In this document: one piece after another, positions 1 through 64,000 of the stretch
Numbering within the stretch: position 1 is the stretch's first letter
How the letters are laid out: the number at the start of each line of letters is the position of its first letter
DNA from: Chloroflexota bacterium
GTDB lineage: Bacteria; Chloroflexota; Dehalococcoidia; Bin125
Direction: 5' to 3'
Length of the DNA stretch: 64,000 nucleotides
Assembly: GCA_009838915.1 (NCBI GenBank)
Contig: VXQT01000013.1
Location: 135,746 to 199,745, forward strand
Program-made: the position numbers and the translations under genes
Notes under the pieces: model-generated
What the model was told of the DNA's origin: nothing
The model's input: the letters and a program-made list of their open reading frames with translations, nothing else
The model's database searches: none

Positions 1-1
1 C

Positions 2-1057
2 GAAATCACCTATGAGCAGGCGCTCGACGCGATGGATGATCTGCTGATCACGGCCACGTTCGACGGCACGGTCGAAGCCGTCAATGTATCGGTCGGCGAC
101 CGCATCGGCGCCGGAGCGACCGTCTTCGTCGTCAGTACACGTGACCAAATCGTCGTCAACCTGACCGTGACCGAAGCCGAAATCTTCGACCTCCGGGAAC
201 TCCAGGTCGGTGTCGCCTCATTCGACGCCATCGAGGGCGCGCAGTACCCCGTGCGCATCACCACAATCAATCGCGTCCCCAATGTGGATCAGGGCGTCGT
301 CACCTACGCCGTCGAGGCGACCGTGCTCGCGCCGCTGGCGATCCAGGCCGTGCGCGACGATCTCGAAGCACTCGGCGTGACCGTGCCGGAGCGCCAGCCA
401 GCCGCCCAAGATGGTCAGGGCGCGGGTGGTCAGGGAGCTGGACTCAGCGATCGGGCGCGGCGCTTCGGAGCGATGCTGCAGTCGCTCGACCTGCCCGAGG
501 GCACGAGTCTGCTCCAGGTCGTTCAGGCAATCGCCAATGATGATCCACTGCCGGAAGGTGTCGAGCTGCCCGAAGAGTTCGACATCACCGACGAGGAGCG
601 CGCGCAGCTGCGCCCGCTCCTGGCGCGCTTTACAGGCAGTGGGGGCGGCGCAGCCGGCGGCACGGCCGCAGTCGACAACGACCGCCAGTTGCCCATCGAT
701 GGGATGAGCGCAACCGTCACTGTTCTCACCGCTGTCCGCGATGAGTCGGTGCTGATCTCCACATCCGCCGTCCGCCGGATCGACGGCGCGTTCTACGTCG
801 CCGTCCCAACCGAGGACGACGGATCAGACGACGGCGAGGATGGCCCCGCCGTACAGCTTGGCTGGGAACGGCTGGAGGTGCAGATCGGCGAGAGCGATGG
901 TACCAACGTCGAGATTCTCTCCGGTCTGGAGGAAGGCGTCACGGTGTTGGTCGGAGTCGATTCCGAAGGTGTCGCCTACAACGCGACACAACTGCCTGGA
1001 GGCGGGACCGGCGCGGGCGCTTTACCGGGTCCCCTCGGAGGTAGAGGCGGAGGATGA
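2..1057 (+). CDS. Efflux transporter periplasmic adaptor subunit (HlyD/MacA family), 5'-partial
   Basis: The frame is open from base 2, so the gene starts upstream of the window. The beta-barrel/lipoyl-like adaptor motifs are present (DGTVEAVNVSVGDRI...). Gly/Ala-rich C-terminus. Its stop overlaps the start of the downstream ABC ATPase, as in macA-macB. Confidence 0.75.
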   Translation, partial: EITYEQALDAMDDLLITATFDGTVEAVNVSVGDRIGAGATVFVVSTRDQIVVNLTVTEAEIFDLRELQVGVASFDAIEGAQYPVRITTINRVPNVDQGVVTYAVEATVLAPLAIQAVRDDLEALGVTVPERQPAAQDGQGAGGQGAGLSDRARRFGAMLQSLDLPEGTSLLQVVQAIANDDPLPEGVELPEEFDITDEERAQLRPLLARFTGSGGGAAGGTAAVDNDRQLPIDGMSATVTVLTAVRDESVLISTSAVRRIDGAFYVAVPTEDDGSDDGEDGPAVQLGWERLEVQIGESDGTNVEILSGLEEGVTVLVGVDSEGVAYNATQLPGGGTGAGALPGPLGGRGGG

Positions 1058-1764
1058 TCCGACTCGACGCGGTTCGCAAGACGTTTAAGACGGGCGAGAC
1101 CGAGATCAACGCGCTCGACGGGGTGAGTCTGCAAATCGAGCGCGGCGAATTCGTAGCCATCATGGGTCAGTCCGGCTCGGGTAAGAGCACGATGATGAAC
1201 ATCATCGGCCTGCTCGATCGACCAGATGAAGGCGCATACCTACTCTCAGGCCAGAACGTGGCCGGACTCAGCGAACACGCCCGCGCCCGGCTACGCGGCA
1301 CCGCTTTCGGCTTCGTCTTCCAGTCCTACTCGCTCCTGCCCCGCATGAGCGCCCTGGAGCAGGTCGAGCTACCCCTGATCTACCAGGGCGTCCGCGACCG
1401 TAGACGCCGAGCCGCCGAAGCCCTCGTCCGCGTTGGCCTGGCCGACCGCATCGGACACCGACCGACCCAGCTTTCCGGCGGCGAACAGCAGCGCGTCGCC
1501 ATCGCCCGCTCATTGGTCGTCGATCCATTGGTCGTGCTCGCCGACGAACCCACCGGCGCGCTCGACACCGCGACCGGACACGAGGTCATGACCCTGCTCA
1601 GCGATTTGGTCGACCAGCACGGCATGACGATCATCCTCGTCACCCACGAACCAGAAGTTGCCGCCTTCGCCCATCGCATGGTCAGAATGCGCGACGGCCA
1701 GATCATTGAGGACACCGGCGCGAGCAAAGCGGCTGATGCGCTCAACGGCGAGGCCTCGACATGA
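1054..1764 (+). CDS. ABC transporter ATP-binding protein, MacB/LolD-like
   Basis: Walker A GQSGSGKST, signature LSGGEQQRVAIARSL, Walker B VVLADEPTGALD. ATGA overlaps with both neighbours. Confidence 0.9.
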   Translation: MIRLDAVRKTFKTGETEINALDGVSLQIERGEFVAIMGQSGSGKSTMMNIIGLLDRPDEGAYLLSGQNVAGLSEHARARLRGTAFGFVFQSYSLLPRMSALEQVELPLIYQGVRDRRRRAAEALVRVGLADRIGHRPTQLSGGEQQRVAIARSLVVDPLVVLADEPTGALDTATGHEVMTLLSDLVDQHGMTIILVTHEPEVAAFAHRMVRMRDGQIIEDTGASKAADALNGEAST

Positions 1765-3014
1765 GCACGCTCGACGCCTTGCAGATCGCGGTCCGCGCGA
1801 TCATCGCCAATCGACTCAGGAGCCTGCTCACCTTGCTCGGCCTGGTGATCGGCGTCAGTTCTGTCATCGCCCTGATCGCCGTTGGACAAGGCACCCAGAA
1901 AGGCGTCAGCGATCAGATCCGCGGCCTGGGCACCGACCTCATCTTCATCGAACCCTCTGCCGAGGCGACCACCCAGCAGGGCGGCGGCGCATCGCCGATC
2001 ACGACGACCCTCACCCGGGCTGATGCCGATGCGATCGCGGCGAACGGCAACCCCGCGATCTCGGCGGTTACATCGCACATTACCGGCGAGGCTCAAGCCA
2101 TCGCAGGCGTGAACAACGTCGGCGCGGAGTCGGTCTTCACGTCGTCCAACTACGCCGAGGTGCGCGATCTGGAGGTAGCGACCGGCTCGTTCATCGCGCC
2201 CGGCCATGATCGGGCGGGCAGTCTGGTCGCCGTGCTGGGCATACGCGTCGCTGAGACGCTGTTTCCGAACGTTGACCCAATCGGCCAGGAAGTGCGCCTC
2301 TCCTTCCTCGCCGGTCGTGTCGTGTTCGCATTCACCGTGATTGGCGTACTCCACGAAGTTGGCGGCGCAGCCGACGCCGACGATCAGGTGTTCGTGCCGA
2401 TCACCGGAATGGCCAACCGCTTCCGCTTCCTATACACGCCCACCGGCGATCTGCGAGTTACCCAGATCGATGTCCAGGCCTCGCCGGGCGCCGACACGGA
2501 GCAGCTCAAGCAACAGATCAGCGAACTGTTGCTGTTTCGGCACAACCGCACCGACCCGGACTTCACCATCGAGAGCCAGGACGACTTGCTGGAGGCCGCG
2601 TCGGAGGTGGCGAACACGCTCTCCATCCTGTTGGGTGTGATTGGCGGAATTTCGCTGTTAGTGGGCGGGATTGGTGTGATGAACATCATGCTGGTCTCGG
2701 TTACGGAGCGGACTCGCGAAATCGGGATCCGCCGCGCCGTTGGAGCCACAGCCGGCGACATCGTGAATCAGTTTGTGACAGAAGCGCTGGCGCTCAGCGT
2801 GCTGGGCGGCATGATTGGGATCGTGATCGGTGTTGTGGCCTCGCTGCTGGTTGACGGCCAGACCTTGGGCGATCAGGAAGTGACGACCGTGATCCAGGCC
2901 TGGTCGATTGCCGCCGCGTTCGGCGTCTCCGCGGGAGTCGGCCTGATCAGCGGCATCTATCCAGCTTGGCGGGCGACCGTGGTTGACCCCATTGCCGCAC
3001 TCAGAAACGAATAA
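1761..3014 (+). CDS. ABC transporter permease, FtsX/MacB-type
   Basis: N-terminal TM helix, large periplasmic loop, and a C-terminal FtsX 4-helix block ending ...DPIAALRNE. Confidence 0.85.
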   Translation: MSTLDALQIAVRAIIANRLRSLLTLLGLVIGVSSVIALIAVGQGTQKGVSDQIRGLGTDLIFIEPSAEATTQQGGGASPITTTLTRADADAIAANGNPAISAVTSHITGEAQAIAGVNNVGAESVFTSSNYAEVRDLEVATGSFIAPGHDRAGSLVAVLGIRVAETLFPNVDPIGQEVRLSFLAGRVVFAFTVIGVLHEVGGAADADDQVFVPITGMANRFRFLYTPTGDLRVTQIDVQASPGADTEQLKQQISELLLFRHNRTDPDFTIESQDDLLEAASEVANTLSILLGVIGGISLLVGGIGVMNIMLVSVTERTREIGIRRAVGATAGDIVNQFVTEALALSVLGGMIGIVIGVVASLLVDGQTLGDQEVTTVIQAWSIAAAFGVSAGVGLISGIYPAWRATVVDPIAALRNE

Positions 3015-3094
3015 CGGCAGCCGCTATCTTGTCGCCGTCAGAGTCAATCGCGCCGTCGAGTCGACCGGCTCAGTGCAGGACGAGGAGTGGACAG

Positions 3095-3934
3095 ATGCCG
3101 TTGCCGCCTGAAGGATCTCTGAATCGCTTTGCGGGCAAGGTCGCCGTCGTGACCGGCGGCGCGAGCGGGATGGGCCGCGAGTCGTCGATTCGGCTGGGGC
3201 GCGAGGGTGCGTCCGTCGTGGTCGCGGGGCTGCCTGACGACGAGCGCGGCGCGGAGACGGTGGCGATGGTCGAGGCGGCCGGCGGTCAGGCCGTGTACGT
3301 CGGCGTCGACGTGACGCGCGAGGCCGACTGCGACGCAATGGCAGACGCAGCGCTGGAACACTTCGGCCGACTCGATCTCTGCATCGCCGCGGCGGGTATC
3401 TCGCACGCGGGCTACGTCTCGGGCGAGGTGACCGAGGGCGAGCCGCTGCTCGGCGGCGCACAGCGCCACGTAATCCACAAGCCGGTCGAGTACTGGGAAA
3501 AGGTGCTGGCCGTCAATCTGACCGGCGTGATGCTGACCAATCGCGCGGTGGCGCGGCGCATGATCGCGCAGGGCGAGGGCGGCGCAATCGTCAACATCTC
3601 CTCCGGCGCAGCCAAAGCACCGATTCGCGGGATGGCCGACTACTGCGTTTCCAAGACCGGGGTCTGGATGCTGACGCGCGTGCTCGCGCTGGAGCTTGCG
3701 CCAAACAACATCCGGGTCAACACAGTCGCCCCGGGCCTGATCGACACGCCGATGACGCTCGCGGTCACAACCGACGAGGAGCGCCGCCAGCGGCGCATCG
3801 AGAGCATCCCGCTCAATCGGTTGGGAGAACCGTCCGACATCGCCGAGGCTGCCCTGTTCCTGCTCAGCGACCAGGCCGGCTACATCACTGGACAGATCCT
3901 GCATCCGGACGGCGGCATCTTCGTCGGCAACTGA
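3095..3934 (+). CDS. SDR family NAD(P)-dependent oxidoreductase
   Basis: GKVAVVTGGASGMG Rossmann motif near the N-terminus. Catalytic region around YCVSK. I placed the start at the internal ATG preceded by GGAG; the ORF track begins at 3029. Confidence 0.85.
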   Translation: MPLPPEGSLNRFAGKVAVVTGGASGMGRESSIRLGREGASVVVAGLPDDERGAETVAMVEAAGGQAVYVGVDVTREADCDAMADAALEHFGRLDLCIAAAGISHAGYVSGEVTEGEPLLGGAQRHVIHKPVEYWEKVLAVNLTGVMLTNRAVARRMIAQGEGGAIVNISSGAAKAPIRGMADYCVSKTGVWMLTRVLALELAPNNIRVNTVAPGLIDTPMTLAVTTDEERRQRRIESIPLNRLGEPSDIAEAALFLLSDQAGYITGQILHPDGGIFVGN

Positions 3935-3976
3935 ATCCGCATGGGCCGGGCGTGATGGCGCGATACGCTATCACAG

Positions 3977-5188
3977 ATGCTCACTCTGGCCATCCAACAA
4001 CTCTTGACCAAGAAGCTCCGCTCGGCCCTGACCGTCCTCGGCTTTGGCGTCTGCGTCAACCTGTACATCGTGGTCACCACGGTGATGCGATTTATCACCG
4101 ACGACCTCGATCTCCAGGTACAGCGCTTCACCGGCGTGCTGTTCGTACAGTCGCGAGGACTGGCGGGCATGTCGGGCATCGAGTGGCCGCCGATCTCGTC
4201 AACGATCTCCAACGCCGAGGCACGGGCCGTGCTGTCGCAGCCCGCCGTCGATCCCGAGCGCTCGACCAAAGTGACGTTTGCATCGCTGGCGCCGCCGCCC
4301 TATCCGACGGCGCCGCCCGAGGCGCTCTTGGTCGGCATCGAACTGGGCAAGGAAGACGTCTTCCTCGGCGGCGCCGAGGCGGCCGCGGGACGGGTCGACT
4401 TTCCCCAGCCCAACGGCACAAACGTGGCCCCGCCCGCGATTCTTGGCGTGCTGGCGGCACGTCACTTCGCCTCGGCCGCCACGGCGACGACCGAAGTCCC
4501 ATCGCCGGTGGGCCCGATCGCGTTGGCGGCTCTGGGCAGCACGATCTCCGTTCGGGGGCACGAGTTTGAAGTGCAGGGAATCATCGAGCCCGAGACGAAC
4601 CAGTTGTTGCGCTCGGCGGTGCTCGTCCCGTTGGAGAGCGCACAGACGGTGCTGCAGACTCCGGATGCGGTTTCGGCGATGCTGCTCTCGCCCAAGCGCG
4701 CCTCCGACATCGAACCGCTGCAATCCTTGATCGAGTCCGACCACGCCGAGTTGATGGTGATCTCCGATAAGCAGCTTGCCGAGAACGCACGCAAGCTGCT
4801 CGACCGGGTCAATCAGCTCTTCAACGTGGTGCGCTGGACTTCGGTTTCGGTGGCGGCACTGTTGATTGCGATTGTGATGTTCGTTTCGGTACTGGAACGG
4901 ACTCGAGAGCTGGGCACGCTGCGCGCGATCGGCGCGCCGCGTCGGGCTCTGCTGTCGCTGATTCTCTCGGAGTCGGCGGGCTTCGCGCTGGCCGGATCGA
5001 TGGTCGGCGTGCCGATGTCGCGGGTCGTGATCCGCCAGGCGTTGGGACCCGACGCGGCCGGCTTACGCTCGAAGCAGATCGAGTACGGCGCAGCCGGAAT
5101 CCTGAGCCTGTGCTCGATGCTGGCTGCCGTCATGCCCGCCTGGCGCGCCGTGCAGGTCGACCCAATCATCGCACTGCGCTACGAGTGA
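3977..5188 (+). CDS. ABC transporter permease, FtsX-like
   Basis: N-terminal TM helix, a long extracytoplasmic domain, and a C-terminal FtsX block ending DPIIALRYE. Confidence 0.8.
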   Translation: MLTLAIQQLLTKKLRSALTVLGFGVCVNLYIVVTTVMRFITDDLDLQVQRFTGVLFVQSRGLAGMSGIEWPPISSTISNAEARAVLSQPAVDPERSTKVTFASLAPPPYPTAPPEALLVGIELGKEDVFLGGAEAAAGRVDFPQPNGTNVAPPAILGVLAARHFASAATATTEVPSPVGPIALAALGSTISVRGHEFEVQGIIEPETNQLLRSAVLVPLESAQTVLQTPDAVSAMLLSPKRASDIEPLQSLIESDHAELMVISDKQLAENARKLLDRVNQLFNVVRWTSVSVAALLIAIVMFVSVLERTRELGTLRAIGAPRRALLSLILSESAGFALAGSMVGVPMSRVVIRQALGPDAAGLRSKQIEYGAAGILSLCSMLAAVMPAWRAVQVDPIIALRYE

Positions 5189-5198
5189 GGGGGTCGTT

Positions 5199-5945
5199 GT
5201 GGGGAGCGAGCCGCAGGTTGTCGAAGAAGCGAGGGAATCGCAGCGGACCCCGCTCCTGTCGGCCCGCAACCTTGCCCGCATCTTCCATCTCGGCGGCCAA
5301 ACGATTCATGCTCTGGAGCCGCTGAATCTCGATATCCAGCGAGGCGATTTCATCGCCATCGCCGGACCGTCGGGTTCGGGCAAATCAACGCTGTTGCAGC
5401 TCCTGGGTCTGATCGAATCGCCCACCTCAGGCGAAGTGCGGGTTCAGGATCGGGCCGCGCACGGCCTGGGCGGCGAGCAGCGCGCGGCGCTGCGACTCAA
5501 GACGCTGGGCTTCGTCTTCCAGGCGTTCAACCTGCTGCAGATGCTGACCGCGCGGCAAAACGTCGAGATCGCGCTGGCTCTCGCCGGCTGGCCTCGGCGC
5601 AAACGCCGCGCTCGCGCGAAGGAGCTGCTCGAGTCGGTCGGCCTCGGAGAGCGGTTGGAGCACCGGCCGCTGCAACTCTCGGGCGGGGAACGTCAGCGCG
5701 TGGCCATCGCTCGGGCAATGGCCAACGATCCAGATGTGATCCTCGCCGACGAGCCAACCGGCAATCTCGACTCCCAGACCGGCCGTGAGATCGTCCAACT
5801 GCTGGAAGACCTGAATCGCGCCGGTCAGACGATCGTGATGGTCACGCACAACCTGGAGATTGCCAGACGCGCAGGACGGCTGTTCCTCATGCGCGACGGC
5901 CGGATGCGCGAAGTCGATCCGTCCGATCCTCGGGGGCTGGACTAG
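5199..5945 (+). CDS. ABC transporter ATP-binding protein
   Basis: GPSGSGKST Walker [16 protein letters not shown] signature, [11 protein letters not shown] Walker B. GTG start. Confidence 0.9.
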
Positions 5946-5987
5946 CCTTAACCTGCGGAGAGGCTCAACGAGCGGCTCGGAGGTCCT

Positions 5988-6458
5988 GTGACATCGGAAG
6001 CAACCCCGAGAGAGGTGACCCCAGCGGATGCGCCGGACTTCTGGCCTGAGGCGCTCGAGGTCATCAGCAGTGCGCCGATTGCGCTGCTGGCCACCGCAAA
6101 CGGTCGGCAGCCACACGTGCGGCCGGTGGTGCCGGCGTACGTGGACATGGTCGCCTACGTGCTGACCAGCTCGGGCTCTCCCAAGACCGATCAGGTCCAG
6201 GCCAATGCGTTGGTTGAACTTCTGCACTGGACCTCGGACTTCCGCCATCTCAACTTGGCCGGGTCGGCCACCGTGATCAACGACGCCGAGGAGATCGCCG
6301 AGGTCGCACCTCACTTTCCCTACACGGTTGATGACTTCTTCGGGCCCGATCTGCGAGCGCCGGCGATGCTCAAAGTGCGCCTGGAGCGTGTCGCTATCAC
6401 TACGTTCAACGACATCATTGCCGACAAGCGACCTCGCATCTGGCGCACAACCAGTTGA
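5988..6458 (+). CDS. Pyridoxamine 5'-phosphate oxidase family protein (FMN/F420-binding split-barrel)
   Basis: 156 aa. The ...PHVRPVV...ATVIND... pattern is typical of PPOX-class split-barrel proteins. F420 biosynthesis genes are present elsewhere in the window. Confidence 0.55.
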   Translation: MTSEATPREVTPADAPDFWPEALEVISSAPIALLATANGRQPHVRPVVPAYVDMVAYVLTSSGSPKTDQVQANALVELLHWTSDFRHLNLAGSATVINDAEEIAEVAPHFPYTVDDFFGPDLRAPAMLKVRLERVAITTFNDIIADKRPRIWRTTS

Positions 6459-6503
6459 CGGCATTCCGAGGACGCACAGGAATGAAGATGAGAGGATGAT
6501 TCG

Positions 6504-7448
6504 ATGCGTATCGCCCTGATTGGACAGGCGCCGTTCGGCGCGGCGGTGTTTGAGCGGCTCGTGGAAGACGGTCATGAGATCGTCGGCGTGTTTACCCCGC
6601 CGGAGCGTGAGGGCGGCCGTCCCGATCCGCTGGCCCAGGCGGCACGCGACAGAGGAATCACCCTGGTGCAACCGAGACGCTGGCAGCGGCGCGGGGTCGT
6701 GGACGAGGATGTCGTCGCGCAGTACGAGGCCACGAATCCCGACCTTAACGTGATGGCCTTCGTCACGCAGATCATCCCGACTCAGGTGCTCGACTTCCCG
6801 CCGCAGAAGACGATCCAGTACCACCCGTCGATCTTGCCGAAGCACCGCGGCCGCTCGGCGATCAACCACGCCATCCTCCAGGGCGACACGATGACCGGTG
6901 TCACGATCTTCTGGGTCGACGAGGGCATCGACACAGGACCGATCCTGCTACAGCGACCCTGCCCAATCGGTCCCGATACCACGCTCAACGATGTTTACCG
7001 CGAGTACCTCTTTCCGCTCGGCGTCGACGCCATGTCCGAGGCGGTCAAGCTGGTCGAGGCAGGCCAGGCGCCGCGTCATGTCCAGAACGAAGACGACATG
7101 ACCTACGAAGGTCCGTGGGAGGGCGACATCGCGCGGATCGACTGGTCACAACCGGCGCAGACGGTGCACGACTTTATCCGCGGGTCCGACCGCGCGCCCG
7201 GCGCATGGAGTGAGATCAACGGCGAGCGCGTCACGCTGCTCGGCTCGACGCGATCGGATCACTCAGGAGGCTCAGCCGGAGAGATCGCCGCCATCGGCGA
7301 CAGCGGCATGACCATCATTTGTGGGGACGGCGAATCGATTCGGGTGAGCACGCTGGCCGTGGGCCGTGACCGCCAACCGGCGTACGAGTGGGCGTCGGCG
7401 AACGGCATCCAGGTCGGAGCGGTGTTTGAGGCTGCTCCCGCCGACTAG
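6504..7448 (+). CDS. Formyltransferase family protein (methionyl-tRNA formyltransferase-like)
   Basis: N-terminal MRIALIGQAPFG start, SILPKHRG folate-binding motif, and a C-terminal Fmt-like domain. Confidence 0.7.
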   Translation: MRIALIGQAPFGAAVFERLVEDGHEIVGVFTPPEREGGRPDPLAQAARDRGITLVQPRRWQRRGVVDEDVVAQYEATNPDLNVMAFVTQIIPTQVLDFPPQKTIQYHPSILPKHRGRSAINHAILQGDTMTGVTIFWVDEGIDTGPILLQRPCPIGPDTTLNDVYREYLFPLGVDAMSEAVKLVEAGQAPRHVQNEDDMTYEGPWEGDIARIDWSQPAQTVHDFIRGSDRAPGAWSEINGERVTLLGSTRSDHSGGSAGEIAAIGDSGMTIICGDGESIRVSTLAVGRDRQPAYEWASANGIQVGAVFEAAPAD

Positions 7449-7741
7449 GTCATGTCCTGGACGCGCTTGCCGGAGTCGACCAGGGGCGCAAATCGGGTCT
7501 TGCTGAGTGGGTCGTTGCGCGAGGCCTTGTCCCAGGCCGCGTCAACCATCTTCGCGTACTTGGGATGCATCTCGCGCATCTTGGTGTTCTCGTCCTTGAT
7601 GAACGCGGATCGCGCTATCAGGCGTTCGACCTGGCCCTTCGTGTCGCACGCTTCGCACTCAGGCGCAGGCGCGTCGATCTTGCGGGTGAAGTGCTCCCAC
7701 TCCTCGCCGCAGGCTCGGCAGGCGTATTCGTAAATGGGCAT
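7445..7741 (-). CDS. FmdB family zinc-ribbon protein
   Basis: MPIYEYACRACGEEWEH...CEAC, i.e. two CxxC pairs forming the FmdB signature. I placed the start at the internal ATG; the ORF track extends to 7873. Confidence 0.7.
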   Translation of the reverse strand: MPIYEYACRACGEEWEHFTRKIDAPAPECEACDTKGQVERLIARSAFIKDENTKMREMHPKYAKMVDAAWDKASRNDPLSKTRFAPLVDSGKRVQDMT

Positions 7742-7874
7742 GGCGTGCTCCCGGCGGTTCAGGTAGCGGATCGATCCGTCTCTCACGATGGTACGATCTC
7801 GACGTAACTGCCGCACCTGATCGGCGAGATTGACTGCGGTTAGGGGGAGTCGAACCGTGTACGGATTGCGCACG

Positions 7875-8846
7875 ATGTTCCTCGTGGTGCTGATGGCGGG
7901 GCTGATGATGGTGGTCGGCCTTGCGGTGGCCGGTCAGGTCGGATTGATCGTGATGGCGGTGGTCGCCCTGGGCATCAACCTGTACAGCTACTACAACTCG
8001 CACTCGATGGTGCCCAGGGCGATGGGCGGACAGCTCGTTACCGCTGCGGAAGCGCCGGAGTTGTACCGCATCGTCGAGCAGGCCGCCTGCCAGGCGGAGA
8101 TGCCGTTCAAGCCGGAGTTACTGTCGCAGTTCACGCTGGAACACCTGGAGGCTCGTTGCACAGGGCATTGCCGCCCCGGCGATTGTCCGCGTCACATCCC
8201 GTCGGTCTACGTGATCGACACGCCGATTCCCAACGCGTTCGCCACGGGCCGGCATCCAAAGCACTCGGCGGTCGCGGCGACGACCGGGATTATGGGTCTG
8301 CTCACGCGGCGTGAGCTGGCCGGCGTGATGGCGCACGAGCTGGCCCACGTGACCAACCGCGACACCCTGTGGTCGACGATCGTGGCCTCGATGGCGATGG
8401 TGATTTCGTTCCTCGGGATGATCGCGCAGTGGGGCCTGATGTTCATGTTCCTGTTCGGCGGCATGGGCGGCCGCGACGGCAACGGCGGCGGCGCCGGACA
8501 CCTGGCCGGCGCGCTGATTGTGGCAATCCTGGCGCCATTCCTGGCGATGCTGATCCAGATGGCGGTCAGCCGTCAACGCGAACTCAAGGCCGACGACACG
8601 GGCGCCCGCCGCTGCGGCGACCCCGAGGCGCTGGCCTACGCGCTGATGAAGCTGGAGCAGGGCGTGCGGACGCCCGAATCGCGCTATGCCGCGGAGGAAA
8701 TGAAGACTGCAGAGGCGGCCAACCACATGTTTATCGTCAACCCGCTGGCCGGTGGCGCGGGCAAGTTCTTCTCGACTCACCCGCCGACCGAGCAGCGAGT
8801 CGAACGCCTCCGCAAGATCGGCGAGGAAATCGGCCGCCCGTTCTAG
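7875..8846 (+). CDS. htpX: Zinc metalloprotease HtpX (M48 family)
   Basis: HELAHV zinc motif, four TM segments, and a C-terminal FSTHPPTEQRVERL. It carries an unusual ~30-aa Cys/His-rich insertion before the conserved VYVIDxPxPNAFATG block. Confidence 0.85.
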   Translation: MFLVVLMAGLMMVVGLAVAGQVGLIVMAVVALGINLYSYYNSHSMVPRAMGGQLVTAAEAPELYRIVEQAACQAEMPFKPELLSQFTLEHLEARCTGHCRPGDCPRHIPSVYVIDTPIPNAFATGRHPKHSAVAATTGIMGLLTRRELAGVMAHELAHVTNRDTLWSTIVASMAMVISFLGMIAQWGLMFMFLFGGMGGRDGNGGGAGHLAGALIVAILAPFLAMLIQMAVSRQRELKADDTGARRCGDPEALAYALMKLEQGVRTPESRYAAEEMKTAEAANHMFIVNPLAGGAGKFFSTHPPTEQRVERLRKIGEEIGRPF

Positions 8847-9619
8847 TCTGCTGCTCGGTCCTGCCGCGCAAGCTCTTCGCGCAACGACTTGACCTCGTCC
8901 TGGAGCGTCTTGAGTTCAGCCAGGATCTGTTCCTGCTCCTCGTCCTGACCCTGCTCGACGAACCATGCGGCGATGGTGGCCGTGACCATTCCCAGCAGCG
9001 CGAGGCCCAGCAGCGTAACGATTGCGCCCACGATGTTGACCATCGCCGAGTGCTCGTCCTGCACGCCGTCGCCGGTCACCATCGTATTGAGCGTCCACCA
9101 GAAGCCGTCGAACCAGTTGTCGAACTCGCCGATGCCACCGGCGACTTCGCCCGACTGCTGAACCCGCATGATGGCTTCGGTTCCGCCGAACAGAATCGTC
9201 AACACCAGGAGCACCGAGCTCGACGCGCCTCGCTGCAGGAACATCTTGCGAGCGCGTAAGGCAAACATCACCAGTCGCAGTGCTCGCAGGTAGGGCACCA
9301 ACACGATGACGACGTCGAACCAGTTCTCCCTCAGGAACTGGAATCGCCGCTCGGCCAACCAGACCCGCACGACGAGATCGACGGCGAACGCTGCCCAGAT
9401 TGCGACATCAATCCAGAACACCACCGAGTGCGCGGTTGGCGATGTCTCCCGGTCGATCACGTTTTCGAGCACCAACAGCGGAATCGTGGCGATCGCCAGG
9501 GTCAGTAACAGCCATCGGGTGCGCAGTTCCCAGCTCACCAGGTGCGCAGGCGAACGTCCCCGCCGCCAGGCAATCGCCCAGCCGCCAGCGTTAGCGATGG
9601 ACTCTGCAGATGCACTCAC
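8843..9619 (-). CDS. Ion transport protein, 6-TM voltage-sensor-type channel
   Basis: The S4-like helix LRALRLVMFALRARKMF has Arg at every third position. Pore loop FWWTLNTMVTGDG. C-terminal coiled coil resembling those of bacterial NaChBac/NavAb-type channels. Confidence 0.7.
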   Translation of the reverse strand: MSASAESIANAGGWAIAWRRGRSPAHLVSWELRTRWLLLTLAIATIPLLVLENVIDRETSPTAHSVVFWIDVAIWAAFAVDLVVRVWLAERRFQFLRENWFDVVIVLVPYLRALRLVMFALRARKMFLQRGASSSVLLVLTILFGGTEAIMRVQQSGEVAGGIGEFDNWFDGFWWTLNTMVTGDGVQDEHSAMVNIVGAIVTLLGLALLGMVTATIAAWFVEQGQDEEQEQILAELKTLQDEVKSLREELARQDRAAD

Positions 9620-9625
9620 GTCGGG

Positions 9626-11560
9626 CTACCGCAGACTCGACTTCATCGTTTCCCACGCCGAGCGGGCATCTTCGACCGAGCCTTCGTCCTCGATTGTGGA
9701 GATGTCGCCCGGATCGGTGTCGAGCGTGACTGCCTTGAGCACTCGGCGCATGATCTTGCCTGAGCGTGTCTTGGGCAGGGCATCGACAAAGTTGAGCTCG
9801 CCGATCACGGCGACGGGGCCGAGTTCACCTCGGATCGTCTGAAGGATTTCGGTGCGCATGTCGTCGCCCGGCTCGAAGCCGGCCTTGAGCACGACGAAGG
9901 CGGAGATCACCTCGCCGCGCAGTTCATCGGGACGGCCGGTGACCCCCGCCTCTGCTGCGCCGGGATGGCGGAGGATTGCCGACTCCACCTCGATCGTGCC
10001 GATCCGGTGCGCGGCGATCTTGATGATCTCGTCGGCGCGACCGGAGAACCAGACATAGCCGTCCTCGTCGACCGAGGTGGCGTCGCCGGTAAAGTAGACC
10101 TGCTTGCCCGGCACCTTGCCCCAGTAGTCGGTCTGGTAACGCTCGGGTTCACCCCAGAGACGCGCGGTCAGGCCGGGGAAGGGTCGTGTGATGGCGAAAA
10201 TCCCCTTGTCGTCCGCTGCGAGCTCCGCGCCGTCGGTGTCGAGCACCGTGCCTACGATCCCGGGTAGCGGGATTCCCGCCGAGCCTGGCTTGATCGGCAG
10301 CATCTGGATGCCGTATGGATTGCCGATGATCGGTCCGCCGGTCTCGGTCTGCCACATGTGATCGAGGACCGGAATCTGGTCGCCGAAGATCTCGTGCTGG
10401 AACCACTCCCAGGCCGGCGGATTGAGCACTTCCCCGGCCGAGAAGACGCGCGTCAGCGACGACATGTCAACCGCTTCGGCGGGCTCGGTGCCGGAGCGCA
10501 TCAGCAGTCGGATCGCGGTCGGAGAAGTGAACATGCCGGTCACCCCGTGGTCCTCGATGATCCGATAGAACGTGCTCACGTCCGGAAAATCAAGTGCGCC
10601 TTCGAAGGCGATCGTGGTCGCGCCGGCGAGCATAGGTCCGTAGACGATGTAGGAGTGTCCGACGACCCAGCCAATGTCCGAGGTTGCCCACCAGACATCC
10701 TCGGGCCGCAGGTCGAACACCCAGTCGGCCTGGCTAGCGACCCATACCGGATAGCCGCCGTGCGTGTGGACGCAGAGCTTGGGTCGCGCCGTGGTGCCCG
10801 ATGTGGCGAGGATGTAGGCAGGATCGTTGGCTTCCATGGCGGCGACGGATCCGTCCCCGTCAATGCCGGCGTCGAGGAAGTCGTCCCAGCTCATCTCCTT
10901 GTCGCCGCCGATGTTGGGGCTGTCCGCGAGCCGCCGCTCGACGACGACCGTCTCGACGATCTCACCGGCGCCCTCGTTCTCCAGCGCGCCTCGGACGAAG
11001 TGGTCGAGCGGGACGTTGCGCCCGCGCCGGTAAGTCGAGTCGGTGCAGAAGATCGCCTTGGCTTCGGCGAGCTTGACCCGCTCGGCGATCGCGCCCGCGC
11101 CGAAGCCGGCGAAGATGACGAGGTGGACCGCGCCGATCCGCGCGCAGGCGAGCATCAGCGCGATGGCCTCGTAGTTGGTCGGCATGTAGATCGCGACGCG
11201 GTCGCCGCGCTCGATGCCGATCGAGCGCAGCGAGGCGGCCATGCGCTCGACGTTGCGCAGGAGCTGCGCGTAAGTGAACACCCGCTGGCCGCCGTTCTCG
11301 TCCAGTGCGATCAGGGCGGCACGGCCACCGTTGCCGCCCTCGACCTGGGCGTCGAGGCAGGCGTATGCGAGATTGGTCTCGCCACCGATGAACCAGCGGA
11401 AGGCAGGCACTTCTCCCGGCGTCCATTCGAACACGTCGTCCCACTCGCGGAACCAGGGAATCCTGGCGGCCGCCTCCGACCAAAACGCGTCGGGTTCGTC
11501 GAGCGCGCGCCGCTGAATCTCTCGCACGATCGGGCCGAGTAGATCGATGTGTGACGCCAT
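9626..11560 (-). CDS. AMP-forming acyl-CoA synthetase (acetate/propionate--CoA ligase family)
   Basis: 644 aa. AMP-binding motifs YILATSGTTARPK, WQTETGG and the ...SGK.. C-terminus. Acs/PrpE-like N-terminus. Confidence 0.85.
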   Translation of the reverse strand: MASHIDLLGPIVREIQRRALDEPDAFWSEAAARIPWFREWDDVFEWTPGEVPAFRWFIGGETNLAYACLDAQVEGGNGGRAALIALDENGGQRVFTYAQLLRNVERMAASLRSIGIERGDRVAIYMPTNYEAIALMLACARIGAVHLVIFAGFGAGAIAERVKLAEAKAIFCTDSTYRRGRNVPLDHFVRGALENEGAGEIVETVVVERRLADSPNIGGDKEMSWDDFLDAGIDGDGSVAAMEANDPAYILATSGTTARPKLCVHTHGGYPVWVASQADWVFDLRPEDVWWATSDIGWVVGHSYIVYGPMLAGATTIAFEGALDFPDVSTFYRIIEDHGVTGMFTSPTAIRLLMRSGTEPAEAVDMSSLTRVFSAGEVLNPPAWEWFQHEIFGDQIPVLDHMWQTETGGPIIGNPYGIQMLPIKPGSAGIPLPGIVGTVLDTDGAELAADDKGIFAITRPFPGLTARLWGEPERYQTDYWGKVPGKQVYFTGDATSVDEDGYVWFSGRADEIIKIAAHRIGTIEVESAILRHPGAAEAGVTGRPDELRGEVISAFVVLKAGFEPGDDMRTEILQTIRGELGPVAVIGELNFVDALPKTRSGKIMRRVLKAVTLDTDPGDISTIEDEGSVEDARSAWETMKSSLR

Positions 11561-11647
11561 GACGAGACTCCATAAGTGCTGTCGAAGGGAATGGATGCCA
11601 GGTGCGGATACCGTATGCGGAGGGTATCAGCGGAGGGGACTTGTCCA

Positions 11648-13171
11648 ATGGACGAGGACATCATCAACGAAGTGCTTGAATCGCGCGCGAATGCGATGGA
11701 CGCCGCGCGGCCCGAGGCCGTCGCGAGGGTACACGCCAGGGACAAGTTCACCGCTCGCGAACGGATTGCGATGGTGTTGGACGAGGGCAGCTTTGTCGAG
11801 TACGGCGTGTTGGCGGTGCCGGCGAACAAGTCGATGTGGGGACCCGCGGATGGGTTGGTGCAGGGATTTGGGACGGTGGCCGGACATCCCGTCGGCATTG
11901 CGTCCTACGACTACACCGTGCAGGGCGGCACGCAGACGGCGCTGAATCACGGCAAGTTCGACCGACTCCTGGAGCTGGTGCATGATCGACGCTGGCCATT
12001 GGTCACCTTCGCGGACGGGGGCGGCGCCAGGGCCCATGACCTGGCCGGGTCACAGCGAGGCCTGACCGGCCGCTGGGGCACCTTCGACGGCATGGCCGTG
12101 TTGTCAGGCTGGGTGCCGACGGTGTCGGTGGTGTCGGGGCGCTCGTTTGCGGGCAACGCGTCTATTGCCGGACTGTCCGACTTCATCGTCGCCACGCGCG
12201 ACTCGGCGATCGGCATGGGCGGACCGCCACTGGTCGAAGGGGCGATGGGGCTGAAGCTGACGCCGGACGAGATCGGTCCGGCGGAGATGCACGATCGCGT
12301 CGGCGGGATCGACCTGATGGTCGAGACAGAAGCCGAAGCGATTGACGCGGCGGGACGATATCTCCGTTACTTCCTCTACGACCTGCCCGAGGGTGAGCCG
12401 GATCCGTGGGCCGAGCGGATTCGCGGGATCGTGCCGTCGAATCGGCGACGGGCGTACGACATGCGTCGCGTGATCCGCGCAATCATGGACCGCGATTCGG
12501 TGTTCGAGCTGCGCCCGACCTGGGCGCCGCAGTTGATCACCGCGCTGGCCCGGCTGGGCGGGCGTTCCGTTGGGATCATCGCCAATCAGCCGCTCTCGGT
12601 GATCGCTGGCGCGATCGACTCGAACGCGTCCGACAAGATTGCCCGCTTCGTCCAGCTCTGTGACGCGCATGAGATTGCGATGGTCTCGCTGGTTGACAAT
12701 CCCGGCTACATGGTTGGCCGGCCGGCCGAAGAGGCGGGGATCGCGAGGCACCACGCCCGCCCGATCATCGCGCACCAGAATCGGACGGTGCCGCTCTACA
12801 CGATCCAGTTGCGCAAGGCGTATGGGCTGGGTCCGGCGGCGATGGGCAACTCCTATGCGCCGCGAGACATCCGGCTGGCCTGGCCCACGGCCGAATCGGG
12901 CGGAATGGGGCTGGAAGGGGCGTCGCTGCTGGTAAACCGGGACCGGATCCGCGAGGTTGAGCGGGACGATCCGGCCGAGGCAAAGCGGCTGCGCGATGAG
13001 TGGGCCAACGAAATGCGAGAGCGTAACTCGGCGATCAATGCCGGGCGTCGCTATGAGTTCGACGACGTGATTGCGCCTGAGGAGACGCGCGACGTGCTGA
13101 TCGCCATGCTGCGGATGACGCCGCGCGCGCCGCTGTCGCCGATCAAGAAGCACCCGGTCGACGCCTGGTAG
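11648..13171 (+). CDS. Acyl-CoA carboxylase carboxyltransferase subunit (propionyl-CoA carboxylase beta-like)
   Basis: The two tandem carboxyltransferase halves (...FAGN... and ...NPGYMVG...) are present. I placed the start at the ATG after a GAGGGGA RBS; the ORF track begins at 11576. Confidence 0.8.
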   Translation: MDEDIINEVLESRANAMDAARPEAVARVHARDKFTARERIAMVLDEGSFVEYGVLAVPANKSMWGPADGLVQGFGTVAGHPVGIASYDYTVQGGTQTALNHGKFDRLLELVHDRRWPLVTFADGGGARAHDLAGSQRGLTGRWGTFDGMAVLSGWVPTVSVVSGRSFAGNASIAGLSDFIVATRDSAIGMGGPPLVEGAMGLKLTPDEIGPAEMHDRVGGIDLMVETEAEAIDAAGRYLRYFLYDLPEGEPDPWAERIRGIVPSNRRRAYDMRRVIRAIMDRDSVFELRPTWAPQLITALARLGGRSVGIIANQPLSVIAGAIDSNASDKIARFVQLCDAHEIAMVSLVDNPGYMVGRPAEEAGIARHHARPIIAHQNRTVPLYTIQLRKAYGLGPAAMGNSYAPRDIRLAWPTAESGGMGLEGASLLVNRDRIREVERDDPAEAKRLRDEWANEMRERNSAINAGRRYEFDDVIAPEETRDVLIAMLRMTPRAPLSPIKKHPVDAW

Positions 13172-13175
13172 TCCG

Positions 13176-14096
13176 CTACGTGTCCTGCGGTTCGATTGAC
13201 GGCACTTCAACTCCTGCGACGTGTTCCAGCAGGTCGAGGGTCGAGTAGTGATGGAGGTCGCCCATGCCGGCGGCCAGGGTCGCGAGATAGGTCTGGTGAA
13301 CGGCGCTGGCCACGGGCATTGACACCTGCTGCTCACGCGCGAGTTGCAGGGCGAGGGACATGTCCTTCTCCGCGATGTATCCCGTCGAGGTCGGATTCTC
13401 CCACTGCTTGGCAAGGAAGATGTCGGCCAAGCCCATGTACGGCCGGGCGGTGCCCTGCCTCAGTTTCTCAATCAGGTCGACTCGGTCGAGTCCGGCCTTG
13501 GCGCCCAGAACCAGCGCTTCCTGCACGATCATGTGACCGGATAGCACGATCACGTTGTTGATCAGCTTGTAGAGCCCGCCCATGCCGGCCTCGCCGAGGT
13601 AGAGCACGTGCTCGCCGATGTGATTGAGGAGCGGCCGGACCCGCTCGAAGATCTCCATGTCGCTGCTGCCGAGCACGGTGAGCGTGCCTTCGCCGGCTCG
13701 GATGACGCCGCCGGTCACCGGCGCGTCGATGTGGTTGATGCCGGCATCCGATTCAATCCTGAGGATTCTCCTGACCTCGGTAGGCGCATTGGTGCTGAGG
13801 TCGACGTGGATGTCCCCGGGTTGGGCGCCTGCAAGGATGCCGTCCGGTCCTGTCGTGGCGGCGTCGACCTGGGGCGGACCAGGCAGGGACGTGAACACGA
13901 TTGAACAGCGTGAGGCGACCTCGGTGGCGCTGGACGCCGGTTCCGCGCCGAGCTCGAGCAGGTTCTCTGTCGCTTCGGGACGGAGATCAAAGACAACGAG
14001 CTGATATCCGCCTCGAATGAGTTGGCGGGCCATCGGATTACCGATGTTGCCCGTTCCGATGAATCCGATGAGTTGGTCGCGGGTTGATTCGGTCAT
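13176..14096 (-). CDS. 3-hydroxyisobutyrate dehydrogenase family NAD(P)-dependent oxidoreductase
   Basis: IGFIGTGNIGNPMA dinucleotide fold plus a 6-PGDH-like C-terminal domain. Internal ATG chosen as start. Confidence 0.8.
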   Translation of the reverse strand: MTESTRDQLIGFIGTGNIGNPMARQLIRGGYQLVVFDLRPEATENLLELGAEPASSATEVASRCSIVFTSLPGPPQVDAATTGPDGILAGAQPGDIHVDLSTNAPTEVRRILRIESDAGINHIDAPVTGGVIRAGEGTLTVLGSSDMEIFERVRPLLNHIGEHVLYLGEAGMGGLYKLINNVIVLSGHMIVQEALVLGAKAGLDRVDLIEKLRQGTARPYMGLADIFLAKQWENPTSTGYIAEKDMSLALQLAREQQVSMPVASAVHQTYLATLAAGMGDLHHYSTLDLLEHVAGVEVPSIEPQDT

Positions 14097-14149
14097 GATT
14101 ACAGCCTTGCGCCAAGCGGCTCCCCGCACGACGCGGGGACTGGGAGCGG

Positions 14150-15082
14150 TTACAGCGAGGCGCGTCCGCCTTCAATCTGAGTGACCGGGACTTCATGTCC
14201 GGCCGCAGCTTCGAGGGCCTGGAGCGTGGCGAGGAAGGATTGCTCGCCCAGGCCGGCGCTAAGCGCCCGCAGGAAGGTCTGGTGGGCGGCGTTGGCGACG
14301 GGCATCGGGACCTGGTTCACGCGGGCTGCCTCCAGGGCGAGCGAGACATCCTTCTCGGCCAGGCGCAGAGTGAACGAAGGATTGTCGAAGCGCTTACCCA
14401 ACAGGTACGGCGCGAGTCCCATGTAGGGCCGCGCCGTGCCCAGCCGCAGCTTCTCAACCAGGTCCTCGGGATCGAGGCCCGCCTTCGTACCCAGCACCAG
14501 CGCCTCCTGCACGATCTGACTGCCGCAGAGGATGATCACGTTGTTGAGCAGCTTGAACAGGCAGCCGGAGCCGGCCTCGCCGAGATGGAAGATGTTCGAA
14601 CCGATGCACTCGAGCAGCGGACGGACGCGTTCGAATGCGTCAGCGTCGCCGCTGCCGAGCACCGTCAGCGTGCCGGCTTCCGCGCCGGGCACGCCGCCCG
14701 TGACCGGGGCGTCGATGTAGTTGACCCCGGCGTCGGCCTCAAGCTGGGCAAGCCGCCGAACTGCGGTGATCGAGTTGCTGCTCAGGTCGACATGGACATC
14801 GCCTCGTGATGCGCCGGCGAGGATACCCTCGGTCCCGGTGATCGCGGCTTCGATCTCAGGCGGACCCGGCAGCGAGCTGAAGACAACGGAACAACGCGAG
14901 GCGACTTCGGCGCAGCTCTCGGCCGACTCCGCGCCGAGTTCCAGCAGATTCTCCATGACATCTGAGCGGAGGTCGAAGATCACGAGCTGGTGGCCGGCCT
15001 CAATCAGATTGCGCGCCATCGGATTGCCGATGTTGCCCGTGCCGATGAAGCCGATCCGCAGATCGCGAACTGAATCGGGCAT
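14150..15082 (-). CDS. 3-hydroxyisobutyrate dehydrogenase family oxidoreductase, tandem paralog
   Basis: IGFIGTGNIGNPMARNL. Highly similar to the preceding gene along its whole length. Internal ATG chosen as start. Confidence 0.8.
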   Translation of the reverse strand: MPDSVRDLRIGFIGTGNIGNPMARNLIEAGHQLVIFDLRSDVMENLLELGAESAESCAEVASRCSVVFSSLPGPPEIEAAITGTEGILAGASRGDVHVDLSSNSITAVRRLAQLEADAGVNYIDAPVTGGVPGAEAGTLTVLGSGDADAFERVRPLLECIGSNIFHLGEAGSGCLFKLLNNVIILCGSQIVQEALVLGTKAGLDPEDLVEKLRLGTARPYMGLAPYLLGKRFDNPSFTLRLAEKDVSLALEAARVNQVPMPVANAAHQTFLRALSAGLGEQSFLATLQALEAAAGHEVPVTQIEGGRASL

Positions 15083-15093
15083 GTTGGGTCTCC

Positions 15094-15741
15094 TTAGAGC
15101 GATTGGTCGGGGGTGAAGGTGTCGGCGGCGCGCCACATGTACCAGCTGCCGACGGAGCGGTAGGGCGCCCACTTCGCGCCAATCCCGATTGCTTCTTTGG
15201 GGGTTGGCATTTCGTCGAGACGGTACGCGAGTTGCATCCCTTTGCGCACGCCAAGGTCACCAATGGGGAGGATGTCCGGGCGTCCGAGGTGGAACATCAG
15301 ATGCATGTGAGCGGTCCACTCGCCGACGCCCTTGACTGCGGTGAGCGCCTTGATCACGTCTTCGTCGGACATGCGATTGAGGCGCGAGAGCTTGAGCCGG
15401 CCGTCGGAGGTGTGCAGGGCAAGGTCGCGGAAGTAGGACATCTTCTGGCGCGAGATGCCGCAGGCGCGAAAGTCCTCGTCCGTTGTGGCCAGGACTTGTT
15501 CCGGAGTCGGCGTGGATTCTTCGTCGCCATAGAAGCCGTACCACTTGCGCTGAATCGACGATGCGGCGGCGCCGGCAAGCTGTTGAAAGAGGATCGCGCG
15601 GACAAGAGCCGACCAGGGGTCCGGGGATGGTCTTGGTTCGTAGGTGCCGTGCTCATCGATCAGAAGCGCAAGCACGGGGTCGGCATCGCGAAGATGCGCG
15701 TTTGCCTTGCGGATCGAGAACTTGCGTCGGACGGGAGGCAT
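15094..15741 (-). CDS. DNA-3-methyladenine glycosylase II (HhH-GPD family, AlkA-like)
   Basis: HhH-GPD core ...LTAVKGVGEWTAHMHLMF... with a catalytic Asp downstream. Confidence 0.75.
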   Translation of the reverse strand: MPPVRRKFSIRKANAHLRDADPVLALLIDEHGTYEPRPSPDPWSALVRAILFQQLAGAAASSIQRKWYGFYGDEESTPTPEQVLATTDEDFRACGISRQKMSYFRDLALHTSDGRLKLSRLNRMSDEDVIKALTAVKGVGEWTAHMHLMFHLGRPDILPIGDLGVRKGMQLAYRLDEMPTPKEAIGIGAKWAPYRSVGSWYMWRAADTFTPDQSL

Positions 15742-15760
15742 AGGGAAGCTCAGGTTCCTG

Positions 15761-16387
15761 CTAGTCGTTCCAGCCGTTCCAGTGAAGGAACTCGTGCACG
15801 GGCTTACGGGTGACGGGTCCGAAGCTGGCGTTGGGATGACCCATGGGGATCATCGCGACGGGCAATGCGTTGTCGGGGATGTTGAGCTCGGCGCGGAGCT
15901 GGTCCATGATGCCGTCCTGCGGAGTAGTGAGTACGGTACCCAGACCCTCGGCCCGGGCGGCGAGCATCAGGTTTTGGATGCTCGGATAGATGCTGCTGCC
16001 CGCGAGCAGCCCGGACGGCGCGGGCGATTCGGGACGGACAAGGCAGGGAATGATCCAGACCGGCGCGGCGGCGAAGTTGTCGAAGAGGTTGAATGCGCCA
16101 CGCATCATGCGACGGGTCGTGGGATCGTCGATGTCGTCGGGATTGGGCATATCGCCGCTGAATCGGGCGCTGAACATCTCGCGGATGGCGGTGGCCAGCC
16201 GCTGGCGGATGCCGTCGTCGGTAACGACTAGGAATCCCCAGGGCTGCGAGTTGCTGCCGCTCGGCGCCCAGCAGGCGGCCTGGATGATGCGTTCGATCGT
16301 GTCGCGGTCGACCGGTTCGTCGGTCCAGCGGCGGATCGCGCGCTGGGTCTGCATGACCTCGTAAATGTCGGTGGTCTGGTTGCTCAT
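15761..16387 (-). CDS. Nitroreductase family protein
   Basis: ...RRWTDEPV... and ...APSGSNSQPW.. nitroreductase fold motifs. Confidence 0.75.
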   Translation of the reverse strand: MSNQTTDIYEVMQTQRAIRRWTDEPVDRDTIERIIQAACWAPSGSNSQPWGFLVVTDDGIRQRLATAIREMFSARFSGDMPNPDDIDDPTTRRMMRGAFNLFDNFAAAPVWIIPCLVRPESPAPSGLLAGSSIYPSIQNLMLAARAEGLGTVLTTPQDGIMDQLRAELNIPDNALPVAMIPMGHPNASFGPVTRKPVHEFLHWNGWND

Positions 16388-17826
16388 GTGGCGGACCTTT
16401 CGTCGCGGCGGGCTTGCCAGGTGTGGAGGCGTTTCATGGCGCGGGCGGCGTCGCGGATGCTGTAGTAGAGCGGCAGACCAGCCTCGGAGATCATGCGGGC
16501 GAGCGCGGCGTTGGACTGTCCGTGCCGATGATCCAAATTGATCGGCACGACCATCGCGATGGCGATCCCGTGCCGCAGCCTCGCCTCGGCGATCTCGGCA
16601 ATCATGCGCTGCCGAACGTCGGTTTGCTCGCCTCCGAAGAAGCCGACGCCCCAGTTCATGCCGACCTGCACGATGACGGCGTCGACCCGAGGATCCTCAG
16701 CAACGGCATCCAGAGTCGGCCGGACTCTCTCGCCGTCCCAGAGTGACATCGTGTCGACGGGGTTGCGGATGCCGGTGCCCGCAACCGGCGTGACCTCAGC
16801 CAGTCGCGAGAGCGTCCGGTCGCTCAACGCTGGCAGCTCAAGTCCTTCTCGCTCGACGTCGTCGGCGCCCTGGACGGAAATGCCGCCGCCGCCCACGATG
16901 AGACCAAGCCTCGGACCGGCAGGGACGGCGCCGAAGCGCCAACCGACCAGCACGTCAACCATTTCCTGCATGTTGTGCACAAGGACGGCATTGGCCTGTC
17001 GCGCTGCCGCAGCCCAGAGGTCGCCTGAACCGGCGAGCGATGCGGTGTGAGACTGGGTGGCGCGCCCGCCGGAGGGCAGCAATCCGCCCTTGAGCAGAGC
17101 GACGGGCTTGACGCACGAGGCGCGGCGCAGCGAGCGGAAGAAGTCGCGCGCGTCCTGCATGCCTTCGATGTACGCCCCGATGACCTCGGTCTGAGGATCG
17201 GTGGCGGCGTAGTCGATCAGTTCGGCAGCGGAGACGTCGATGGCGTTGCCGAATGAGACCACCTTGGAGAATCTGAGGCCGCGCACTGCGCCGTTGTATG
17301 CGGCGTCGCTGGCGTTGGTCCCCGACTGGGAGAAGAAGGCGACGGGACCGGAGTCCGTCGGCAGTTGTTGAGCGAACGAGACCTTGCCCTCGGGCACATA
17401 GAGTCCCATGCAATTGGGACCGATCAGGCGGATACCCAGTTTGGCGGCTCGCACTTTGAGAGTCTGTTGGAGCTCGAGTCTGTCGGACAGGCCGGTCTCG
17501 GCGAATCCGGCGGTGAACAGGTGAATTGAGCGCACCCCCTTGGCAGAGGCATCTTCCAGCATGTCAAGGACGTAGCCGGCCGGGATCGCGCTGATCACGT
17601 GGTCCACAGGCCCGGGAATGTCGGTCAACCGGGCGTAGGCGGTCAGACCATCAATCTCGTCGGCGTTGGGATTGACGGGATAGATGTTGGGTTGACCGGC
17701 ATCCTTGAGCGAGTGGAGCCAGTCTCCGGGGCCTCGTGGATTGCGGCTGTCGCGGGAGGCGCCAACGACGGCTACACCTCGGGGGCGAAAGATCGGATCG
17801 AGAGGGTGAGAAGTGGTGTCTGGCAC
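16384..17826 (-). CDS. Acetate--CoA ligase family protein (NDP-forming, CoA-binding plus ATP-grasp subunit)
   Basis: N-terminal CoA-binding domain (RGVAVVGAS...). Succinyl-CoA-synthetase-like fold. 4-bp overlap with the nitroreductase gene. Confidence 0.7.
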   Translation of the reverse strand: MPDTTSHPLDPIFRPRGVAVVGASRDSRNPRGPGDWLHSLKDAGQPNIYPVNPNADEIDGLTAYARLTDIPGPVDHVISAIPAGYVLDMLEDASAKGVRSIHLFTAGFAETGLSDRLELQQTLKVRAAKLGIRLIGPNCMGLYVPEGKVSFAQQLPTDSGPVAFFSQSGTNASDAAYNGAVRGLRFSKVVSFGNAIDVSAAELIDYAATDPQTEVIGAYIEGMQDARDFFRSLRRASCVKPVALLKGGLLPSGGRATQSHTASLAGSGDLWAAAARQANAVLVHNMQEMVDVLVGWRFGAVPAGPRLGLIVGGGGISVQGADDVEREGLELPALSDRTLSRLAEVTPVAGTGIRNPVDTMSLWDGERVRPTLDAVAEDPRVDAVIVQVGMNWGVGFFGGEQTDVRQRMIAEIAEARLRHGIAIAMVVPINLDHRHGQSNAALARMISEAGLPLYYSIRDAARAMKRLHTWQARRDERSAT

Positions 17827-17886
17827 GTCAGGATTGCTCGCGAATGTGATTCTAGAAGGAGCTTGAGACCGTTCCGATGCGACTCG

Positions 17887-18450
17887 TCAGCGGGCGGTGG
17901 CGCAGCCGCCGGCAGCCAGCGGCTCCGGGGCTTCGTCGTGGAACTCGTCGAAGAACTGTTCGATCGCGCGTTGATCCACACCACCAAGCGGGAGTCTCAC
18001 ACCCCAGGCGACCAACATGAGCGGGGCATCGAGACCGCCGTACGGCGCCTGGATGGCGTAACTGCTGTCGGTCAAGTGCCGAGAGGCGATCTCCGTTAAC
18101 GCTGCGATGTCGTCATCGTTGAGCGACTCAGGCGCGTACCAGAGCACGACCGCACCGTGCTCCATGGCGTGGACGACCATTTCGAAGCTCGGGGTCGCGC
18201 TGTAGATGCCGCAGGCCAGGGGGATTGGCGAGTGCTCCTCGCCGTAGGGCGGAATGACGGTGTAGTCGGCTGAAACGCCGGCGGGCAGGTGCAACTGGGT
18301 CGCGGTCGTGTGCTCGTTGTCGTAGACCTCCAGCGCAGGATTGTCGTAGATGTCGCCGCCGGATCCGGCACGACTCGATTCGCCTCCGCAGGAAGTGGCC
18401 AGAATCGCGACGAGCAAAAGGGCCGCACCAGCGGCAATCTGGGATCTCAT
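17887..18450 (-). CDS. Exported lipoprotein, DUF3105-like
   Basis: Signal peptide with lipobox LATSC. HGAVVLWY motif shared with the adjacent paralog. The DUF3105 family name is from memory and uncertain. Confidence 0.55.
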   Translation of the reverse strand: MRSQIAAGAALLLVAILATSCGGESSRAGSGGDIYDNPALEVYDNEHTTATQLHLPAGVSADYTVIPPYGEEHSPIPLACGIYSATPSFEMVVHAMEHGAVVLWYAPESLNDDDIAALTEIASRHLTDSSYAIQAPYGGLDAPLMLVAWGVRLPLGGVDQRAIEQFFDEFHDEAPEPLAAGGCATAR

Positions 18451-19247
18451 TCCGACGCCGCTCCGGCAGAGATCGCGGAATCGCCGCGCTCGAGTCGGTA
18501 ACGGTCGTAGTAGCCGTCGGGAGCATTCTGCATGAATGCCGTGAGCTGCTCGTTGCCGTCCGCGTCCCAGTTGTCGATCGCGAGCAGTGTCTTCCAGGCG
18601 GTGACGACGATGGTTGCGCCGCCGTGCCGGTCGTCGAGACCGACTAGCGGCACCACGGCGAGTCGCTCACGGAACTGGCGCAGGCTCTGCATCGCGCCGA
18701 GCAAGCCGGCGGGATCGTCGGCGTTGGTGTAGACATCCGGGTCGTAATAGATCACCACGCCGCCGCGCTCCAGCAGCGGCAGCATCTCGAACGGCTGTGG
18801 AATCGATGCATCACCGGGCAGGTAAACGTCGGCGGCGAACACCTCAGCTGGCTGCGGTCCCGACGTGGGCGGCCAGGAGTTGTACGCGTCAAAGGTCTCG
18901 CCATCCTGGAGGTGGCGTCGGCCCTGGTCGGGAAAGACCTGGACGCCCTCGACACTAAGCACTTCATCGGGTGGAAAGATGAGCTGCATGGCGAAGACGG
19001 CGATCATGGCGACGAGCAGACCTCCGAGCAGAGCAACGGTCATGCGGGGCATGCCGAGGAATGTTCTTGGCCGTTGCTGGGGTTCGGATGCGCCGCCGGA
19101 GCGGCGGCCGCCGCCGCGCCCGCGATCGCCGCGATCCGCTGCAGGTTCCTCCTGTGTGCGGCGGCCAACTTCCGATTCGCCCTCCTGACCCGCGGGTCGC
19201 GCGGGTCGTCGTCTGCGTCGACGACGGCGGGCTGGTTGCTGGCTCAT
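18447..19247 (-). CDS. Membrane-anchored DUF3105-like protein with Arg-rich N-terminus
   Basis: Poly-Arg N-terminus, one TM helix, then RGGVVIYYDP... paralogous to the lipoprotein. 4-bp overlap with its neighbour. Confidence 0.55.
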   Translation of the reverse strand: MSQQPARRRRRRRRPARPAGQEGESEVGRRTQEEPAADRGDRGRGGGRRSGGASEPQQRPRTFLGMPRMTVALLGGLLVAMIAVFAMQLIFPPDEVLSVEGVQVFPDQGRRHLQDGETFDAYNSWPPTSGPQPAEVFAADVYLPGDASIPQPFEMLPLLERGGVVIYYDPDVYTNADDPAGLLGAMQSLRQFRERLAVVPLVGLDDRHGGATIVVTAWKTLLAIDNWDADGNEQLTAFMQNAPDGYYDRYRLERGDSAISAGAASE

Positions 19248-20485
19248 CGGACCACACCTGCGGCGATCAGGGCGCCAAGTTCGTCAATGCCGAGTCCGAG
19301 CTCGCCACAGAGAATCTCGGCAGTGTGTTCGCCAAGCATCGGAGCGCGGACACCGTGGGTCCAGGGCGTTTCGCTGAGGATGTACGGAGCGCCTGGGAAG
19401 GTCACGGTTCGGTTTCGTTCCTCGTGCTCGACATCGATGAAGAATCCTCGGGAGCGCCAGTGCTCGTCGGCCAGACACTCGTCGGGCGTGCGGATGATGC
19501 TCCAGGCAGCGCCGGCGGCCTGTGCGCCAGCGTATATCTCTTCCGCTTCGTGGGCCGCGATGAACTCGGCGATGTCGGCGAGCATCATGGCGACCGTGGG
19601 CTGTTGGAGTCCGAGTTGACGCTTGCGCCCGTCGAGCAGTTCAACATCGGAGAGGTTTGGACCCATGCCGTGTTCCTGGATGAAGCCAACCAGGGCGAGC
19701 CAGCTTGCCTCGGATCGTGGCATGCCGAAAATGTTGATCAAGCGACCGTCGGATGTCGGATACTGCCACGGCTCGGTCGGCTGGGGACCTGCGTGGCGGC
19801 CGGCCTGTCGGATCAGGGGATGCTGCTCGTACAGCGCCCAGGGAGCGGAGGACTCGATGGTGAAGCCCATGCATTCGTGCATGGAGATGTCGATGTGTTG
19901 TCCGAGTCCGCTCTCTTGACGCTCGTAGAGCGCGGCGCAGACGCCGGTCGCAGCGAAGTAGCCCGAGATGTGACCCGCGTGGTGCTCGGTTGGACGGATC
20001 GGCGGCGTGCCCGGGATGTTGTCATATCCACAACTGCCCATCGGGCCACCGAGCGCCAATCCAACCGCGTCGGACCAGGCATGATCTCGCCACGGACCGG
20101 TCTGTCCGAATGGCGTGAGGCTGAGCACGATCAGCTCGGGCAAGTGGTCGGAGAGCGTAACCGGGTCGAACGGTCGCCCGCGCCCCGGCTGGCACGACTC
20201 CAGCACCACATCGGCGTCGGCGGCCAGTTGGAGGAACAGCTCAATGCCGTCGGCACTGTCGAGGTCGAGACCGACCGACCTCTTGCCGGCGCCGTAGTGC
20301 CACCAGTAGAGGCTGCGTTCGGGTCCGGGCCGGTCATCGAGGAACGGACCGTATGTGCGGCCGACATCCCCGCCCGGCGGTTCGATCTTGATTACGTCCG
20401 CGCCGAGGCCCGCAAGCAGCTTGCCGGCGAAGTGACCCTTCGGATCCGAGCAGTCGAGGACGCGAATGCGGTCGAGCGCTCCCAT
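19244..20485 (-). CDS. CoA transferase, family III (CaiB/BaiF)
   Basis: ...RVLDCSDPKGHFAGKLLAGLGADVIKIEPPGG... is the family-III N-terminus. I placed the start at the internal Met; the ORF extends to 20923 through an Arg-rich, low-complexity stretch that is probably not translated. Confidence 0.8.
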   Translation of the reverse strand: MGALDRIRVLDCSDPKGHFAGKLLAGLGADVIKIEPPGGDVGRTYGPFLDDRPGPERSLYWWHYGAGKRSVGLDLDSADGIELFLQLAADADVVLESCQPGRGRPFDPVTLSDHLPELIVLSLTPFGQTGPWRDHAWSDAVGLALGGPMGSCGYDNIPGTPPIRPTEHHAGHISGYFAATGVCAALYERQESGLGQHIDISMHECMGFTIESSAPWALYEQHPLIRQAGRHAGPQPTEPWQYPTSDGRLINIFGMPRSEASWLALVGFIQEHGMGPNLSDVELLDGRKRQLGLQQPTVAMMLADIAEFIAAHEAEEIYAGAQAAGAAWSIIRTPDECLADEHWRSRGFFIDVEHEERNRTVTFPGAPYILSETPWTHGVRAPMLGEHTAEILCGELGLGIDELGALIAAGVVR

Positions 20486-20487
20486 GG

Positions 20488-21744
20488 CTATCCCATCGCG
20501 CCGTTCAGTTGCAGCTCGGCGATGCGGTCGTCGCTGAATCCGAGCAGGTCGCCAAACACGTACTGGTTCGCCTCGCCGAGTTCGGGTCCGGGTAGGTCTC
20601 GATGGGCGGGTGTCCGGGAGTATCGGATCTGCAGCCCGTCGGTGAGGTGTTCGCCGATGACCGGATGGTGGCGCGTGACCGTCCACTCGCGTGCCTTCAT
20701 CTGCGGGTCGCTGACGACCAGATCGACCCCGTTCTGGACGACGCCGGCCGGCACGTCCGCGCTCTGCAGCCGCTGCATCAACGCGCGACCGTCCTGTCCG
20801 GCGGTCCAGGATCCGATGTTCTCGTCCAGTTCGTCCTGGTGGCGCAGGCGGGCGGGCAACGTGGCGAAGCGAGCGTCGGTGCGCCAATGCGGATGATCGC
20901 TGACCTCGCAGAACGCCTCCCACTCCGAATCGGACGTGCAGGTGATCATGATCCAGTTGTCGTCGCCGGCGGTGGGGTACGTATTGTGCGGCGCGGCCTG
21001 CGGCCAGACCGATCGGTTGCCCGGCGGATTGCCGGTGTCGCGATAACGGCGACCATTGACGGTGAAATCAAGCGTTGCGGGTGCGGTAAGCGCCATGCCG
21101 GTCTCGACCTGGGAGAGGTCGATCCACTGGCCTTGCCCGGTCTCCCGGCGGTGGCGCAGCGCCGCAGTGATGGCGGCTGCTGCAGTGAAGCCGGCCATGT
21201 GATCGAGGTATGAATAGCCCCAGCCGGCAGGCTCCGGCGCTTCGGGCATCCCGGACATCGAAGTGAGCCCACTGAGCGCCTGGGCGGTTGGTCCCCAGGT
21301 GGAGTAGTCACGCTGGGGTCCCGAGTGTCCAAACCCGGACAACGAGACGTAGATGATCTCGGGACTCTCGGCCTGCTGCTCTTCGTAACTCAGGCCCCAG
21401 TTCTCAAGAATTCGAGAGGAGTAGTTCTCGACCAGGACATCCGAGATGCGGATCAACCTCTTGATCAGGTCGAGGCCGTCAGGGTGGCGTGCGTTCACGG
21501 TGATAGAGCGCTTGTTGCGATCGAGCCAGTTGAACATCGCGCCGGAGTCGGGCGGGTCAAATCCGTTCGGGTGAGGTCGGCCGAAGCGAATCGAGTCCAG
21601 TGTCTGCTGATTCTCAACCCTGATGACTTCCGCTCCCAAGTCGCCGAGCAGCCGGGTGCAGGTGGGGCCGGCGACGATCCAGGTGAAGTCGATTACTCGG
21701 ACGCCGTCAAGCGGCGGTCGCGGGTTTGGCTCGGAATCGGTCAT
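20488..21744 (-). CDS. CoA transferase, family III (CaiB/BaiF), tandem paralog
   Basis: ...VRVIDFTWIVAGPTCTRLLGDLGAEVIRVE... is the family-III N-terminus. Confidence 0.8.
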   Translation of the reverse strand: MTDSEPNPRPPLDGVRVIDFTWIVAGPTCTRLLGDLGAEVIRVENQQTLDSIRFGRPHPNGFDPPDSGAMFNWLDRNKRSITVNARHPDGLDLIKRLIRISDVLVENYSSRILENWGLSYEEQQAESPEIIYVSLSGFGHSGPQRDYSTWGPTAQALSGLTSMSGMPEAPEPAGWGYSYLDHMAGFTAAAAITAALRHRRETGQGQWIDLSQVETGMALTAPATLDFTVNGRRYRDTGNPPGNRSVWPQAAPHNTYPTAGDDNWIMITCTSDSEWEAFCEVSDHPHWRTDARFATLPARLRHQDELDENIGSWTAGQDGRALMQRLQSADVPAGVVQNGVDLVVSDPQMKAREWTVTRHHPVIGEHLTDGLQIRYSRTPAHRDLPGPELGEANQYVFGDLLGFSDDRIAELQLNGAMG

Positions 21745-21759
21745 TGCAGAAGCGGCGTG

Positions 21760-22164
21760 CTACACAGGCTCGAACTTGGGCAAAGTGTGCTCGTCGGTGA
21801 CATCCTCAAACACAACCTTGACCCGCATGCCGACACGGATGTCATCCACCTCGACATTGACGAGGTTGGTATTCATCCGCGGGCCCTCGTCGAGTTGGAC
21901 GACGGCGAGGGTGTAGGGAATCTCTTCCTTCCATGAGGGATGGTAGAGCTGATGCATCCGCACCCAGGTGTAGACCTCGCCGTTGCCCGAAGACTCGCGC
22001 CATTCCCAGTCCGTGGACCAGTCCTTGTAACAGCGGTCGCTGTACGGGTATTGATAGTGATCGGCGGAGGGAAAGTACTGGAGCAGGAGCTTGTGCTCCC
22101 GGAGTCCGTCGAAGAATGGCTGCGTGTTCTCGTCGGGGCTGGGGAGCGGTTTGTCGTAGGCCAT
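21760..22164 (-). CDS. OB-fold domain protein (DUF35 family)
   Basis: 134 aa, DUF35-like. It lies directly upstream of a thiolase-like gene, which is the canonical DUF35/SCP2-thiolase pair. Confidence 0.6.
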   Translation of the reverse strand: MAYDKPLPSPDENTQPFFDGLREHKLLLQYFPSADHYQYPYSDRCYKDWSTDWEWRESSGNGEVYTWVRMHQLYHPSWKEEIPYTLAVVQLDEGPRMNTNLVNVEVDDIRVGMRVKVVFEDVTDEHTLPKFEPV

Positions 22165-22176
22165 GTGCGAGCGGTC

Positions 22177-23367
22177 CTAGTTGGCGTTGGGCGAGAGAAT
22201 GAGCGTGCCGTGGGTATCGAGGGTGCCGCCGTTACCGGAGCAGAGGACGATGTCGTGCTTCTCGATCTGACGGTCGCCGCCGGAGCCTCGGGCCTGGATT
22301 ACGCCCTCGGAGACCGGCGTCATGCCCCACATGTAGTAGGAGGAGAGCTGACCGCCGCCGGTGTTGATCGTGGGCAACTCGGCCTCGGGATCGGCGGGGT
22401 CCTCCGGATACAGACCGATCGCCTCGCCCGGCTTGGCCAGGCCGTAATCCTCGATCGTGCGCAGCACCGTGTAGGTGTAGCAGTCATAGAACTCACAGAC
22501 ATCGACATCCTCGGGTCCGACCCCGGCCATGCGGTAGGCGGTCTCTCCGGATACGGTCGCGCCGGAAGTGGTGCCGACCTCAATCTCGGCGTGCGGGAAG
22601 TTGCCGGGGTGTCCCTGACCCATGCCCCAGATGTAGGCCGGGGATGACTTGAGGTCGCGGGCGCGCTCGGCGGTTGTGACGATCGTGCAGACCGCGCCGT
22701 TGGAGACGAGGCAGCAGTCCAGCAGGTGGAAGGGTTCCACGATCCAGCGCGAGTTGTGATAGTCCTCGAGCGTCAGCGGCTGGCGCATGGTGGCGTGAGG
22801 ATTGTCGACGGCGTAGCGCCGCTGTGCGACGGAGACGCGGCCGAGATCGTTGTTGGTGATTCCGTACCGCTCCATGTAGCGACGTGCGGCCAGGGCGTAC
22901 GAGGTGTTGGCGCCATAGAAGCCGAAGGCGGGCATCAGCGAGGCCATGCCGGTCGGCCCCCGACGGCCTGCGCCTCCGTAGGCGGCGCCCGCCGAGCCGC
23001 CTTGCTGCAGCGGGGCGTCGGCGAAGATGCAGGCGACGTAGTTGGCCATGCCGTGATGAACGGCGAGCGCGGCGTACTGGACCATCGCCGAGGCGGTCGC
23101 GCCGAACGAATTCATGTGATTGAGCAAGCGCAGATTGCGCAATCCGAGGTATCCCTGCAAGGGGATGCTGATCCCGGTGCCCATCATTCCGGTGATGCCC
23201 GGGTTGACGAGCAGACCGTCAATGTCGTCCTTCTCAAGGCCTGCGTCCTCGATCGCGAGTCGGATCGATTCACCGGCGAACCACGAGGCGTCGTGTCCGT
23301 AGACCTTGCCCATCTCGGTGATGCCAAGTCCGCAAATGGCGGTCTGTCCCCTGATCGGATCGCTCAT
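22177..23367 (-). CDS. Thiolase-like protein (SCP2/lipid-transfer-protein type)
   Basis: Thiolase fold with a Cys at ICGLG. Ltp/SCP-x-like, non-condensing type. 396 aa. Confidence 0.75.
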   Translation of the reverse strand: MSDPIRGQTAICGLGITEMGKVYGHDASWFAGESIRLAIEDAGLEKDDIDGLLVNPGITGMMGTGISIPLQGYLGLRNLRLLNHMNSFGATASAMVQYAALAVHHGMANYVACIFADAPLQQGGSAGAAYGGAGRRGPTGMASLMPAFGFYGANTSYALAARRYMERYGITNNDLGRVSVAQRRYAVDNPHATMRQPLTLEDYHNSRWIVEPFHLLDCCLVSNGAVCTIVTTAERARDLKSSPAYIWGMGQGHPGNFPHAEIEVGTTSGATVSGETAYRMAGVGPEDVDVCEFYDCYTYTVLRTIEDYGLAKPGEAIGLYPEDPADPEAELPTINTGGGQLSSYYMWGMTPVSEGVIQARGSGGDRQIEKHDIVLCSGNGGTLDTHGTLILSPNAN

Positions 23368-23453
23368 GTGAAACTCCTCGCGAGTGCGGGCTCAGTTTAG
23401 CAGCGGTCAGGACGCATTCCGACCAACCCGATCCGAGTGAGAAGCGCGGACAG

Positions 23454-24266
23454 CTAGAGCACCGTGATGTCTTCGCCGCCGTCGACGTTAATCGTGTTGC
23501 CCGTGACCCAGTTGGAGTCGTCGAGGCTGAGGGCGATGATGGCTCGGGCGATGTCGCCGGGCTCGGTGACCCGGCCGGAAGGATTGTGATTCTGGGCGAA
23601 GTCGAGGAGTTGCATGCCGGCCGGAATCTTCTCGAGCGCAGGCGTGTGGGTGATGCCGGCCTTGATCGCGTTGGCGGCGATGCCCTGCGGGGCGAGTTCG
23701 ACGGCAAGTTGTCGCAGGTGCGCGGCGAGGGCCGCCTTGGCCGCCGAGACTGCGCCGTACTGGGGAATCACGCGAAGATCTCCGCCCGAGGTCATGCCGT
23801 AGACCTTGCTGCCCCGGCCGAGCAGGCCGCGGCCGACCATGTCCTGCGTCCAATAGACAAGGGAGTTGGCCATCACGTCGAGCGTCATCTCCATCTGCCG
23901 CTGGGTGATCGGGCGGTCTTCCTTCTCGCCGATGTATGGACCCAGCGTGCCGAAGGCGAGGGAGTGCAAGAGGACTCGTACCGTCCCTGGGCCTCCCTCG
24001 GTATCAAGTTGCTCGCGCAACGCGTCGAGCATCTCGCCGCGCTTGGCGGCGTCGGCGGCGTTCATGTTGCGAAACACCGCCTGGCGGCCGTGCGCTTCAA
24101 TCTCAGCGGTGATCCGCTCGACGCTGGCCATCGTGGAGCGGCGGTCGAGGTGCACGCCGGCGATGTGCATGCCGGCCTCTGCCAGCGCCACCGCCGCGCT
24201 GCCGCCGAAGCCGGAAGAAGCGCCGAGGATCAAGGCCCACTGTCCGTCGAGTTGCGGGTATCGCAC
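23454..24266 (-). CDS. SDR family oxidoreductase
   Basis: ALILGASSGFG Rossmann motif, with YxxxK at YGAVSAAK. GTG start chosen because AGGAG lies 7 nt upstream; the ORF track extends to 24437. Confidence 0.75.
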   Translation of the reverse strand: MRYPQLDGQWALILGASSGFGGSAAVALAEAGMHIAGVHLDRRSTMASVERITAEIEAHGRQAVFRNMNAADAAKRGEMLDALREQLDTEGGPGTVRVLLHSLAFGTLGPYIGEKEDRPITQRQMEMTLDVMANSLVYWTQDMVGRGLLGRGSKVYGMTSGGDLRVIPQYGAVSAAKAALAAHLRQLAVELAPQGIAANAIKAGITHTPALEKIPAGMQLLDFAQNHNPSGRVTEPGDIARAIIALSLDDSNWVTGNTINVDGGEDITVL

Positions 24267-24315
24267 GGTTCGGCTCCTCGCTGCTGGGCGTTCTGTGTTG
24301 GTCGGGCGCGGCGAC

Positions 24316-25641
24316 TCAGAGGCGCTGAGCGCCGGTGAATCGCCTGACGACCTCGAAGAGAATCTGAGCCCCGGTGTTGAGCCCCTCGATGGGCGTGCGC
24401 TCATTGTGTCCGTGCACGCCGGAAGCGAGCGATGCATCCATCAGGGTGGGCACGAAGCCGTAGGAGTGCACGCCGTGACGCCTGAGCACGCGGGAATCGG
24501 TGAAGCCGACACAGGTGGAGGGCACGACGAGCGCGCCTTCGACTTGTTCGCGGACTACATCTTCGATCACACTGACAATCTCAGTCTCGAAGCTGCTCGC
24601 CGGTCCCATGCTGCCGAAGACGACCTCGATCTCAACCTTGTCGTCGTCAATCACGTCGCGCATGTTGGCGATGAAGTCGTCGTACGTCTCGCCGGGCAGG
24701 AGCCGGCAGTCGAGCGTAGCCTCCGCATCGGCGGGGATGACGTTGTGTTTGATGCCTGAGGTGGCGCCCGTGTTGGAAATGGTATCGCGCGTGACGGCGG
24801 CGAATGCCGGATACGTCTGACAGAGCTTGTTGATGCTCGGCGCAGTGCCGCTCCAGGCGTTGGCGTCGCGCATGCGTTGCAGCGCTTCGGCAGTGTGCGG
24901 TTGGACGGTAACGGCCCGGTCCCAGTTCTGGATTGCGTACAGCGCACGAATCAGTCGCTCGACGGCGTTGTCGCCGTGGGGGGTCGAGCCATGTCCCGGC
25001 TGGCCCTCAGCACGGAGCTTGAGCCAGAGCGGAGATTTCTCCGAGGGGGCGCAGGCGAACACGGGCCGATTGGAGCCGAGCATGTTGAGCGCGCCCATGC
25101 CGCCTTCATTGAGCGCGTACTCCGGCTCCGTGATCCAGTCCTGTTGGTTCTGGTCGAGCCACTCCATGCCGAACATTGAACCGGCCTCCTCGTCGGCGAC
25201 GGCAAGGAAGACGATGTCGCGGTTGGGCGTCAGGTGTAGCCGCTTGAACAGGAGCATGACGAGCAGTTCGAGCACACCCATGCCCTTCATGTCGAGCGCG
25301 CCACGACCCCAGAGCATGCCGTCTTTCTCGACGGCGGCGAAGGGATCCACCTCCCAGAACTCCTCCTGCACAGGCACGACGTCGGTGTGGTTGAGCAGCA
25401 TCAGCGGGCGTGCCTCGCCGGTTCCGGCGAGCCGCGTGCGCATTGAGACACGACCCGGACCTGCCTGCACGTACTCGCACTCGTAGCCCTCCGCCTCGAG
25501 TATGGGAGCGAGGAACTCGGCTGCGGCCTGCTCATTGCCGGGCGGATTCGACGTGTTGACCTGCAGGTAGTCGCGCAGGATCGACGTGACTTCGGCCGTC
25601 ACGTCGGCCCAGTTGATGCCAAGATGGGGTGTAGTAGTCAT
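24316..25641 (-). CDS. M20 family metallopeptidase (ArgE/DapE/dipeptidase-like)
   Basis: Metal ligands in ...NHTDVVP... and ...DMKG... context. M20 dimerisation domain. Confidence 0.75.
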   Translation of the reverse strand: MTTTPHLGINWADVTAEVTSILRDYLQVNTSNPPGNEQAAAEFLAPILEAEGYECEYVQAGPGRVSMRTRLAGTGEARPLMLLNHTDVVPVQEEFWEVDPFAAVEKDGMLWGRGALDMKGMGVLELLVMLLFKRLHLTPNRDIVFLAVADEEAGSMFGMEWLDQNQQDWITEPEYALNEGGMGALNMLGSNRPVFACAPSEKSPLWLKLRAEGQPGHGSTPHGDNAVERLIRALYAIQNWDRAVTVQPHTAEALQRMRDANAWSGTAPSINKLCQTYPAFAAVTRDTISNTGATSGIKHNVIPADAEATLDCRLLPGETYDDFIANMRDVIDDDKVEIEVVFGSMGPASSFETEIVSVIEDVVREQVEGALVVPSTCVGFTDSRVLRRHGVHSYGFVPTLMDASLASGVHGHNERTPIEGLNTGAQILFEVVRRFTGAQRL

Positions 25642-25665
25642 GGGTCGAGTATAGGTTTCGCCTGG

Positions 25666-26487
25666 CTAGCTTCCGTGCTCATGAGCGGCGCGGATGCGCT
25701 TGACTTCGGCGGTGATGCGCGACATCAGCTCGCCGGCGCGGTCGTGGATGGCAACGGCGCAATAGTTGGTGATCACGGTGGGGTCGAGATTAACCTCGAT
25801 CATCGGGTGGCCGCGCTGACCGACGGCAAAGGCGAAGTCGGCGGCGGGCGAGACCACGGCGGTCGTGCCCACCAGGATCACGCAGTCGGCCTTGGACGAC
25901 TCGACATAACAGCGCTGGAGGCAGTCGGGCGGAATCGGTTCGCCGAACATGACGGTGTCGGTCTTGACGATGCCGCCGCACTGATCACAACGCGGCGGGA
26001 ACACTTCCGGAATCTCGTCAAACGGCGAGCGGGTGTTGCAGCTCATGCAACGAAGCAGTGTCGTGCATCCGTGGATCTCGGTCAGGCTCTCGGCCCCGGC
26101 GAGCCGATGCAAGCCGTCGACATTCTGCGTGATGATGTGTTTGAGCACGCCAATACGTTCGAGTTCCGCCATCGCGTAGTGGGCGTCGTTGGGCTGGGCT
26201 TCGGCAATGGTGGCGGTGAGTTCGTCTGGATTGCGTCGGCGTTCGGCGACCTGCTGCCACCATGCGGCGGGATCCTCGGAGAACTGCTCGTACTGATTGA
26301 GGGGAGGCTCCCCGTGCTTGGTCCAGAGTCCGTCCTTGCCCCTGAACGTGGGGATTCCGGACTCAGCCGAGATTCCGGCGCCGGTCAAGGCGATGCAGTA
26401 ACGGGACTGGGCGAGCAGCTCGGCGGCGCGCTCGATCGACTCCTGGTGCTGATCGTGCGGAGCGCCGTGTTCGAATGAGTGGGACAT
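25666..26487 (-). CDS. NAD-dependent protein deacylase, Sir2 family
   Basis: GAGISAESGIPTFRG, TQNVDGLH, and a zinc ribbon CMSC...CDQC. Internal ATG preceded by GAGGA chosen as start. Confidence 0.85.
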   Translation of the reverse strand: MSHSFEHGAPHDQHQESIERAAELLAQSRYCIALTGAGISAESGIPTFRGKDGLWTKHGEPPLNQYEQFSEDPAAWWQQVAERRRNPDELTATIAEAQPNDAHYAMAELERIGVLKHIITQNVDGLHRLAGAESLTEIHGCTTLLRCMSCNTRSPFDEIPEVFPPRCDQCGGIVKTDTVMFGEPIPPDCLQRCYVESSKADCVILVGTTAVVSPAADFAFAVGQRGHPMIEVNLDPTVITNYCAVAIHDRAGELMSRITAEVKRIRAAHEHGS

Positions 26488-26783
26488 GGCCGGCATCCTC
26501 AGATACGAGAACGCCCCCTTGCGGGGGCGCATCATCCTGTGTGCATCAGGCTCCCTAACGGGAGCCGAGCCTGTCGACTTGAAGTACTCCGTACAGGAGG
26601 TGAATGTTCAGCTTGCGCATCGAGTCCTCCTTCCAGTTCCCAACCGTCGTCATGGTAACGCATGCCACGCAGCTTGTCATCCGCCGGTTGAGGATCGGCG
26701 GTGGGACGAACTCGGATACACTTCTGACGTAACGGATTGCACCAGCTACGGCGTAACTGCGCATCAACTGAGGAGTGCGGCCG

Positions 26784-28091
26784 ATGTTGAGGTTGGCCAA
26801 CCCATTGCCAGGCCACCGCATCGGTGGATGGGCCGTGCTGGACAGTCCGCCGCAACGCGTCGCCGCCGGCGGCCAGCGCTGGTCGCTGCTCATCCTCGTG
26901 GCCGCAGCGATGGTCGCCATATTGTCTGTGGCTTTTGAACTGCGAATTGGGTCGGGCCCGGAGCCGAGGGCGGCAGCAGTGGCGGCGGAAGCGGCGGGAC
27001 TGGCAACAGGCCCGAGTGAGTCGGCAGCTCAGCAGACAACGATCGAGCGGCAACGGCCGCTTGTAGCAGGAACAACCGTCGCCACGCCAACGGCCGACTC
27101 GTCGGCTCTGCGCACATCATCGCCGGCAGCAGCGGATCGAGCTGCGCTCGATGCTCCACTGTCGCTTCCGACGACGGGAGAGACCGTATTGGTTCCCACG
27201 CTGTCGGAGGCCTCCGAAGCGACGACAGCAGGAGATGTCGCGCTTGCCGAAGCGCGGGTCGAGCCGCTAGACGCAGCATCGCGGATTCGCGAGTACCTGG
27301 GACTCCATCCAGGTGCGCAGCTGCCCGTCTCGTTCAGCTATGAAGTGCAAGTCGGGGACACCGCCTCGAGCATCGCCAGGCGATTCGGCCTGGAGGAAGC
27401 GACAGTCCTGTTCAACAACTTCGACATCTATGACGCCGATCACCTGACCGTTGGACAGATCCTGCAGCTTCCGCCGATCGACGGACTGGTGTACACCGTC
27501 CAGCCGGGCGACACACTGGACAGGCTGGAGCTGAACTTCCTGGCCGACTCCGCCGCGACGGTCGCATTCCCTGCGAACGGCATCGCCAGTCCCGATCAGA
27601 TCCAGGTGGGGCAACAGCTGTTGCTGGTTCATGGTTCGGCATCACTGTCGGGCGCCGAAACCGCGAGCGCGAGTACGTCCGGCGGTGGGCAGCCCGCACA
27701 GGCCTGGTCTGAGCCGACCTTCGTCTGGCCGTTGGGTCCAGATGGGATCAGCGATCCGTTTGGGACTCCGAGAGCGAACGCGTTCGGCTATCACACTGGG
27801 GTCGACTTCCTTGCGCCGATCGGTACGATCGTGGGCGCCACGGCCGGCGGTCAGGTAACAGTCGCTACCTGGGATCCGTCATACGGAAACTGGGTCGAGA
27901 TCAGCCATGGCGGCGGGTATCGGTCGCGATACGCGCATCTCGACGAGATCTGGGTGCGCGAGGGTGAGTGGGTGCAGTCCAACGCCTACATTGGGACGGT
28001 TGGTAACACCGGGAACTCCTCGGGAGCTCACCTGCATTTCGAGATCATCATCAATGGGCAGGCGGTCAATCCGCTCGCCTGGCTGAACTAG
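26784..28091 (+). CDS. M23 family metallopeptidase with LysM domains
   Basis: TM anchor, two LysM-like repeats (YEVQVGDTASSIARRFG and YTVQPGDTLDRL), and a C-terminal M23 domain (HTGVDF... / GNTGNSSGAHLHFE). Confidence 0.85.
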   Translation: MLRLANPLPGHRIGGWAVLDSPPQRVAAGGQRWSLLILVAAAMVAILSVAFELRIGSGPEPRAAAVAAEAAGLATGPSESAAQQTTIERQRPLVAGTTVATPTADSSALRTSSPAAADRAALDAPLSLPTTGETVLVPTLSEASEATTAGDVALAEARVEPLDAASRIREYLGLHPGAQLPVSFSYEVQVGDTASSIARRFGLEEATVLFNNFDIYDADHLTVGQILQLPPIDGLVYTVQPGDTLDRLELNFLADSAATVAFPANGIASPDQIQVGQQLLLVHGSASLSGAETASASTSGGGQPAQAWSEPTFVWPLGPDGISDPFGTPRANAFGYHTGVDFLAPIGTIVGATAGGQVTVATWDPSYGNWVEISHGGGYRSRYAHLDEIWVREGEWVQSNAYIGTVGNTGNSSGAHLHFEIIINGQAVNPLAWLN

Positions 28092-28158
28092 CCGAGCGTC
28101 GGCCGGAGCGACACCTCGCCAGGTACGCGGTCCGAGTTGAGTCACAAGTCCGTTCGGC

Positions 28159-29067
28159 ATGGAGGTTGTCATGAGCGCAGACGGCGCCGGATTCGACGAA
28201 GCGCAGTGGACGCACGGCTACGCGACCACCAATGGCGTCAGGTTGCACTATGTGACCCAGGGCGAGGGACCGTTGGTCCTGCTGCTGCATGGATTCCCCG
28301 AGCACTGGTACTCGTGGCGCCACCAGATCGGACCGCTGGCCGAGGCTGGATTCCGCGTCGTCGCGCCGGACATGCGCGGCTACAACCTCTCCGACAAGCC
28401 GCGCGGCGGCTACGACATCAAGAACCTGACCAAGGATGTGCGCGGCCTGATCCGCGAGATGGGCGAGCGGTCGGCAACGATCGTCGGTCACGACTGGGGT
28501 GGAGTCATTTCGCTGCAGTTCCCGGTCGACTATCCACAGGCCTGCGATCGACTGATCGTCATGAATGCGCCGCTGGTGCGCTCCTGGTACTGGGGTCGCC
28601 GAAACTACCCGAACAATCTCTATGCGCTCCTAATGCAGGTGCCGGGATTGGCCGAGCGGCGCAACTGGTCGGACATTGATGCGACGACGAATGCCGTGTT
28701 CACTGGCGTGGGCGCGCGCGAGGGCGCGTTTAGCGACAAGGACATCGCGATCTTCGCCGAAGCGCTAAAGCAGCCAAGGGCGCTGTCGTCGGCGATGAAG
28801 TACTACCGCTCGATCTATTGGCCCGACTGGTTCCTGACCTGGCCGGACCGACATGCGCGTATCACCTGTCCGACCCAGTTCATCTGGGGGGTAGACGACC
28901 AGGCCGTTCGGCTCCCCTTCATGGAGGAGGCGGCGGAACGAGTGGACGACCTGCGCACGGTGCTGATCGAGAACGCCGGACACTGGGTGCAGCAGGAGCA
29001 GCCTGAACAGGTGACGGCGGCGATGCTTGAGTTCCTTGCGCCGCAAGGCAGCAGAGAGTCCGGCTGA
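28159..29067 (+). CDS. Alpha/beta hydrolase (epoxide-hydrolase-like)
   Basis: HGFPEHWYSWRHQ and GHDWGG nucleophile-elbow variant, typical of epoxide/haloalkane-hydrolase-like enzymes. Confidence 0.75.
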   Translation: MEVVMSADGAGFDEAQWTHGYATTNGVRLHYVTQGEGPLVLLLHGFPEHWYSWRHQIGPLAEAGFRVVAPDMRGYNLSDKPRGGYDIKNLTKDVRGLIREMGERSATIVGHDWGGVISLQFPVDYPQACDRLIVMNAPLVRSWYWGRRNYPNNLYALLMQVPGLAERRNWSDIDATTNAVFTGVGAREGAFSDKDIAIFAEALKQPRALSSAMKYYRSIYWPDWFLTWPDRHARITCPTQFIWGVDDQAVRLPFMEEAAERVDDLRTVLIENAGHWVQQEQPEQVTAAMLEFLAPQGSRESG

Positions 29068-30098
29068 TGAGCGGGGGCAACGCTGCGTTTGCGTCGCAGC
29101 CGCGCGGCATCTGGAGCCATGGATTCGCGGAGGGCGCAGGCGGTGTCACCTTGCACTATGCGGAGGCCCGGCCGGACGGGGATCTGGAGCACGCACCCCT
29201 GGCGATTCTGCTTCACGGATTTCCCGAGTTCTGGTGGTCGTGGAGGCTGCAACTCCCGGCGTTGGCGGCGGCCGGTTACCGGGCGATCGCGCCCGACTTG
29301 AGGGGCTACAACCTGTCGGACGCGCCGTCTCGCGTCGAGGACTACGAACTGGACCTGCTGACAAAGGACGTGCAGCGACTGATCGCACACATGGGTCGAG
29401 AGCGTGCGGTGATCGTTGGCCATGATTGGGGCGGGGCTGTGGCCTGGCGATTCGCTATGGACTATCCGAGCTGGGTCGAACGCCTCGTGGTAATGAACGC
29501 GCCGCATCCGGAGCGGATGGCGGAGGCGTTCGGCGGACGACCGAACATCCGCCAGATCGGCCGGTCGTGGTACATGTTCGTGTTTCAGATTCCATGGCTG
29601 CCGGAACGTTGGCTGGCGATCAACGACTACGAGCGGATCGGATTGATCTTCCGCGACACAGCTGCGCACCCGGAGGCGTTTCCTCCTGAAGTGCTGCAGG
29701 AATATCGTCGCGCGGCCGCGCGCCGCGGGCTGACCGGTCCGATTCACTTCTATCGGGCTGCGGTTCGGGCCGGCGCGCAGGAGTCGCGCTCGCGGCTCGG
29801 CAGCCGGCTGAACGGCCTGGGCGAGACATTTGAGCACATCTTCGGCGGTCCAGGAGCCGAGCCGGTCAGCTATCCACAGATCGAGGCGCCCACGCTGTTG
29901 CTCTGGGGCGAACGCGACACGGCGCTGGGCAGAGAGCTGACCAACGACATGGAGTCCCTGTTTACGGGTCCGTTCGAGCTCACATACCTGCCCGACAGCG
30001 GTCACTGGGTGCAGCAAGAAGCGGCGGAGGACGTGAACCGGCTGATGCTGGAGTTCCTGGAGCGATACCGGGACGACCAGGGACGCACGTCCGGGTAA
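29067..30098 (+). CDS. Alpha/beta hydrolase (epoxide-hydrolase-like), tandem paralog
   Basis: HGFPEFWWSWRLQ and GHDWGG. ATGA overlap with the upstream paralog. Confidence 0.75.
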   Translation: MSGGNAAFASQPRGIWSHGFAEGAGGVTLHYAEARPDGDLEHAPLAILLHGFPEFWWSWRLQLPALAAAGYRAIAPDLRGYNLSDAPSRVEDYELDLLTKDVQRLIAHMGRERAVIVGHDWGGAVAWRFAMDYPSWVERLVVMNAPHPERMAEAFGGRPNIRQIGRSWYMFVFQIPWLPERWLAINDYERIGLIFRDTAAHPEAFPPEVLQEYRRAAARRGLTGPIHFYRAAVRAGAQESRSRLGSRLNGLGETFEHIFGGPGAEPVSYPQIEAPTLLLWGERDTALGRELTNDMESLFTGPFELTYLPDSGHWVQQEAAEDVNRLMLEFLERYRDDQGRTSG

Positions 30099-30106
30099 GC
30101 GAACGC

Positions 30107-31168
30107 TCAGGTCAGAGGCGCGTCAGGGTCGACATCAGTGGTCGCGGCGATCCAGTAGCGATGGCGGATGCCCATTGACAGGTCTTCGAGATCACGGGCG
30201 ACCTGTCGCTCGCTATCCCCATCGAGACCCGCGCCGCCGCAGACGCCGGTCAGCATGGAGCGCTTGAAGATGAGTCCCACCGAAGCGTCGACAAAGGACA
30301 GGTCTCGCGCCTTGTTGGCGAGGAAGTACTGCATGTCCTTAGAATCGAAGGGCAGAGGGCCGCGACCGTCTGTGGGCCACAGACCCCATCCCAGATAGCC
30401 GCCGCGGGCGACGTGCTCGCGCACCGCGCGGTGATGCTCGATGACGTCCTCCACATGACCCTCGCGGGCGTCGAAGTGGATCAGGTTCGGTCGCGCGTCG
30501 AGTACACGGGTCCAGTTGGGCGCCGCGCAGCAGTGAATCCCGGCCAGCGCGCCGATCCGCTGGAGCGGTTCAAGAGCAGCGCGCAGGATCGGAATCACCT
30601 CGCGCCAGGGCAAGGGGATCGACGGCTCGCCGACGGATGCCAGTTCGGGTTCGTCGAACATAATGATTGCCTGGTAGCCCTGTCGCTGGAAGACGCGTGC
30701 CTGCTCGGCGGCCGCTGCGCCCAGCCAGGCGCCAAGGCGTTCGAGAGTCTCCAGGTCCTGGAGCGGCGAGGAGCCGCCTGGGTCTCGCGACCATCGGGCG
30801 AGCGTGATCGGTCCCACGAGTTGGCCCTTGACGACCTGGGATTTGCGTGCTTCAGCAACCGACGGCAGTCGCTCCAACAGCTCGTACAAGCCAGAGGCTC
30901 GTTCGCGCGGCGGCAGGTCGGCGTTGGCAATGTCTGCCTCCGAGAGCTGTCCGCTCCAGGTGATGAACTGACCGTCCCACGATGCTCCCGGCAATGAGAG
31001 CGCTGTCTGGGGGATCATCAGTTCCTCTTCCGAGCGGTTGGGAAGCTGCGGCCAGAAGGGGAGACGCCAGTAGTCTTCGAGGACTTCCGAAACCGCTTCG
31101 GCGGGGTCGGTGTGTCGCATGGAACCGATCCCGCAGGGGAGCAGGGGAAGGTGTATTGGTGCGTCCAC
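30107..31168 (-). CDS. Cobalamin-independent methionine synthase (MetE) catalytic-domain-like protein
   Basis: The N-terminus LPLLPCGIGS resembles the MetE LPtTtIGSfP motif. TIM-barrel-sized (353 aa). Function uncertain. Confidence 0.45.
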   Translation of the reverse strand: MDAPIHLPLLPCGIGSMRHTDPAEAVSEVLEDYWRLPFWPQLPNRSEEELMIPQTALSLPGASWDGQFITWSGQLSEADIANADLPPRERASGLYELLERLPSVAEARKSQVVKGQLVGPITLARWSRDPGGSSPLQDLETLERLGAWLGAAAAEQARVFQRQGYQAIIMFDEPELASVGEPSIPLPWREVIPILRAALEPLQRIGALAGIHCCAAPNWTRVLDARPNLIHFDAREGHVEDVIEHHRAVREHVARGGYLGWGLWPTDGRGPLPFDSKDMQYFLANKARDLSFVDASVGLIFKRSMLTGVCGGAGLDGDSERQVARDLEDLSMGIRHRYWIAATTDVDPDAPLT

Positions 31169-31484
31169 TTGGTCAACTTACTCCTGTGGAGATGCGCGTC
31201 AGCGAGCGGGCCGATACGGCTTGAGAGCACTAGCTTACCTGTAGGCAAGGCTGACACACCGTCTCGACCGTCTTCCCCTGGGAGACCTGGCACTGGTGCG
31301 CGCGACTCTTCTCTGCTGCTTCGGGAAAAAGATTCGTTGAAGAGCTTGATCAGTTGACTTGAAATGGAGTACTCTTGCGTCCCGTTGTTGAACTGCGGAG
31401 TGAACATAACCCAACGGCACAGGCACCTCCGCCGGCTTTACTGTCGGAAGTGAGGCGCTCATCCGTCAATCGAAGGGCACAGCC
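31169..31484 (+). promoter_or_regulatory. Long (~315 bp) nrdJ upstream region with a locally AT-richer segment; candidate regulatory leader
   Basis: Unusually long non-coding stretch for this compact genome, and divergent from the MetE-like gene. 31320-31400 is conspicuously AT-richer. I found no clean NrdR box or riboswitch core. Confidence 0.3.
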
Positions 31485-34367
31485 ATGACCAGCGCCGATG
31501 ACCAAACCGACGTCACCGATGAGGCCACTGCCGCGCTGCCCAACGAGGCCAGCGTCGAGGAGCAAGCGTCACCTGCCGCCCGCGCAGTTCGCGAGCCGCT
31601 GATTGGACGCCACTTCACCCAGCCTGGCGAGGATGTCTACGGGCAGATCGAGTGGACCTACCGCACGGCGGCGATCACCTCAGACTCGGGCGAGACGATT
31701 TTCGAGCAGTCGGACATCGAAACGCCGGCGTTCTGGTCACAGACGGCGACCAACATCGTCGCCTCGAAATACTTCTGGGGACAGGTCGGCACCGACGAGC
31801 GAGAATCGTCGATGAAGACCCTGGTCGATCGGGTCGTGGAGACGATCACGCGTTGGGGGAGGGCTGGTGGATACTTCAGTGACGGCGCAGCGGCCTCTGC
31901 GTTCTCGCAGGAGCTGCGTTATCTGCTGATCAATCAGTACGCCGCCTTCAACTCTCCGGTCTGGTTCAATGTCGGCGTCGAAGAGACGCCGCAGTGCTCG
32001 GCCTGCTTTATCAACTCCGTCGAGGACACGATGGAGTCGATCATGGACCTGGCCAAGCGTGAGGCGCTGCTGTTCAAGTGGGGCAGCGGCACCGGATCGA
32101 ACCTGTCCACGCTGCGCTCCAGCAAGGAATCGCTGACCGGTGGCGGCAAGGCGTCGGGGCCGGTCTCGTTCATGCGCGGCTACGACGCGTTCGCCAACGT
32201 GATCAAGTCGGGCGGCAAGACGCGCCGCGCGGCGAAAATGATCATCCTCGACGCCGATCACCCCGACGTCATGGAGTTCATCAACTGCAAGGCCGACGAA
32301 GAGCGCAAGGCCTGGGCGCTGATTGACTCCGGCTATGACGGTTCTCTGAACGGCGATGCGTACTCTTCAGTTTCGTTCCAGAACGCGAACCACTCGGTAC
32401 GCGTCTCGGACGAGTTCATGCAGGCGGTCGAAGCGGACGGCATGTGGGCGACCCGCGAGGTCGTCGGCGGCGAGGTGGTCGAGCAGATTCCGGCTCGCGA
32501 AATCCTGCGAGCGATCTCGGCGGCCACGCATCAGTGCGGCGACCCAGGGATGCAGTTCGACAGCGTGATCAACGACTGGCACACCTGCTCGAACACTGAC
32601 CGCATCTACGCGTCCAACCCATGCTCGGAGTACATGTTCCTGGACGACACGGCCTGCAATCTGGCCTCGCTCAACCTGCTCAAGTTCTACGACCTTGAGA
32701 CGCACGAGTTCGATGTCGAGTCGTATCGGCACGCCTGCCGGGTGATTATCACGGCGCAGGAGATCCTGGTCTCGAACGCGTCATACCCGTCGCCGCTGAT
32801 TGGCGAGAACTCGGAGAAGTACCGTCCGCTGGGCCTGGGCTACACCAACCTTGGGGCGCTGTTGATGGCTCGAGGACTGCCCTACGACTCGGTGGCGGGG
32901 CGCGCGCTGGCAGCCACCGTGACCGCGTTGATGACGGGCGAGGGTTACCTGCAGTCGGCTCGGATCGCCGAGCGGATTGGCGCATTCTCCGGCTACGCCG
33001 ACAACCGTGACCCGTTCCTGCGTGTGATGCGCAAGCATCAGGCGGCGGTGGGTCGGATCGACGGTCTGGACACGGTCCCTGGTGCAGTCCGCGAGGCGGC
33101 CGAGAATGCCTGGCGTCAGGCGGTCGCGCTGGGCGAGCAGCACGGTTACCGCAACGCGCAGGCCACCGTGCTCGCACCAACGGGCACGATCGCCTTCATG
33201 ATGGACTGTGACACGACCGGTGTGGAGCCCGACATTTCCCTGGTCAAGTACAAGAACCTCTCGGGCGGCGGTTACTTCAAGATCGTCAATCGCACCGTGC
33301 CGGCCGCCCTGCGCCGGCTGGGCTACGCCGAGAACGCGATTGAGAGCATCGGCGCCCACATCGACGAGACGGGGACGATCGAGGGCGCGGCCGACATCGA
33401 CGCCGAGCATCTGGCCATCTTCGATTGCGCGTTCAAGGCGCAAGCGGGACAGCGCAGCATTGCGCCTCTGGGCCACATCCGCATGCTGGGTGCAGTGCAG
33501 CCGTTCCTCTCGGGTGCGGTCTCCAAGACGGTCAACGTGCCCGAGCACACCGCGGTCGAGGAGATCATGCAGACCTACGTCGACGCCTGGAAGCTGGGCG
33601 TCAAGGCGGTCGCCGTCTACCGCGACAACTCGAAGCGGATTCAGCCGCTGGAGACAGGCGAGCGCAGCGGATCGGCGGTCGCAAAAGACGCACCGGTCTA
33701 CGAGCCGGGTCCGTCGATGCCGACCGACGAGCCAGTCGTGTTGGAGAACGCAGCGTCGCCACCGGCATACCGTCGGCATCGTCTGCCGGACGAGCGCAAG
33801 GCGCTGACCCACAAGTTCACCATCGGTGAGCATGAGGGATACATGACGATCGGCGAGTTTGAGGACGGCCGGCCCGGCGAGGTGTTCGTGCACATCTCCA
33901 AGGAAGGCTCGACCGTCTCCGGACTGATGGACGCGGTCGGCACGCTGACCTCGGTTGCGTTGCAGTCAGGCGTACCGCTGTCGACACTGGTCAAGAAGTT
34001 CGCTCACATGCGCTTCGAGCCGATGGGCTGGACGCGAAACCGCGACATTCCGCACGCCGACTCGATCCTCGACTACGTCTTCCGCTGGATGGGCACGAAG
34101 TACCTGGAAGGCGAGAACACGGACGCGATCGCAACGCAAGCACAGATGGCGATGGCGCCGGAAGAGGTCAAGCTGGCCGACGAAGAGGCGGGACCTGCGC
34201 CGGTGACGCCTCCGGTCGCGTCCTTGCCGTTGATCGACGATGCGTCAACCGCCGGCTTCCAGAACCAGCTCGACGCCCCACCCTGCGCGGAGTGCGGCTC
34301 GATCATGGTGCGCTCCGGGTCTTGCTTCCGTTGCATGAACTGCGGAGCAACCTCGGGCTGCTCCTAG
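31485..34367 (+). CDS. nrdJ: Adenosylcobalamin-dependent ribonucleoside-diphosphate reductase, class II
   Basis: 960 aa. Class II RNR core motifs. The Cys-rich C-terminal tail CAECG...CFRCMNC is typical of NrdJ. Confidence 0.9.
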   Translation: MTSADDQTDVTDEATAALPNEASVEEQASPAARAVREPLIGRHFTQPGEDVYGQIEWTYRTAAITSDSGETIFEQSDIETPAFWSQTATNIVASKYFWGQVGTDERESSMKTLVDRVVETITRWGRAGGYFSDGAAASAFSQELRYLLINQYAAFNSPVWFNVGVEETPQCSACFINSVEDTMESIMDLAKREALLFKWGSGTGSNLSTLRSSKESLTGGGKASGPVSFMRGYDAFANVIKSGGKTRRAAKMIILDADHPDVMEFINCKADEERKAWALIDSGYDGSLNGDAYSSVSFQNANHSVRVSDEFMQAVEADGMWATREVVGGEVVEQIPAREILRAISAATHQCGDPGMQFDSVINDWHTCSNTDRIYASNPCSEYMFLDDTACNLASLNLLKFYDLETHEFDVESYRHACRVIITAQEILVSNASYPSPLIGENSEKYRPLGLGYTNLGALLMARGLPYDSVAGRALAATVTALMTGEGYLQSARIAERIGAFSGYADNRDPFLRVMRKHQAAVGRIDGLDTVPGAVREAAENAWRQAVALGEQHGYRNAQATVLAPTGTIAFMMDCDTTGVEPDISLVKYKNLSGGGYFKIVNRTVPAALRRLGYAENAIESIGAHIDETGTIEGAADIDAEHLAIFDCAFKAQAGQRSIAPLGHIRMLGAVQPFLSGAVSKTVNVPEHTAVEEIMQTYVDAWKLGVKAVAVYRDNSKRIQPLETGERSGSAVAKDAPVYEPGPSMPTDEPVVLENAASPPAYRRHRLPDERKALTHKFTIGEHEGYMTIGEFEDGRPGEVFVHISKEGSTVSGLMDAVGTLTSVALQSGVPLSTLVKKFAHMRFEPMGWTRNRDIPHADSILDYVFRWMGTKYLEGENTDAIATQAQMAMAPEEVKLADEEAGPAPVTPPVASLPLIDDASTAGFQNQLDAPPCAECGSIMVRSGSCFRCMNCGATSGCS

Positions 34368-34376
34368 CGGCTCCTC

Positions 34377-34401
34377 TCTCCCCCCGCTGCGCGGGGGGAG
34401 A
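34377..34401. terminator. GC-rich palindromic hairpin TCTCCCCCC-GCTGCGC-GGGGGGAGA immediately after the nrdJ stop
   Basis: 9-bp perfect stem and a 7-nt loop, 10 nt after the TAG at 34365-34367. Lies between convergent genes. Identical to the element at 39199. Confidence 0.6.
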
Positions 34402-34434
34402 TGCCGAAGGCAGAGGGGGGCGTTCCGAGACTTG

Positions 34435-35202
34435 TCAATCCTGTGCGGCCTCTCGAGCATCTCGCGCTTCCCTAAGCAAGGCCCGTCGGCGTCGCTCGTA
34501 TTCGGTCTGCGAGAGCGAGCCCCGCTCCCGTTCGAGCGCGTCCAGCTCCGGCGAGCGAGGCGCGAGTTCGGGTCTTGGCCTCGATGATTGCTCCTTGCTC
34601 ACAGCTGCAGAGGCCGCAGGTCGGCGCGTCGGCTGCGTGACTCGTGGTCCCGCCGGCGCGGGCGGCGGCAATCGCACCTCAGCGCCGGCAAGCTCGGATG
34701 AACGGGCGGCGAACTGGGGAGCCTCGCGTCGGACCACGACTAACGTCCCGACCATGCGATCGTGCACGCACTGACGGTCGGGATTCATCAGGATCCAGCC
34801 TGCGTTGATGATCGGTCCCAGCAGTCCAAACGCGTATCCGACAAAACCGAGCAGGAGCCGCTTGATCACCAGTTCTCGCATCCACATTCGCTGCGGAGTG
34901 ACTTCCTGTCCCGCCTCGCTGACGACGTAGAGGTCGAGCAGCGACTTGGCCGGCGACTGGCCGTCACGCGACGTGAACCACATCATGTACAGCCAGATGG
35001 GCAACAACAGGAAGATGAGCAGGTCGAGGATCTCGCAGCCGAGACGCCGCAGGTAGGATGCGGCGTAATCGCCCGAGGTGGGGTGCGACATCAGGACGCC
35101 GCACCTGGCGCAGAACACGCCGACGCCCGGGTACTCGTCGCAGATGAGACAGTGTTCGGCGCGCAGCGCGTCGGGCTTCCTGCTGGTCATGACAGATCCC
35201 AC
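34435..35202 (-). CDS. RDD family membrane protein with N-terminal zinc ribbon
   Basis: CLICDE...CARCG zinc ribbon, RDD-type TM domain, and a charged C-terminal tail. Confidence 0.65.
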   Translation of the reverse strand: MGSVMTSRKPDALRAEHCLICDEYPGVGVFCARCGVLMSHPTSGDYAASYLRRLGCEILDLLIFLLLPIWLYMMWFTSRDGQSPAKSLLDLYVVSEAGQEVTPQRMWMRELVIKRLLLGFVGYAFGLLGPIINAGWILMNPDRQCVHDRMVGTLVVVRREAPQFAARSSELAGAEVRLPPPAPAGPRVTQPTRRPAASAAVSKEQSSRPRPELAPRSPELDALERERGSLSQTEYERRRRALLREARDAREAAQD

Positions 35203-35256
35203 AAGCGTGTTCGAGGCGAGAGTACCGGGAGTGAGGACGTGCCCGGTGGCGGGGCT

Positions 35257-35805
35257 TCAGACCTTGCTGCGTTCCACGACCAGGGTGCCGAGGACTTTGT
35301 CGTGCAGCGTCTGCCGGTCGCGGTCCCACAGCAGCCAGGCGGCGTCGAGGAAGGAGAAGGCCCAGAACACGAAGGTGAGCCAAAACCAGAGCAGAAGGAA
35401 CTCACCGACTGAGCTGGCGACTGCGCCGAGAAGCAGCAACAGGGTAAGCACGACGACTCCGAGCACGGCGTCCCAGCCGAACTCGCGCAGCCAGACGTAG
35501 CCGCTGCCGGCCTGGGCGCCATCGGTGCGCAGTACGTGGAGTCCGAGCAGCGACTTGCCCGGGGATTGACCGCGCCGTGCAACGATGGCCAGCCACATCA
35601 ACCAACCGATGCCGAGCGTGAGCCAGATGATCAGGTAGTCGAGCGCGAATGCTCCGAGTCGGGACCAGCGAGATGCGGCGAACGATCGCCGTTCGGGGTC
35701 AAGGCGCAGGATGTCGCAGCTCGCGCAGAAGTAGACGCCAGGACCGCTTGGCCGACGGCACACCTCACACTCGAGTACGAAGACGCGGGTGCTCGATGCG
35801 CTCAT
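35257..35805 (-). CDS. RDD family membrane protein with N-terminal zinc ribbon, paralog 2
   Basis: CEVC...CASC ribbon. Conserved RRGQSPGKSLLGL and RDRQTLHDKV motifs shared with its neighbours. Confidence 0.65.
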   Translation of the reverse strand: MSASSTRVFVLECEVCRRPSGPGVYFCASCDILRLDPERRSFAASRWSRLGAFALDYLIIWLTLGIGWLMWLAIVARRGQSPGKSLLGLHVLRTDGAQAGSGYVWLREFGWDAVLGVVVLTLLLLLGAVASSVGEFLLLWFWLTFVFWAFSFLDAAWLLWDRDRQTLHDKVLGTLVVERSKV

Positions 35806-36449
35806 AAGGCCCTCAGTTCGGCGCTGGTTTGCCTGACGCCCCTGACATTGACGACCAACGTGCCGAACACGCGGTCGTGAAGCGTCTGACGGTCGCGGCT
35901 GAAGAAGATGGCCACCGCATCGGCGAGCACAACTATGGCGATCAAGAAGATGATGATGCTACCCACCGCAGACTCTGGAGAGAGCTCGGCGATCAGAAGC
36001 GTCGGCGCGTTGACGGCGACGCGATATCCGACCTCCCGCGCCCACATGAGTTTGCGCGAGGCTGACGCGCCGTCGGCGCGGATAACCTTGGTCGAGACGA
36101 TCTGCTTGCCTGGCGTCTGCCCGCGCCGGGCGAGGTATGCAAACCAGACCAGCCAGACCAGAGAACCGACCCAGAGCTCAAGCGCGAGGACATCGCCAAG
36201 GCTGGCGAGCCCGAGCACCAGGCCGATCACTGCGGGGATGAGTCCGTCAGACACGGCCCCCATGAAGCGCGCCACCCGGCTGGCGGCGTATCGCGGCGAG
36301 TGTCCATGCTCGGCGTCGGAACGGAGCACGTTGCAAGACGTGCAGAAGCGGACGCCGAGGTCAGTATTGTTGCCGCAGGCAGCGCAAATGGCGCCGAACA
36401 GGCCGCGTGGAGGTGGCGGCGGTTGCTCGAGAGGTTCAAAACGGCCCAT
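35802..36449 (-). CDS. RDD family membrane protein with N-terminal zinc ribbon, paralog 3
   Basis: CAACG...CTSC ribbon plus the same RDD motifs. ATG preceded by AGGAGCG. 4-bp overlap with paralog 2. Confidence 0.65.
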   Translation of the reverse strand: MGRFEPLEQPPPPPRGLFGAICAACGNNTDLGVRFCTSCNVLRSDAEHGHSPRYAASRVARFMGAVSDGLIPAVIGLVLGLASLGDVLALELWVGSLVWLVWFAYLARRGQTPGKQIVSTKVIRADGASASRKLMWAREVGYRVAVNAPTLLIAELSPESAVGSIIIFLIAIVVLADAVAIFFSRDRQTLHDRVFGTLVVNVRGVRQTSAELRAL

Positions 36450-36453
36450 TGCA

Positions 36454-36584
36454 GGCGCTCCTGAGTGCGAGCTTAGTAGGGCAATGCGGACGGTTGGTAC
36501 TTGATCGAGGACATGCATCACAAACGGCTGCGCGAGGGCGCTCCTGAGTGCGAGCTTAGTAGGGCAATGCGGACGGTTGGTACT
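36454..36584. repeat. Perfect 48-bp direct repeat (two copies, 83-bp period) separated by a 35-bp spacer
   Basis: GGCGCTCCTGAGTGCGAGCTTAGTAGGGCAATGCGGACGGTTGGTACT occurs at about 36454-36501 and again at about 36537-36584. Copy 2 encodes the last 9 codons and the stop of the PHP gene. Copy 1 contains the RBS of the RDD gene. Confidence 0.85.
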
Positions 36585-37149
36585 CGCGGCTGCGGAGCGC
36601 TTGCATCAGGTCGTCCAGGCTCCTGATCTCGGCCTGGAAGTCGGTCGCCGCGGTCGCCACTTCATGCAGCGCATGAGAGTCGCTCCCGCCAATCGGCGGC
36701 AGCGGACGGGTGCGTCCGCGCGAGGAGGCGCTCTGATTCTGAAGCGGGCCGTCGCAGCCGTTGAGCCCTTCGACGCCGTCGAACAGCTCCATCGACTCGC
36801 GTGGGACGCGCAATCCGGGATCGCGCGCCGGATGGGCGAGGAACATCAAGGCGTCGCGCTCGTCGCAATAGGCCCGCAGACGCCTTGCGTCGGTGATCCG
36901 CGGGAAGGATTCTGTCAGTCCGTACACCAGCACGTGTCCAAGCTCCGTCGTCACTTCCACGCCGGGAAGCACGAGGATGCCGACTTGTTCAGCCAGGCGC
37001 GAGACGCGATCTGCATCCCAGAGTACGTCGTGCTCGGTCAGCAGTACGCCGTCCAGTCCGCGTTCGGCCGCTCGCTCCAGCGCTTCATGGGGCAGCAGAT
37101 TGCTGTCGGTCGAGTAGACCGAAGTGTGGGTGTGCATGTCGATCAGCAT
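36556..37149 (-). CDS. PHP domain metal-dependent phosphoesterase
   Basis: MLIDMHTHTSVYSTDS: the N-terminal His motif of the PHP domain. Confidence 0.75.
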   Translation of the reverse strand: MLIDMHTHTSVYSTDSNLLPHEALERAAERGLDGVLLTEHDVLWDADRVSRLAEQVGILVLPGVEVTTELGHVLVYGLTESFPRITDARRLRAYCDERDALMFLAHPARDPGLRVPRESMELFDGVEGLNGCDGPLQNQSASSRGRTRPLPPIGGSDSHALHEVATAATDFQAEIRSLDDLMQALRSREYQPSALPY

Positions 37150-37222
37150 GTGTGTGAAGGCTCACGCCAACCGGCGAGTCGGTCAACAGCCCGATAGCCG
37201 ATCTCGGCTGTACCATCGCCAC

Positions 37223-37549
37223 GTGAGACACATCACCTTTGCCGGAACCGTGGTGCGTGACGAGCGCCAGCTCGACGGCAGCCGGCATCTGGAGGTCGTG
37301 GGTGAGATCGGTGACAGCGAAGTGGCGCTCTACGTCGTAGTCGATCATGACGGTGAGTTGGCCGAGGCCGACATGACGCTCGAGTTGGACGGGGAACCAG
37401 AATCGGTCGCCTTCGAAGGAGACTCGGGCCTGGTCGACTGGGATGACATGAGGTTTACGTTGACCTCCGAGCACTTTGCCCTGGATGCCCGCCCTCGCCA
37501 GGACGGGGACCTGGACATGCGCCTGGTCGTGCGCGGAGCGAATCCGTGA
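37223..37549 (+). CDS. Hypothetical small acidic protein
   Basis: Coding-like acidic ORF ending in an ATGA overlap with cofD. Start uncertain; GTG chosen. No recognisable family. Confidence 0.35.
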   Translation: MRHITFAGTVVRDERQLDGSRHLEVVGEIGDSEVALYVVVDHDGELAEADMTLELDGEPESVAFEGDSGLVDWDDMRFTLTSEHFALDARPRQDGDLDMRLVVRGANP

Positions 37550-38487
37550 CGCGCGCGGCAGTGCTCGCCGGGGGCGTCGGCGCGGCTCGATTTCTTGACG
37601 GTCTTGTCCGCGTCCTGCCGCCCGAAGACGTGACTGCGATCGTCAACGTAGGTGACGACATGGAGTGGGCCGGGCTGCACATCTCGCCCGACCTCGACAC
37701 GGTCTCGTACACCCTGGCCGGCCTGGTTAACCCGGAGACCGGCTGGGGCCTCATCGGCGAGTCGCGACGCACGCTGGACCGGCTCTCGCAACTGGGCGGA
37801 CCCGACTGGTTCATGATCGGCGACCTCGATCTGGCCACTCATCTCTACCGCACCCATCGTCTCTCGCAGGGCGACCCGCTCTCGGCGATCACCGGCGATC
37901 TCACCGCCCGCCTCGGGCTGCAGTGCGCGATCACACCCGTCACCGACGATCGGTTGCGCACGGTGGTGGGCACGGACAGCGGAGAGTTGGCCTTCCAGGA
38001 TTACTTCGTACGCCGCCGCGCCGCCGATCGCGTGCACTCGCTCAGATTCGACGGCGCCGACTCGGCCCGCCCAGCGCCGACGGTCGTCAAGACCCTGGAG
38101 CAGGCCGATGTCATCGTCATCGCGCCGTCCAATCCATTCCTCAGCATCGACCCGTTACTCAGCGTGCCGGGCTTGCGCGACTTGGTCGTCTCATACCGCT
38201 CTCGTGTCGTTGCAGTTAGCCCGATCGTTGGTGGGGCGGCGGTTAAGGGACCGGCGGCGGAGATCCTTCAGTCGCTGGGGCACGATGTCTCCGCGCTTGG
38301 CGTCGCGCGACTCTACGCGGACTTAGCCGGTGTATTCGTCCTCGACGAAGCTGACAAGCTCCTCGCCTCGAGGATTGAGGGCGAAACACAAATGCGCGTG
38401 GTCGTCATGCCAACGCTGATGACCGATGTCGGGGCGAAGATGTCGCTGGCCGAGGGAACCCTGAAGGCGGCGCTCAATGCCGACTGA
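37546..38487 (+). CDS. cofD: 2-phospho-L-lactate transferase (F420 biosynthesis)
   Basis: AVLAGGVGAARFL N-terminal motif and a CofD/YvcK fold. Confidence 0.85.
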   Translation: MTRAAVLAGGVGAARFLDGLVRVLPPEDVTAIVNVGDDMEWAGLHISPDLDTVSYTLAGLVNPETGWGLIGESRRTLDRLSQLGGPDWFMIGDLDLATHLYRTHRLSQGDPLSAITGDLTARLGLQCAITPVTDDRLRTVVGTDSGELAFQDYFVRRRAADRVHSLRFDGADSARPAPTVVKTLEQADVIVIAPSNPFLSIDPLLSVPGLRDLVVSYRSRVVAVSPIVGGAAVKGPAAEILQSLGHDVSALGVARLYADLAGVFVLDEADKLLASRIEGETQMRVVVMPTLMTDVGAKMSLAEGTLKAALNAD

Positions 38488-39169
38488 ACCGAGCGGCATC
38501 GTGGCCGTTGTTCCCGTGCGGGGACTGCCTGCGGGCAAACGCCGCCTGGCGGCTCTGCTCGATCTGGAGGAACGCAACTCACTGGTTCGCGCCATGCTGG
38601 ACGATGTGGTGGCTGCTCTGGTCGCTGCCGAGCGCGTCGACGAGGTCGTGATCGCATCGCGTGACGCCGCAGCACGCGACGAAGCGGCTCGTCTGAATGT
38701 CGGATTCCTCGATCAGACCGACCTGCGTCTCGGCTACAACCGGGCTGTGCAGTTCGCACAGGAGACGTTGGCCGACTCCGGTGCGATCCTGATCGTCCCG
38801 GCCGACGTGCCGCTAATCACCCCCGACTCGGTCGACATGATGGTCGCGACTGCGCCCGATGGTCCTGCAGTGGTCGTCGCGCCGGCGCACGATGGCGGCA
38901 CAAACGGACTGTTCCTGCGCCCTCCGGATGTCATTGCACCGCAGTTTGGACCGTCCTCGGCGCGCGCGCATCAACAGTCAGCGGCCGCCGCCGGCGAGAT
39001 GGGCGTGCCATTCCGCGAGTCGCGGATCGACGTCTGGGCGTTTGACCTGGACACACCGTCGGACTTGCGCTGGTTGAGGGAGGCGCTTCCGCAGTTGCCG
39101 GATGCGATCGCGCCCAACTCCAGGCGTTGGCTCTCGGCGCATGCGGCGCACATGGAAGCATTGAGCTAG
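38477..39169 (+). CDS. cofC: 2-phospho-L-lactate guanylyltransferase (F420 biosynthesis)
   Basis: IVAVVPVRGLPAGKRRL nucleotidyltransferase N-terminus. Overlaps cofD by 11 bp. Confidence 0.75.
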   Translation: MPTEPSGIVAVVPVRGLPAGKRRLAALLDLEERNSLVRAMLDDVVAALVAAERVDEVVIASRDAAARDEAARLNVGFLDQTDLRLGYNRAVQFAQETLADSGAILIVPADVPLITPDSVDMMVATAPDGPAVVVAPAHDGGTNGLFLRPPDVIAPQFGPSSARAHQQSAAAAGEMGVPFRESRIDVWAFDLDTPSDLRWLREALPQLPDAIAPNSRRWLSAHAAHMEALS

Positions 39170-39198
39170 GGAGCTCCTCCCTCTGTCCCGACGGGACA

Positions 39199-39223
39199 TC
39201 TCCCCCCGCTGCGCGGGGGGAGA
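39199..39223. terminator. GC-rich palindromic hairpin TCTCCCCCC-GCTGCGC-GGGGGGAGA between convergent genes
   Basis: 9-bp perfect stem with a 7-nt loop, preceded by a second small hairpin GTCCCGACGGGAC. Identical to the element after nrdJ. Confidence 0.6.
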
Positions 39224-39229
39224 TGGGAT

Positions 39230-40396
39230 TTAGGCGCGGGGGAGGCCGAAGCCTCGTTGGGCGATGATGTTGCGCTGGAGCTCATTGCCGCCGGCTCCGA
39301 AAGTGGGCATCACCGCTGCCAGGTATCCGTTCTCGGCAGAGCCGTCGATCGGCGCACGCTCGTCGTTGCCGTTGAGCTGACCGTACAGACCCATCGCGTG
39401 CAGCGAGAAGTTCTGCAAGCGCTGCATCATCTCCGTCGAGAAGATCTTGACCTGGCTGGCCTCGTAGTTGGGCGACTCTTCGCGCTTGAGCATGTCGAGG
39501 ATGCGATAGCTGAGGTGTTGCAGGACTTCGAGCTGAATCTTGAAGTCAGCCATCGTGCCTTTGATCCCGGCGTCCTCGATTGGTCGTCCCATCGGGGTGT
39601 CGGAACGCGCCCACTCCATCAGGCGGTCGTAGACGGCGCGTACGGACGAGACGGTGAAGATCGAAATTCGCTCACGGTCGAGCGCGTGGGCGGCGTAGTA
39701 CCAACCGCGGTTCTCCTCGCCGACGAGCACGTTGGTCGGCACCCGCACGTCCTCGAAGTAGACCTCGTTGGTGCGATAGCCGGCCATTGTCCAGAGCGGT
39801 TTCACCGTGATGCCGGCCGACTGCATGTCGACGAGCATCATCGAGACGCCGCGATGCTTAGGCGCGTCCGGGTCGGTGCGCGTCGCCAGCCAGACGTACT
39901 CGCTGCGATGCGCGCCCGAGGTGAAGCGCTTGATCCCGTTGAGGATGTAGTCGTCGCCGTCCTTGACGGCGCGCAACTGCAACGAAGCGAGGTCGGACCC
40001 CGCATCGGGTTCGGTATAACCGAGCGCGAACTCGACCTCGCCGCGGGCGATCGGCGGCAGGAACCGCTCTTGCTGCTCGTCGGTGCCGAAGCGCATCAGC
40101 GTCGGGCCAACCTGCTGAGTCGCGACGGTCGCCTGGGGCGCGCCGGCGTAGTTCATCGCCTCCCAGAAGAGGTACTGCTCCTCGAGCGAGCGCTCCTGAC
40201 CGCCATACTCGGCCGGCCAGGACATGGTCAGCCAGCCTCGCTCGGCGAGCAGCCTTCGGAATCCACGCTCTTCAACCATGGTGTCGGTCGTCGGGTCGCC
40301 GATCGTTGCCCGAAGCTCGGGAGTCCATTCCTGGTCGAGAAACTCGTTCACCTCGGTCTCGAAGGCGAGCGCCTTCTCGCTGAATCGGTATTCCAT
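39230..40396 (-). CDS. Acyl-CoA dehydrogenase family protein
   Basis: ACAD fold motifs (...YTEPDAGSD..., the catalytic base region, and a C-terminal helical domain). Confidence 0.8.
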   Translation of the reverse strand: MEYRFSEKALAFETEVNEFLDQEWTPELRATIGDPTTDTMVEERGFRRLLAERGWLTMSWPAEYGGQERSLEEQYLFWEAMNYAGAPQATVATQQVGPTLMRFGTDEQQERFLPPIARGEVEFALGYTEPDAGSDLASLQLRAVKDGDDYILNGIKRFTSGAHRSEYVWLATRTDPDAPKHRGVSMMLVDMQSAGITVKPLWTMAGYRTNEVYFEDVRVPTNVLVGEENRGWYYAAHALDRERISIFTVSSVRAVYDRLMEWARSDTPMGRPIEDAGIKGTMADFKIQLEVLQHLSYRILDMLKREESPNYEASQVKIFSTEMMQRLQNFSLHAMGLYGQLNGNDERAPIDGSAENGYLAAVMPTFGAGGNELQRNIIAQRGFGLPRA

Positions 40397-40454
40397 GGAA
40401 CTCTCCCCTGGGCGCGAGCGACGCGCAGACATTACCGCCTGACTCGGTCAAATG

Positions 40455-41858
40455 CTACCGCAGGCTGGGCAGGACTTTGTTAGGCGCGACCCTCACGATG
40501 TAGCTCGCCGCGCCGTTCAACATCCGCCTCGCAGACGCAGGCTGCGCTTCCTGAGCGGGTGCGTCTGCTGTTGGATGCTGCGGTACGCGGGCGCGGAGGA
40601 TGACAGGTCGAAGGAAGATCAGACCGGCAAGTATGGCCAGGACCGCGAACGACATTGGTGGGAACAGGGTCTCCATGGTGAGCGCCTGCGCGACCGCGCC
40701 CAGTGGTAGACCTGCGGCTTGGGCAATGCCCATACCGAGGAAGACAAGTCCCATGATCCGTCCGCGCATCTCGTTAGGCGTCTCGTGGGCGAGCGTCGCG
40801 TTGGCGGAGACCATGGCAGTCGACATGCCGATGCCGAGCAGGGCGTTGCCGAGCATGGCGTTGATCTGGGTCGGGGGATTGGTGAAGACCACGAAACCAA
40901 GCGCCATGATGATCACGCCGAGGCCGGTGAGCATCCCCTTGCGCTCGATCCACGAGAATCGCACCAGAACCAGCGACGCGACCATCGCGCCGCCGCCCCA
41001 GAAGACGGCGATGTAGCTGAACTGCGACCATGTCGCACCAACAACATTCGTCACCCACTGCGGACCGAGCGTCCCGGTCGGAGGCATGATCAGCGACATC
41101 ATCAGGACGACGATGACCACGGTCCAGAGGATGACCCCCTTGGAGCGCGCGTACCGCAAACCGGCGGCGATGTCGCGCAACGCCTGCCCTGCTCCCTGCC
41201 CCTGCCTCGCAGCCATGTGGGCTGCCGAGAAGACGGTCCGGTAAGACATCATCGCGAGAATCAGCACCTCGCCCAGGTGTCCAAACGCGGAAATCGCGAA
41301 CACGGCACCCTCGCCCAGGGTGTCAATCAACAGGCCGGAGGCGAAAATCGAAATCGGCATGGCGAACTGCATCGCGGCGGAGTTGAGCGCGATCCCGGAC
41401 GGCGTCAGCCGTGGTCCGAGGATTTCAGGTGTGATTGCGTTACGTGTGGGGCCGTCGATGGCGTGCGCCGATGAGGCGACGATGGTCAAGGCAAAGAAAA
41501 TGGCGATGTCGACGGCGCTGCCCGAGCCGGTGATCATCATCAGCGCGATCAGCAGGTTTGAGATGAAGGCGATCGACTGGGTGACCATCAACAGCCTGCG
41601 TCGGTCGAAACGGTCGGCAAGCGCGCCTCCGAAGAGACCGAAGCCGATCATCCCGATCCCGCGAATCGTGCCGATCGCGCCGACCATGATGATCTCGATG
41701 TCATCGGGCGCGACGAGCTGGATCCACGCAATCGAGGCGACAAACTGCAGCGGCATCATCGACTGACCGACGATGAAGCCGGTCAGCAGCAGCCGGAACT
41801 CGCGCAGCCTCAACGGCTCCGTCATGCCGGGACGCGCGGGAGGCGGCTGGGCGCTCAT
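40455..41858 (-). CDS. MFS transporter (EntS/enterobactin-exporter-like)
   Basis: 12 TM segments, with MFS motifs at GALADRFDRRRLL. Confidence 0.75.
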   Translation of the reverse strand: MSAQPPPARPGMTEPLRLREFRLLLTGFIVGQSMMPLQFVASIAWIQLVAPDDIEIIMVGAIGTIRGIGMIGFGLFGGALADRFDRRRLLMVTQSIAFISNLLIALMMITGSGSAVDIAIFFALTIVASSAHAIDGPTRNAITPEILGPRLTPSGIALNSAAMQFAMPISIFASGLLIDTLGEGAVFAISAFGHLGEVLILAMMSYRTVFSAAHMAARQGQGAGQALRDIAAGLRYARSKGVILWTVVIVVLMMSLIMPPTGTLGPQWVTNVVGATWSQFSYIAVFWGGGAMVASLVLVRFSWIERKGMLTGLGVIIMALGFVVFTNPPTQINAMLGNALLGIGMSTAMVSANATLAHETPNEMRGRIMGLVFLGMGIAQAAGLPLGAVAQALTMETLFPPMSFAVLAILAGLIFLRPVILRARVPQHPTADAPAQEAQPASARRMLNGAASYIVRVAPNKVLPSLR

Positions 41859-42487
41859 GTGCCTAGTTTCGCTGCTTCCAATACGGTGTGCGCCGACGAC
41901 TGCTTTACCTTGGCCACTCGCGTCGGTCCGAAGATGTCTACCAACCGGCGTGTCAGATACTTGCGCAATCCGTTTACAACCACGAGTGCCAGGCTGCCGC
42001 CGTCCAACATTGCGTCGTAGGCATCGAGCAGCAGTTGATCGAGCGCGTCATTGCCGGCCTGGGCGGGCAGGTTGGCGACGACAAGGTCGTAGGCGTGCAG
42101 CGGCTGCCGCAGTTGACGGATGCCGTCACTGAGCGTCACTGTTGCGTTCGCCAGTCGATTGCGCGCGATGTTCTGGGCGGCGGACTCGACTGCGCGCATG
42201 TCAGTATCGACCATATCGACTTGCGCGTCGGGCCAGCGAGCCGCGAGTGTGAGTCCGATTGCGCCGTATCCGCAGCCCAGGTCCAGGACTCGCGAGGGAG
42301 CGGGCAGCCGCTCCAACTCGCGGAGCAGCAGCGCGCTGCCTTCGTCTAGCGCACGGGCCGAGAAGAGGCCGTGACGGCTCCGGAGTTTCAGCACGCGGGG
42401 TCCTGCGTCTATGCGCAGCTCGGGCTGCTTGACAAGATGGCGTCGTAGTTCGACAACTCGGTCGGAGTCGACGGTGGAATCGCTCAC
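41855..42487 (-). CDS. Class I SAM-dependent methyltransferase (RsmC/small-domain type)
   Basis: VLDLGCGYGAIG SAM motif I and NLP motif IV-like (VVANLP). Confidence 0.75.
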   Translation of the reverse strand: MSDSTVDSDRVVELRRHLVKQPELRIDAGPRVLKLRSRHGLFSARALDEGSALLLRELERLPAPSRVLDLGCGYGAIGLTLAARWPDAQVDMVDTDMRAVESAAQNIARNRLANATVTLSDGIRQLRQPLHAYDLVVANLPAQAGNDALDQLLLDAYDAMLDGGSLALVVVNGLRKYLTRRLVDIFGPTRVAKVKQSSAHTVLEAAKLGT

Positions 42488-43575
42488 AGCGGATCAATCT
42501 TCTCGGAGACCGGAACAAAATCACCCATGTGCTCCGGGTCCATACGTCCCACGATTCCGGGATAGATGCCCGTGCGCTTACCGGCCGTCGCGCCGGCGAC
42601 CGCGATCAAAATGTGTGAGGGATGCGCGACCTTGGACATCGGTCGGTCGAGTTCGTCGGGCCCAAGACCGGAGTGGGCCAGGGCTGTGTCGGTGACGCCT
42701 CCGCCGACCTCAGCCGAGACGAGGCGTTCTCGGATCGGCAGAGCCGTCAGTTCCATAAGCGCTTCGCGGATGTCGGCCTTGCTCCAGCCGTCATGGCGGA
42801 AGACATGGGCATGTTCGGGGCTAACTACCAGCATCGATGGGCCGATTTGACCGTTGGGGCTAAAGATGCGCTGGAAGCCCATTGCCAGGGAACCGACCAG
42901 CGCGCGGGCGCTGCGGCTGTACTCGTCGATGCAGAGGCGAGGCCCGCCAATCACGGGTAGGAGCGTGACGACGCTGTCGTCGGGCGCGTAGCCGAACTCG
43001 ACATGTAGCGGCGGCCAGGGCGAGGCGTCCTCGTGCTCGGCGAAGGTGAGCGTGAATTTGTGGGCTCCACCAAGAATGGTCTGATCGATTTCGCCCTCTC
43101 GAGCCCCGCCGATGTTGCGCAACACAAGGCGCAACGCCCGGCCGATTGTCATGTTCGCTCGGTTGCCCTGGCCCAGCGCGTTGAGGCCCCAGTTCATTCC
43201 GATTTGTTCCCGGATTGGTCCGTTGACGATCAGCATCGGCGAGATGCCGTCCGTGCTGGCGACAACCCCGTGCAAGGGGAAACGGCCGGCTGATGCGGCT
43301 CGCACCGCGGCAATGATCGCGGGCAGGTACTCGGGCTTGGCCCCGGCTGCGACTGCGTTGACGGCAATCTTCTCGACCGTCGCATCGGCATAGTTGGGTG
43401 GGATTCTGCCGATGATCTCCGCTGGAGAGCACCGTGTTGCGCTCAGCATCCGCTCGACTCGCTCGCGAGTCGGCGGGACCAACGGGAGGCCGTCGGTGAT
43501 TCGCTGTTCGAGCATGAACTCGTAGACATCGTCGTGATCGGCGATGTCGACGGTTCGGGACAGGAGCTCGGTCAT
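42484..43575 (-). CDS. Uncharacterised conserved protein, paralog 1 of a tandem family (possibly the GGGtGRT family)
   Basis: Conserved blocks shared by three proteins in the window: DHDDVYEF, DGLPxVPPTRERV, NALGQGNRAN..GRALRL, FAEHEDASPW, GGP..CID. Has a GGGVTDT motif. Confidence 0.6.
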   Translation of the reverse strand: MTELLSRTVDIADHDDVYEFMLEQRITDGLPLVPPTRERVERMLSATRCSPAEIIGRIPPNYADATVEKIAVNAVAAGAKPEYLPAIIAAVRAASAGRFPLHGVVASTDGISPMLIVNGPIREQIGMNWGLNALGQGNRANMTIGRALRLVLRNIGGAREGEIDQTILGGAHKFTLTFAEHEDASPWPPLHVEFGYAPDDSVVTLLPVIGGPRLCIDEYSRSARALVGSLAMGFQRIFSPNGQIGPSMLVVSPEHAHVFRHDGWSKADIREALMELTALPIRERLVSAEVGGGVTDTALAHSGLGPDELDRPMSKVAHPSHILIAVAGATAGKRTGIYPGIVGRMDPEHMGDFVPVSEKIDPL

Positions 43576-44681
43576 GAACGGATCAGGGCGGAAGGCGGCT
43601 TGAACACTGGAGCGGTCTGCGTTGGATCGCCATCACCGAAGATGCCCTGGTAGATACTGGTCCACTTGCCGGCGTGGCTCCCGGCGACAGTGATGGCGAT
43701 GAAGGAGGGATCGGCGACCTTGGACATCGGTGCATCAAGGTCCGCCTCGGAGAGACCGTACTTCTCGGTCACGTACTCGTTGATGCCGCCGCCCATCGTC
43801 GGCGTGGCAAGACGCTCCCGCAGCGGGAGCGCGGTGAACTCCATGATCGCTTCGCGGATGTTGTCCTTCGACCAGCCATCCGCGCGATAGACATCGGCGT
43901 GTTCAGGGCTGATCACGAACATCGTCGGCGTAACCTGGCCGCGCGGCTTGACGACCTGCTGGAACGCCATGGCTATCGACCCGGTTAGTGCGCGAGCGTC
44001 GCGGCTGGTCTGGTCGATGCAGACACGCGGACCGCCGGTCGTGGGAAGCAAGGAAACCACGCTGTCAGCGGGATCGTAGCCGTGCTCGACGTGGAATGGT
44101 TCCCAGGGCGAGGTGTCTTCGTCTTCGGCGTAGCTGAGGGTCCACTTGTGTCCGCCGCCCTGGATGGCCTGCTCGATCTCGCCAGGCACCGCGCCGCCAA
44201 TGTTGCGCAGCATCAATCGCAGCGCGCGTCCGAGGGTCGAGTTGGCGCGGTTGCCCTGGCCCAGCGCGTTGAGCCCCCAATTCATGCCGATCGCTTTGCG
44301 CACTGGCCCGTTGACCAGCATCATCGGCGCGAGTCCCGCTGTAGTGGCGATCGAGCCGTGCAGTGGAAAGCGTCCGTCGGCCGCCGCTTCGACCGAGGCC
44401 AGAACTACGGGGAAGTACTCGGGCTTACAACCTGCCATGACCGCGTTGATGGCTGCCTTCTCGACTGTCATCGGCGCCATGTTGGGCGGGAGCGTCGCAA
44501 CCACCGCGCTGCGGTTGCTCCACTGCTCGGGGGCGCGCTCCAGCATCCGGTCGACGCGCTCGCGCGTCGGCGGGACGACCGGGAGGCCGTCGGTGATGCC
44601 CTGGTCGAAGATGAACTCGTGGACATCATCGTGGTCGGCGATCTCGATGACTCTTGAGTAGAAGTCGGATTCGCCGGACAC
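43572..44681 (-). CDS. Uncharacterised conserved protein, paralog 2
   Basis: The same conserved blocks as paralog 1. 4-bp overlap with paralog 1. Confidence 0.6.
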   Translation of the reverse strand: MSGESDFYSRVIEIADHDDVHEFIFDQGITDGLPVVPPTRERVDRMLERAPEQWSNRSAVVATLPPNMAPMTVEKAAINAVMAGCKPEYFPVVLASVEAAADGRFPLHGSIATTAGLAPMMLVNGPVRKAIGMNWGLNALGQGNRANSTLGRALRLMLRNIGGAVPGEIEQAIQGGGHKWTLSYAEDEDTSPWEPFHVEHGYDPADSVVSLLPTTGGPRVCIDQTSRDARALTGSIAMAFQQVVKPRGQVTPTMFVISPEHADVYRADGWSKDNIREAIMEFTALPLRERLATPTMGGGINEYVTEKYGLSEADLDAPMSKVADPSFIAITVAGSHAGKWTSIYQGIFGDGDPTQTAPVFKPPSALIRS

Positions 44682-44721
44682 AGAGAAGCCCTGTCTGTTG
44701 ATGTTGGCTGGCGCCCCCTCT

Positions 44722-44772
44722 GCCTTCGCTTCTCTCTCCCCCCGAGGAGCGGGGAGAGAGAGAAGCGAAGGC
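44722..44772. terminator. Long GC-rich hairpin (~20-bp stem) between the selenoprotein gene and paralog 2
   Basis: GCCTTCGCTTCTCTCTCCCC ... GGGGAGAGAGAGAAGCGAAGGC with a 9-nt loop CCGAGGAGC. No U-tract. Confidence 0.5.
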
Positions 44773-44799
44773 GTCGATCCTCCAGAGGAGGACGAAGAG

Positions 44800-45330
44800 C
44801 TACTCGACGGGCGCCATCAAGGTGTCAAGAATCTCGTCGACGAAGCGTTCGGCGTGTTCGTGCATCTCGGCGTCGGTGCGGTCCTGCATCGGATGCGGAA
44901 TGAAGACGCGACGCACTTCTTCGAGTCCAAGTCGCTCGGCCTGGTGGCTGGCGGCCTTGATGAACTCGGAGGTGGCGACGAAAACGCTGGGCTTGCCCTG
45001 CAGTTCGAAAAAGACGGTGTCGTGCACACTGCACGTCGTGCAGGATCCTCAATCGGCGAGCGCTTCGATGACGAAGTCGCACTCCTCCAGAATCTCATCC
45101 TTGATCGGTTGCGGGGCCGGCTTGGCGACAGTCGGCTTCATGAAGCGGCGCGTCTCGACTCCTGGCGCGCGCTCGTGCAGCAATTCCTCAAGCCGGTCGA
45201 GGAAGACGTCGCCGCGCGGCTTGGAAATGTCGAGCAGCGCAATCGTCCCATGCAGCGCCTCGGGGCGCGGCGTGAGCGATCGCTTGATCGGCACTCGTTC
45301 GTCCGTAGGGTCGAGGATCTGGGTAACCAT
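44800..45330 (-). CDS. UGSC family selenoprotein with selenocysteine at an in-frame TGA (minus-strand codon 45051..45049)
   Basis: ORFs 45049..45330 and 44800..45027 are in the same frame, separated by one TGA and 7 codons. Read-through gives ...EALAD-U-GSCTTCS-VHDTVFF..., which is the U-G-S-C motif. A hairpin lies 11 nt downstream of the UGA. Thioredoxin-like context. Confidence 0.75.
45019..45051 (-). other. Candidate bacterial SECIS element: UGA followed by an 11-nt spacer and a hairpin GACGUGCA-GUG-UGCACGAC
   Basis: 7-bp stem with one A.A mismatch and a GUG apical loop. It starts 11 nt 3' of the UGA, matching the positional rule for SelB-dependent recoding. Confidence 0.55.
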
Positions 45331-45400
45331 TGGACCTCTCCATCAACGCGCCGTCTGCAGGGTTGCGGCGCGCTACTCGCAGTCTGTCATACTCGGCGTC

Positions 45401-46978
45401 TCATACGCCGATCTTCCCGCTGGTCGGCAACGAATAGGCGCCGCCGGCCCAGCCGCCGAGGATGGTTGAGAACTTCGCCGCCGGCGAACCGGCGACGACG
45501 AGGATGATGTTGGACTTGTCGCGAAACTTGGACACCGGCATGTCGAGTGCGGCTTCCCCGCCGAAGCGCTCGACGATGTCGGGCGGCAAACCACAGCCGG
45601 CGTCAGCGGAACGCAGGCGGTCCTTGAGCGGAATCGCCGTCTCTTCCATGATGCACTCGCGCACGTCGTCCTTGGACCAGCCCGAGCGTCCGAAGATGCC
45701 GGCATGGTCGGGCGAGAGAACGACGAGGGTATCGACCATCGGCGATTTGGGGTCCTGCATGCAACTCATCGAGAGCGCCAATGTGCCGGCCAGTCCGCGG
45801 CCGTCGCGCGAGCGCTCGTCGGCGACCGTGGCCGGTCCACCGGACATGGCCATCAGCGTCGCGACATCGTCGGTCGGCTCAAAGCCGCGCTCAACGGCGA
45901 GTGACTCCCAGGGGCTGGCGTCTTCGTGTTCGGCGAAGTTCATGGTCAGACGGTGCGGCCCGCCCTGGGTCGCGCGGTCGGTGCCGCCGGGCACGCTGCC
46001 GCCGACGTTGCGGGCGCAAAGCCTCAGCGCGCGGCCGATGGACGCATTGGCGCGGTTGCCGCTGCCCAGCGCGTTGTGCAGGTAGTTCATCCCGATCCGG
46101 TCGCGGATCGGACCGTTGAAGACACCAACCGGCGTCGCGCCCATGGTCGTGGCCAACACGCCGTGGATGTTGAAGCTTTCGGTGCAAGCGATTTCGACCA
46201 GGGTGATGATCGAGGGCAGATACTCGGGCTTCGCGCCGGCCATGACGGCGTTGATCGCGATCTTCTCCACCGTGATCGGCGCGAGGTTGGGCGGCATGAC
46301 CGCGACTTCATCCTGCGGGTCGCGCGGCGTGCCCTGGAGCATCTTCCAGACGCGCTCGCGGGTCGGCGGCACAACCGGGAAACCGTCGGTGTAGCCCTGC
46401 TCATACATGAACTCGTGGATGTCGTCGCTTGCGGCGAGGTCAACGAGTCGTGAGAGCAGGTCGCCGCTCTTGAGCGCCTGCAGCCGCTCGTAAACGCCCG
46501 GTTCGTAGTTGCGGGCCCCGCAGCCGGGCCGTTGCTCGGGCAACGCCTCCCAATCGATGGCAGTGTCCCCGCCGGACCGGCCGGCGAGCGTCATCGATTC
46601 GCCGGCAATCTCGCGCCACTCGTGCTTGTCGAAGCCGAAGGTCTGCAGTGTGCAGTTTTGCTCTTCGTCGTAGAGGAAGAGCGTGGGCACGGTGTCGATG
46701 TCGGTCTCGTACGAGAGGTCGAGCGCGTCGTCGTCGAGCAGCGGCATGGTCAGGTCGTGGCGATCCTTGAGCACGGCGATATCGTCGCGCTTCTGCACTG
46801 CAACCCAGACATCCAGGCCGTCCTCGGTCGCGCGGTGGACGGCTTCAAGCAGCGGGAGCGTCAGGTTGCAGGTGTCGCAGTCCTCTTTGACCAGTGCTAG
46901 CAATACTGGCCCGTCGGGCGGGAAGTGCATCTCTTCGCCATCGGCGTTGGCGAGGGCAAAACGAGTTGGCGGGTGCAT
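45401..46978 (-). CDS. Fusion protein: N-terminal thioredoxin-like CxxC domain plus paralog 3 of the uncharacterised family
   Basis: N-terminal ...LLALVKEDCDTCNLTLPLLE is a Trx-fold CxxC. From ~160 aa onward the same blocks appear as in paralogs 1 and 2 (GFPVVPPTRERV, NALGSGNRAN..GRALRL, FAEHEDASPW). Confidence 0.65.
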   Translation of the reverse strand: MHPPTRFALANADGEEMHFPPDGPVLLALVKEDCDTCNLTLPLLEAVHRATEDGLDVWVAVQKRDDIAVLKDRHDLTMPLLDDDALDLSYETDIDTVPTLFLYDEEQNCTLQTFGFDKHEWREIAGESMTLAGRSGGDTAIDWEALPEQRPGCGARNYEPGVYERLQALKSGDLLSRLVDLAASDDIHEFMYEQGYTDGFPVVPPTRERVWKMLQGTPRDPQDEVAVMPPNLAPITVEKIAINAVMAGAKPEYLPSIITLVEIACTESFNIHGVLATTMGATPVGVFNGPIRDRIGMNYLHNALGSGNRANASIGRALRLCARNVGGSVPGGTDRATQGGPHRLTMNFAEHEDASPWESLAVERGFEPTDDVATLMAMSGGPATVADERSRDGRGLAGTLALSMSCMQDPKSPMVDTLVVLSPDHAGIFGRSGWSKDDVRECIMEETAIPLKDRLRSADAGCGLPPDIVERFGGEAALDMPVSKFRDKSNIILVVAGSPAAKFSTILGGWAGGAYSLPTSGKIGV

Positions 46979-47074
46979 GAACGTATTCTAGCGTTGCGAG
47001 TCATCGCTCCAACCGTTGACCATGTCACAGGTTGGCGCGAAACTACGTCGAGAACAGTTGAGGGGTGTGATCCA

Positions 47075-47404
47075 ATGGCTCAGCTTCGGCGGCTCCTACT
47101 CGCGTTGGTGGTGGTTGGGGGTCTGAGCGCGCTCACGCTGGGCGCAGCTGCAGCGGGTGAGCATGCGTTGACGGAGCCGGTGCAGATCGCGGAGGCGGGC
47201 GGTGAGGAAGACGACAGCTTGCACGTCTCGGACGAGACGCTGGCAACTTCGCTGTTCATTCCCTTCTGCTTCGTCGGCGCCACGGTGCTGGTGTTCATCT
47301 GGGCAATCCGCAGCCGAGCGAGGCGCGAGGACGATGAAGAGCCGATGCCCTGGTGGCGGACTCGCGAATGGTACACGCGGGGGATGGAAGAGGACGGCGG
47401 CTGA
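47075..47404 (+). CDS. Hypothetical small exported/membrane protein
   Basis: Signal-peptide-like N-terminus, acidic segment, a C-terminal TM helix and a basic tail. GAGGGG RBS. Confidence 0.4.
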   Translation: MAQLRRLLLALVVVGGLSALTLGAAAAGEHALTEPVQIAEAGGEEDDSLHVSDETLATSLFIPFCFVGATVLVFIWAIRSRARREDDEEPMPWWRTREWYTRGMEEDGG

Positions 47405-47444
47405 GGTCTTGCCGGCTTGTTGATGGACTTGCTTACACGAGCGC

Positions 47445-48545
47445 CTAGAACAGCAGGCGCCCCAGGCGCTTGCGGTACTCGACGACCACGGGCTGGTCGT
47501 CGCCCAACATGCCGAAGATGCCCAACAACGTCCTGCGAGCGGCTTCGTCCTGGGCGGTCTTGTCTAACTTGACCGACTCCAACAGTTCGTCCAGCGCCTG
47601 CATCCACTGGCCCTCAACTGCCAGCAGACAGCCGTGCCGGTAGCGAGCGAGCGCGTCGTCCGGGCTCGTCCCGGCCGCGCGACGCACCTCATCGGGGTCA
47701 AGTCCGTCCAGCACGGCCGTGAGCTCCATCGCCGTCAGCACGCTCTTGCTCATCGGATGGTTGGGCCAGCGCTTGGCGAGCTCCACGGCTCGCTCGTTCT
47801 CGCCAATGCGTGAGAGCACGGCGGCGAGCCCGACGCCGGCCGGTTCGTGATCCGGATCCTCTTCGAGCGCGGATTCGAAGTGCAGGCGCGCGATCGGGAT
47901 TTGGTTCTCCTGCAGCATCCGATATCCCTCAGCGGCCTTGATGTCGGCCTCGGACGGGATCAATGAATCGAAGAATGCGCGCACCTGTTCCTCAGGCAAC
48001 GCCCCGACAAACCGGTTGACGAGCTGTCCCCCAACGAAGGCAAACACCGCCGGGATGCCTTCCACCTGCAGCGCCTGAGCGACCTGTGGATTCTCGTCCG
48101 TGTTGACCTTGACGAGCTGGACCTGCCCGTCGCGCTCGTAGGCCAGCTTCTCGAGAACTGGTCCGAGCACTCGGCAGGGGCCGCACCACGGAGCCCAACA
48201 ATCGACGATCACCGGAATCTCATGCGATCGCTGGATGACATCCTGAGCGAAGCTGGCGTCGGTCGAGTCGATTACCGCCGCGACGTGTCCGTGGAGACTG
48301 ACCGGTTCGTTGTCTTCTGCCTCCGCCTGGAGAGGCTCTGCAGGCTGCGCGGGCGAAGGCGTGCGGTTCAGCGGAACCGGTTCCGGCGGCGGTGTAGACG
48401 GTTGCTGCTGCACCCGCCGCATCGGTTGGCCGGAGGCCGAGTAGATGACCGGACCGGACGGTTGTTGCTGCTGCTGCGGAGGCGGCGCGCCGCGCTGTAC
48501 TGGGTCACCGGGGAACGGAATCGGGTCGGGCGGCCTCTGCGTCAT
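47445..48545 (-). CDS. Thioredoxin-domain protein with C-terminal TPR-like domain (YbbN/CnoX-like)
   Basis: WAPWCGPC active site. Gln/Pro-rich N-terminus. Internal ATG with a GGAG RBS chosen as start. Confidence 0.8.
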   Translation of the reverse strand: MTQRPPDPIPFPGDPVQRGAPPPQQQQQPSGPVIYSASGQPMRRVQQQPSTPPPEPVPLNRTPSPAQPAEPLQAEAEDNEPVSLHGHVAAVIDSTDASFAQDVIQRSHEIPVIVDCWAPWCGPCRVLGPVLEKLAYERDGQVQLVKVNTDENPQVAQALQVEGIPAVFAFVGGQLVNRFVGALPEEQVRAFFDSLIPSEADIKAAEGYRMLQENQIPIARLHFESALEEDPDHEPAGVGLAAVLSRIGENERAVELAKRWPNHPMSKSVLTAMELTAVLDGLDPDEVRRAAGTSPDDALARYRHGCLLAVEGQWMQALDELLESVKLDKTAQDEAARRTLLGIFGMLGDDQPVVVEYRKRLGRLLF

Positions 48546-48580
48546 TCGAGTCTCCGGGCTAGTCAGGGTGACCGGTTCGG

Positions 48581-48781
48581 TTACCAGTTGGTGTAGCGCT
48601 TGCGTTTGGGGAAGTTGGCAGAGCGGTTCTTGGTCGAGTTGTTCTCGAAGATACCGGCAATGACACGCTCGGACTTGGCCTCGCAGGTCGGACAATCCTG
48701 CGGCTCCGAGGCCTGTGACATGGGACGGATCTTCTCAAAGTTCTCGCTGCACTTCTCGCAGCGATAGGTGTAGACGGGCAC
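48581..48781 (-). CDS. FmdB family zinc-ribbon protein
   Basis: (M)PVYTYRCEKC...CPTC. GTG start with AGGAG 9 nt upstream. Confidence 0.65.
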   Translation of the reverse strand: MPVYTYRCEKCSENFEKIRPMSQASEPQDCPTCEAKSERVIAGIFENNSTKNRSANFPKRKRYTNW

Positions 48782-48819
48782 GTCATCATCTCCTGAAGCG
48801 TTGGACGATCGGATCGAGT

Positions 48820-49695
48820 CTATCGCGCCCGCGCAGAAACAACTGAGCGTCGCAGCTGGCGGGCCGCGCCCGACACGCTTAGCGCCCAGGAGACCTCTTC
48901 CACGTCGTGCACGCGGACCACATGCGCGCCGAGCCAGGCGGCGAGAACGTTGAACGCGATCGTGGCCTCCAACATGCCGGGGCGAGCCTGGGCGTCGTGC
49001 GAACGGAGCTCGCCGTAGCCCAGCAACTCTGCGAGGAATCCCTTGCGCGAGGCGGAGATCAGGACCGGATAGCCGAGTGCGGCGAGGTCGGGGAGGTCGA
49101 GTAGCAGGCGGAGGTTGTCTTCGAGTCCGCGGCCGAACTGGAATCCCGGGTCGATCCAGACATCGGGCGCGCCGGCCTGCTTGATCTCGCCCGCACGCTG
49201 TTCGAGGTAGCTGCGCACTTCGGCGGTGACGTTGTCGTAGTCATGGTCGGCTTCGCGGTGACGCTGGGGACGTCCGCGCATGTGCATGATCGCAATAGGC
49301 GTCCCGGTTTCGACTGCGACTGTGACGGTGTCCGGATCTGCGCCGGTGATGTCGTTAATCAAGTGCGCGCCCGCGGCGACCGCTGCACGGGCGACGGACG
49401 CGGTCCAGGTGTCAACGGAAACCAGGTGCCCCTCCGCGACCAGGGACTCGACGACTGGTCCGACGCGAGCGATCTCTTCGTCCGGAGCGACCTCCACGGC
49501 GCCCGTTCGCGTCGATTGCGCGCCGACGTCGATGATGCTCGCGCCGGCCCTTCGCAGCTCCGCAGCGCGGCGCGGAGCGTCGCCGACAGGAACAACTGAA
49601 TCGGATACAGGCGAGTCGGTTGCGACGTTGAGGATACCCATGACCAGGCAGCGGTCGGTCGCGTCGAGCTGCTGGCCGCCAAGCTCAATCAGCAT
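48820..49695 (-). CDS. folP: Dihydropteroate synthase
   Basis: Pterin-binding domain motifs (LVMGILNVATDS, IIDVGAQSTR, INDITG). Confidence 0.85.
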   Translation of the reverse strand: MLIELGGQQLDATDRCLVMGILNVATDSPVSDSVVPVGDAPRRAAELRRAGASIIDVGAQSTRTGAVEVAPDEEIARVGPVVESLVAEGHLVSVDTWTASVARAAVAAGAHLINDITGADPDTVTVAVETGTPIAIMHMRGRPQRHREADHDYDNVTAEVRSYLEQRAGEIKQAGAPDVWIDPGFQFGRGLEDNLRLLLDLPDLAALGYPVLISASRKGFLAELLGYGELRSHDAQARPGMLEATIAFNVLAAWLGAHVVRVHDVEEVSWALSVSGAARQLRRSVVSARAR

Positions 49696-49704
49696 CGTCG
49701 GCTC

Positions 49705-51144
49705 TCAGCGCCGCCGGGCCACGTAGTGGGGGCTGCGGCCGAAGAACAGCTGCGCCGCTTCCATGATCGACTCGTTTAGCGTCGGGTGAGCGTGAATCGA
49801 CTCGGCCAGGTCCGAAGCTCGCGCACCCATTTCGACGGCCAGCACACCCTCTCCGATCAGCTCGCCGGCGCCTGGACCGACGATCTGCATTCCCAACACT
49901 CGCTCCGATCCCTGCTCAATGACCAGTCGAGTGAGCCCGTCGTTGCGGCCGGAGGCAGAAGCGCGGCCAAGCGCCGCCCAAGGGAAGCTGACCGTGGTTG
50001 CCTCGACGTCAATCGCGGAGGCGTCGGCCTGGCTTAGCCCACACCAGGCAATCTCGGGGTCGGTGAAGATCACTGCAGGAACGGCAAGTGGGCGAAACAT
50101 TGCCGGCTCACCGAGGATGGCCTCGATCGCGACCGACGCTTCCGCAGTGGCCTTGTGCGCCAGCATGGGCTCACCGGCGACGTCTCCGATAGCAAAGATC
50201 GATGGCTCTGCGGTGCGGCGCTGCATGTCGGTGACAATGAAGCCGTGATCGTCAACGTGGGCCTTCGTGCGATGCAGTCCCAGACCGGCGCTGTTGGGGC
50301 GCCGCCCGGTGGCGATCAAGACGCGGTCAAATGTCTCGGTCCGCTCGACGCCGGCGTCGTCGGCCAGCACTGCCTCGATGCCCTGATCGACTTCCGTCAG
50401 CGAGACCACGGTGGTATTGACCAGGGTTTCGGCGAAGCGCGATCGTAGGCTGCGCTTGAGCACGCGTACCAAGTCGTGTTCCACGCCGCTGAGGATGTCG
50501 GGCAGCGACTCGACCACGGTCACGGTCGATCCCAGTTCGGCGTACACCGTTCCAAGCTCGAGTCCGATGTAGCCGCCGCCGACAACCAGCAGCGAGTCTG
50601 GCACATCCGGCAGTTCGAGCGCCTGGGCGGCGTCCATGACAAGCTCGGAGTCGAGCTGCAGTGGGCGGGGGATTGCCGCGCTGGAGCCGGTGGCGATGAT
50701 CAGGGCGTCGAAATCGAACGGCAGCACCTCGCCGTTCGACTCGATGTTGAGCTGGTTGGCGTCGCGAATGCGGCCGAAGCCTTGCTGGTAGTGGACGTGG
50801 TGTTGTCGTCGCAGTAGTCCCAGACCATTGGTCATCTTGAGGACCACACCGTCCTTCCAGTCGCGAAGCTGATCCAGGTCGATTTGCGGCTCCCCGAAGC
50901 TGATGCCCCACTCGGACGCATGGCGGGCCTCGCGAATCAGTTTGGCGACATGCAACAGCGCCTTGGAGGGAATACAGCCCTCGTAGAGGCAGACGCCACC
51001 TGGTTGAGGCCGCGTATCGATCAGAGTGACATCGAGGCCTCGCTCGGCCGCGTGGAACGCGGCCGGGTAGCCTCCCGGACCTGCACCGAGCACGGCGAGG
51101 CGTATCGTGCCCGTGCCGGTGCCGTTTGCGTCGCTGGTCACCAC
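49705..51144 (-). CDS. lpd: Dihydrolipoyl dehydrogenase (E3)
   Basis: FAD motif GAGPGG, redox-active disulfide GGVCLYEGCIPSK, and NAD and dimerisation domains. Confidence 0.9.
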   Translation of the reverse strand: MVTSDANGTGTGTIRLAVLGAGPGGYPAAFHAAERGLDVTLIDTRPQPGGVCLYEGCIPSKALLHVAKLIREARHASEWGISFGEPQIDLDQLRDWKDGVVLKMTNGLGLLRRQHHVHYQQGFGRIRDANQLNIESNGEVLPFDFDALIIATGSSAAIPRPLQLDSELVMDAAQALELPDVPDSLLVVGGGYIGLELGTVYAELGSTVTVVESLPDILSGVEHDLVRVLKRSLRSRFAETLVNTTVVSLTEVDQGIEAVLADDAGVERTETFDRVLIATGRRPNSAGLGLHRTKAHVDDHGFIVTDMQRRTAEPSIFAIGDVAGEPMLAHKATAEASVAIEAILGEPAMFRPLAVPAVIFTDPEIAWCGLSQADASAIDVEATTVSFPWAALGRASASGRNDGLTRLVIEQGSERVLGMQIVGPGAGELIGEGVLAVEMGARASDLAESIHAHPTLNESIMEAAQLFFGRSPHYVARRR

Positions 51145-51146
51145 TG

Positions 51147-52556
51147 CTATCCCCCGAGCGCCAGGACGAGCGGTTGCCGGATCACGTCGGCGATCCAGGT
51201 CATGAATCGAGCACCATCTGCGCCATCCATCACCCGGTGATCGAAGGTGAATGAGAGCGGCAGAATGCTGCGCGGCTCCCAGTCGTGCCGCGCTTCGGAC
51301 CAGACCGGACGCCGGTCGGCGCGACCGATGCCGAGAATGGCGGTGTTGGGGTGGTGGATGATTGGCGTGAAGTGTCCGGTTCCCAGCCCGCCGAGGTTGG
51401 TCACTGTGAAGCTGCTGCCGCGGAAGTCCTGCAATCCAAGATCACCGGAGCGGGCCCGCTCTGAGATGTCGGTGAGTTCCACGGAGATCTCGATGATGTT
51501 CTTTGAGTCGACATCTCGGATCACGGGGACGACCAGTCCCCGGGGAGTGTCTACTGCGACGCCGATGTTGACGTAACTCTTGAGTATGAGTTCGTCGTTC
51601 TCCGCATCGATCGAGCTGTTGACGTTGGGATGCTCCTTGAGTGCGGCAGCGGTGATCTTGAGCAGGATTGCAGTGATTGTCAGGCGGCCGCCGGCCTCTT
51701 CGGCATGCGCTCGGAAATCGCGGCGCACCTGTTCGAGTTCCGTGACGTCCGCCGAGTGGAACAGCGTGACGTGTGGCACTTCGTGCCAGGATGTCGCCAT
51801 GTTGCGCTTGATCGTGCGGCGCAGTCGACTCATGGGCACACGTTCGATCGCCCCGAATTCTGCAAAGTCTGGAAGGGGACCCGGGGATGGCGCACTGTGA
51901 CCGCCCGCCGGGGCCGGATCGGGCGCATCTCTGGCGTGACGTTTGATGTCTTCGAGGTCGATTCGACCGCCGGGTCCTGCTCCCTGAACGGCGCGAATGT
52001 CCACGCCGATCTCGCGGGCGAAGCGACGCACTGAGGGCGACGCGAAGACCGGTCGCGTCTCAAGATAGCCTTCGACCAGGGGAGCCGGAGCCGCGCTCGG
52101 CGCGGGCGGGGTCGGGGCGGGCGGGGGATTCTCGACCGACTCAGTTGCGTTGCCTGCCTGCTCGGAGCCGTTCTCCGATGCTGCGGCGCCGATCTCGACG
52201 GGTGGAGCAGGCGATGGAGGCGGTTCAGTGGTTTCAGCCTGTACCGGCGGATCGTTGGGTGCTGAGGTCTGTGCAACGGCTGCAGGCGGCGCATCGGTGC
52301 TATTCGGATCGACGCTGATCACGGGATCGCCGGGGCGAATCGTGTCTCCCGACTTGACGTGTACTCCCTTCACGACTCCAGCAAGCGAAGAGGGTAGATC
52401 GAGCGTGGCTTTTTCGGTTTCAATCTCCGCGATCGGCTGTTCTAGGGCGATCTGGTCACCGACGCTTACATACACCTGGAGCACGTCCGCCTCTTCGATG
52501 TCTTCACCAAGGTCGGGCAGCAGGATGACTCCAGGGTCGGAGGCGGCGGTCGTCAT
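51147..52556 (-). CDS. aceF: Dihydrolipoamide acyltransferase (E2) of a 2-oxoacid dehydrogenase complex
   Basis: Lipoyl domain ([12 protein letters not shown]), Pro/Ala linker, E3-binding domain, and a catalytic domain with the DHRVMDG motif. Confidence 0.85.
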
Positions 52557-52565
52557 ATCAGTCGT

Positions 52566-55262
52566 CTAACTCATCATCGGGTCGGCGCGATCCGGATCGA
52601 TGCCGAGTTCGCTGCGCGCCCTGAGCAAGGTGTCGCCGTCGATCTCGTCGCGTCGGTTCAGCGCGCTGAGCGCCGACCAGACGATGTGACTGGAATCAAC
52701 CTCGAAGAAGTCTCGCAGCGCTTCGCGGGTGTCTGAGCGACCAAAGCCGTCGGTGCCGAGCGCAGTGAGCGGACCGGGCAACCAGCGCGCCACGAGGTCG
52801 GGCAGCGACGCGGTGTAATCGCTGGCGGCCACGATCGGCGCGTCGCATTGGCCCAGCGACGTCTCCAGCCAGCACCGGCGAGGCTCCTCCAGGGGGTGGA
52901 ACCTGTTCCAGCGGTCGGTGTGAAGCGCCTCTCGCCGCAACTCGGTGTACGACGTCACCGACCAGACATCGGCGCGGATGTCGAAGTCGTCGCGGAGTAT
53001 CTGTTGTGCGGCTCGAACCTCGTTGAGTATTGGGCCGCTGCCCAGCAACCGAACCTGGGGAGCCTCGCTGGGAACCAGGGGATAGATGCCGCGCAGGATG
53101 CCTTCCCTGACGAGCTCAGACTCGGGCATCGGTGGCTGAACGTAGGGCTCATTCTCGACGGTGATGTAGTAGAAGATGCTCTCGTCTTCGTCGTGCATGC
53201 GTCGGATGCCATCCTGGACGATGACCGCAATCTCGTAGGCGTAGGCAGGGTCGTAGGCGATCAGGTTGGGAATCGTGGAGGCAAGCAAGTGGCTGTGGCC
53301 GTCCTGGTGCTGTAGCCCTTCGCCGTTGAGCGTGGTGCGACCTGCCGTTGCGCCAATCAGGAATCCACGCGCACGCGAGTCGCCCGCGGCGTAAGCCAGA
53401 TCGCCGAATCGCTGCAGCCCGAACATCGAATAGAAGATGAAGAACGGAATCGTCGGGACCTGGAGCGAGGAATAGGACATGCCGCCGGCGATGAACGACG
53501 ACATGGCGCCAGCCTCGGTGATGCCCTCCTCAAGTATCTGGCCGTCGCGCGACTCCTTGTAGTAGAGCAGACGATCCGAGTCGACCGGTTCGTAGAGCTG
53601 ACCGGCCGACGCGTAGATGCCGAACTCGCGAAACATGCCTTCCATCCCGAAGGTGCGCGACTCGTCGGGCACGATCGGCACGATGCGCTCGCCCAGCTCG
53701 CGGTCTCGCATGAGCCTGCTGAGCATCCTCACGATGCCCATCGTGGTCGACGCCTCGCGATCGCCGGTGCCTTCAAGGAACTCGGAGAAGGTCTCGTCGG
53801 GCGGCGCAGTCAGGTTGGACCGGGGCGACCGGCGCTCCGGCACGTGGCCGCCAAGCGCCTCCTTGCGTGTGGAGATGTAGGCCGCTTCTCGGCTGTCGCG
53901 CGAGGGCCGGTACAGGGGTGCGCCGACCACCTCGTCGTCCGAAAGCGGAATCGCGAACCGATCCCGGAACTGCATCAATTCCTGCTCGTTCAACTCCTTC
54001 TGTTGATGCGTGATGTTGCGTCCCTCACCGGCCTCGCCGAGTCCGTACCCCTTGATCGTGCGGGCCAGGATCACGGTCGGCGCGCCGCGATGATCAACGG
54101 CGGCACGATACGCGGCGTGCACCTTGAGTGGATCGTGTCCGCCCAACCGCATCCGCCAGAGTTCGTCGTCGGACATGTCGTCAACCATGCGCAGCAAGCG
54201 AGGATCGACACCCCAGAAGTGATTGCGGACGTAGCCTCCACCAGCCACGGTGTACTTCTGATACTCGCCGTCGACAACCTCACCCATGCGTTGGACAAGC
54301 AGACCCTGGTCGTCCCTGGCGAGCAACTGATCCCACTCCGAGCCCCAGATGACCTTAATCACGTTCCAGCCGACGCCGCGGAACACGGCCTCGAGCTCCT
54401 GGATGATCTGGCCGTTGCCGCGGACCGGTCCGTCGAGGCGTTGCAGGTTGCAGTTGACCACAAACACCAGGTTGTCAAGCTCCTCTCGAGACGCCAGCGC
54501 GATCGAGCCGAGAGTCTCGGGTTCGTCGGTCTCACCGTCGCCGAGGAAGCACCAGACCTTGCGATCTGTTGGTTCGAGCAAGTCGCGGTTCTCGAGATAG
54601 CGGATGAATCGCGCCTGGTAGATGGCCTGGATCGGGCCGAGGCCCATGGAGACAGTCGGAAACTGCCAGTAGTCGTCCATCAACCAGGGATGAGGGTATG
54701 AGGGCAGACCGCCAGAGAGTTCCTGGCGGAACTTGTGGAGTTGGTCGGGTGCGAGACGACCTTCGACATAACCTCGCGCATAGATGCCCGGTGCGGAGTG
54801 TCCCTGGAAGTAGACGAGGTCGCCACCACAGGGATGATCCTGGCCGCGGAAGAAATGGTTGAACCCGACCTCATACAGCGTGGCAGCGGAAGCATAGGTC
54901 GAGATGTGCCCGCCGATGCCGTGATTGTTCTGGTTGGCCTCGACGACCATCGCCATCGCATTCCATCGGATGATGGACTTGATCCGACGTTCCAGCGCAA
55001 GGTCTCCCGGGTAGGGCGGCTGTCTCTCGATCGGAATCGTGTTGACGTAGGGAGTCTGCGATGTGACGGGCAAGCGAATGCCTGAGCGCTGCGCCTCGAT
55101 CTGCAACGTCTGCAAGAGGCGCGAAACCCGCTCCGGACCTCGCCGTCTGGCGACATCGCGAAGCGAGTCGATCCAGTCGTTCGTCTCCAGCCAATCTTCG
55201 GACCCCGAGGGCTCGATTTCACGGCCAAGCGCCATTCGCCATGGAGACTCGGAGGTAGTCAT
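52566..55262 (-). CDS. aceE: Pyruvate dehydrogenase E1 component, homodimeric type
   Basis: 898 aa. ThDP motif GDGETDEPE. Confidence 0.9.
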   Translation of the reverse strand: MTTSESPWRMALGREIEPSGSEDWLETNDWIDSLRDVARRRGPERVSRLLQTLQIEAQRSGIRLPVTSQTPYVNTIPIERQPPYPGDLALERRIKSIIRWNAMAMVVEANQNNHGIGGHISTYASAATLYEVGFNHFFRGQDHPCGGDLVYFQGHSAPGIYARGYVEGRLAPDQLHKFRQELSGGLPSYPHPWLMDDYWQFPTVSMGLGPIQAIYQARFIRYLENRDLLEPTDRKVWCFLGDGETDEPETLGSIALASREELDNLVFVVNCNLQRLDGPVRGNGQIIQELEAVFRGVGWNVIKVIWGSEWDQLLARDDQGLLVQRMGEVVDGEYQKYTVAGGGYVRNHFWGVDPRLLRMVDDMSDDELWRMRLGGHDPLKVHAAYRAAVDHRGAPTVILARTIKGYGLGEAGEGRNITHQQKELNEQELMQFRDRFAIPLSDDEVVGAPLYRPSRDSREAAYISTRKEALGGHVPERRSPRSNLTAPPDETFSEFLEGTGDREASTTMGIVRMLSRLMRDRELGERIVPIVPDESRTFGMEGMFREFGIYASAGQLYEPVDSDRLLYYKESRDGQILEEGITEAGAMSSFIAGGMSYSSLQVPTIPFFIFYSMFGLQRFGDLAYAAGDSRARGFLIGATAGRTTLNGEGLQHQDGHSHLLASTIPNLIAYDPAYAYEIAVIVQDGIRRMHDEDESIFYYITVENEPYVQPPMPESELVREGILRGIYPLVPSEAPQVRLLGSGPILNEVRAAQQILRDDFDIRADVWSVTSYTELRREALHTDRWNRFHPLEEPRRCWLETSLGQCDAPIVAASDYTASLPDLVARWLPGPLTALGTDGFGRSDTREALRDFFEVDSSHIVWSALSALNRRDEIDGDTLLRARSELGIDPDRADPMMS

Positions 55263-55355
55263 GTTGAAGCCAGTTTACTCAACCGCAGATGGCGTTCTCT
55301 TGACGAAGTCGCGCGATCAATAGACTTAACCAAAGAATCACAGGGCAGGAGCAGC

Positions 55356-56066
55356 ATGTCGGCAGCGGCGGTGAGTGCAGCGAGGCGGAGCCCAGAACCG
55401 GGCATTGAGCGCTCTCGAATCGTTCAATCTGGTCGGTTGGCAACGATGCCGTATCAGGCAGCTCTTGCCTGGCAGCAGCAGAGAGCTGAGGCGGTAGCGG
55501 TGGGCGCGCTGCCTGAGGTCATCGTCCTACTGGAACATGAACCCGTCTACACGCAAGGACGGCGTGGCGGGCGGGATCACGTGCTCACCGAGCTATCTGC
55601 TCCGGTGGTCGATACCGATCGCGGCGGCGACGTCACATTCCATGGACCCGGTCAACTGGTGGTCTGGCCAATCCTGCGCCTGCGGGAGCGAGGCATCGGC
55701 ATTGCGGCGTACGTTCGCGGACTCGAGGAAGCGGCGATGCAGACGGCACTGGAATTGGGCCTGAAGCCCGAACGCGTCTCAGGTCGCCCGGGGGTCTGGC
55801 TGGGCAATCGGAAGCTCGCCAGCGTCGGCGTGCGGCTGCAGTCGGGCGTGAGCAGGCATGGTCTGGCGCTCAACTGTGATGTGGAGCTGTCCTGGTTCGA
55901 TGGGATTCGCGCCTGTGGCATTGACCGGGCGACCACGACATCGCTGACGGCCGAACTTGGAAGGACAGTCACCGTCTCGGAGTGCGTACCTCTTGTCAGG
56001 GATGCCCTCGCCACGGTGTTTGGGTTGCGACTGTCGCCGGTGCAGTGCCTGGGTGAAGAGCAATGA
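55356..56066 (+). CDS. lipB: Lipoyl(octanoyl) transferase
   Basis: LLEHEPVYTQG, FHGPGQLVVWPIL and the KLASVG catalytic Lys region. Confidence 0.85.
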   Translation: MSAAAVSAARRSPEPGIERSRIVQSGRLATMPYQAALAWQQQRAEAVAVGALPEVIVLLEHEPVYTQGRRGGRDHVLTELSAPVVDTDRGGDVTFHGPGQLVVWPILRLRERGIGIAAYVRGLEEAAMQTALELGLKPERVSGRPGVWLGNRKLASVGVRLQSGVSRHGLALNCDVELSWFDGIRACGIDRATTTSLTAELGRTVTVSECVPLVRDALATVFGLRLSPVQCLGEEQ

Positions 56067-56953
56067 CACGCGTACGAGAGCCCAAGCCGAAGTGGATTCG
56101 GGCGCAGTTCCCTTCTGGAGCGCGATACAACGAGATCAAGCGGCTATTGCGGGAGGACACGCTTCACACGGTCTGCGAGGAGGCGCGATGCCCGAACATC
56201 GGAGAGTGCTTCAATCGCGGCACGGCGACTTTCATGATCCTTGGGGATACCTGCACGCGGGCCTGCGGATTCTGCGCGGTGACCTCGGGCAAACCGGCGC
56301 CGCTCGATTGGACCGAGCCGCGCCGACTGGCCGACGCGGTCGCTCGGCTCAACCTTGCGTACGTCGTCATCACTTCGGTCAATCGCGACGACGCAGCGGA
56401 CGGCGGCGCGCAGATCTTCGCTTCCTGTATCGAACTGATCCGCCAGCGGCGGCCGCAGACCGCGGTCGAGGTGCTGATTCCCGACTTTCTCGGTGACCGG
56501 TACGCGTTGGAAACTGTGCTCAAGGCCCGGCCCACTGTGCTCAATCACAATGTCGAGACGGTTCAACGGCTCTATCCGACCGTGCGATTTCAGGCTCGGT
56601 ACAGGCGATCGCTGGAGTTGCTGCTGCGGGCATCGGAATGGTCGCCGCAGATACCGACCAAGACCGGCTTCATGCTGGGTCTGGGCGAAGAGCGAGACGA
56701 AGTGTCGGAGCTGCTGAGAGATCTGCGCTCCGTGAACGTCGACTTGCTGACTGTTGGCCAATACCTACGGCCCTCGGCGAAGCATCTGCCGGTGGATCGC
56801 TATGCGCCGCCTCAGGAGTTTGACTCGATTCGCGAAGAAGCCCTGAGCCTGGGATTCCGACACGTGGAATCGGGACCGATGGTCCGCAGCTCATACCACG
56901 CCGACGAACAGGCTCGTGCGGCGCAGCTCGTCAACGTTCAACTCCACGCCTGA
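56063..56953 (+). CDS. lipA: Lipoyl synthase
   Basis: Radical-SAM clusters CEEARCPNIGEC and CTRACGFC. ATGA overlap with lipB. Confidence 0.9.
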   Translation: MTRVREPKPKWIRAQFPSGARYNEIKRLLREDTLHTVCEEARCPNIGECFNRGTATFMILGDTCTRACGFCAVTSGKPAPLDWTEPRRLADAVARLNLAYVVITSVNRDDAADGGAQIFASCIELIRQRRPQTAVEVLIPDFLGDRYALETVLKARPTVLNHNVETVQRLYPTVRFQARYRRSLELLLRASEWSPQIPTKTGFMLGLGEERDEVSELLRDLRSVNVDLLTVGQYLRPSAKHLPVDRYAPPQEFDSIREEALSLGFRHVESGPMVRSSYHADEQARAAQLVNVQLHA

Positions 56954-56969
56954 CGCCGGTCGAATCCGG

Positions 56970-57827
56970 CTACGACTCTTCGCCTCCATCCACGTCACGC
57001 GGTACGAGCAACACATCGCCCGGATGGATGAAACTGAAGCCGTCGAGGCTGTTTAGCTCCATCAGCTTGTTGACGGTGGTGCTGTAGCGTTCCGCGATGT
57101 CATAAAGCGTGTCGCCGTCCTCCACTACGTACTCAAACGTGTTGGCTGATTGCGGCAAGGCGACTTCGTTGTCTTCCGCGTCCTGTGAGGCTGCTGAGGC
57201 CGGAGTTGGCGCGGCGACCACGATCGGCTTCACGACCGCGTTGGACTGCGAAGCTTGGGAGGAACTGGAGGATTGGCTGGGAGCGATGTGCTGCGTGTTG
57301 GCCGGGGGACTGACTTCGGATACGGAGGCGCTGGTGCTCGTCAGCCCAGTCTGTGCACTCTGGACGGGCTGCAACTGACGAGGGCTTGTTGCCGCGTTTC
57401 CCAGTTCCCCCTCGCCGCTTCGGTCAATCGCGGCGACATCGTCCCGCAACATGGTCTCGGCTCCATCGACAGTCGGAGCATCGGAGCCCAGGGCGCCGCC
57501 GATGAAGAGAAGAATTGCCAAGGCTCCTATCGGAGCCAGCAGCATTGATACCTGGACTCCAGCCACGGGTCGTCGGGTCGTGCGGAGTGACGCACCCGTC
57601 AGACCGTACGCGGAGACATGGGCGAAAGGAGATTCCTGCGGACGTCGGATTGTCTCCGTCTGTGCGTCGATTCGATCTCGCCACCAGATCGCACCGCCGG
57701 CAAGTACAAGCGGGACACCGATCATCAGCAACCAGGTCCCGTGTCCAGGCCAGGTCAGACTGCACAGCAGGAGCAAGAGGAAGGCCGCGGCCGCTGAGGC
57801 CGCTGCGGGCTTTGGCTGCACTCTCAT
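56970..57827 (-). CDS. LysM domain-containing membrane protein
   Basis: Two TM segments, a Ser/Thr/Gln-rich linker, and a C-terminal LysM (YVVEDGDTLYDIAERY...). Confidence 0.65.
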   Translation of the reverse strand: MRVQPKPAAASAAAAFLLLLLCSLTWPGHGTWLLMIGVPLVLAGGAIWWRDRIDAQTETIRRPQESPFAHVSAYGLTGASLRTTRRPVAGVQVSMLLAPIGALAILLFIGGALGSDAPTVDGAETMLRDDVAAIDRSGEGELGNAATSPRQLQPVQSAQTGLTSTSASVSEVSPPANTQHIAPSQSSSSSQASQSNAVVKPIVVAAPTPASAASQDAEDNEVALPQSANTFEYVVEDGDTLYDIAERYSTTVNKLMELNSLDGFSFIHPGDVLLVPRDVDGGEES

Positions 57828-58037
57828 GATGTCGTTGGCCGCGCCGCCGACGCACCAGCGACTTCACTGTAGTCGACCTTGCATTCCGGCGGAGGGCGTC
57901 GACTTTCTGGTTGGCACGCGCACAACTGCAGGGAAGTCGGACCTGGTCGCGTACACTCGCGGGAACACTCCAGTCTTGACGCGATCCAAGACTGCGCAGC
58001 CATTGCGACAGACAGGTGCGAGGGAGCGTGAACGGCG

Positions 58038-59324
58038 ATGACCCAGACGCAGTCGGACACGCCGTCGCTGAGTGAGTTAGCCCAGGCCGCCGGCCTGCGC
58101 ATGGAGGAGATGGACGGACACCAGCGGGAAGCAGGCACGGCCGACATTTTCGAGCGGATATCGCATTTTCAGCTCGCCGACCAGGCGCGAGCCGCTGGGC
58201 TCTACCCGTTCTTCCAGCCAATCGAGGTGAACGACGGTCCAGAGGCGATTGTCGACGGCAAGCGCGTGATCATGCTCGGGTCGAACAACTACCTGGGGCT
58301 GACCCGGCACCCGAAGGTGCTGGAATCGGCGCGTGCGGCACTGGAACGATTCGGCCCCTCGATGACCGGCTCTCGACTGCTCAACGGGACCAGTCACGTG
58401 CATCTCGAACTGGAAGAGGCCCTGGCCGATTTCCTGGGAATGGAAACGGCAATTGTCTTCTCGACCGGCTACCTGGCCAATCTGGGCGCGGTCTCGGCGC
58501 TCGTGGATCGTCACGGCGTGTCGGTGCTTGATCGCGACGTGCACGCGTCGATCTATGACGCGGCCGGGCTCGCGTTGGGCAAATACACTCGCTTTCAACA
58601 TAACGATCCCGCGCATCTCGACCGGGTCTTGAGCAATCTTCCACCTGAGCAGCCGCGGCTTGTCTTGATCGACGGCGCGTACTCGATGGGCGGCGATCTC
58701 GCTCCGCTCCCCGAGCTGCGTGAGGTCTGCCGCAGGCACAACACGCGGATGCTGGTCGATGACGCGCATGCGATCGGGACCGTGGGCCCCACTGGTCGAG
58801 GCACCCGGTCGCACTTTGGGCTTGAGGAACCGGATGACCTCACGATCGGCACCTTCAGCAAGACGCTGGCTTCGGTCGGCGGATTCTGCGCCGGTCCCCG
58901 CATGGTGATCGAGTACATTCGTCACTTCTCACGTCCGATGTTGTTCACAGCGGCGCTGCCGCCTGCGTCCGCGGCGGCGGCACTGGCCGCGCTGCGCCTG
59001 ATCGACGAAGAGAACTGGCGCGTGTCACGGGTCCAGGAGATCGGAGCGCGGATGCGCGAGAGCTTGTCCTCGCTCGGGTTCGATGTGGCGAACTCTGCCA
59101 CGCCGATCATCCCCATCCGTGTCGGAGATGAAGTGCGGACGGCGGCATTCTGGCGCGATCTGTTGAACAATGGGGTGTACACCAACGCAGTCATCGCGCC
59201 GGCGGTGCCTCGTGGCCAGGCAATACTGCGCACGTCGTACATGGCCACGCACACCGATGAACAACTCGACCGGGCGCTCGAGATCTTCGCAGAAGCAGGA
59301 CGTCGCCACGGAGTGATCGAGTAA
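58038..59324 (+). CDS. Alpha-oxoamine synthase family PLP enzyme (8-amino-7-oxononanoate synthase / serine palmitoyltransferase-like)
   Basis: PLP-Lys context in GTFSKTLASVGGF, plus SGYLANLG and a fold-type I architecture. Confidence 0.8.
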   Translation: MTQTQSDTPSLSELAQAAGLRMEEMDGHQREAGTADIFERISHFQLADQARAAGLYPFFQPIEVNDGPEAIVDGKRVIMLGSNNYLGLTRHPKVLESARAALERFGPSMTGSRLLNGTSHVHLELEEALADFLGMETAIVFSTGYLANLGAVSALVDRHGVSVLDRDVHASIYDAAGLALGKYTRFQHNDPAHLDRVLSNLPPEQPRLVLIDGAYSMGGDLAPLPELREVCRRHNTRMLVDDAHAIGTVGPTGRGTRSHFGLEEPDDLTIGTFSKTLASVGGFCAGPRMVIEYIRHFSRPMLFTAALPPASAAAALAALRLIDEENWRVSRVQEIGARMRESLSSLGFDVANSATPIIPIRVGDEVRTAAFWRDLLNNGVYTNAVIAPAVPRGQAILRTSYMATHTDEQLDRALEIFAEAGRRHGVIE

Positions 59325-59330
59325 ACCGCT

Positions 59331-60308
59331 GTGCGTGTGCTGCTGACCGGTGGCAGCGGGTTTGTGGGAGGGCACATCGCCCACTCCCTGGCCGCGTCCG
59401 GGCATGAGTTGCGCCTGCTGCTGCGGCCAACGAGCAATACGTCTTTCGTTGGCGATCTTCCCTTCGAGCGGTGCGTCGGAGACCTGCAGCGGCCCGACTC
59501 CCTGCGTTCGGCCTGCCATGGCGTTGATGCAGTCGTGCACGCCGCGGCGGTTTTGCGGGCGGCGGATGCGAAGGAGTTCATGCGCGCCAATCAAGAAGGC
59601 ACGAGGCACCTGGCGGAAGCAGCCGTGAACTCAGGCGTGAAGCGGATGGTCTACATCTCCTCGTTAGCTGCACAGGGGCCCTCGCGTGACGGCGTCGCGG
59701 AGTCGACTGAGGTGAAGCCACATCCGGTCTCGGCCTACGGCCGATCGAAACTCGAAGGGGAGAGGATGCTAGAGGAGTTTCGAGACTGCGTGGACGTAGT
59801 CAGCCTGCGTCCGCCGCTCGTGTACGGTCCCGGCGACACGGGGCTGCTGGCGTTCTTTTGGATGGCGCGGCGGGGATTTGCCGTCCGGCTAGGCAACGGC
59901 TCCAACATGGTTGACGCGATCTATGGACCTGACCTGGCGGACGCGGTGACGGCTCTAATGAAGACCGAGCGTCTGTCTCAGGACTGCTACTACGTCAGCG
60001 ATCCCGAGGGGCCGTATAGCTGGAACGACTTGCTCTCCGGGCTGGCTGAGGTCGCTGACCGCAGGCTGTTCATTCCGTCGCTCTCTCCCGGAGTCTTCCA
60101 CGGCCTTGCCCGCTGTTCCGAGTGGTGGGCGCAACTGAGCAGGACGGAACCGATGCTGGATCGAACACGGGTGCTGGAGATGCGCCAGCCCGCCTGGCTA
60201 TGCGACTCCTCGGCGCTGAGCCGAGACACCGGTTGGCAGTCCCGGACACGACTGGAGAACGGACTGGCGGAGACGATGCGCTGGTATCGCGAGCAGGGCT
60301 GGGTCTGA
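59331..60308 (+). CDS. NAD-dependent epimerase/dehydratase family protein (extended SDR)
   Basis: (V)RVLLTGGSGFVGGHI Rossmann motif and YGRSK catalytic motif. GTG start. Confidence 0.8.
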   Translation: MRVLLTGGSGFVGGHIAHSLAASGHELRLLLRPTSNTSFVGDLPFERCVGDLQRPDSLRSACHGVDAVVHAAAVLRAADAKEFMRANQEGTRHLAEAAVNSGVKRMVYISSLAAQGPSRDGVAESTEVKPHPVSAYGRSKLEGERMLEEFRDCVDVVSLRPPLVYGPGDTGLLAFFWMARRGFAVRLGNGSNMVDAIYGPDLADAVTALMKTERLSQDCYYVSDPEGPYSWNDLLSGLAEVADRRLFIPSLSPGVFHGLARCSEWWAQLSRTEPMLDRTRVLEMRQPAWLCDSSALSRDTGWQSRTRLENGLAETMRWYREQGWV

Positions 60309-60326
60309 CGAGGGAGAGTCGCGACG

Positions 60327-60899
60327 ATGCTGTGGTCGTTCGATCTTGATGGCGTGCTCGCCGAACCGCCATTCGGCTGGAATCCAGCAATCGATCAAGA
60401 TGTAACGCTCGCGCCTGCGTCCGACGTACAACGTCCGTCGGTTCCAGGCCGACACGTCGTCGATCGGCTGCTGGAGAGTTCGTGGTACCGCGTTCGCTAC
60501 TTCAAGCGCCCGCCTCGCGCCGGTGCGAGAGAGGCGGTCCGGGCCGCTGCGCAGTGCGGACGCGTAATGATCTTGACCGGTCGTCACGAGCGTGGACGGA
60601 GGCAGACGCAAGCCTGGTTGGAGCGTCATGGGTTCGACTCGTTGGTCGAAGAGTTGGTGATGAACGGCTCGCCGTTGAAGTCGGCGCGCTTCAAGGAAGC
60701 AGTCCTACGGGTCCGTGACGCAGCACTTCATATCGACGATGACGCAGCCACCTGTGCGCTGTTGGCGCGCAATGGCGTAGAGGTAGGACTAGTGAGCTGG
60801 CCTCGCAATCGAGGACTGGACTACCCCGACGGCGTAACTCGCTGTGACGATCTGGAGGATGTACGCACGTTGATCGAGCGAGTGGCGCGAGGTGATTGA
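60327..60899 (+). CDS. HAD superfamily hydrolase
   Basis: Motif I FDLDGVL at the N-terminus, with later Asp-rich motifs (HIDDD). Confidence 0.6.
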   Translation: MLWSFDLDGVLAEPPFGWNPAIDQDVTLAPASDVQRPSVPGRHVVDRLLESSWYRVRYFKRPPRAGAREAVRAAAQCGRVMILTGRHERGRRQTQAWLERHGFDSLVEELVMNGSPLKSARFKEAVLRVRDAALHIDDDAATCALLARNGVEVGLVSWPRNRGLDYPDGVTRCDDLEDVRTLIERVARGD

Positions 60900-61245
60900 T
60901 CCGGTCGCTTCGACGGCGCCGCCAGAAGCGGTCTGGCAGCTCCTGCGTGACGAGGCGGCCGAAGGCGTTGAAACGGGTCAGGCAGAGATTCTCGTAGAAC
61001 GTCCGCAGCGGGAGCTTCTGATCGAGGTCCGCATGGGAATCGGATTTCGCGTGCAGCATGCATACCGGATTGAGCGACGCGCAGACGGCTGCCGCTTGTC
61101 CGACCGGATCAGGCCGCTGGGTTGGCGCTGGAGACTGAGCAACGTGTTTCTGTTCGGCCGCGGGCTTCGTCCGATCGAAGCAGCGGCGCACCAGGGACTC
61201 CTGAACCTGAGTCGTGCAGCGGCGTCCGACTACAAGCGCGAATGA
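60892..61245 (+). CDS. Hypothetical protein, possibly an SRPBCC/polyketide-cyclase-like small domain
   Basis: 117-aa ORF overlapping the HAD gene stop by 8 bp. No clear motif. Confidence 0.3.
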   Translation: MIDPVASTAPPEAVWQLLRDEAAEGVETGQAEILVERPQRELLIEVRMGIGFRVQHAYRIERRADGCRLSDRIRPLGWRWRLSNVFLFGRGLRPIEAAAHQGLLNLSRAAASDYKRE

Positions 61246-61398
61246 CGAGCGAAGCCTCCTGCAAGATCGAGACCACTGGCATTAGCCGCGATCTCCGCTG
61301 CAAACGCGGTGAGCGTCGTTCAAATGGCGCTTGCTCCCTCATGTGTAGAGTGTGTGCAGCGGCAGGGCTGGCTCTTGTGTCAGCGGAAGGCGCGACAC

Positions 61399-62796
61399 AT
61401 GGTCCCTCTGGTTGGATGTGAGTTTGCGCGACTCGGTCGTGCGGCATTGCTTGCAATGGTGTTACTCCTCTCCGCGGTCGCCGGCGCCGCCTTGACTTTG
61501 GCTGGCGCGGAGGAACCTAGTGACCTGGTAACCCAGGAGATGCAGAACCCGGCTGTGCCCGGACTGACCGCTGCGGCATTCTCAGAGAGTTTGAGCGGGC
61601 GGGTCTACGTTTGGGATCATGGGCGGCTTCGACCGGCGGCGAGCGCAAAGGTGTCAACCGGCAGCGCGATGGTGCGCACCGACAGCAGCGGTCGATTCCA
61701 GTTCGGAGCCGAAGATCGAACCGGCTCGCTCACGGTGATTCAGCCGGGCTACGACATCGTCCGACGACCAATCTACTTCGATCAAACAGTGATCGTCTTG
61801 CGCAGCCTGGTCGTGCGAGCGGTCTACATTCCGTTCAATGAAATGACCGATCCGGTGGTGCAAGCCTGGGCGCACGACCTCGTGGACCGGAACCTGATTA
61901 ACGCCGTGGTGGTGGATATCAAGGACGAAGTGGGGCTCGTCTATTCGTTCGCGGCGACGCCAACCGTCAGGCAGATGGAGGCAGATCGGGACGGGGAGTC
62001 GGTCGCCGCGTTCCTCGAGGAATTGAAGAACAAGGGCGTCTATCGGATCGGTCGAGTCGTAACTTTCCTTGACCGCACCTACCCTCGATGGTTCACGGAC
62101 GATGCCCTGCGCAGTCTGAGCGGCGGCCTGTTCTTTGATTCGATGGGAAGCACGTGGTCCTCCGCCTACAAGAGCGGCGCGCGCCGGTACAACATCGAGA
62201 TCGGCGTCGCGGCTGCGGACTACGTGGAAGAGATTCAATACGACTACGTCAGATTGCCCTATGAGAACGGGCTGTTGGAGCGCCAACAGTACAGCGCGGC
62301 AGATCGGGTCGCGGCAATCACGAGGTTCGCGAAGGAAGCGAGCGCAGCGCTGCACTTGGCCGGGCTGGCGGTTTCGTTTGACACATTCGGCGTCGTCTCA
62401 ACGGCCGGCAACGATCAAGGCATCGGACAATCGGTCGAGGGTCTGGCCCCATACCTCGACTACATCTCGCCGATGGTCTATCCGAGCGGCTGGACGCCTG
62501 GTTCGTTCGGCTACGCCTATCCGCCCGCGCATCCGGGACCAGTCGTGCAGCGTAACGTCGAGGCAACCGTGGAGCGCATTGAAACGCCGGGCTCGGCGCT
62601 GGTGCGTCCCTGGCTTCAGGACTTCCACGACTATCAACGGCGCGGATTGCCGTATCTCGCCGAGCAGGTTCACGCACAGATCGCGGCCACGGCCGCAGCA
62701 GGAGGTTTTGGCTTCATGCTCTGGGATCCGTCGCTGCGGTACGAGCAGCAGGCGCTGGAACAGGCGTTAGCGATTGTCTGGGCCGACGCCGGCTAG
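61399..62796 (+). CDS. Putative secreted glycoside-hydrolase-like protein (DUF4015 / GH-like TIM barrel)
   Basis: Signal/TM N-terminus followed by a long conserved domain resembling putative glycosyl hydrolase domain proteins. Internal ATG chosen as start; the ORF track starts at 61309. Confidence 0.45.
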   Translation: MVPLVGCEFARLGRAALLAMVLLLSAVAGAALTLAGAEEPSDLVTQEMQNPAVPGLTAAAFSESLSGRVYVWDHGRLRPAASAKVSTGSAMVRTDSSGRFQFGAEDRTGSLTVIQPGYDIVRRPIYFDQTVIVLRSLVVRAVYIPFNEMTDPVVQAWAHDLVDRNLINAVVVDIKDEVGLVYSFAATPTVRQMEADRDGESVAAFLEELKNKGVYRIGRVVTFLDRTYPRWFTDDALRSLSGGLFFDSMGSTWSSAYKSGARRYNIEIGVAAADYVEEIQYDYVRLPYENGLLERQQYSAADRVAAITRFAKEASAALHLAGLAVSFDTFGVVSTAGNDQGIGQSVEGLAPYLDYISPMVYPSGWTPGSFGYAYPPAHPGPVVQRNVEATVERIETPGSALVRPWLQDFHDYQRRGLPYLAEQVHAQIAATAAAGGFGFMLWDPSLRYEQQALEQALAIVWADAG

Positions 62797-62799
62797 CTG

Positions 62800-63582
62800 T
62801 TAGATGCCGTTGCCCCAACCCGCATCGACCAGGAACCGATTGAGTTGACCGTTGAACTCCTCGGCCCGTTCGAAGTAGACACTGTGTCCGGTCGCCGGAA
62901 CCTCGTAGTACTCCGAGCCGGAAACGTGCGCGTGCGCCTCGCGCATCACGATCGGTGAGACCAACGGGTCATTTCCTCCGACGATCCAGAGCACCGGCAT
63001 CGGCAGATCGGCGACGGCATCGGCGTCGGGCGCGAGTTCGCCAAGCATGCCGATCAGCTCAGGATCACGCGGCGGATTCATGGCCATGATCTCGTCGTAG
63101 AGGAAGGCGAGCGCCGGATCACGGTCGCGTAGGCCCTGATCGTAGGCGAGCTGGCCAAGTCCCTGGCCTTCGACAAGTTTGCGCGTCTCTTCCCAGGGGC
63201 CCCGGATCGCGTCGGTCATCAGTCCGCCCATGGTGTCGGCCATAACCAACGCAGCGACCCGCTCGGGCGCCTGTAACGCTGCGCCAAGGCAGGTCCAGCC
63301 GCCCATCGACTGCGCGACCAGGGCAGCCCGCTCAATGCGTAGCTCGTCCATCAAGGCGATGAGATCGTCGACAAACGCAGCGGGACCGGGACCTCCCGTA
63401 GGAATGCTGCGGCCCCAGCCCCGGTGATCGAACGCGACGCAGCGATAGGACCGGGCGAAGAGCGGAATCTGCTGCCACCAGGAGAGGTGGTTACCTCCGG
63501 CGCCGTGGGCGAAGACGATCGCCGGTCCGCTACCAGTCTCCTCGTAGAAGAGGTCGCAGTTCGGTCGTTCGATGGTTGGCAT
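62800..63582 (-). CDS. Alpha/beta hydrolase
   Basis: HGAGGN oxyanion region and SMGG nucleophile elbow. Internal ATG chosen as start; the ORF track extends to 63837. Confidence 0.75.
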   Translation of the reverse strand: MPTIERPNCDLFYEETGSGPAIVFAHGAGGNHLSWWQQIPLFARSYRCVAFDHRGWGRSIPTGGPGPAAFVDDLIALMDELRIERAALVAQSMGGWTCLGAALQAPERVAALVMADTMGGLMTDAIRGPWEETRKLVEGQGLGQLAYDQGLRDRDPALAFLYDEIMAMNPPRDPELIGMLGELAPDADAVADLPMPVLWIVGGNDPLVSPIVMREAHAHVSGSEYYEVPATGHSVYFERAEEFNGQLNRFLVDAGWGNGI

Positions 63583-63687
63583 GCAATCCTCCGGATGCTG
63601 AGGCTCTGTTCGGCAAGGCATACGCTCTGGTTGCAGGACTGAGACTAACAACAGCAGTTTCGGCGAGGCGACAGACCGGTGGCGACG

Positions 63688-64000
63688 ATGCGGATTGCGC
63701 TGACTGGGGGCGAGGAGGAGCTGGGCAGGGCCGTGCTCGCGGAGTTGGTTCGACATGACGTTGAGATCGTTGCGATTGACTTCGCCGGAGACGGAGAGAT
63801 GGCGCCGCTTCCTCCGGATGTGACGCACGTGGTGCACGCGTCTTCACTTGTCGAATCCGGGCACTCGGCGTCGACTTACACCTCGGCGAACGTGCATGCC
63901 ACGACGACGCTGCTGGATGCATGCAGGCAACGGGACATCGAGCAGGTCGTGTTGATCTCAACGACAGAGACTTACGGACGACGATTACCGCCGTGGCCGG
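63688..64000 (+). CDS. NAD-dependent epimerase/dehydratase family protein, 3'-truncated by the window edge
   Basis: MRIALTGGEEELGRAVL... Rossmann-like N-terminus. Runs to the end of the window. Confidence 0.45.
   Translation, partial: MRIALTGGEEELGRAVLAELVRHDVEIVAIDFAGDGEMAPLPPDVTHVVHASSLVESGHSASTYTSANVHATTTLLDACRQRDIEQVVLISTTETYGRRLPPWP

What the first reader, a model, noticed from the sequence alone, without database searches (positions are those of the whole stretch)
40455..46978. Candidate selenoprotein-centred redox operon: thioredoxin-fusion paralog, UGSC selenoprotein, two further paralogs, SAM methyltransferase, MFS exporter
Six co-directional minus-strand genes. Three of the junctions are 4-bp overlaps. 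The operon contains three paralogs of one uncharacterised ~360-aa family, with shared blocks DGLPxVPPTRERV, NALGxGNRAN..GRALRL, FAEHEDASPW and GGP..CID. One paralog carries an N-terminal thioredoxin-fold CDTC domain. The Sec-containing UGSC protein sits in the middle of the array. I recall that UGSC proteins are reported to co-occur with a 'GGGtGRT' family, and paralog 1 has GGGVTDT, but I cannot verify that here. No function is known for either family. A triplicated partner, a Trx fusion, a methyltransferase and an exporter together suggest an undescribed selenium-dependent redox or small-molecule-modifying pathway.
Basis: partly seen in the sequence, partly recalled or inferred. Interest (0 to 1): 0.75.

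Follow-up and report, generated by a model that had tools for sequence, protein, structure and literature searches.

The report
Thioredoxin-linked UGSC selenoprotein and unknown partner enzyme
This gene cluster encodes a selenocysteine protein of unknown function (UGSC) together with three copies of a very large, unnamed protein family that turns out to be its regular partner across bacteria and archaea, most likely forming a thioredoxin-powered reductase whose substrate is still unknown.

Summary
Six co-directional minus-strand genes, three ATGA/GTGA overlaps, a UGSC gene with an in-frame TGA, and three 49-60% identical paralogs of a ~360-aa family ("X") are all present.

UGSC is a genuine selenoprotein. 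TGA is kept in 80/80 homologous loci, and a SECIS-like hairpin shows two compensatory changes.

X is the only conserved neighbour of UGSC (60/80 loci, several phyla). In cultured organisms it is adjacent or fused to UGSC in both orders. X carries a thioredoxin-like or ferredoxin:thioredoxin-reductase-like domain, or sits beside trxB/trxA.

Best reading: a thioredoxin-driven two-component (seleno)reductase with unknown substrate.

Not supported: the GGGtGRT link, and the methyltransferase and MFS as core parts. The methyltransferase holds the same syntenic slot in a genome whose X-UGSC pair lies elsewhere.

One twist: this clade's three paralogs have lost the two cysteines conserved across the rest of the family.

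A UGSC/"Unknown_1" fusion was noted in 2008, but I could not confirm that Unknown_1 is X.

The parts
45401..46978 (-). Paralog 1: fusion of an N-terminal thioredoxin-like domain (aa 1-~140), a Cys-containing linker and the X core (aa ~165-525)
   Evidence: ORF. X-core profile hit E 1e-175. Weak AhpC-TSA/ResA matches. Homologous ~520-aa proteins carry precomputed PF00578/PF08534. The same architecture lies directly upstream of UGSC in most of the 80 loci.
46868..46879 (-). CDTC (Cys34-x-x-Cys37) motif of the thioredoxin-like domain
   Evidence: Coordinates and codons. CxxC is present in 66 of the 82 X-family proteins with a long N-terminal extension and CxxS/T in 13. Alignment.
46520..46522 (-). 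Linker cysteine Cys153 in the motif R-P-G-C-G-A-R, about 45 residues before the DG(L/F)P motif of the X core
   Evidence: A (P)GCG[SA][KR] motif is present in essentially all Trx-X fusions examined.
44800..45330 (-). UGSC family selenoprotein gene (176 aa including Sec94), with motif U-G-S-C-T-T-C
   Evidence: NF041046 at 155 bits (cutoff 125) and PF24696 at E 3e-44. Translation. The model of Cys homolog P0122 (pLDDT 91) is a five-strand parallel alpha/beta fold, with the Sec position at the strand 3 / helix junction.
45049..45051 (-). In-frame TGA read as selenocysteine
   Evidence: TGA sits at the aligned position in 80 of 80 homologous loci, with the conserved frame continuing. Cys occupies this position in full-length homologs P0122 and P0123 and in haloarchaeal and actinobacterial proteins.
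45021..45035 (-). SECIS-like hairpin CGUGCA-GUG-UGCACG, nucleotides +17 to +31 counted from the U of UGA, with G23-U24 in the loop
   Evidence: Paired in 100% of cells over 35 distinct sequences. Two pairs show compensatory double changes (G-C to A-U in L029, A-U to G-C in L069). 1 of 500 shuffles reaches the observed values. Synonymous positions within it are nearly invariant, while those just upstream vary. The resemblance to the E. coli fdhF SECIS is from my own knowledge.
44722..44772 (.). 23-bp near-perfect inverted repeat in the UGSC/paralog-2 spacer (REP-like GC-rich palindrome)
   Evidence: Inverted-repeat pair I2. Folding of the whole 131-nt spacer gives -77.8 kcal/mol, z -7.3. Close relatives carry variable numbers of similar palindromes at this site, so it is not a conserved regulatory element.
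43572..44681 (-). Paralog 2: standalone X protein (369 aa, GTG start). It keeps Cys85 but has Ser at family position 183.
   Evidence: Model pLDDT 87.4, pTM 0.88. No fold match in the PDB. Cysteine states.
42484..43575 (-). Paralog 3: standalone X protein (363 aa), with Ala and Thr at the two family-wide Cys positions. Present in only some close relatives.
41855..42487 (-). Small-domain SAM methyltransferase (MTS, PF05175), with NLPA in place of the usual NPPY/F motif. Co-transcription is likely; shared function is doubtful.
   Evidence: Small clade-restricted subfamily. It sits in the same syntenic slot without X or UGSC in L081.
40455..41858 (-). MFS transporter (MFS_1/MFS_3, EntS-like). Clade-specific accessory gene.
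   Evidence: Present with the module only in related Dehalococcoidia loci.

Best explanation
The core of this cluster is a two-component, thioredoxin-driven (seleno)reductase.

**Components**
- The ~360-aa X protein, a fold with no solved relative, is the substrate-binding or catalytic subunit. Here it is present as three lineage-specific paralogs that probably assemble as a hetero-oligomer.
- The UGSC protein is a small flavodoxin/Rossmann-like subunit. Its Sec94-x-x-Cys97(-x-x-Cys100) sits at a strand-to-helix junction and forms the redox centre.

**Proposed electron path:** NADPH, then thioredoxin reductase, then the thioredoxin-like CDTC domain fused to paralog 1 (possibly via linker Cys153), then the selenenylsulfide of UGSC, then a substrate held on X.

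**Substrate:** unknown. Recurrent neighbours suggest a small organic acid or CoA ester. These are family III CoA-transferases, TRAP/TTT carboxylate transporters, LysR regulators and SDRs.

**Shown:** the gene structure, Sec recoding, the X-UGSC partnership (adjacency and fusions), and the attachment or adjacency of disulfide-reductase modules.

**Inferred:** the direction of electron flow, that the reaction is a reduction, the hetero-oligomer, and the substrate class.

The methyltransferase and MFS genes are probably co-transcribed passengers, or at most clade-specific accessories.
For: **Sec.** TGA is present in 80/80 loci. The SECIS hairpin has two compensatory pairs. Cys homologs exist.

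**Partnership**
- X is the only gene family conserved next to UGSC: 60 of 80 loci, including Chloroflexota, Binatia/delta, Gammaproteobacteria, Sulfitobacter, Actinobacteria and Acidobacteria MAGs.
- Acidobacterial loci L073 and L077 hold a second, divergent X+UGSC pair.
- Natural fusions occur in both orders: X-UGSC, UGSC-X, and tandem X-X.
- All nine plasmid contexts of cultured organisms that I examined have a UGSC domain adjacent or fused to X.
- Halalkalicoccus has the X-UGSC-X order seen here.

**Electron supply**
- Trx-like CxxC fusions are widespread.
- Ferredoxin:thioredoxin-reductase beta-like domains are fused instead in P0381 and P0258.
- Operons found: trxB-trxA-X-UGSC in Arthrobacter, X-UGSC-trxB in Roseovarius, trxB-...-X-UGSC in Variovorax, and trxB directly downstream of UGSC in L038.

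**Position of Sec.** It lies at the end of strand 3, at the N-terminus of a helix, in a confident model. In my experience this is the usual position for redox CxxC/UxxC motifs.

**Motif.** The UxxCxxC motif matches that reported for GrdB (PMC13188914).
Against: - No member of either family has been studied experimentally, so no activity is known.
- Across the X family two cysteines are strongly conserved: Par2 position 85 (92%) and position 183 (86%). All three paralogs here have lost one or both (A/N, C/S, A/T). The window's system may therefore work differently from the family norm.
- Some fused UGSC domains have lost the redox motif entirely: P0344, P0360 and Sporomusa. UGSC therefore also has a non-redox, structural role.
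- 20 of the 80 UGSC loci have no X within 10 kb. At least one such genome appears to encode X elsewhere, inferred only from a matching contig length.
- I could not model the complex.
Confidence: 0.5

Rival explanations
1. X and UGSC together hold a metal or iron-sulfur centre. The ligands would be the two family-wide X cysteines plus the U/CxxC of UGSC. The enzyme would then be a metallo-enzyme such as a hydro-lyase-type catalyst rather than a thiol/selenol reductase. The thioredoxin modules would serve only to keep the ligands reduced.
For: - X has a conserved Cys pair next to invariant acidic residues, in the pattern C-[FI]-A-E-x-E.
Against: - The three paralogs in this window lack the Cys pair, yet keep Sec, the CDTC motif and the linker Cys.
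- Recurrent trxB/trxA operons and FTR-like fusions point to dithiol/disulfide chemistry.
Confidence: 0.15
2. The system is an aerobic counterpart of glycine or D-proline reductase. On this reading X is a proprotein that is cleaved at the conserved linker cysteine (PG|CG) to give an N-terminal pyruvoyl group. That group binds an amine substrate. Sec of UGSC then performs the reductive C-N cleavage, and thioredoxin regenerates it.
For: - UGSC carries UxxCxxC, the motif reported for GrdB.
- Prd and Grd are two-component enzymes, with a pyruvoyl subunit plus a small Sec subunit. The pyruvoyl comes from a cysteine (PMC11229817).
- A cysteine is conserved just upstream of the X core in essentially all Trx-X fusions.
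Against: - UGSC shows no sequence similarity to GRDB (PF07355), and X shows none to Gly_reductase (PF09338), even at E up to 10.
- Standalone X proteins and UGSC-X fusions lack the linker cysteine, so a pyruvoyl cofactor cannot be general.
- The third Cys of the motif is replaced by Trp in many UGSC domains.
- The hosts are aerobes with no Stickland context.
Confidence: 0.1
3. One reading: all six genes form one pathway. The X-UGSC enzyme makes or modifies a small molecule, the methyltransferase methylates it, and the MFS protein exports it.
For: - The genes are co-directional with 4-bp overlaps from paralog 2 through the MFS.
- UGSC is followed by this methyltransferase subfamily, with or without the MFS, in several Dehalococcoidia lineages at only 50-55% identity: L026, L040, L046, L076 and L082.
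Against: - In L081 the methyltransferase sits in the same slot, between the Trx-TPR gene and cofC/cofD, with no X or UGSC. That genome's Trx-X/UGSC pair is 1.2 Mb away, with different neighbours.
- No methyltransferase or MFS accompanies the module in the other phyla or in archaea.
- The methyltransferase belongs to the rRNA/protein N-methyltransferase small-domain class.
Confidence: 0.15

Closest known systems
UGSC family (seleno)protein (NCBIfam NF041046, Pfam PF24696), the 'UGSC-containing protein' of Zhang and Gladyshev
   Same: The window's 176-aa protein is a full member. It scores above the curated cutoff, has the UGSC motif, and has in-frame TGA. [quoted passage not shown]
   Different: Nothing differs at the level of this protein. 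The literature calls it a protein of unknown function, 'likely Trx-like fold'. The model here is flavodoxin/Rossmann-like instead.
UGSC/'Unknown_1' domain fusion noted in the GOS selenoproteome paper (PMC2398784, Figure S1A)
   Same: I found many X-UGSC and UGSC-X fusions. These are probably the same fusion, so a link between UGSC and an unnamed domain was already in print in 2008.
   Different: The published panel is an image that I could not read, so identity of Unknown_1 with X is inferred. The paper gives one sentence. It does not cover gene neighbourhoods, thioredoxin or TrxB/FTR links, family size, structure, or the paralog expansion seen here.
Glycine reductase protein B (GrdB/GrdE) and D-proline reductase (PrdB/PrdA)
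   Same: Both are two-subunit enzymes. A small selenoprotein with UxxC(xxC) acts on a substrate held by a larger partner. Electrons come from the thioredoxin system for glycine reductase.
   Different: There is no detectable sequence relationship. There is no evidence of a pyruvoyl group. The hosts are aerobic heterotrophs and haloarchaea. X is an unrelated, unmatched fold.
Thioredoxin-fused or thioredoxin-operon reductases in general, such as Trx-Msr fusions and ferredoxin:thioredoxin reductase
   Same: A disulfide-reductase module (Trx-like CxxC, FTR beta-like, or adjacent trxB/trxA) is attached to a catalytic protein.
   Different: The catalytic partner and its chemistry are unknown. An extra dedicated Sec/Cys carrier (UGSC) is interposed.
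GGGtGRT protein family
   Same: Only a partial string resemblance: GGGVTDT in paralog 3.
   Different: No NCBIfam hit. The string is not conserved in the other two paralogs. In the papers I read, GGGtGRT proteins are iron-regulated proteins of Bacteroides and Clostridium, next to NifU, with no UGSC link.

Membership tests
UGSC family (NF041046 / PF24696) | Profile match above the curated cutoff over the whole protein | tested here: met
   155.3 bits against a cutoff of 125. PF24696 E 2.8e-44, profile positions 1-171 of 172.
UGSC family (NF041046 / PF24696) | U/C-G-S-C motif with Sec encoded by in-frame UGA | tested here: met
   EALAD-TGA-GSCTTC. TGA in 80/80 loci.
Bacterial selenoprotein gene | SECIS stem-loop shortly downstream of UGA, with conserved G/U in the apical loop | tested here: met
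   Hairpin at +17 to +31, loop GUN, 100% paired, two compensatory pairs. No Rfam family reached threshold.
Bacterial selenoprotein gene | selA/selB/selD and tRNA-Sec in the same genome | not testable with these tools
   No tRNA in the window and the rest of the genome is not available. In Paracoccus ferrooxidans, selB lies about 3 kb from the UGSC-X pair.
Thioredoxin-fold redoxin (AhpC-TSA / TlpA-ResA type), N-terminal domain of paralog 1 | Profile match above threshold | tested here: inconclusive
   PF00578 at 15.4 bits against a cutoff of 26. ResA/StoA E ~5e-3. Homologous fusions carry precomputed PF00578/PF08534.
Thioredoxin-fold redoxin (AhpC-TSA / TlpA-ResA type), N-terminal domain of paralog 1 | CxxC active-site motif | tested here: met
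   C34-D-T-C37. The aligned column shows CxxC or CxxS/T across fusions.
GGGtGRT protein family | NCBIfam profile match and a conserved GGGtGRT motif | tested here: not met
   Zero NCBIfam families for paralogs 2 and 3, and only weak redoxin hits for paralog 1. The aligned strings are GGGVTDT, GGGINEY and GCGLPPD. I assume, from the NCBI product name, that a GGGtGRT model is in the library.
GrdB/PrdB selenoprotein B (PF07355) | Profile match | tested here: not met
   No PF07355 hit for UGSC at E up to 10.
GrdB/PrdB selenoprotein B (PF07355) | UxxCxxC motif | tested here: met
   UGSCTTC here and UGSC[TV][TS]C in all 80 loci. The motif is attributed to GrdB in PMC13188914. The third Cys is not conserved in more distant UGSC domains.
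GrdE/PrdA pyruvoyl proprotein (PF09338) | Profile match, and self-cleavage at Cys to give a pyruvoyl group | tested here: not met
   No Pfam hit for any paralog at E up to 10. Cleavage itself is not testable here.
MTS small-domain methyltransferase (PF05175) | Profile match | tested here: met
   111 bits, E 4.8e-32.
MTS small-domain methyltransferase (PF05175) | (N/D)PP(Y/F) substrate-amine motif | tested here: not met
   The sequence reads VVANLPAQ. That this motif defines the family is from my own knowledge.
Major facilitator superfamily | Profile match | tested here: met
   PF07690 E 3.9e-32, PF05977 E 7e-18, TIGR00900 E 1.6e-30.

The most novel reading that the evidence does not exclude
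X plus UGSC is a widespread, so far unrecognised class of thioredoxin-dependent (seleno)enzyme. It would be built on a protein fold with no solved relative, and would catalyse a reductive bond cleavage or reduction on small organic acids or CoA esters in aerobic bacteria and haloarchaea. That would make it an aerobic counterpart of the Stickland reductases. In this sponge- and ocean-associated Dehalococcoidia clade it has been remodelled: the X subunit was triplicated and the ancestral X cysteine pair lost, leaving Sec as the only catalytic chalcogen.
Probability: 0.3. Interest if true: 0.85.

Novelty: new variant of a known kind. Interest (0 to 1): 0.62.

Why it matters
[quoted passage not shown] A 2026 review still describes the biological functions of this group of selenoproteins, UGSC included, as largely uncharacterised.

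This analysis gives it three things:
- A regular partner, from a very large protein family with no Pfam or NCBIfam model and no structural relative.
- An electron source, the thioredoxin system.
- Cultured hosts in which the pair can be studied. These are Arthrobacter sp. ERGS1:01, Roseovarius sp. THAF8, Variovorax sp. SRS16, Paracoccus, Sulfitobacter sp. M05, and haloarchaea. The actinobacterial and haloarchaeal forms carry Cys, which should be easy to express.

That makes the function of UGSC directly testable.

It also exposes systematic annotation problems. Sec-containing genes and fusions are truncated, split or left unannotated in public records.

Tried and rejected
- **Family and sequence searches for X.** Pfam and NCBIfam scans of the paralogs gave nothing, even at E up to 10. 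Single-sequence and profile searches of PDB sequences gave only noise or nothing.
- **Rfam.** The scan of the window gave no hit.
- **The published fusion figure.** Figure S1A of the 2008 paper is an image and could not be compared.
- **The 23-bp spacer hairpin.** I considered it as a regulatory element or terminator. I rejected it as a conserved element because relatives carry variable numbers of different GC-rich palindromes there, and the promoter/terminator scan was no better than shuffles.
- **The alternative 5-bp hairpin overlapping the SECIS.** It pairs but shows no compensatory change.
- **The TGA as a true stop separating two small genes.** Rejected on conservation, Cys homologs and profile coverage of both halves.
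- **Other conserved neighbours of UGSC.** Apart from X, none was general. Acyl-CoA dehydrogenase, enoyl-CoA hydratase and SDR genes recur, but these are abundant paralog families in these genomes and I could not test enrichment.
- **Homology of UGSC to GrdB/PrdB.** Beyond the Pfam scan this could not be tested, because I had no GrdB/PrdB sequences or structures.

Full report
**What is in the sequence**

- a 525-aa protein, 45401-46978
- a 176-aa reading frame, 44800-45330, interrupted by a single TGA
- two proteins of 369 and 363 aa, 43572-44681 and 42484-43575
- a 210-aa methyltransferase, 41855-42487
- a 467-aa MFS transporter, 40455-41858

The last three junctions are ATGA/GTGA overlaps. 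The first two are gaps of 70 and 118 nt.

The three ~360-aa units are clear paralogs. The fusion core is 49% identical to each standalone copy, and the two standalone copies are 60% identical to each other. No other copy of either family lies in the 64-kb window.

**The selenoprotein**

With U read as C, the interrupted frame matches NCBIfam NF041046 'UGSC family (seleno)protein' at 155 bits (cutoff 125). It also matches Pfam PF24696 over its full length.

I fetched 80 loci encoding relatives from one-genome-per-species contigs. All 80 have TGA at the aligned position, followed by the conserved frame: UGSC[TV][TS]C. Full-length homologs with Cys at that position exist.

Downstream of the TGA, the synonymous positions of codons +6 to +10 are almost invariant, while those of the preceding four codons vary freely. 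These bases form the hairpin CGUGCA-GUG-UGCACG at +17 to +31.
- It is paired in every one of 35 distinct sequences.
- Two independent double changes keep pairing: G-C to A-U and A-U to G-C.
- Only 1 of 500 shuffles reaches the observed values.

The position, and the G23-U24 in the loop, resemble the E. coli fdhF SECIS (my own knowledge). An overlapping alternative hairpin pairs but shows no compensatory change. I take the Sec reading as established.

**The partner family X**

None of the three paralog cores matches any Pfam or NCBIfam model, even at E up to 10. They match no PDB sequence by single-sequence or profile search.

A model of paralog 2, built from 52 homologs, is confident: pLDDT 87.4, pTM 0.88. 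It has no structural relative.
- Foldseek against the PDB gives nothing below E 1e-3, with TM about 0.2.

The family is nevertheless very large. There were more than 7,900 hits in the word-indexed search, which was capped at 8,000 candidates. There are 6,618 cluster representatives at 50% identity with E up to 1e-3, of which 2,043 are below 1e-30. In RefSeq-annotated plasmids of cultured organisms it is always 'hypothetical protein'.

**X and UGSC belong together**

Starting from UGSC:
- The only gene family conserved in its neighbourhood is X. It is present in 60 of 80 loci, nearly always as a Trx-like-X fusion immediately upstream on the same strand.
- These loci include Chloroflexota, Binatia/deltaproteobacterial, Gammaproteobacteria, Ilumatobacteraceae and Acidobacteria MAGs, and Sulfitobacter sp. 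M05.
- Two acidobacterial loci hold a second, much more divergent X+UGSC pair a few kb away.

Starting from X:
- Among the 150 best cluster representatives, dozens are natural fusions.
- Some are X followed by the UGSC N-terminal half, ending exactly at the Sec position. These are Sec-type fusions truncated by gene callers.
- Some are full Cys-type UGSC followed by X.
- Some are the UGSC C-terminal half followed by X. These are Sec-type fusions called from after the TGA.
- Some are tandem X-X.

I examined nine plasmid contexts from cultured bacteria and archaea. All nine have a UGSC domain adjacent or fused to X. Halalkalicoccus jeotgali has the order X-UGSC-X, as in this window.

A 2008 metagenome paper mentions a 'UGSC/Unknown_1' fusion in one sentence (PMC2398784). 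This is probably the same domain, but the figure is an image and I could not verify it.

**Where the electrons come from**

The N-terminal domain of paralog 1 is only weakly recognisable as a redoxin in this protein. It has C34-D-T-C37, and homologous fusions carry PF00578/PF08534 hits.

Among the 82 X-family proteins with a long N-terminal extension, 66 have CxxC and 13 have CxxS/T. Almost all of the Trx-X fusions among them also have a conserved cysteine in a (P)GCG[SA][KR] linker motif. That is Cys153 here.

Other family members replace the Trx-like domain with a ferredoxin:thioredoxin-reductase catalytic-chain domain, at either end.

Where X has no fused redox domain, thioredoxin-system genes sit in the operon:
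- trxB-trxA-X-UGSC in Arthrobacter sp. ERGS1:01
- X-UGSC-trxB in Roseovarius sp. THAF8
- trxB-TTT-SDR-X-UGSC in Variovorax sp. SRS16
- trxB directly downstream of UGSC in Chloroflexota MAG locus L038

This is the main reason I favour a thioredoxin-driven redox enzyme.

**The UGSC fold**

The window's own protein could not be submitted, so I modelled the 51%-identical Cys homolog P0122. The model has pLDDT 91. It is a five-strand parallel alpha/beta sandwich, with the Sec/Cys at the end of strand 3 and the N-terminus of the following helix.

So UGSC is not a thioredoxin fold, contrary to the suggestion in the literature. I do not read a specific relationship into the Mmp7/McrC hits.

The UxxCxxC motif equals the one reported for GrdB. 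However, no Pfam GRDB match exists, and the third Cys is Trp in many distant UGSC domains.

**An unexpected feature of this window**

I aligned 193 X domains, 113 of them non-redundant at 70% identity. Two cysteines are family-wide.
- One is in A-G-C-[KR]-P-E-Y (Par2 position 85, 92% Cys).
- The other is in K-x-T-x-C-[FI]-A-E-x-E (position 183, 86% Cys), next to an invariant Glu186.

The pair is present in most members of every architecture class and in all nine cultured-organism examples.

The three paralogs here read A/N, C/S and A/T, as do their orthologs in close relatives.

A neighbour-joining tree, without bootstrap, places paralog 1 and the (paralog 2, paralog 3) pair in one clade restricted to this Dehalococcoidia lineage.
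- Relatives L017-L021 have a single standalone copy.
- Paralog 3 is present in only some genomes.

The triplication is therefore lineage-specific and coincides with loss of the cysteine pair. I cannot say whether the pair is a redox disulfide or a metal site. No coordinates were available to measure distances.

**The methyltransferase and the transporter**

The methyltransferase is a small-domain MTS enzyme whose best named relatives are RsmC and PrmC. It has NLPA where that class usually has NPPY/F (the motif is from my own knowledge). Its close subfamily is small and confined to related Chloroflexota.

Comparing loci shows a conserved backbone: folP, Zn-ribbon, Trx-TPR, a small membrane protein, [variable insert], then cofC/cofD on the opposite strand. 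The insert varies between genomes:
- methyltransferase alone (L081)
- X-UGSC-methyltransferase (L082)
- TrxX-UGSC-X-methyltransferase-MFS-acyl-CoA dehydrogenase (L083)
- the window's version, with two standalone X genes

In the L081 genome the Trx-X/UGSC pair lies 1.2 Mb away, with different neighbours. Outside these lineages, no methyltransferase or MFS accompanies the module.

The overlaps make co-transcription likely here. Comparative evidence does not support a shared pathway.

**Hints about the substrate**

These are weak.
- Family III (CaiB/BaiF) CoA-transferase genes lie within 10 kb in 12 of the 80 loci. They are directly downstream of UGSC in six gammaproteobacterial loci and in L035. 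They also flank the module in Halalkalicoccus, Roseovarius and Natrinema.
- TRAP or TTT carboxylate transporters, LysR regulators, SDRs and isocitrate-lyase/PEP-mutase family proteins recur.
- Phosphosulfolactate synthase recurs twice.

I could not test enrichment against genome background. I therefore offer only 'small organic acid or CoA ester' as a guess.

**Verdict**

The central inference is supported and considerably strengthened: a selenoprotein-centred redox system built on an uncharacterised partner family.

Three details are not supported: the GGGtGRT link, and the methyltransferase and the exporter as integral parts. GGGtGRT proteins, in the papers I could read, are iron-regulated proteins of gut anaerobes next to NifU.

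The best explanation is a thioredoxin-driven two-component (seleno)reductase of unknown substrate (confidence about 0.5). The rivals are a metal/Fe-S centre, a pyruvoyl-type Stickland-like mechanism, and the six-gene single pathway.

Both families remain without any experimental characterisation. The 2008 fusion note means the bare link may not be new. The size and structural isolation of X, the thioredoxin connection, the cultured hosts and the cysteine-less triplicated variant are, as far as the library I searched shows, unreported.

Noticed in passing
window 44722-44772, and the same spacer in L002-L011 and L033: The UGSC/paralog-2 spacer holds a 23-bp near-perfect palindrome; the whole 131-nt spacer folds at -77.8 kcal/mol (z -7.3). 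Close relatives carry one to four different GC-rich palindromes there, for example CCCCTCTCCC-nnn-GGGAGAGGG followed by TAGGGTGAGGGC. The spacer length ranges from about 50 to 250 nt. This looks like a family of REP-like mobile palindromes.
   Followed up: partly
window 42484-46978 (family positions 85 and 183 of the X core): All three X paralogs of this clade have lost one or both of the two cysteines conserved in about 90% of the wider family (A/N, C/S, A/T). UGSC keeps Sec, and the Trx domain keeps CxxC.
   Followed up: yes
L073 14547-16292 and L077 about 12977-15107: Acidobacterial loci carry a second, much more divergent X+UGSC pair (36-39% and 32-34% identity) a few kb downstream of the first. 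This suggests the two families diversify as a pair.
   Followed up: partly
L090 5338-7899 (Acidovorax sp. T1 plasmid p2-T1); L088 6399-8056 (Paracoccus ferrooxidans pFER4): Sec-type UGSC-X genes are missing from the distributed gene table or split. In Acidovorax the stretch after the TGA has no listed gene. In Paracoccus the UGSC halves are two 'hypothetical proteins', with selB 3 kb away. Many database entries for X-UGSC fusions stop exactly at the Sec codon.
   Followed up: partly
window 46925-47404 (+ strand): A small predicted membrane protein is encoded divergently just upstream of paralog 1. It is conserved at this position in at least 14 related loci and in L083/L084. Its annotated ORF start overlaps the start of paralog 1, so the true start is probably the downstream ATG.
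   Followed up: no
window 37546-40432 and 47445-51144: The module sits in a conserved backbone. On one side are cofD/cofC (F420 biosynthesis) and an acyl-CoA dehydrogenase. On the other are a Trx-TPR (YbbN-like) protein, a Zn-ribbon protein, folP and a dihydrolipoamide dehydrogenase. The insert between Trx-TPR and cofC varies in gene content between related genomes.
   Followed up: partly
P0344, P0360; L092 5287-7041 (Sporomusa termitida pSPTER): Some UGSC-X fusions have a UGSC domain with no Cys or Sec at the redox motif (for example GDMGTSSAT in Sporomusa, followed by an FAD-dependent oxidoreductase gene). The UGSC domain therefore also has a non-redox role.
   Followed up: no
L089 2883-3350 (Natrinema zhouii) and L091 3668-4456 (Arthrobacter sp. 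ERGS1:01): Genes annotated as phosphosulfolactate synthase lie within a few kb of the X-UGSC pair in two unrelated cultured organisms. This is a possible hint towards organosulfonate metabolism.
   Followed up: no

Follow-up and report, generated by a model that had tools for sequence, protein, structure and literature searches.

The split gene and its neighbors

Two open reading frames share one frame on the minus strand of the window, which is the whole 64,000-nucleotide stretch of DNA analyzed here. The N-terminal frame (45330..45049) codes for 93 amino acids and stops at the TGA at 45051..45049, while the C-terminal frame (45027..44800) codes for 75 amino acids, from a GTG start to the TAG at 44802..44800. 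The gap between them (45048-45027) is 21 nt, or 7 codons (GSCTTCS). The initial annotation had proposed that these are the halves of one gene, separated by a TGA plus 7 codons, and its coordinates agree exactly with both the sequence and the list of open reading frames. Read through the TGA, the gene (44800..45330, minus strand) begins with the ATG at 45330..45328 and codes for a protein of 176 amino acids that runs ...CDFVIEALAD-U-GSCTTCS-VHDTV... across the junction. The in-frame UGA (45049..45051, minus strand) is codon 94, here written U for selenocysteine (Sec), and opens the motif U94-G-S-C97-T-T-C100 (UxxCxxC; 45031..45051, minus strand), a possible redox or ligand site followed by an invariant His-Asp in a comparison of 82 copies. 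The sequence GGAGAGG (45335..45341, minus strand), 4 nt before the ATG, may act as a Shine-Dalgarno-like signal for the gene, judging by its letters.

The gene directly upstream (45401..46978, minus strand) codes for a protein of 525 amino acids, referred to below as the partner. It has an N-terminal thioredoxin (Trx) domain of the TlpA/ResA type (C34-D-T-C37), a conserved linker cysteine (Cys153), and a C-terminal domain of about 350 amino acids. Upstream neighbors also include a Trx-TPR protein, a pterin-binding enzyme, and a 2-oxoacid dehydrogenase complex. On the 3' side lie two paralogs of the partner’s C-terminal domain, followed by a methyltransferase, an MFS transporter, and an acyl-CoA dehydrogenase. 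The first paralog (43572..44681, minus strand; 369 amino acids, no Trx domain) is 48-50% identical to the C-terminal domain of the partner and matches no family, and the second (42484..43575, minus strand; 363 amino acids) overlaps the first by 4 nt. The domain of about 350 amino acids is therefore present in three paralogous copies on the minus strand, at 45401..46450, 43572..44681, and 42484..43575. Homologs of CofD and CofC, which belong to coenzyme F420 biosynthesis, are found a few kilobases from the locus, at 37546..39169 on the plus strand.

The 118-nt spacer between the split gene and the next gene contains a GC-rich hairpin (44722..44772, minus strand) whose 23 bp are perfectly paired around a 5-nt loop. 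The folding energy of the spacer is -73.3 kcal/mol, well below that of shuffled sequences (z -6.9); the hairpin is not followed by a run of T, and its sequence is unique in the window. Since the GC-rich hairpins found in this spacer in related Dehalococcoidia loci are different ones, the hairpin here could be a variable terminator, an mRNA stabilizer, or a REP-like element.

Family membership, predicted fold, and the UxxC motif

The read-through protein was compared with family models, writing the U as C. It matches NF041046, “UGSC family (seleno)protein,” with 155.3 bits over residues 29-171 (equivalog cut-off 125 bits) and Pfam PF24696, “UGSC,” with 151.7 bits over residues 4-172 and profile positions 1-171 of 172 (cut-off 25 bits), and both matches run across the TGA. 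No further Pfam family was found in the protein, even at E = 10. The initial annotation had recognized in U-G-S-C the motif that names this family of proteins of about 175 amino acids, and with U94-G-S-C97 in a protein of 176 amino acids and both models matched, that assignment holds.

UGSC was recognized as a family in the 2000s and now has a curated model (PMC2398784; PMC13188914). In the Global Ocean Sampling (GOS) data, the UGSC-containing protein was a major, highly abundant selenoprotein family of aquatic microbes, with 255 Sec forms and 21 Cys forms, and non-marine samples were richer in it (PMC2398784). Recent reviews carry the family with NF041046 as its model and describe its function as uncharacterized. 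The window gene is an ordinary member of this already known family, from a Dehalococcoidia genome. Its protein is of the same length class and has U-G-S-C at the same profile position as the family of Zhang and Gladyshev (NF041046/PF24696; PMC2398784), its relatives are likewise mostly Sec forms with rare Cys forms and an aquatic or environmental spread, and no essential difference is apparent. The proline reductase PrdB (pfam07355), which stands beside UGSC in the GOS tables, also has a UxxC motif, and the two are often found together in the same environmental samples (PMC2398784).

The literature suggests a thioredoxin-like fold for UGSC, but a predicted structure of a family member differs. 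An AlphaFold2 (AF2) model was made of a Cys homolog, P0002, that is 51% identical to the window protein, and the model has a pLDDT of 88.8. It does not show a thioredoxin fold; the predicted fold of UGSC is flavodoxin/Rossmann-like. In this model, the CGSC motif (residues 95-98 of P0002) sits between the strand at 87-93 and the helix at 96-111. This means that it sits at the start of helix 3, right behind strand 3, as is expected of a CxxC or UxxC pair at a helix.

The motif could also be read in another way. Together with the invariant His-Asp, UxxCxxC might form a metal or iron-sulfur site with Sec as a ligand, which would make the UGSC selenoprotein a metal or electron carrier. This is unlikely, since a fourth conserved Cys ligand was not seen (C84 varies among C, A, S, N, V, and G), the predicted position at the start of a helix after a strand is the usual place of a CxxC redox pair, and the neighbors are proteins of the thiol-disulfide oxidoreductase type. 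A selenium-sulfur redox pair, considered further below, is the preferred reading of the motif.

Reading of the UGA

Relatives were collected by a scan of one genome per species, which gave 568 confirmed stretches, and the best 80 loci of the 568 were kept. The closest of these 80 are from Dehalococcoidia/Chloroflexota metagenome-assembled genomes (95-99% identical); complete chromosomes with orthologs at this level of identity include OY820591.1, OZ241982.1, OZ242281.1, and OZ244861.1. The more distant ones are labeled Binatia/Deltaproteobacteria, Gammaproteobacteria, Sulfitobacter (Alphaproteobacteria), Acidobacteria/Vicinamibacteria, and Acidimicrobiales/Ilumatobacteraceae (Actinomycetota), so that the best 80 loci span at least 6 phyla. 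A TGA stands at the U column in 80/80 loci. Counting a second copy in each of two loci, 82 copies were caught by the pattern [*C]G[STA]CxxC, and all 82 read *GSC(T/V)(T/S)C and then xHD, with (A/G)D before the U. The second copies belong to two Vicinamibacteria/Acidobacteriota loci (L073 ~10565..12300 and L077 ~9016..11200); they are divergent, read IGD-U-GSCTSC, also have the TGA, and each follow a homolog of the partner’s C-terminal domain that is itself divergent, with 35-36% identity.

The simplest objection to a selenoprotein is that the TGA is a true stop and that the locus holds either a pseudogene that arose through a nonsense mutation or a pair of small genes independent of each other. 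Gene callers do give two open reading frames, a GTG does stand 7 codons 3' of the TGA, and no Sec machinery is encoded in the 64-kb window. However, the TGA keeps its column in all 82 copies, across phyla and with no frameshifts, and the family models continue past it. In some lineages ACG or CTG stands in place of the supposed GTG restart, and no ribosome-binding site is found ahead of this position. Identity in the 60 more distant copies is 61% upstream of the TGA and 54% downstream, which bears out the earlier view that both fragments are real coding sequence. Full-length Cys forms exist as well. Of three database proteins that are full-length, two carry a Cys codon in the U column, TGT in locus L081 (protein P0002) and TGC in L082 (P0003), and their alignment places this Cys exactly where the window protein has U, as the initial annotation had expected of Cys homologs. 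No homolog shows the halves as normally separate genes; the split entries end or start at the TGA and are gene-caller fragments. A true stop is thus very improbable.

Most database relatives are N-terminal fragments of 96-100 amino acids or C-terminal fragments of 75-85, which agrees with the initial annotation’s point that gene callers split the gene. A homolog search with the C-terminal half returned only 10 close matches, so depth is low for that half. The third full-length protein, P0001, comes from a JGI metagenome contig (L083 187..708) and is stored with W where the DNA, at the U column, reads TGA; the contig was therefore translated with a code in which TGA is Trp. Eleven other in-frame TGA candidates in the window were also considered and rejected, since, judging by their context peptides, none has a redox motif that can be recognized, and they resemble artefacts of reading a GC-rich genome off frame.

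Just 3' of the UGA, the transcript can form a hairpin like a bacterial Sec insertion sequence (SECIS; 45019..45037, minus strand). Its core stem, CGUGCA/UGCACG, occupies 45035..45021, with a GUG loop at 45029..45027, and an outer G-C pair (45037/45019) extends the stem across an A·A mismatch. The distance from the UGA is 13 nt to the core stem and 19 nt to the loop. Published constraints for bacterial SECIS elements are a loop of 3-9 nt, a stem of 4-16 bp, a G in the first two loop positions, a distance of 16-37 nt from UGA to loop, and a minimum free energy (MFE) of -7.5 kcal/mol or lower (PMC13188914). The hairpin falls within these limits with its 3-nt loop starting G-U, its 6-bp stem, and its 19-nt spacing. 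Its energy is -9.2 kcal/mol in a 45-nt context when the hairpin is enforced, against -10.3 kcal/mol for a slightly more stable competing fold, and in a 60-nt context it is part of the free MFE fold at -16.4 kcal/mol. The isolated hairpin, at -7.4 kcal/mol, is borderline against the -7.5 limit, and a rival local hairpin, UGCAC-GAC-GUGCA, is possible at -4.9 kcal/mol. The bSECISearch consensus and its E. coli fdhF prototype likewise have a hairpin inside the coding region just 3' of the UGA, with a 3-nt G-U loop and a 6-bp upper stem; the fdhF element differs in having a bulged U, which is missing from the UGSC hairpin. The UGCA...UGCA stem of the UGSC hairpin presumably resembles the fdhF upper stem GGUUGCAGGUCUGCACC.

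Single-sequence folding of the 73 nt around the UGA was no more stable than that of shuffles (z +0.62), so the case for the hairpin is a comparative one. Over 76 distinct sequences, 97% of hairpin cells are paired, and slid controls collapse. Both-sided changes occur in 3/7 pairs: the outer G-C becomes A-U in 10 sequences, another G-C becomes A-U once, and an A-U becomes G-C twice. Two of these compensatory changes are purely at synonymous third positions, namely ACG..GAC to ACA..GAT (10 sequences) and ACG..CAC to ACA..CAT (1). Such events amount to only 13 cells in 3 pairs, and invariant amino acids dictate several of the stem bases. Codon choice in the hairpin is frozen, with Thr as ACG in 67/68 cases, Cys as TGC in 76/76, Ser as AGT in 73/73, and Val as GTG in 64/64. 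The entropy of these ACG-TGC-AGT-GTG codons is 0-0.11 bits. It is 0.44-0.66 bits in the 3' stem arm, at the codons for His and Asp, and 0.85-1.94 bits in the closest codons to either side (those for Gly, Ser, Cys, and Thr toward the 5' end and for Thr and Val toward the 3' end). The hairpin has decayed to 4 bp and -4.9 kcal/mol in L082, the TGC homolog, and is intact in the TGT homolog L081; decay is therefore seen in one Cys form only. Rfam gave no relevant match, either for the whole window at gathering scores or for the hairpin site at E <= 10. On this evidence, the hairpin at 45037..45019 is probably the SECIS element of the gene.

The machinery for Sec was looked for in the window. A scan of the 29 Pfam-supported open reading frames found no selA, selB, or selD in the 64 kb, and there are no tRNA genes in it, hence no tRNA-Sec. 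A tblastn search with Sulfitobacter SelA and SelB gave no matches in the window or in other loci. As the machinery is not in the window, Sec decoding in this organism is something we infer, with the machinery presumably elsewhere in its genome. Chloroflexi include Sec users (PMC1794560). In the cultured Sulfitobacter sp. M05 (L056 645..6510, NZ_JABEDH010000001.1), selA, selB, tRNA-Sec, a Trx-fused partner, and a UGSC gene with its TGA are contiguous. The first two score 589.6 bits (TIGR00474) and 278.2 bits (TIGR00475), and the tRNA has the anticodon TCA.

Finally, it is hardly credible that the UGA is read as Trp, Gly, or Cys through a reassigned or leaky code, as the W in the JGI translation of P0001 might suggest, given that TGA terminates 11/29 Pfam-supported genes in the window, including the one immediately upstream, which argues against any genome-wide reassignment; that sense-codon homologs have Cys at the position, not Trp or Gly; that the SECIS-type hairpin is conserved; and that selA, selB, and tRNA-Sec flank the Sulfitobacter ortholog. 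Taken together, the conserved TGA, the conservation on both of its sides, the Cys homologs, and the ordinary TGA stops exclude a pseudogene, two genes, and genome-wide recoding for practical purposes, and these readings, along with recoding to Trp, were rejected on the comparative data. A probability of about 90% can be given to the view that this gene codes for a selenoprotein of the UGSC family and that its UGA is decoded as Sec.

The upstream partner and a possible redox module

The partner is a regular companion of UGSC. Among the best 80 loci of the 568, a Trx-fused partner precedes the UGSC gene in 63, including the second, divergent pair in L073. It is not nearby in the other 17; for example, in Tepidiformaceae the UGSC gene lies beside secA. 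Apart from an “Unknown_1” fusion domain in a figure of PMC2398784, no description of the pairing was found in those parts of the UGSC literature that were available, and the regular pairing with a Trx-fused protein of this kind is new here. The “Unknown_1” domain could be the same as the partner’s C-terminal domain.

The N-terminal domain of the partner is related to the TlpA/ResA/DsbE/CcmG oxidoreductases. Unlike them, the partner is fused to a domain of about 350 amino acids without known relatives, shows, to the eye, neither an obvious signal peptide nor a membrane anchor, and scores far below the ResA and StoA cut-offs. Many polar residues of the fused domain are invariant, and nothing in Pfam, NCBIfam, or the PDB matches it, whether by sequence or by fold. 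Its family has more than 7000 members, whose only annotation, “TlpA family/redoxin,” comes from the N-terminal domain to which they are fused.

A mechanism can be proposed that would bring these features together. The UGA at 45051..45049 of the UGSC mRNA would not be read as a stop; instead, the hairpin with its apical GUG loop 19 nt downstream would act as a bacterial SECIS and recruit SelB with Sec-tRNA(Sec). Sequence and comparison suggest that Sec would then be inserted at residue 94. The product is predicted to be a small cytoplasmic alpha/beta protein with U94-x-x-C97(-x-x-C100) at the N-terminal end of a helix, and the U94/C97 pair would most likely shuttle between selenol/thiol and selenenylsulfide forms. 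Gene order points to the protein encoded just upstream, with its TlpA-like Trx domain and its enzyme-like domain, as a candidate for the other side of the exchange. The odds that UGSC is the selenium-sulfur redox partner of this Trx-fusion protein are about even.

For the annotation of this family, the consequences are practical. Standard gene calling turns one real UGSC gene into two hypothetical open reading frames, and translation with TGA as Trp is another route by which selenoproteins are mis-recorded. Since most public UGSC relatives are stored as fragments, a Sec-aware pass would mend hundreds of entries.

For the biology of the family, a broader picture has perhaps an equal chance of being right or wrong. 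UGSC and the protein made of Trx and the domain of about 350 amino acids would be a widespread two-component, selenium-dependent redox module, in which the domain represents an enzyme family without a detectable relative among solved structures and UGSC is flavodoxin-like and not of the thioredoxin fold. The contiguous block in the cultured Sulfitobacter sp. M05 suggests that the pair may be among the chief users of the Sec machinery there, and, given its order of selA, selB, tRNA-Sec, partner, and UGSC, some bacteria may keep that machinery mainly for the module. Few environmental selenoprotein families are as abundant as UGSC. The pairing with a Trx-fused protein of unknown domain, the adjacency of selA, selB, and tRNA-Sec in a cultured Sulfitobacter, and the predicted non-thioredoxin fold are leads that make the question of the family’s function more testable.

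Follow-up and report, generated by a model that had tools for sequence, protein, structure and literature searches.

UGSC gene and its neighbourhood

The window analysed here, that is, the whole 64-kb stretch of DNA, carries on its minus strand a gene of the UGSC family with an in-frame UGA codon, and this codon is followed at a short distance by an RNA hairpin. The coordinates of the gene, of the hairpin and of the structures predicted around it are collected in Table 1. Nucleotides of the RNA are numbered from the U of the UGA (nt 1 = position 45051). Translation of the minus-strand frame showed no further stop between the TGA and the terminal TAG. For protein profile scans of the read-through product, Cys was put in place of the stop. 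The resulting 176-residue product scored 155.3 bits with the NCBIfam model NF041046 ("UGSC family (seleno)protein"), whose curated cut-off is 125, and residues 4-172 were matched by Pfam PF24696 in a single stretch spanning the UGA (E = 2.8e-44). The U-G-S-C motif is present in the translated protein, its U being encoded by TGA. Of the database homologues listed (120 of 220 matches), most are gene calls of 96-100 residues whose last residues are ...EALAD, and they are therefore truncated at the same UGA. Our analysis confirms a single selenoprotein gene where two short ORFs had been called (45330-45049 and 45027-44800), and the two ORFs should be joined in the annotation of the window and of related Dehalococcoidia genomes.

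Table 1. Positions of the UGSC gene, the UGA codon and the RNA structures in the 64-kb window
Feature	Position	Strand	Remarks
UGSC-family selenoprotein gene	44800..45330	minus	ATG at 45330, in-frame UGA at codon 94, TAG 44802-44800, 176 codons
Sec codon UGA (U of the UGSC motif)	45049..45051	minus	TGA conserved at the aligned codon
Spacer GGAUCCUGCAC, 11 nt, nt 4-14	45038..45048	minus	Synonymous sites vary freely among homologues
5' arm of putative SECIS upper stem, GACGUGCA, nt 15-22	45030..45037	minus	C17, U19, G20, C21 invariant (120 distinct sequences)
Apical loop G23-U24-G25 (GUG)	45027..45029	minus	G23 and U24 invariant, 120/120 distinct Sec-form sequences
3' arm of putative SECIS upper stem, UGCACGAC, nt 26-33	45019..45026	minus	G27 invariant; Y30 pairs with position 18 throughout
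Candidate clade-specific lower helix, nt 7-16 with nt 44-56	44996..45045	minus	Predicted from MFE structures
Rival hairpin H1, CUGCAC-GAC-GUGCAG, nt 9-23	45029..45043	minus	Shares its middle arm with the SECIS hairpin

The UGSC gene sits among three paralogues of an unannotated domain of ~350 aa, a homologue of which lies directly upstream in ~90% of the related loci, and a 23-bp REP-like hairpin is located 3' of the gene. A structural model of a Cys-form relative (pLDDT 90.9) has a flavodoxin-like alpha/beta fold, in which the Sec/Cys position begins the helix that follows a beta-strand. PDB sequence searches with the UGSC protein and its neighbour returned nothing significant, and a promoter and terminator scan around the UGSC gene was uninformative. 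ARAGORN detected no tRNA gene, and hence no tRNA-Sec, in the 64-kb window, and selA, selB and selD were absent from the ~34 ORFs scanned with Pfam and NCBIfam in this window, which is only part of the genome.

Conservation of the UGA codon

TGA was found at the aligned codon in all of the 80 genome loci recovered by genome scan (56-99% protein identity), which belong to Dehalococcoidia and other Chloroflexota, Pseudomonadales and other Gammaproteobacteria, Deltaproteobacteria and Binatus. Near-identical relatives, with 97-98% protein identity, include OY820591.1, OZ241982.1 and OZ242281.1. A pattern scan of metagenomes, in which TGA, TGC or TGT was allowed at the Sec codon and nt 22 onward was left unconstrained, gave TGA in 118/118 usable matches. 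In total, TGA stands at the Sec codon of all 201 homologous genes recovered, and the same 6-bp core hairpin can be formed in every one of them. One apparent Trp form (P0132) reads TGA in its DNA. Downstream of the UGA, residues are invariant while their codons vary, which indicates selection at the protein level.

These data bear on an alternative explanation, namely that the UGA is a true stop, a sequencing error or a pseudogene lesion and that the hairpin is irrelevant. We regard this as hardly credible: gene callers do end the ORF at the UGA, and no Sec machinery is seen within the window, but TGA occupies the same codon in 201/201 homologous genes, which come from many independent assemblies, protein-level conservation extends through the downstream frame, and a curated selenoprotein model matches across the UGA. 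Moreover, the family has been reported as a selenoprotein in the GOS data, with 255 Sec forms and 21 Cys forms (PMC2398784).

Structure and stability of the hairpin

The sequence-only reading had described a hairpin 11 nt after the UGA (45019-45051, minus strand), with a 7-bp stem, one A.A mismatch and a GUG apical loop. Sequence and coordinates proved to be exactly as described, and stem, mismatch and loop were all found. The pairs are G15-C33, C17-G31, G18-C30, U19-A29, G20-C28, C21-G27 and A22-U26, with a mismatch at A16.A32; the upper stem has six uninterrupted pairs, 17-22 with 26-31, and a further pair, G15-C33, on the far side of the A.A mismatch. Written as a 19-nt RNA, the predicted SECIS of the window is GACGUGCAGUGUGCACGAC. 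In the window and its closest relatives the MFE structures enclose this upper hairpin in the lower helix of Table 1; this helix is not shared by the family as a whole, and other clades have lower helices of their own.

The MFE fold of the 63 nt starting at the UGA has an energy of -16.4 kcal/mol and includes the hairpin as its apical element. In the 60-nt context the hairpin pairs have probabilities of ~0.89, because nt 7-16 pair with nt 44-56. Compared with dinucleotide shuffles, the z-score of the MFE is 0.16, i.e. the RNA is no more stable than shuffled sequence, and thermodynamic significance was therefore not used as evidence. The expectation that folding of the RNA after the UGA would return a stable stem-loop was thus borne out in part: the hairpin is predicted in the MFE structure, but its stability is insignificant against shuffles. 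The core hairpin alone reaches -7.4 kcal/mol, which narrowly misses the -7.5 cut-off of the bacterial SECIS model, whereas the full fold of 60-63 nt is at -16.4 kcal/mol.

Pattern searches were also carried out in the window. Under loose bacterial SECIS rules, a hairpin follows 11.6% of the 1761 TGA triplets. Only a strict geometry (6 bp or more in the stem; loop no longer than 4 nt and beginning with GU; 18-20 nt from the TGA) proved rare, with 2/1761 TGA sites, the second one being at 60740 (+), and two further matches were weaker, with 5 bp. The other strict fdhF-like sites, at 33860 (+), 60740 (+) and 30125 (-), have no open frame and were taken as chance occurrences. The same was assumed for a second exact copy of TGCAGTGTGCA at 46644-46654 (+), which is antisense to a 525-aa gene and has no UGA. 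By energy or pattern alone, the hairpin is not beyond chance, and its significance rests on comparative data.

Nucleotide-level constraint and covariation

Codon usage within the hairpin was found to be frozen in the Sec forms. In the set of 81 sequences, Thr+5 is encoded by ACG in 80/81, Cys+6 by TGC in 81/81, Ser+7 by AGT in 81/81 and Val+8 by GTG in 65/65 cases; the sequences without Val at +8 encode Leu by UUG or CUG, or Met by AUG, which makes this codon NUG throughout. Codon entropy is 0 at +6 to +8 and 0.10 bits at Thr+5. Outside the hairpin, equally invariant residues show values of 1.76 (Gly+1), 1.60 (Ser+2), 0.94 (Cys+3) and 1.51 bits (Thr+4), and further downstream of 1.63 (Pro+20) and 1.61 bits (Val+22). 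The combined set of 201 Sec forms comprises 120 distinct 36-mers, in which C17, U19, G20, C21, G23, U24, G27, G31 and A32 are invariant. G27 is the third position of a Val, Leu or Met codon, yet it does not vary. G23 and U24 remain unchanged even in a subgroup in which Ser (AGU) is replaced by Cys (UGU), where pair A22-U26 opens to give a 5-nt loop; the third loop position, N25, may be G, U, A or C among the 120 distinct sequences. A fixed G23/U24 on a constrained stem is the signature of a sequence-specific loop contact, and both nucleotides are presumed to contact SelB. The spacing between UGA and hairpin is likewise fixed, with no indels among 71 aligned homologues. The core ACGUGCAGUNUGCAYG, located at nt 16-31 (15 nt after the TGA codon), is frozen in members of at least four phyla and can be used as a simple, specific key in searches for more members.

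The six core pairs can be formed in 71/71 aligned sequences and in 100% of the 120 distinct Sec forms, and RNAalifold run without constraint returned exactly the core helix of nt 17-31. The sequence-only reading had pointed to UGSC homologues for comparison, and a structure is indeed present at the same site in the orthologues, with core pairs formable in every one. Pair 18-30, the sole core pair whose two partners are both free third codon positions, is GC in 92, GU in 25 and AU in 3 of the 120 distinct sequences and is never mismatched; A18 occurs only together with U30 (L040, L107 and L161), and where His at +9 changes to Cys or Arg the pairing is kept through a G-U wobble. The A16.A32 mismatch is replaced by a U-A pair in 40% of the members (Ser UCG at +5), giving an 8-bp stem. 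The other five core pairs show no variation or wobble only. Apparent covariation at pair 15-33 (A-U in 13 sequences) was left unused, as this pair is mismatched in 35/120 and confounded with AT-rich lineages. True covariation is thin, amounting to three sequences, and the case for a selected RNA element draws mainly on the synonymous freeze.

Comparison with Cys-containing homologues

Full-length Cys homologues and their DNA served as a control; they form a diverged clade with ~45-50% identity. Their motif is CGSCTSC followed by A/S/T, then I/L/T/V, then HD. Five of them (L082, L083, L084, L086 and L087) use GCU, GCA, UCA, GCG or GCC at +7 and AUC, AUU or ACC at +8, can form just 4-5 of the six pairs and have a loop other than GU. 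L085 keeps the stem, with a CGC loop. Taken together, the hairpin is lost in 5/7 Cys forms and the GU loop in 6/7. Two non-Sec sequences, L081 (TGT) and L089 (TGG), retain the complete hairpin and resemble Sec forms that have changed recently or contain a sequencing error. On replacement of Sec by Cys, the RNA features relax together with the residues they encode, as a SECIS predicts, and this relaxation could partly reflect protein divergence, the clade being diverged. Better supported than the ribosome-gated reading considered below is the view that the invariant T-(T/S)-C-S-V-H-D peptide of the Sec forms is dictated largely by the RNA and not by protein function, because the Cys forms vary at these residues.

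We also considered that the hairpin might be a by-product of the codons for the conserved C-T-T-C-S-V-H-D peptide, with the recoding signal located elsewhere or formed by another structure. Conservation around the element is dominated by coding sequence, and much of the UGC...GCA complementarity is forced by the conserved Cys (UGC) and His (CAC) codons. This reading could also appeal to an MFE that is insignificant against shuffles, to loose SECIS-like hairpins after 12% of TGA triplets and to L085, a Cys form that keeps the stem without need. It is improbable all the same, as it leaves unexplained the frozen third positions G18, C21, U24 and G27 (entropy ~0 versus 0.9-1.8 bits in the flanks), the restriction of Val, Leu and Met to NUG codons and the retention of G23/U24 through Ser-to-Cys changes. 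Residues +5, +7 and +8 and their codons vary once Cys replaces Sec, and the 60 nt downstream of the UGA contained no further conserved structure.

Sequence invariance alone does not identify a ligand, and the frozen 16-nt sequence could in principle bind a protein or an sRNA, act as a palindrome at the DNA level or cause translational pausing, its likeness to a SECIS being coincidental. Such a function is highly improbable given that the sequence co-occurs with TGA in 201/201 Sec forms and is lost in 5/7 Cys forms, that its distance from the UGA is fixed without indels and that the loop GU stands in the register of fdhF (PMC8659212). We conclude that the hairpin at 45037-45019 is very probably the SECIS of the UGSC-family selenoprotein gene. 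The original assignment to bacterial SECIS elements is supported by conservation of the UGA and the hairpin, by the synonymous freeze, by RNAalifold and by loss in most Cys forms.

Competing hairpins

Two other hairpins can be drawn in the same region and might be the functional element instead. H1 uses the middle arm that the SECIS hairpin also needs, so only one of the two can form at a time, and H3 pairs nt 6-14 with nt 25-33, leaving a loop of 10 nt. In stability H1 equals the SECIS core (-7.5 versus -7.4 kcal/mol), and it is almost equally conserved, its five core pairs forming in 70/71 sequences, but its loop begins just 11 nt after the UGA, outside the range of 16-37 nt, and reads N-A-C, so that G comes first only where N15 is G (72/120) and GG or GU never occurs. 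H1 also offers no explanation for the frozen U24, U26 and G27 and has no pair changed on both sides; its pair C14-G18 is broken in the three A18 variants (L040, L107 and L161), where the proposed SECIS hairpin compensates. In addition, its 5' arm would be covered by a ribosome decoding the UGA, so H1 would then be absent. H3, with an energy of -5.0 kcal/mol, is the MFE structure in several homologues, but its pairs form in just 81% of cells, and 9-30 and 14-25 fail in many sequences. Neither hairpin was chosen by RNAalifold, and a functional role of either in place of the SECIS hairpin is very improbable.

Proposed mode of action

A ribosome with the UGA in its A site covers the mRNA to about nt 13-14, as known from toeprinting geometry. 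In the UGSC mRNA, ~13-14 nt downstream would accordingly lie within the mRNA channel when the UGA enters the A site, and the SECIS stem-loop, which starts at nt 15, would then stand at the channel entrance. The Sec-specific elongation factor SelB would bind, through its C-terminal domain, the apical G23-U24 presented on a stem of 6-7 bp and, competing with release factor 2, would bring Sec-tRNA(Sec) to the UGA. Translation would then run through the remaining 82 codons. We infer that the organism carries selA, selB, selC and selD.

The region contains three arms, UGCAC (nt 10-14), GUGCA (nt 18-22) and UGCAC (nt 26-30), from which either of two equally stable, mutually exclusive hairpins can form, and these might constitute a SECIS gated by ribosome position. 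In free mRNA, the middle arm could sit in the upstream hairpin (nt 9-23); a ribosome unwinding nt 9-14 would hand it over to the SECIS hairpin (nt 15-33), and the SelB-binding loop would appear just as the UGA reaches the A site. We consider this gating unlikely.

Comparison with known selenoproteins and SECIS elements

The UGSC family ranks among the most abundant selenoprotein families of prokaryotes in aquatic metagenomes; in a 2026 review it appears under NF041046, with function unknown (PMC13188914). Compared with this family as defined by NF041046, PF24696 and the GOS study of Zhang and Gladyshev (PMC2398784), the window protein exceeds the cut-off score and carries the U-G-S-C motif, and, as in the GOS data, Sec forms are far more numerous than Cys forms. 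The window member is of the Dehalococcoidia type, with T-T-C instead of T-S-C after the motif; nothing substantive differs. For this family, a defined 19-nt SECIS is now given.

The bacterial SECIS model used by bSECISearch has a loop of 3-9 nt in which the first two positions hold G (mostly GG or GU), an upper stem of 4-16 bp, a distance of 16-37 nt from UGA to loop and an MFE of at most -7.5 kcal/mol (PMC13188914, Fig. 2). The GUG loop (3 nt), the stem of 6-7 bp and the UGA-to-loop distance of 19 nt of the window hairpin are all within these limits; the energy of its core is marginally above the limit, while the 60-nt fold lies below it but is no more stable than shuffled sequence. No part of the window matched Rfam at gathering thresholds (0 matches).

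The minimal SECIS of E. coli fdhF is a 17-nt upper stem-loop, GGUUGCAGGUCUGCACC (PMC3834832), which follows the UGA at a distance of 11 nt, covers nt 15-31 and has U17, G23 and U24 as its critical bases (PMC8659212). The corresponding nt 15-31 of the window (GACGUGCAGUGUGCACG) are identical to it at positions 15, 23, 24 and 26-30 (U26-G27-C28-A29-C30), and the 11-nt spacer is common to both. Both hairpins span nt 15-31 (to nt 33 in the window) and have G23 and U24 in the apical loop, which has 3 nt (GUG) in the window and 4 nt (GGUC) in E. coli. The bulged U17 is missing in the window, where position 17 is a paired, invariant C and the sole irregularity is A16.A32. The predicted lower helix is different and clade-specific, and the host belongs to the Chloroflexota and would thus have a different SelB. 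As the register is that of E. coli fdhF, it would be reasonable to try expressing the element in E. coli. Overall, the element is very probably an fdhF-like bacterial SECIS in an already catalogued selenoprotein family, and it leaves the knowledge of Sec recoding unchanged.

Gene neighbourhood of the UGSC selenoprotein

The features surrounding the UGSC selenoprotein gene were listed in the table below. The gene is flanked by three paralogues of a domain of about 350 aa, which share 49-61% identity with one another. The domain is unannotated, and searches of Pfam, NCBIfam and PDB sequences returned no match. Among the related loci with sufficient flank to score the upstream neighbour of UGSC, 129 of 144 carried a homologue of this domain directly upstream and on the same strand, and in some gene calls (P0070 and P0081) such a homologue was fused to UGSC. 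The ~350-aa domain protein appears to be a functional partner that is conserved alongside the selenoprotein. The 525-aa copy has an extra N-terminal region of about 170 aa that is thioredoxin-like and contains a CDTC motif; this region, together with the adjoining thioredoxin-domain and TPR protein, gives UGSC a thiol-redox neighbourhood. The nearest relatives were Dehalococcoidia MAGs.

Features around the UGSC gene
Feature	Position	Strand	Location
Near-perfect 23-bp inverted repeat	44722-44772		between UGSC stop and next gene
Second hairpin element	34370-34420	+	after ribonucleotide reductase gene
~350-aa domain paralogue, 525-aa copy	45401-46978	-	flanks UGSC gene
~350-aa domain paralogue	43572-44681	-	flanks UGSC gene
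~350-aa domain paralogue	42484-43575	-	flanks UGSC gene
Thioredoxin-domain and TPR protein	47445-48695	-	adjoins UGSC cluster
CofD, CofC (F420 biosynthesis); pyruvate or 2-oxoacid dehydrogenase E1-E2-E3 cluster	37546-39169 and 49705-55262	+ and -, respectively	among context genes

Residues at the selenocysteine position

Some database homologues that appear full-length (P0001, P0121, P0123, P0126 and P0135) were found to have W, R or G at the selenocysteine position, encoded by TGG, CGA and GGA respectively, each one substitution away from TGA. In P0121 the codon is TGG and the hairpin following it is intact, and for P0132, with W in the protein record, the contig DNA reads TGA. These residues seem to stem from the code that the gene caller chose, from sequencing errors or from very recent mutation, and not to be stable variants.

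Repeated hairpin elements

The inverted repeat immediately downstream of the UGSC stop folded at -67 kcal/mol over 106 nt (z = -5.3) and shares the tail GAAGGCAGAGGGGG with the element that follows the ribonucleotide reductase gene. Similar elements of the form CUCCCCCCGCG...CGGGGGGAG...GAAGGCAGAGGGGGG were present at the matching intergenic position in five homologous loci (L002, L003, L005, L007 and L008), and together these elements appear to form a REP-like family of small repeats in this lineage. Separately, TGCAGTGTGCA recurs exactly at 46644-46654 (+), in CTGCAGTGTGCAG, a 5-bp hairpin; this copy lies antisense to the 525-aa gene and has no UGA upstream in an open frame, and was therefore dismissed as a chance match.

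Predicted structure

The structure of P0002, a Cys-form relative of the UGSC protein, was predicted with AlphaFold2 (pLDDT 90.9, pTM 0.85) as a flavodoxin-like alpha/beta fold with five strands, which gave weak matches in the PDB (TM 0.4-0.5) to flavodoxin, lumazine synthase and CheY-like domains. The U/C-G-S-C motif is located in the model where a beta-strand meets the N-terminus of a helix, a predicted placement that resembles that in redox-active CxxC proteins.
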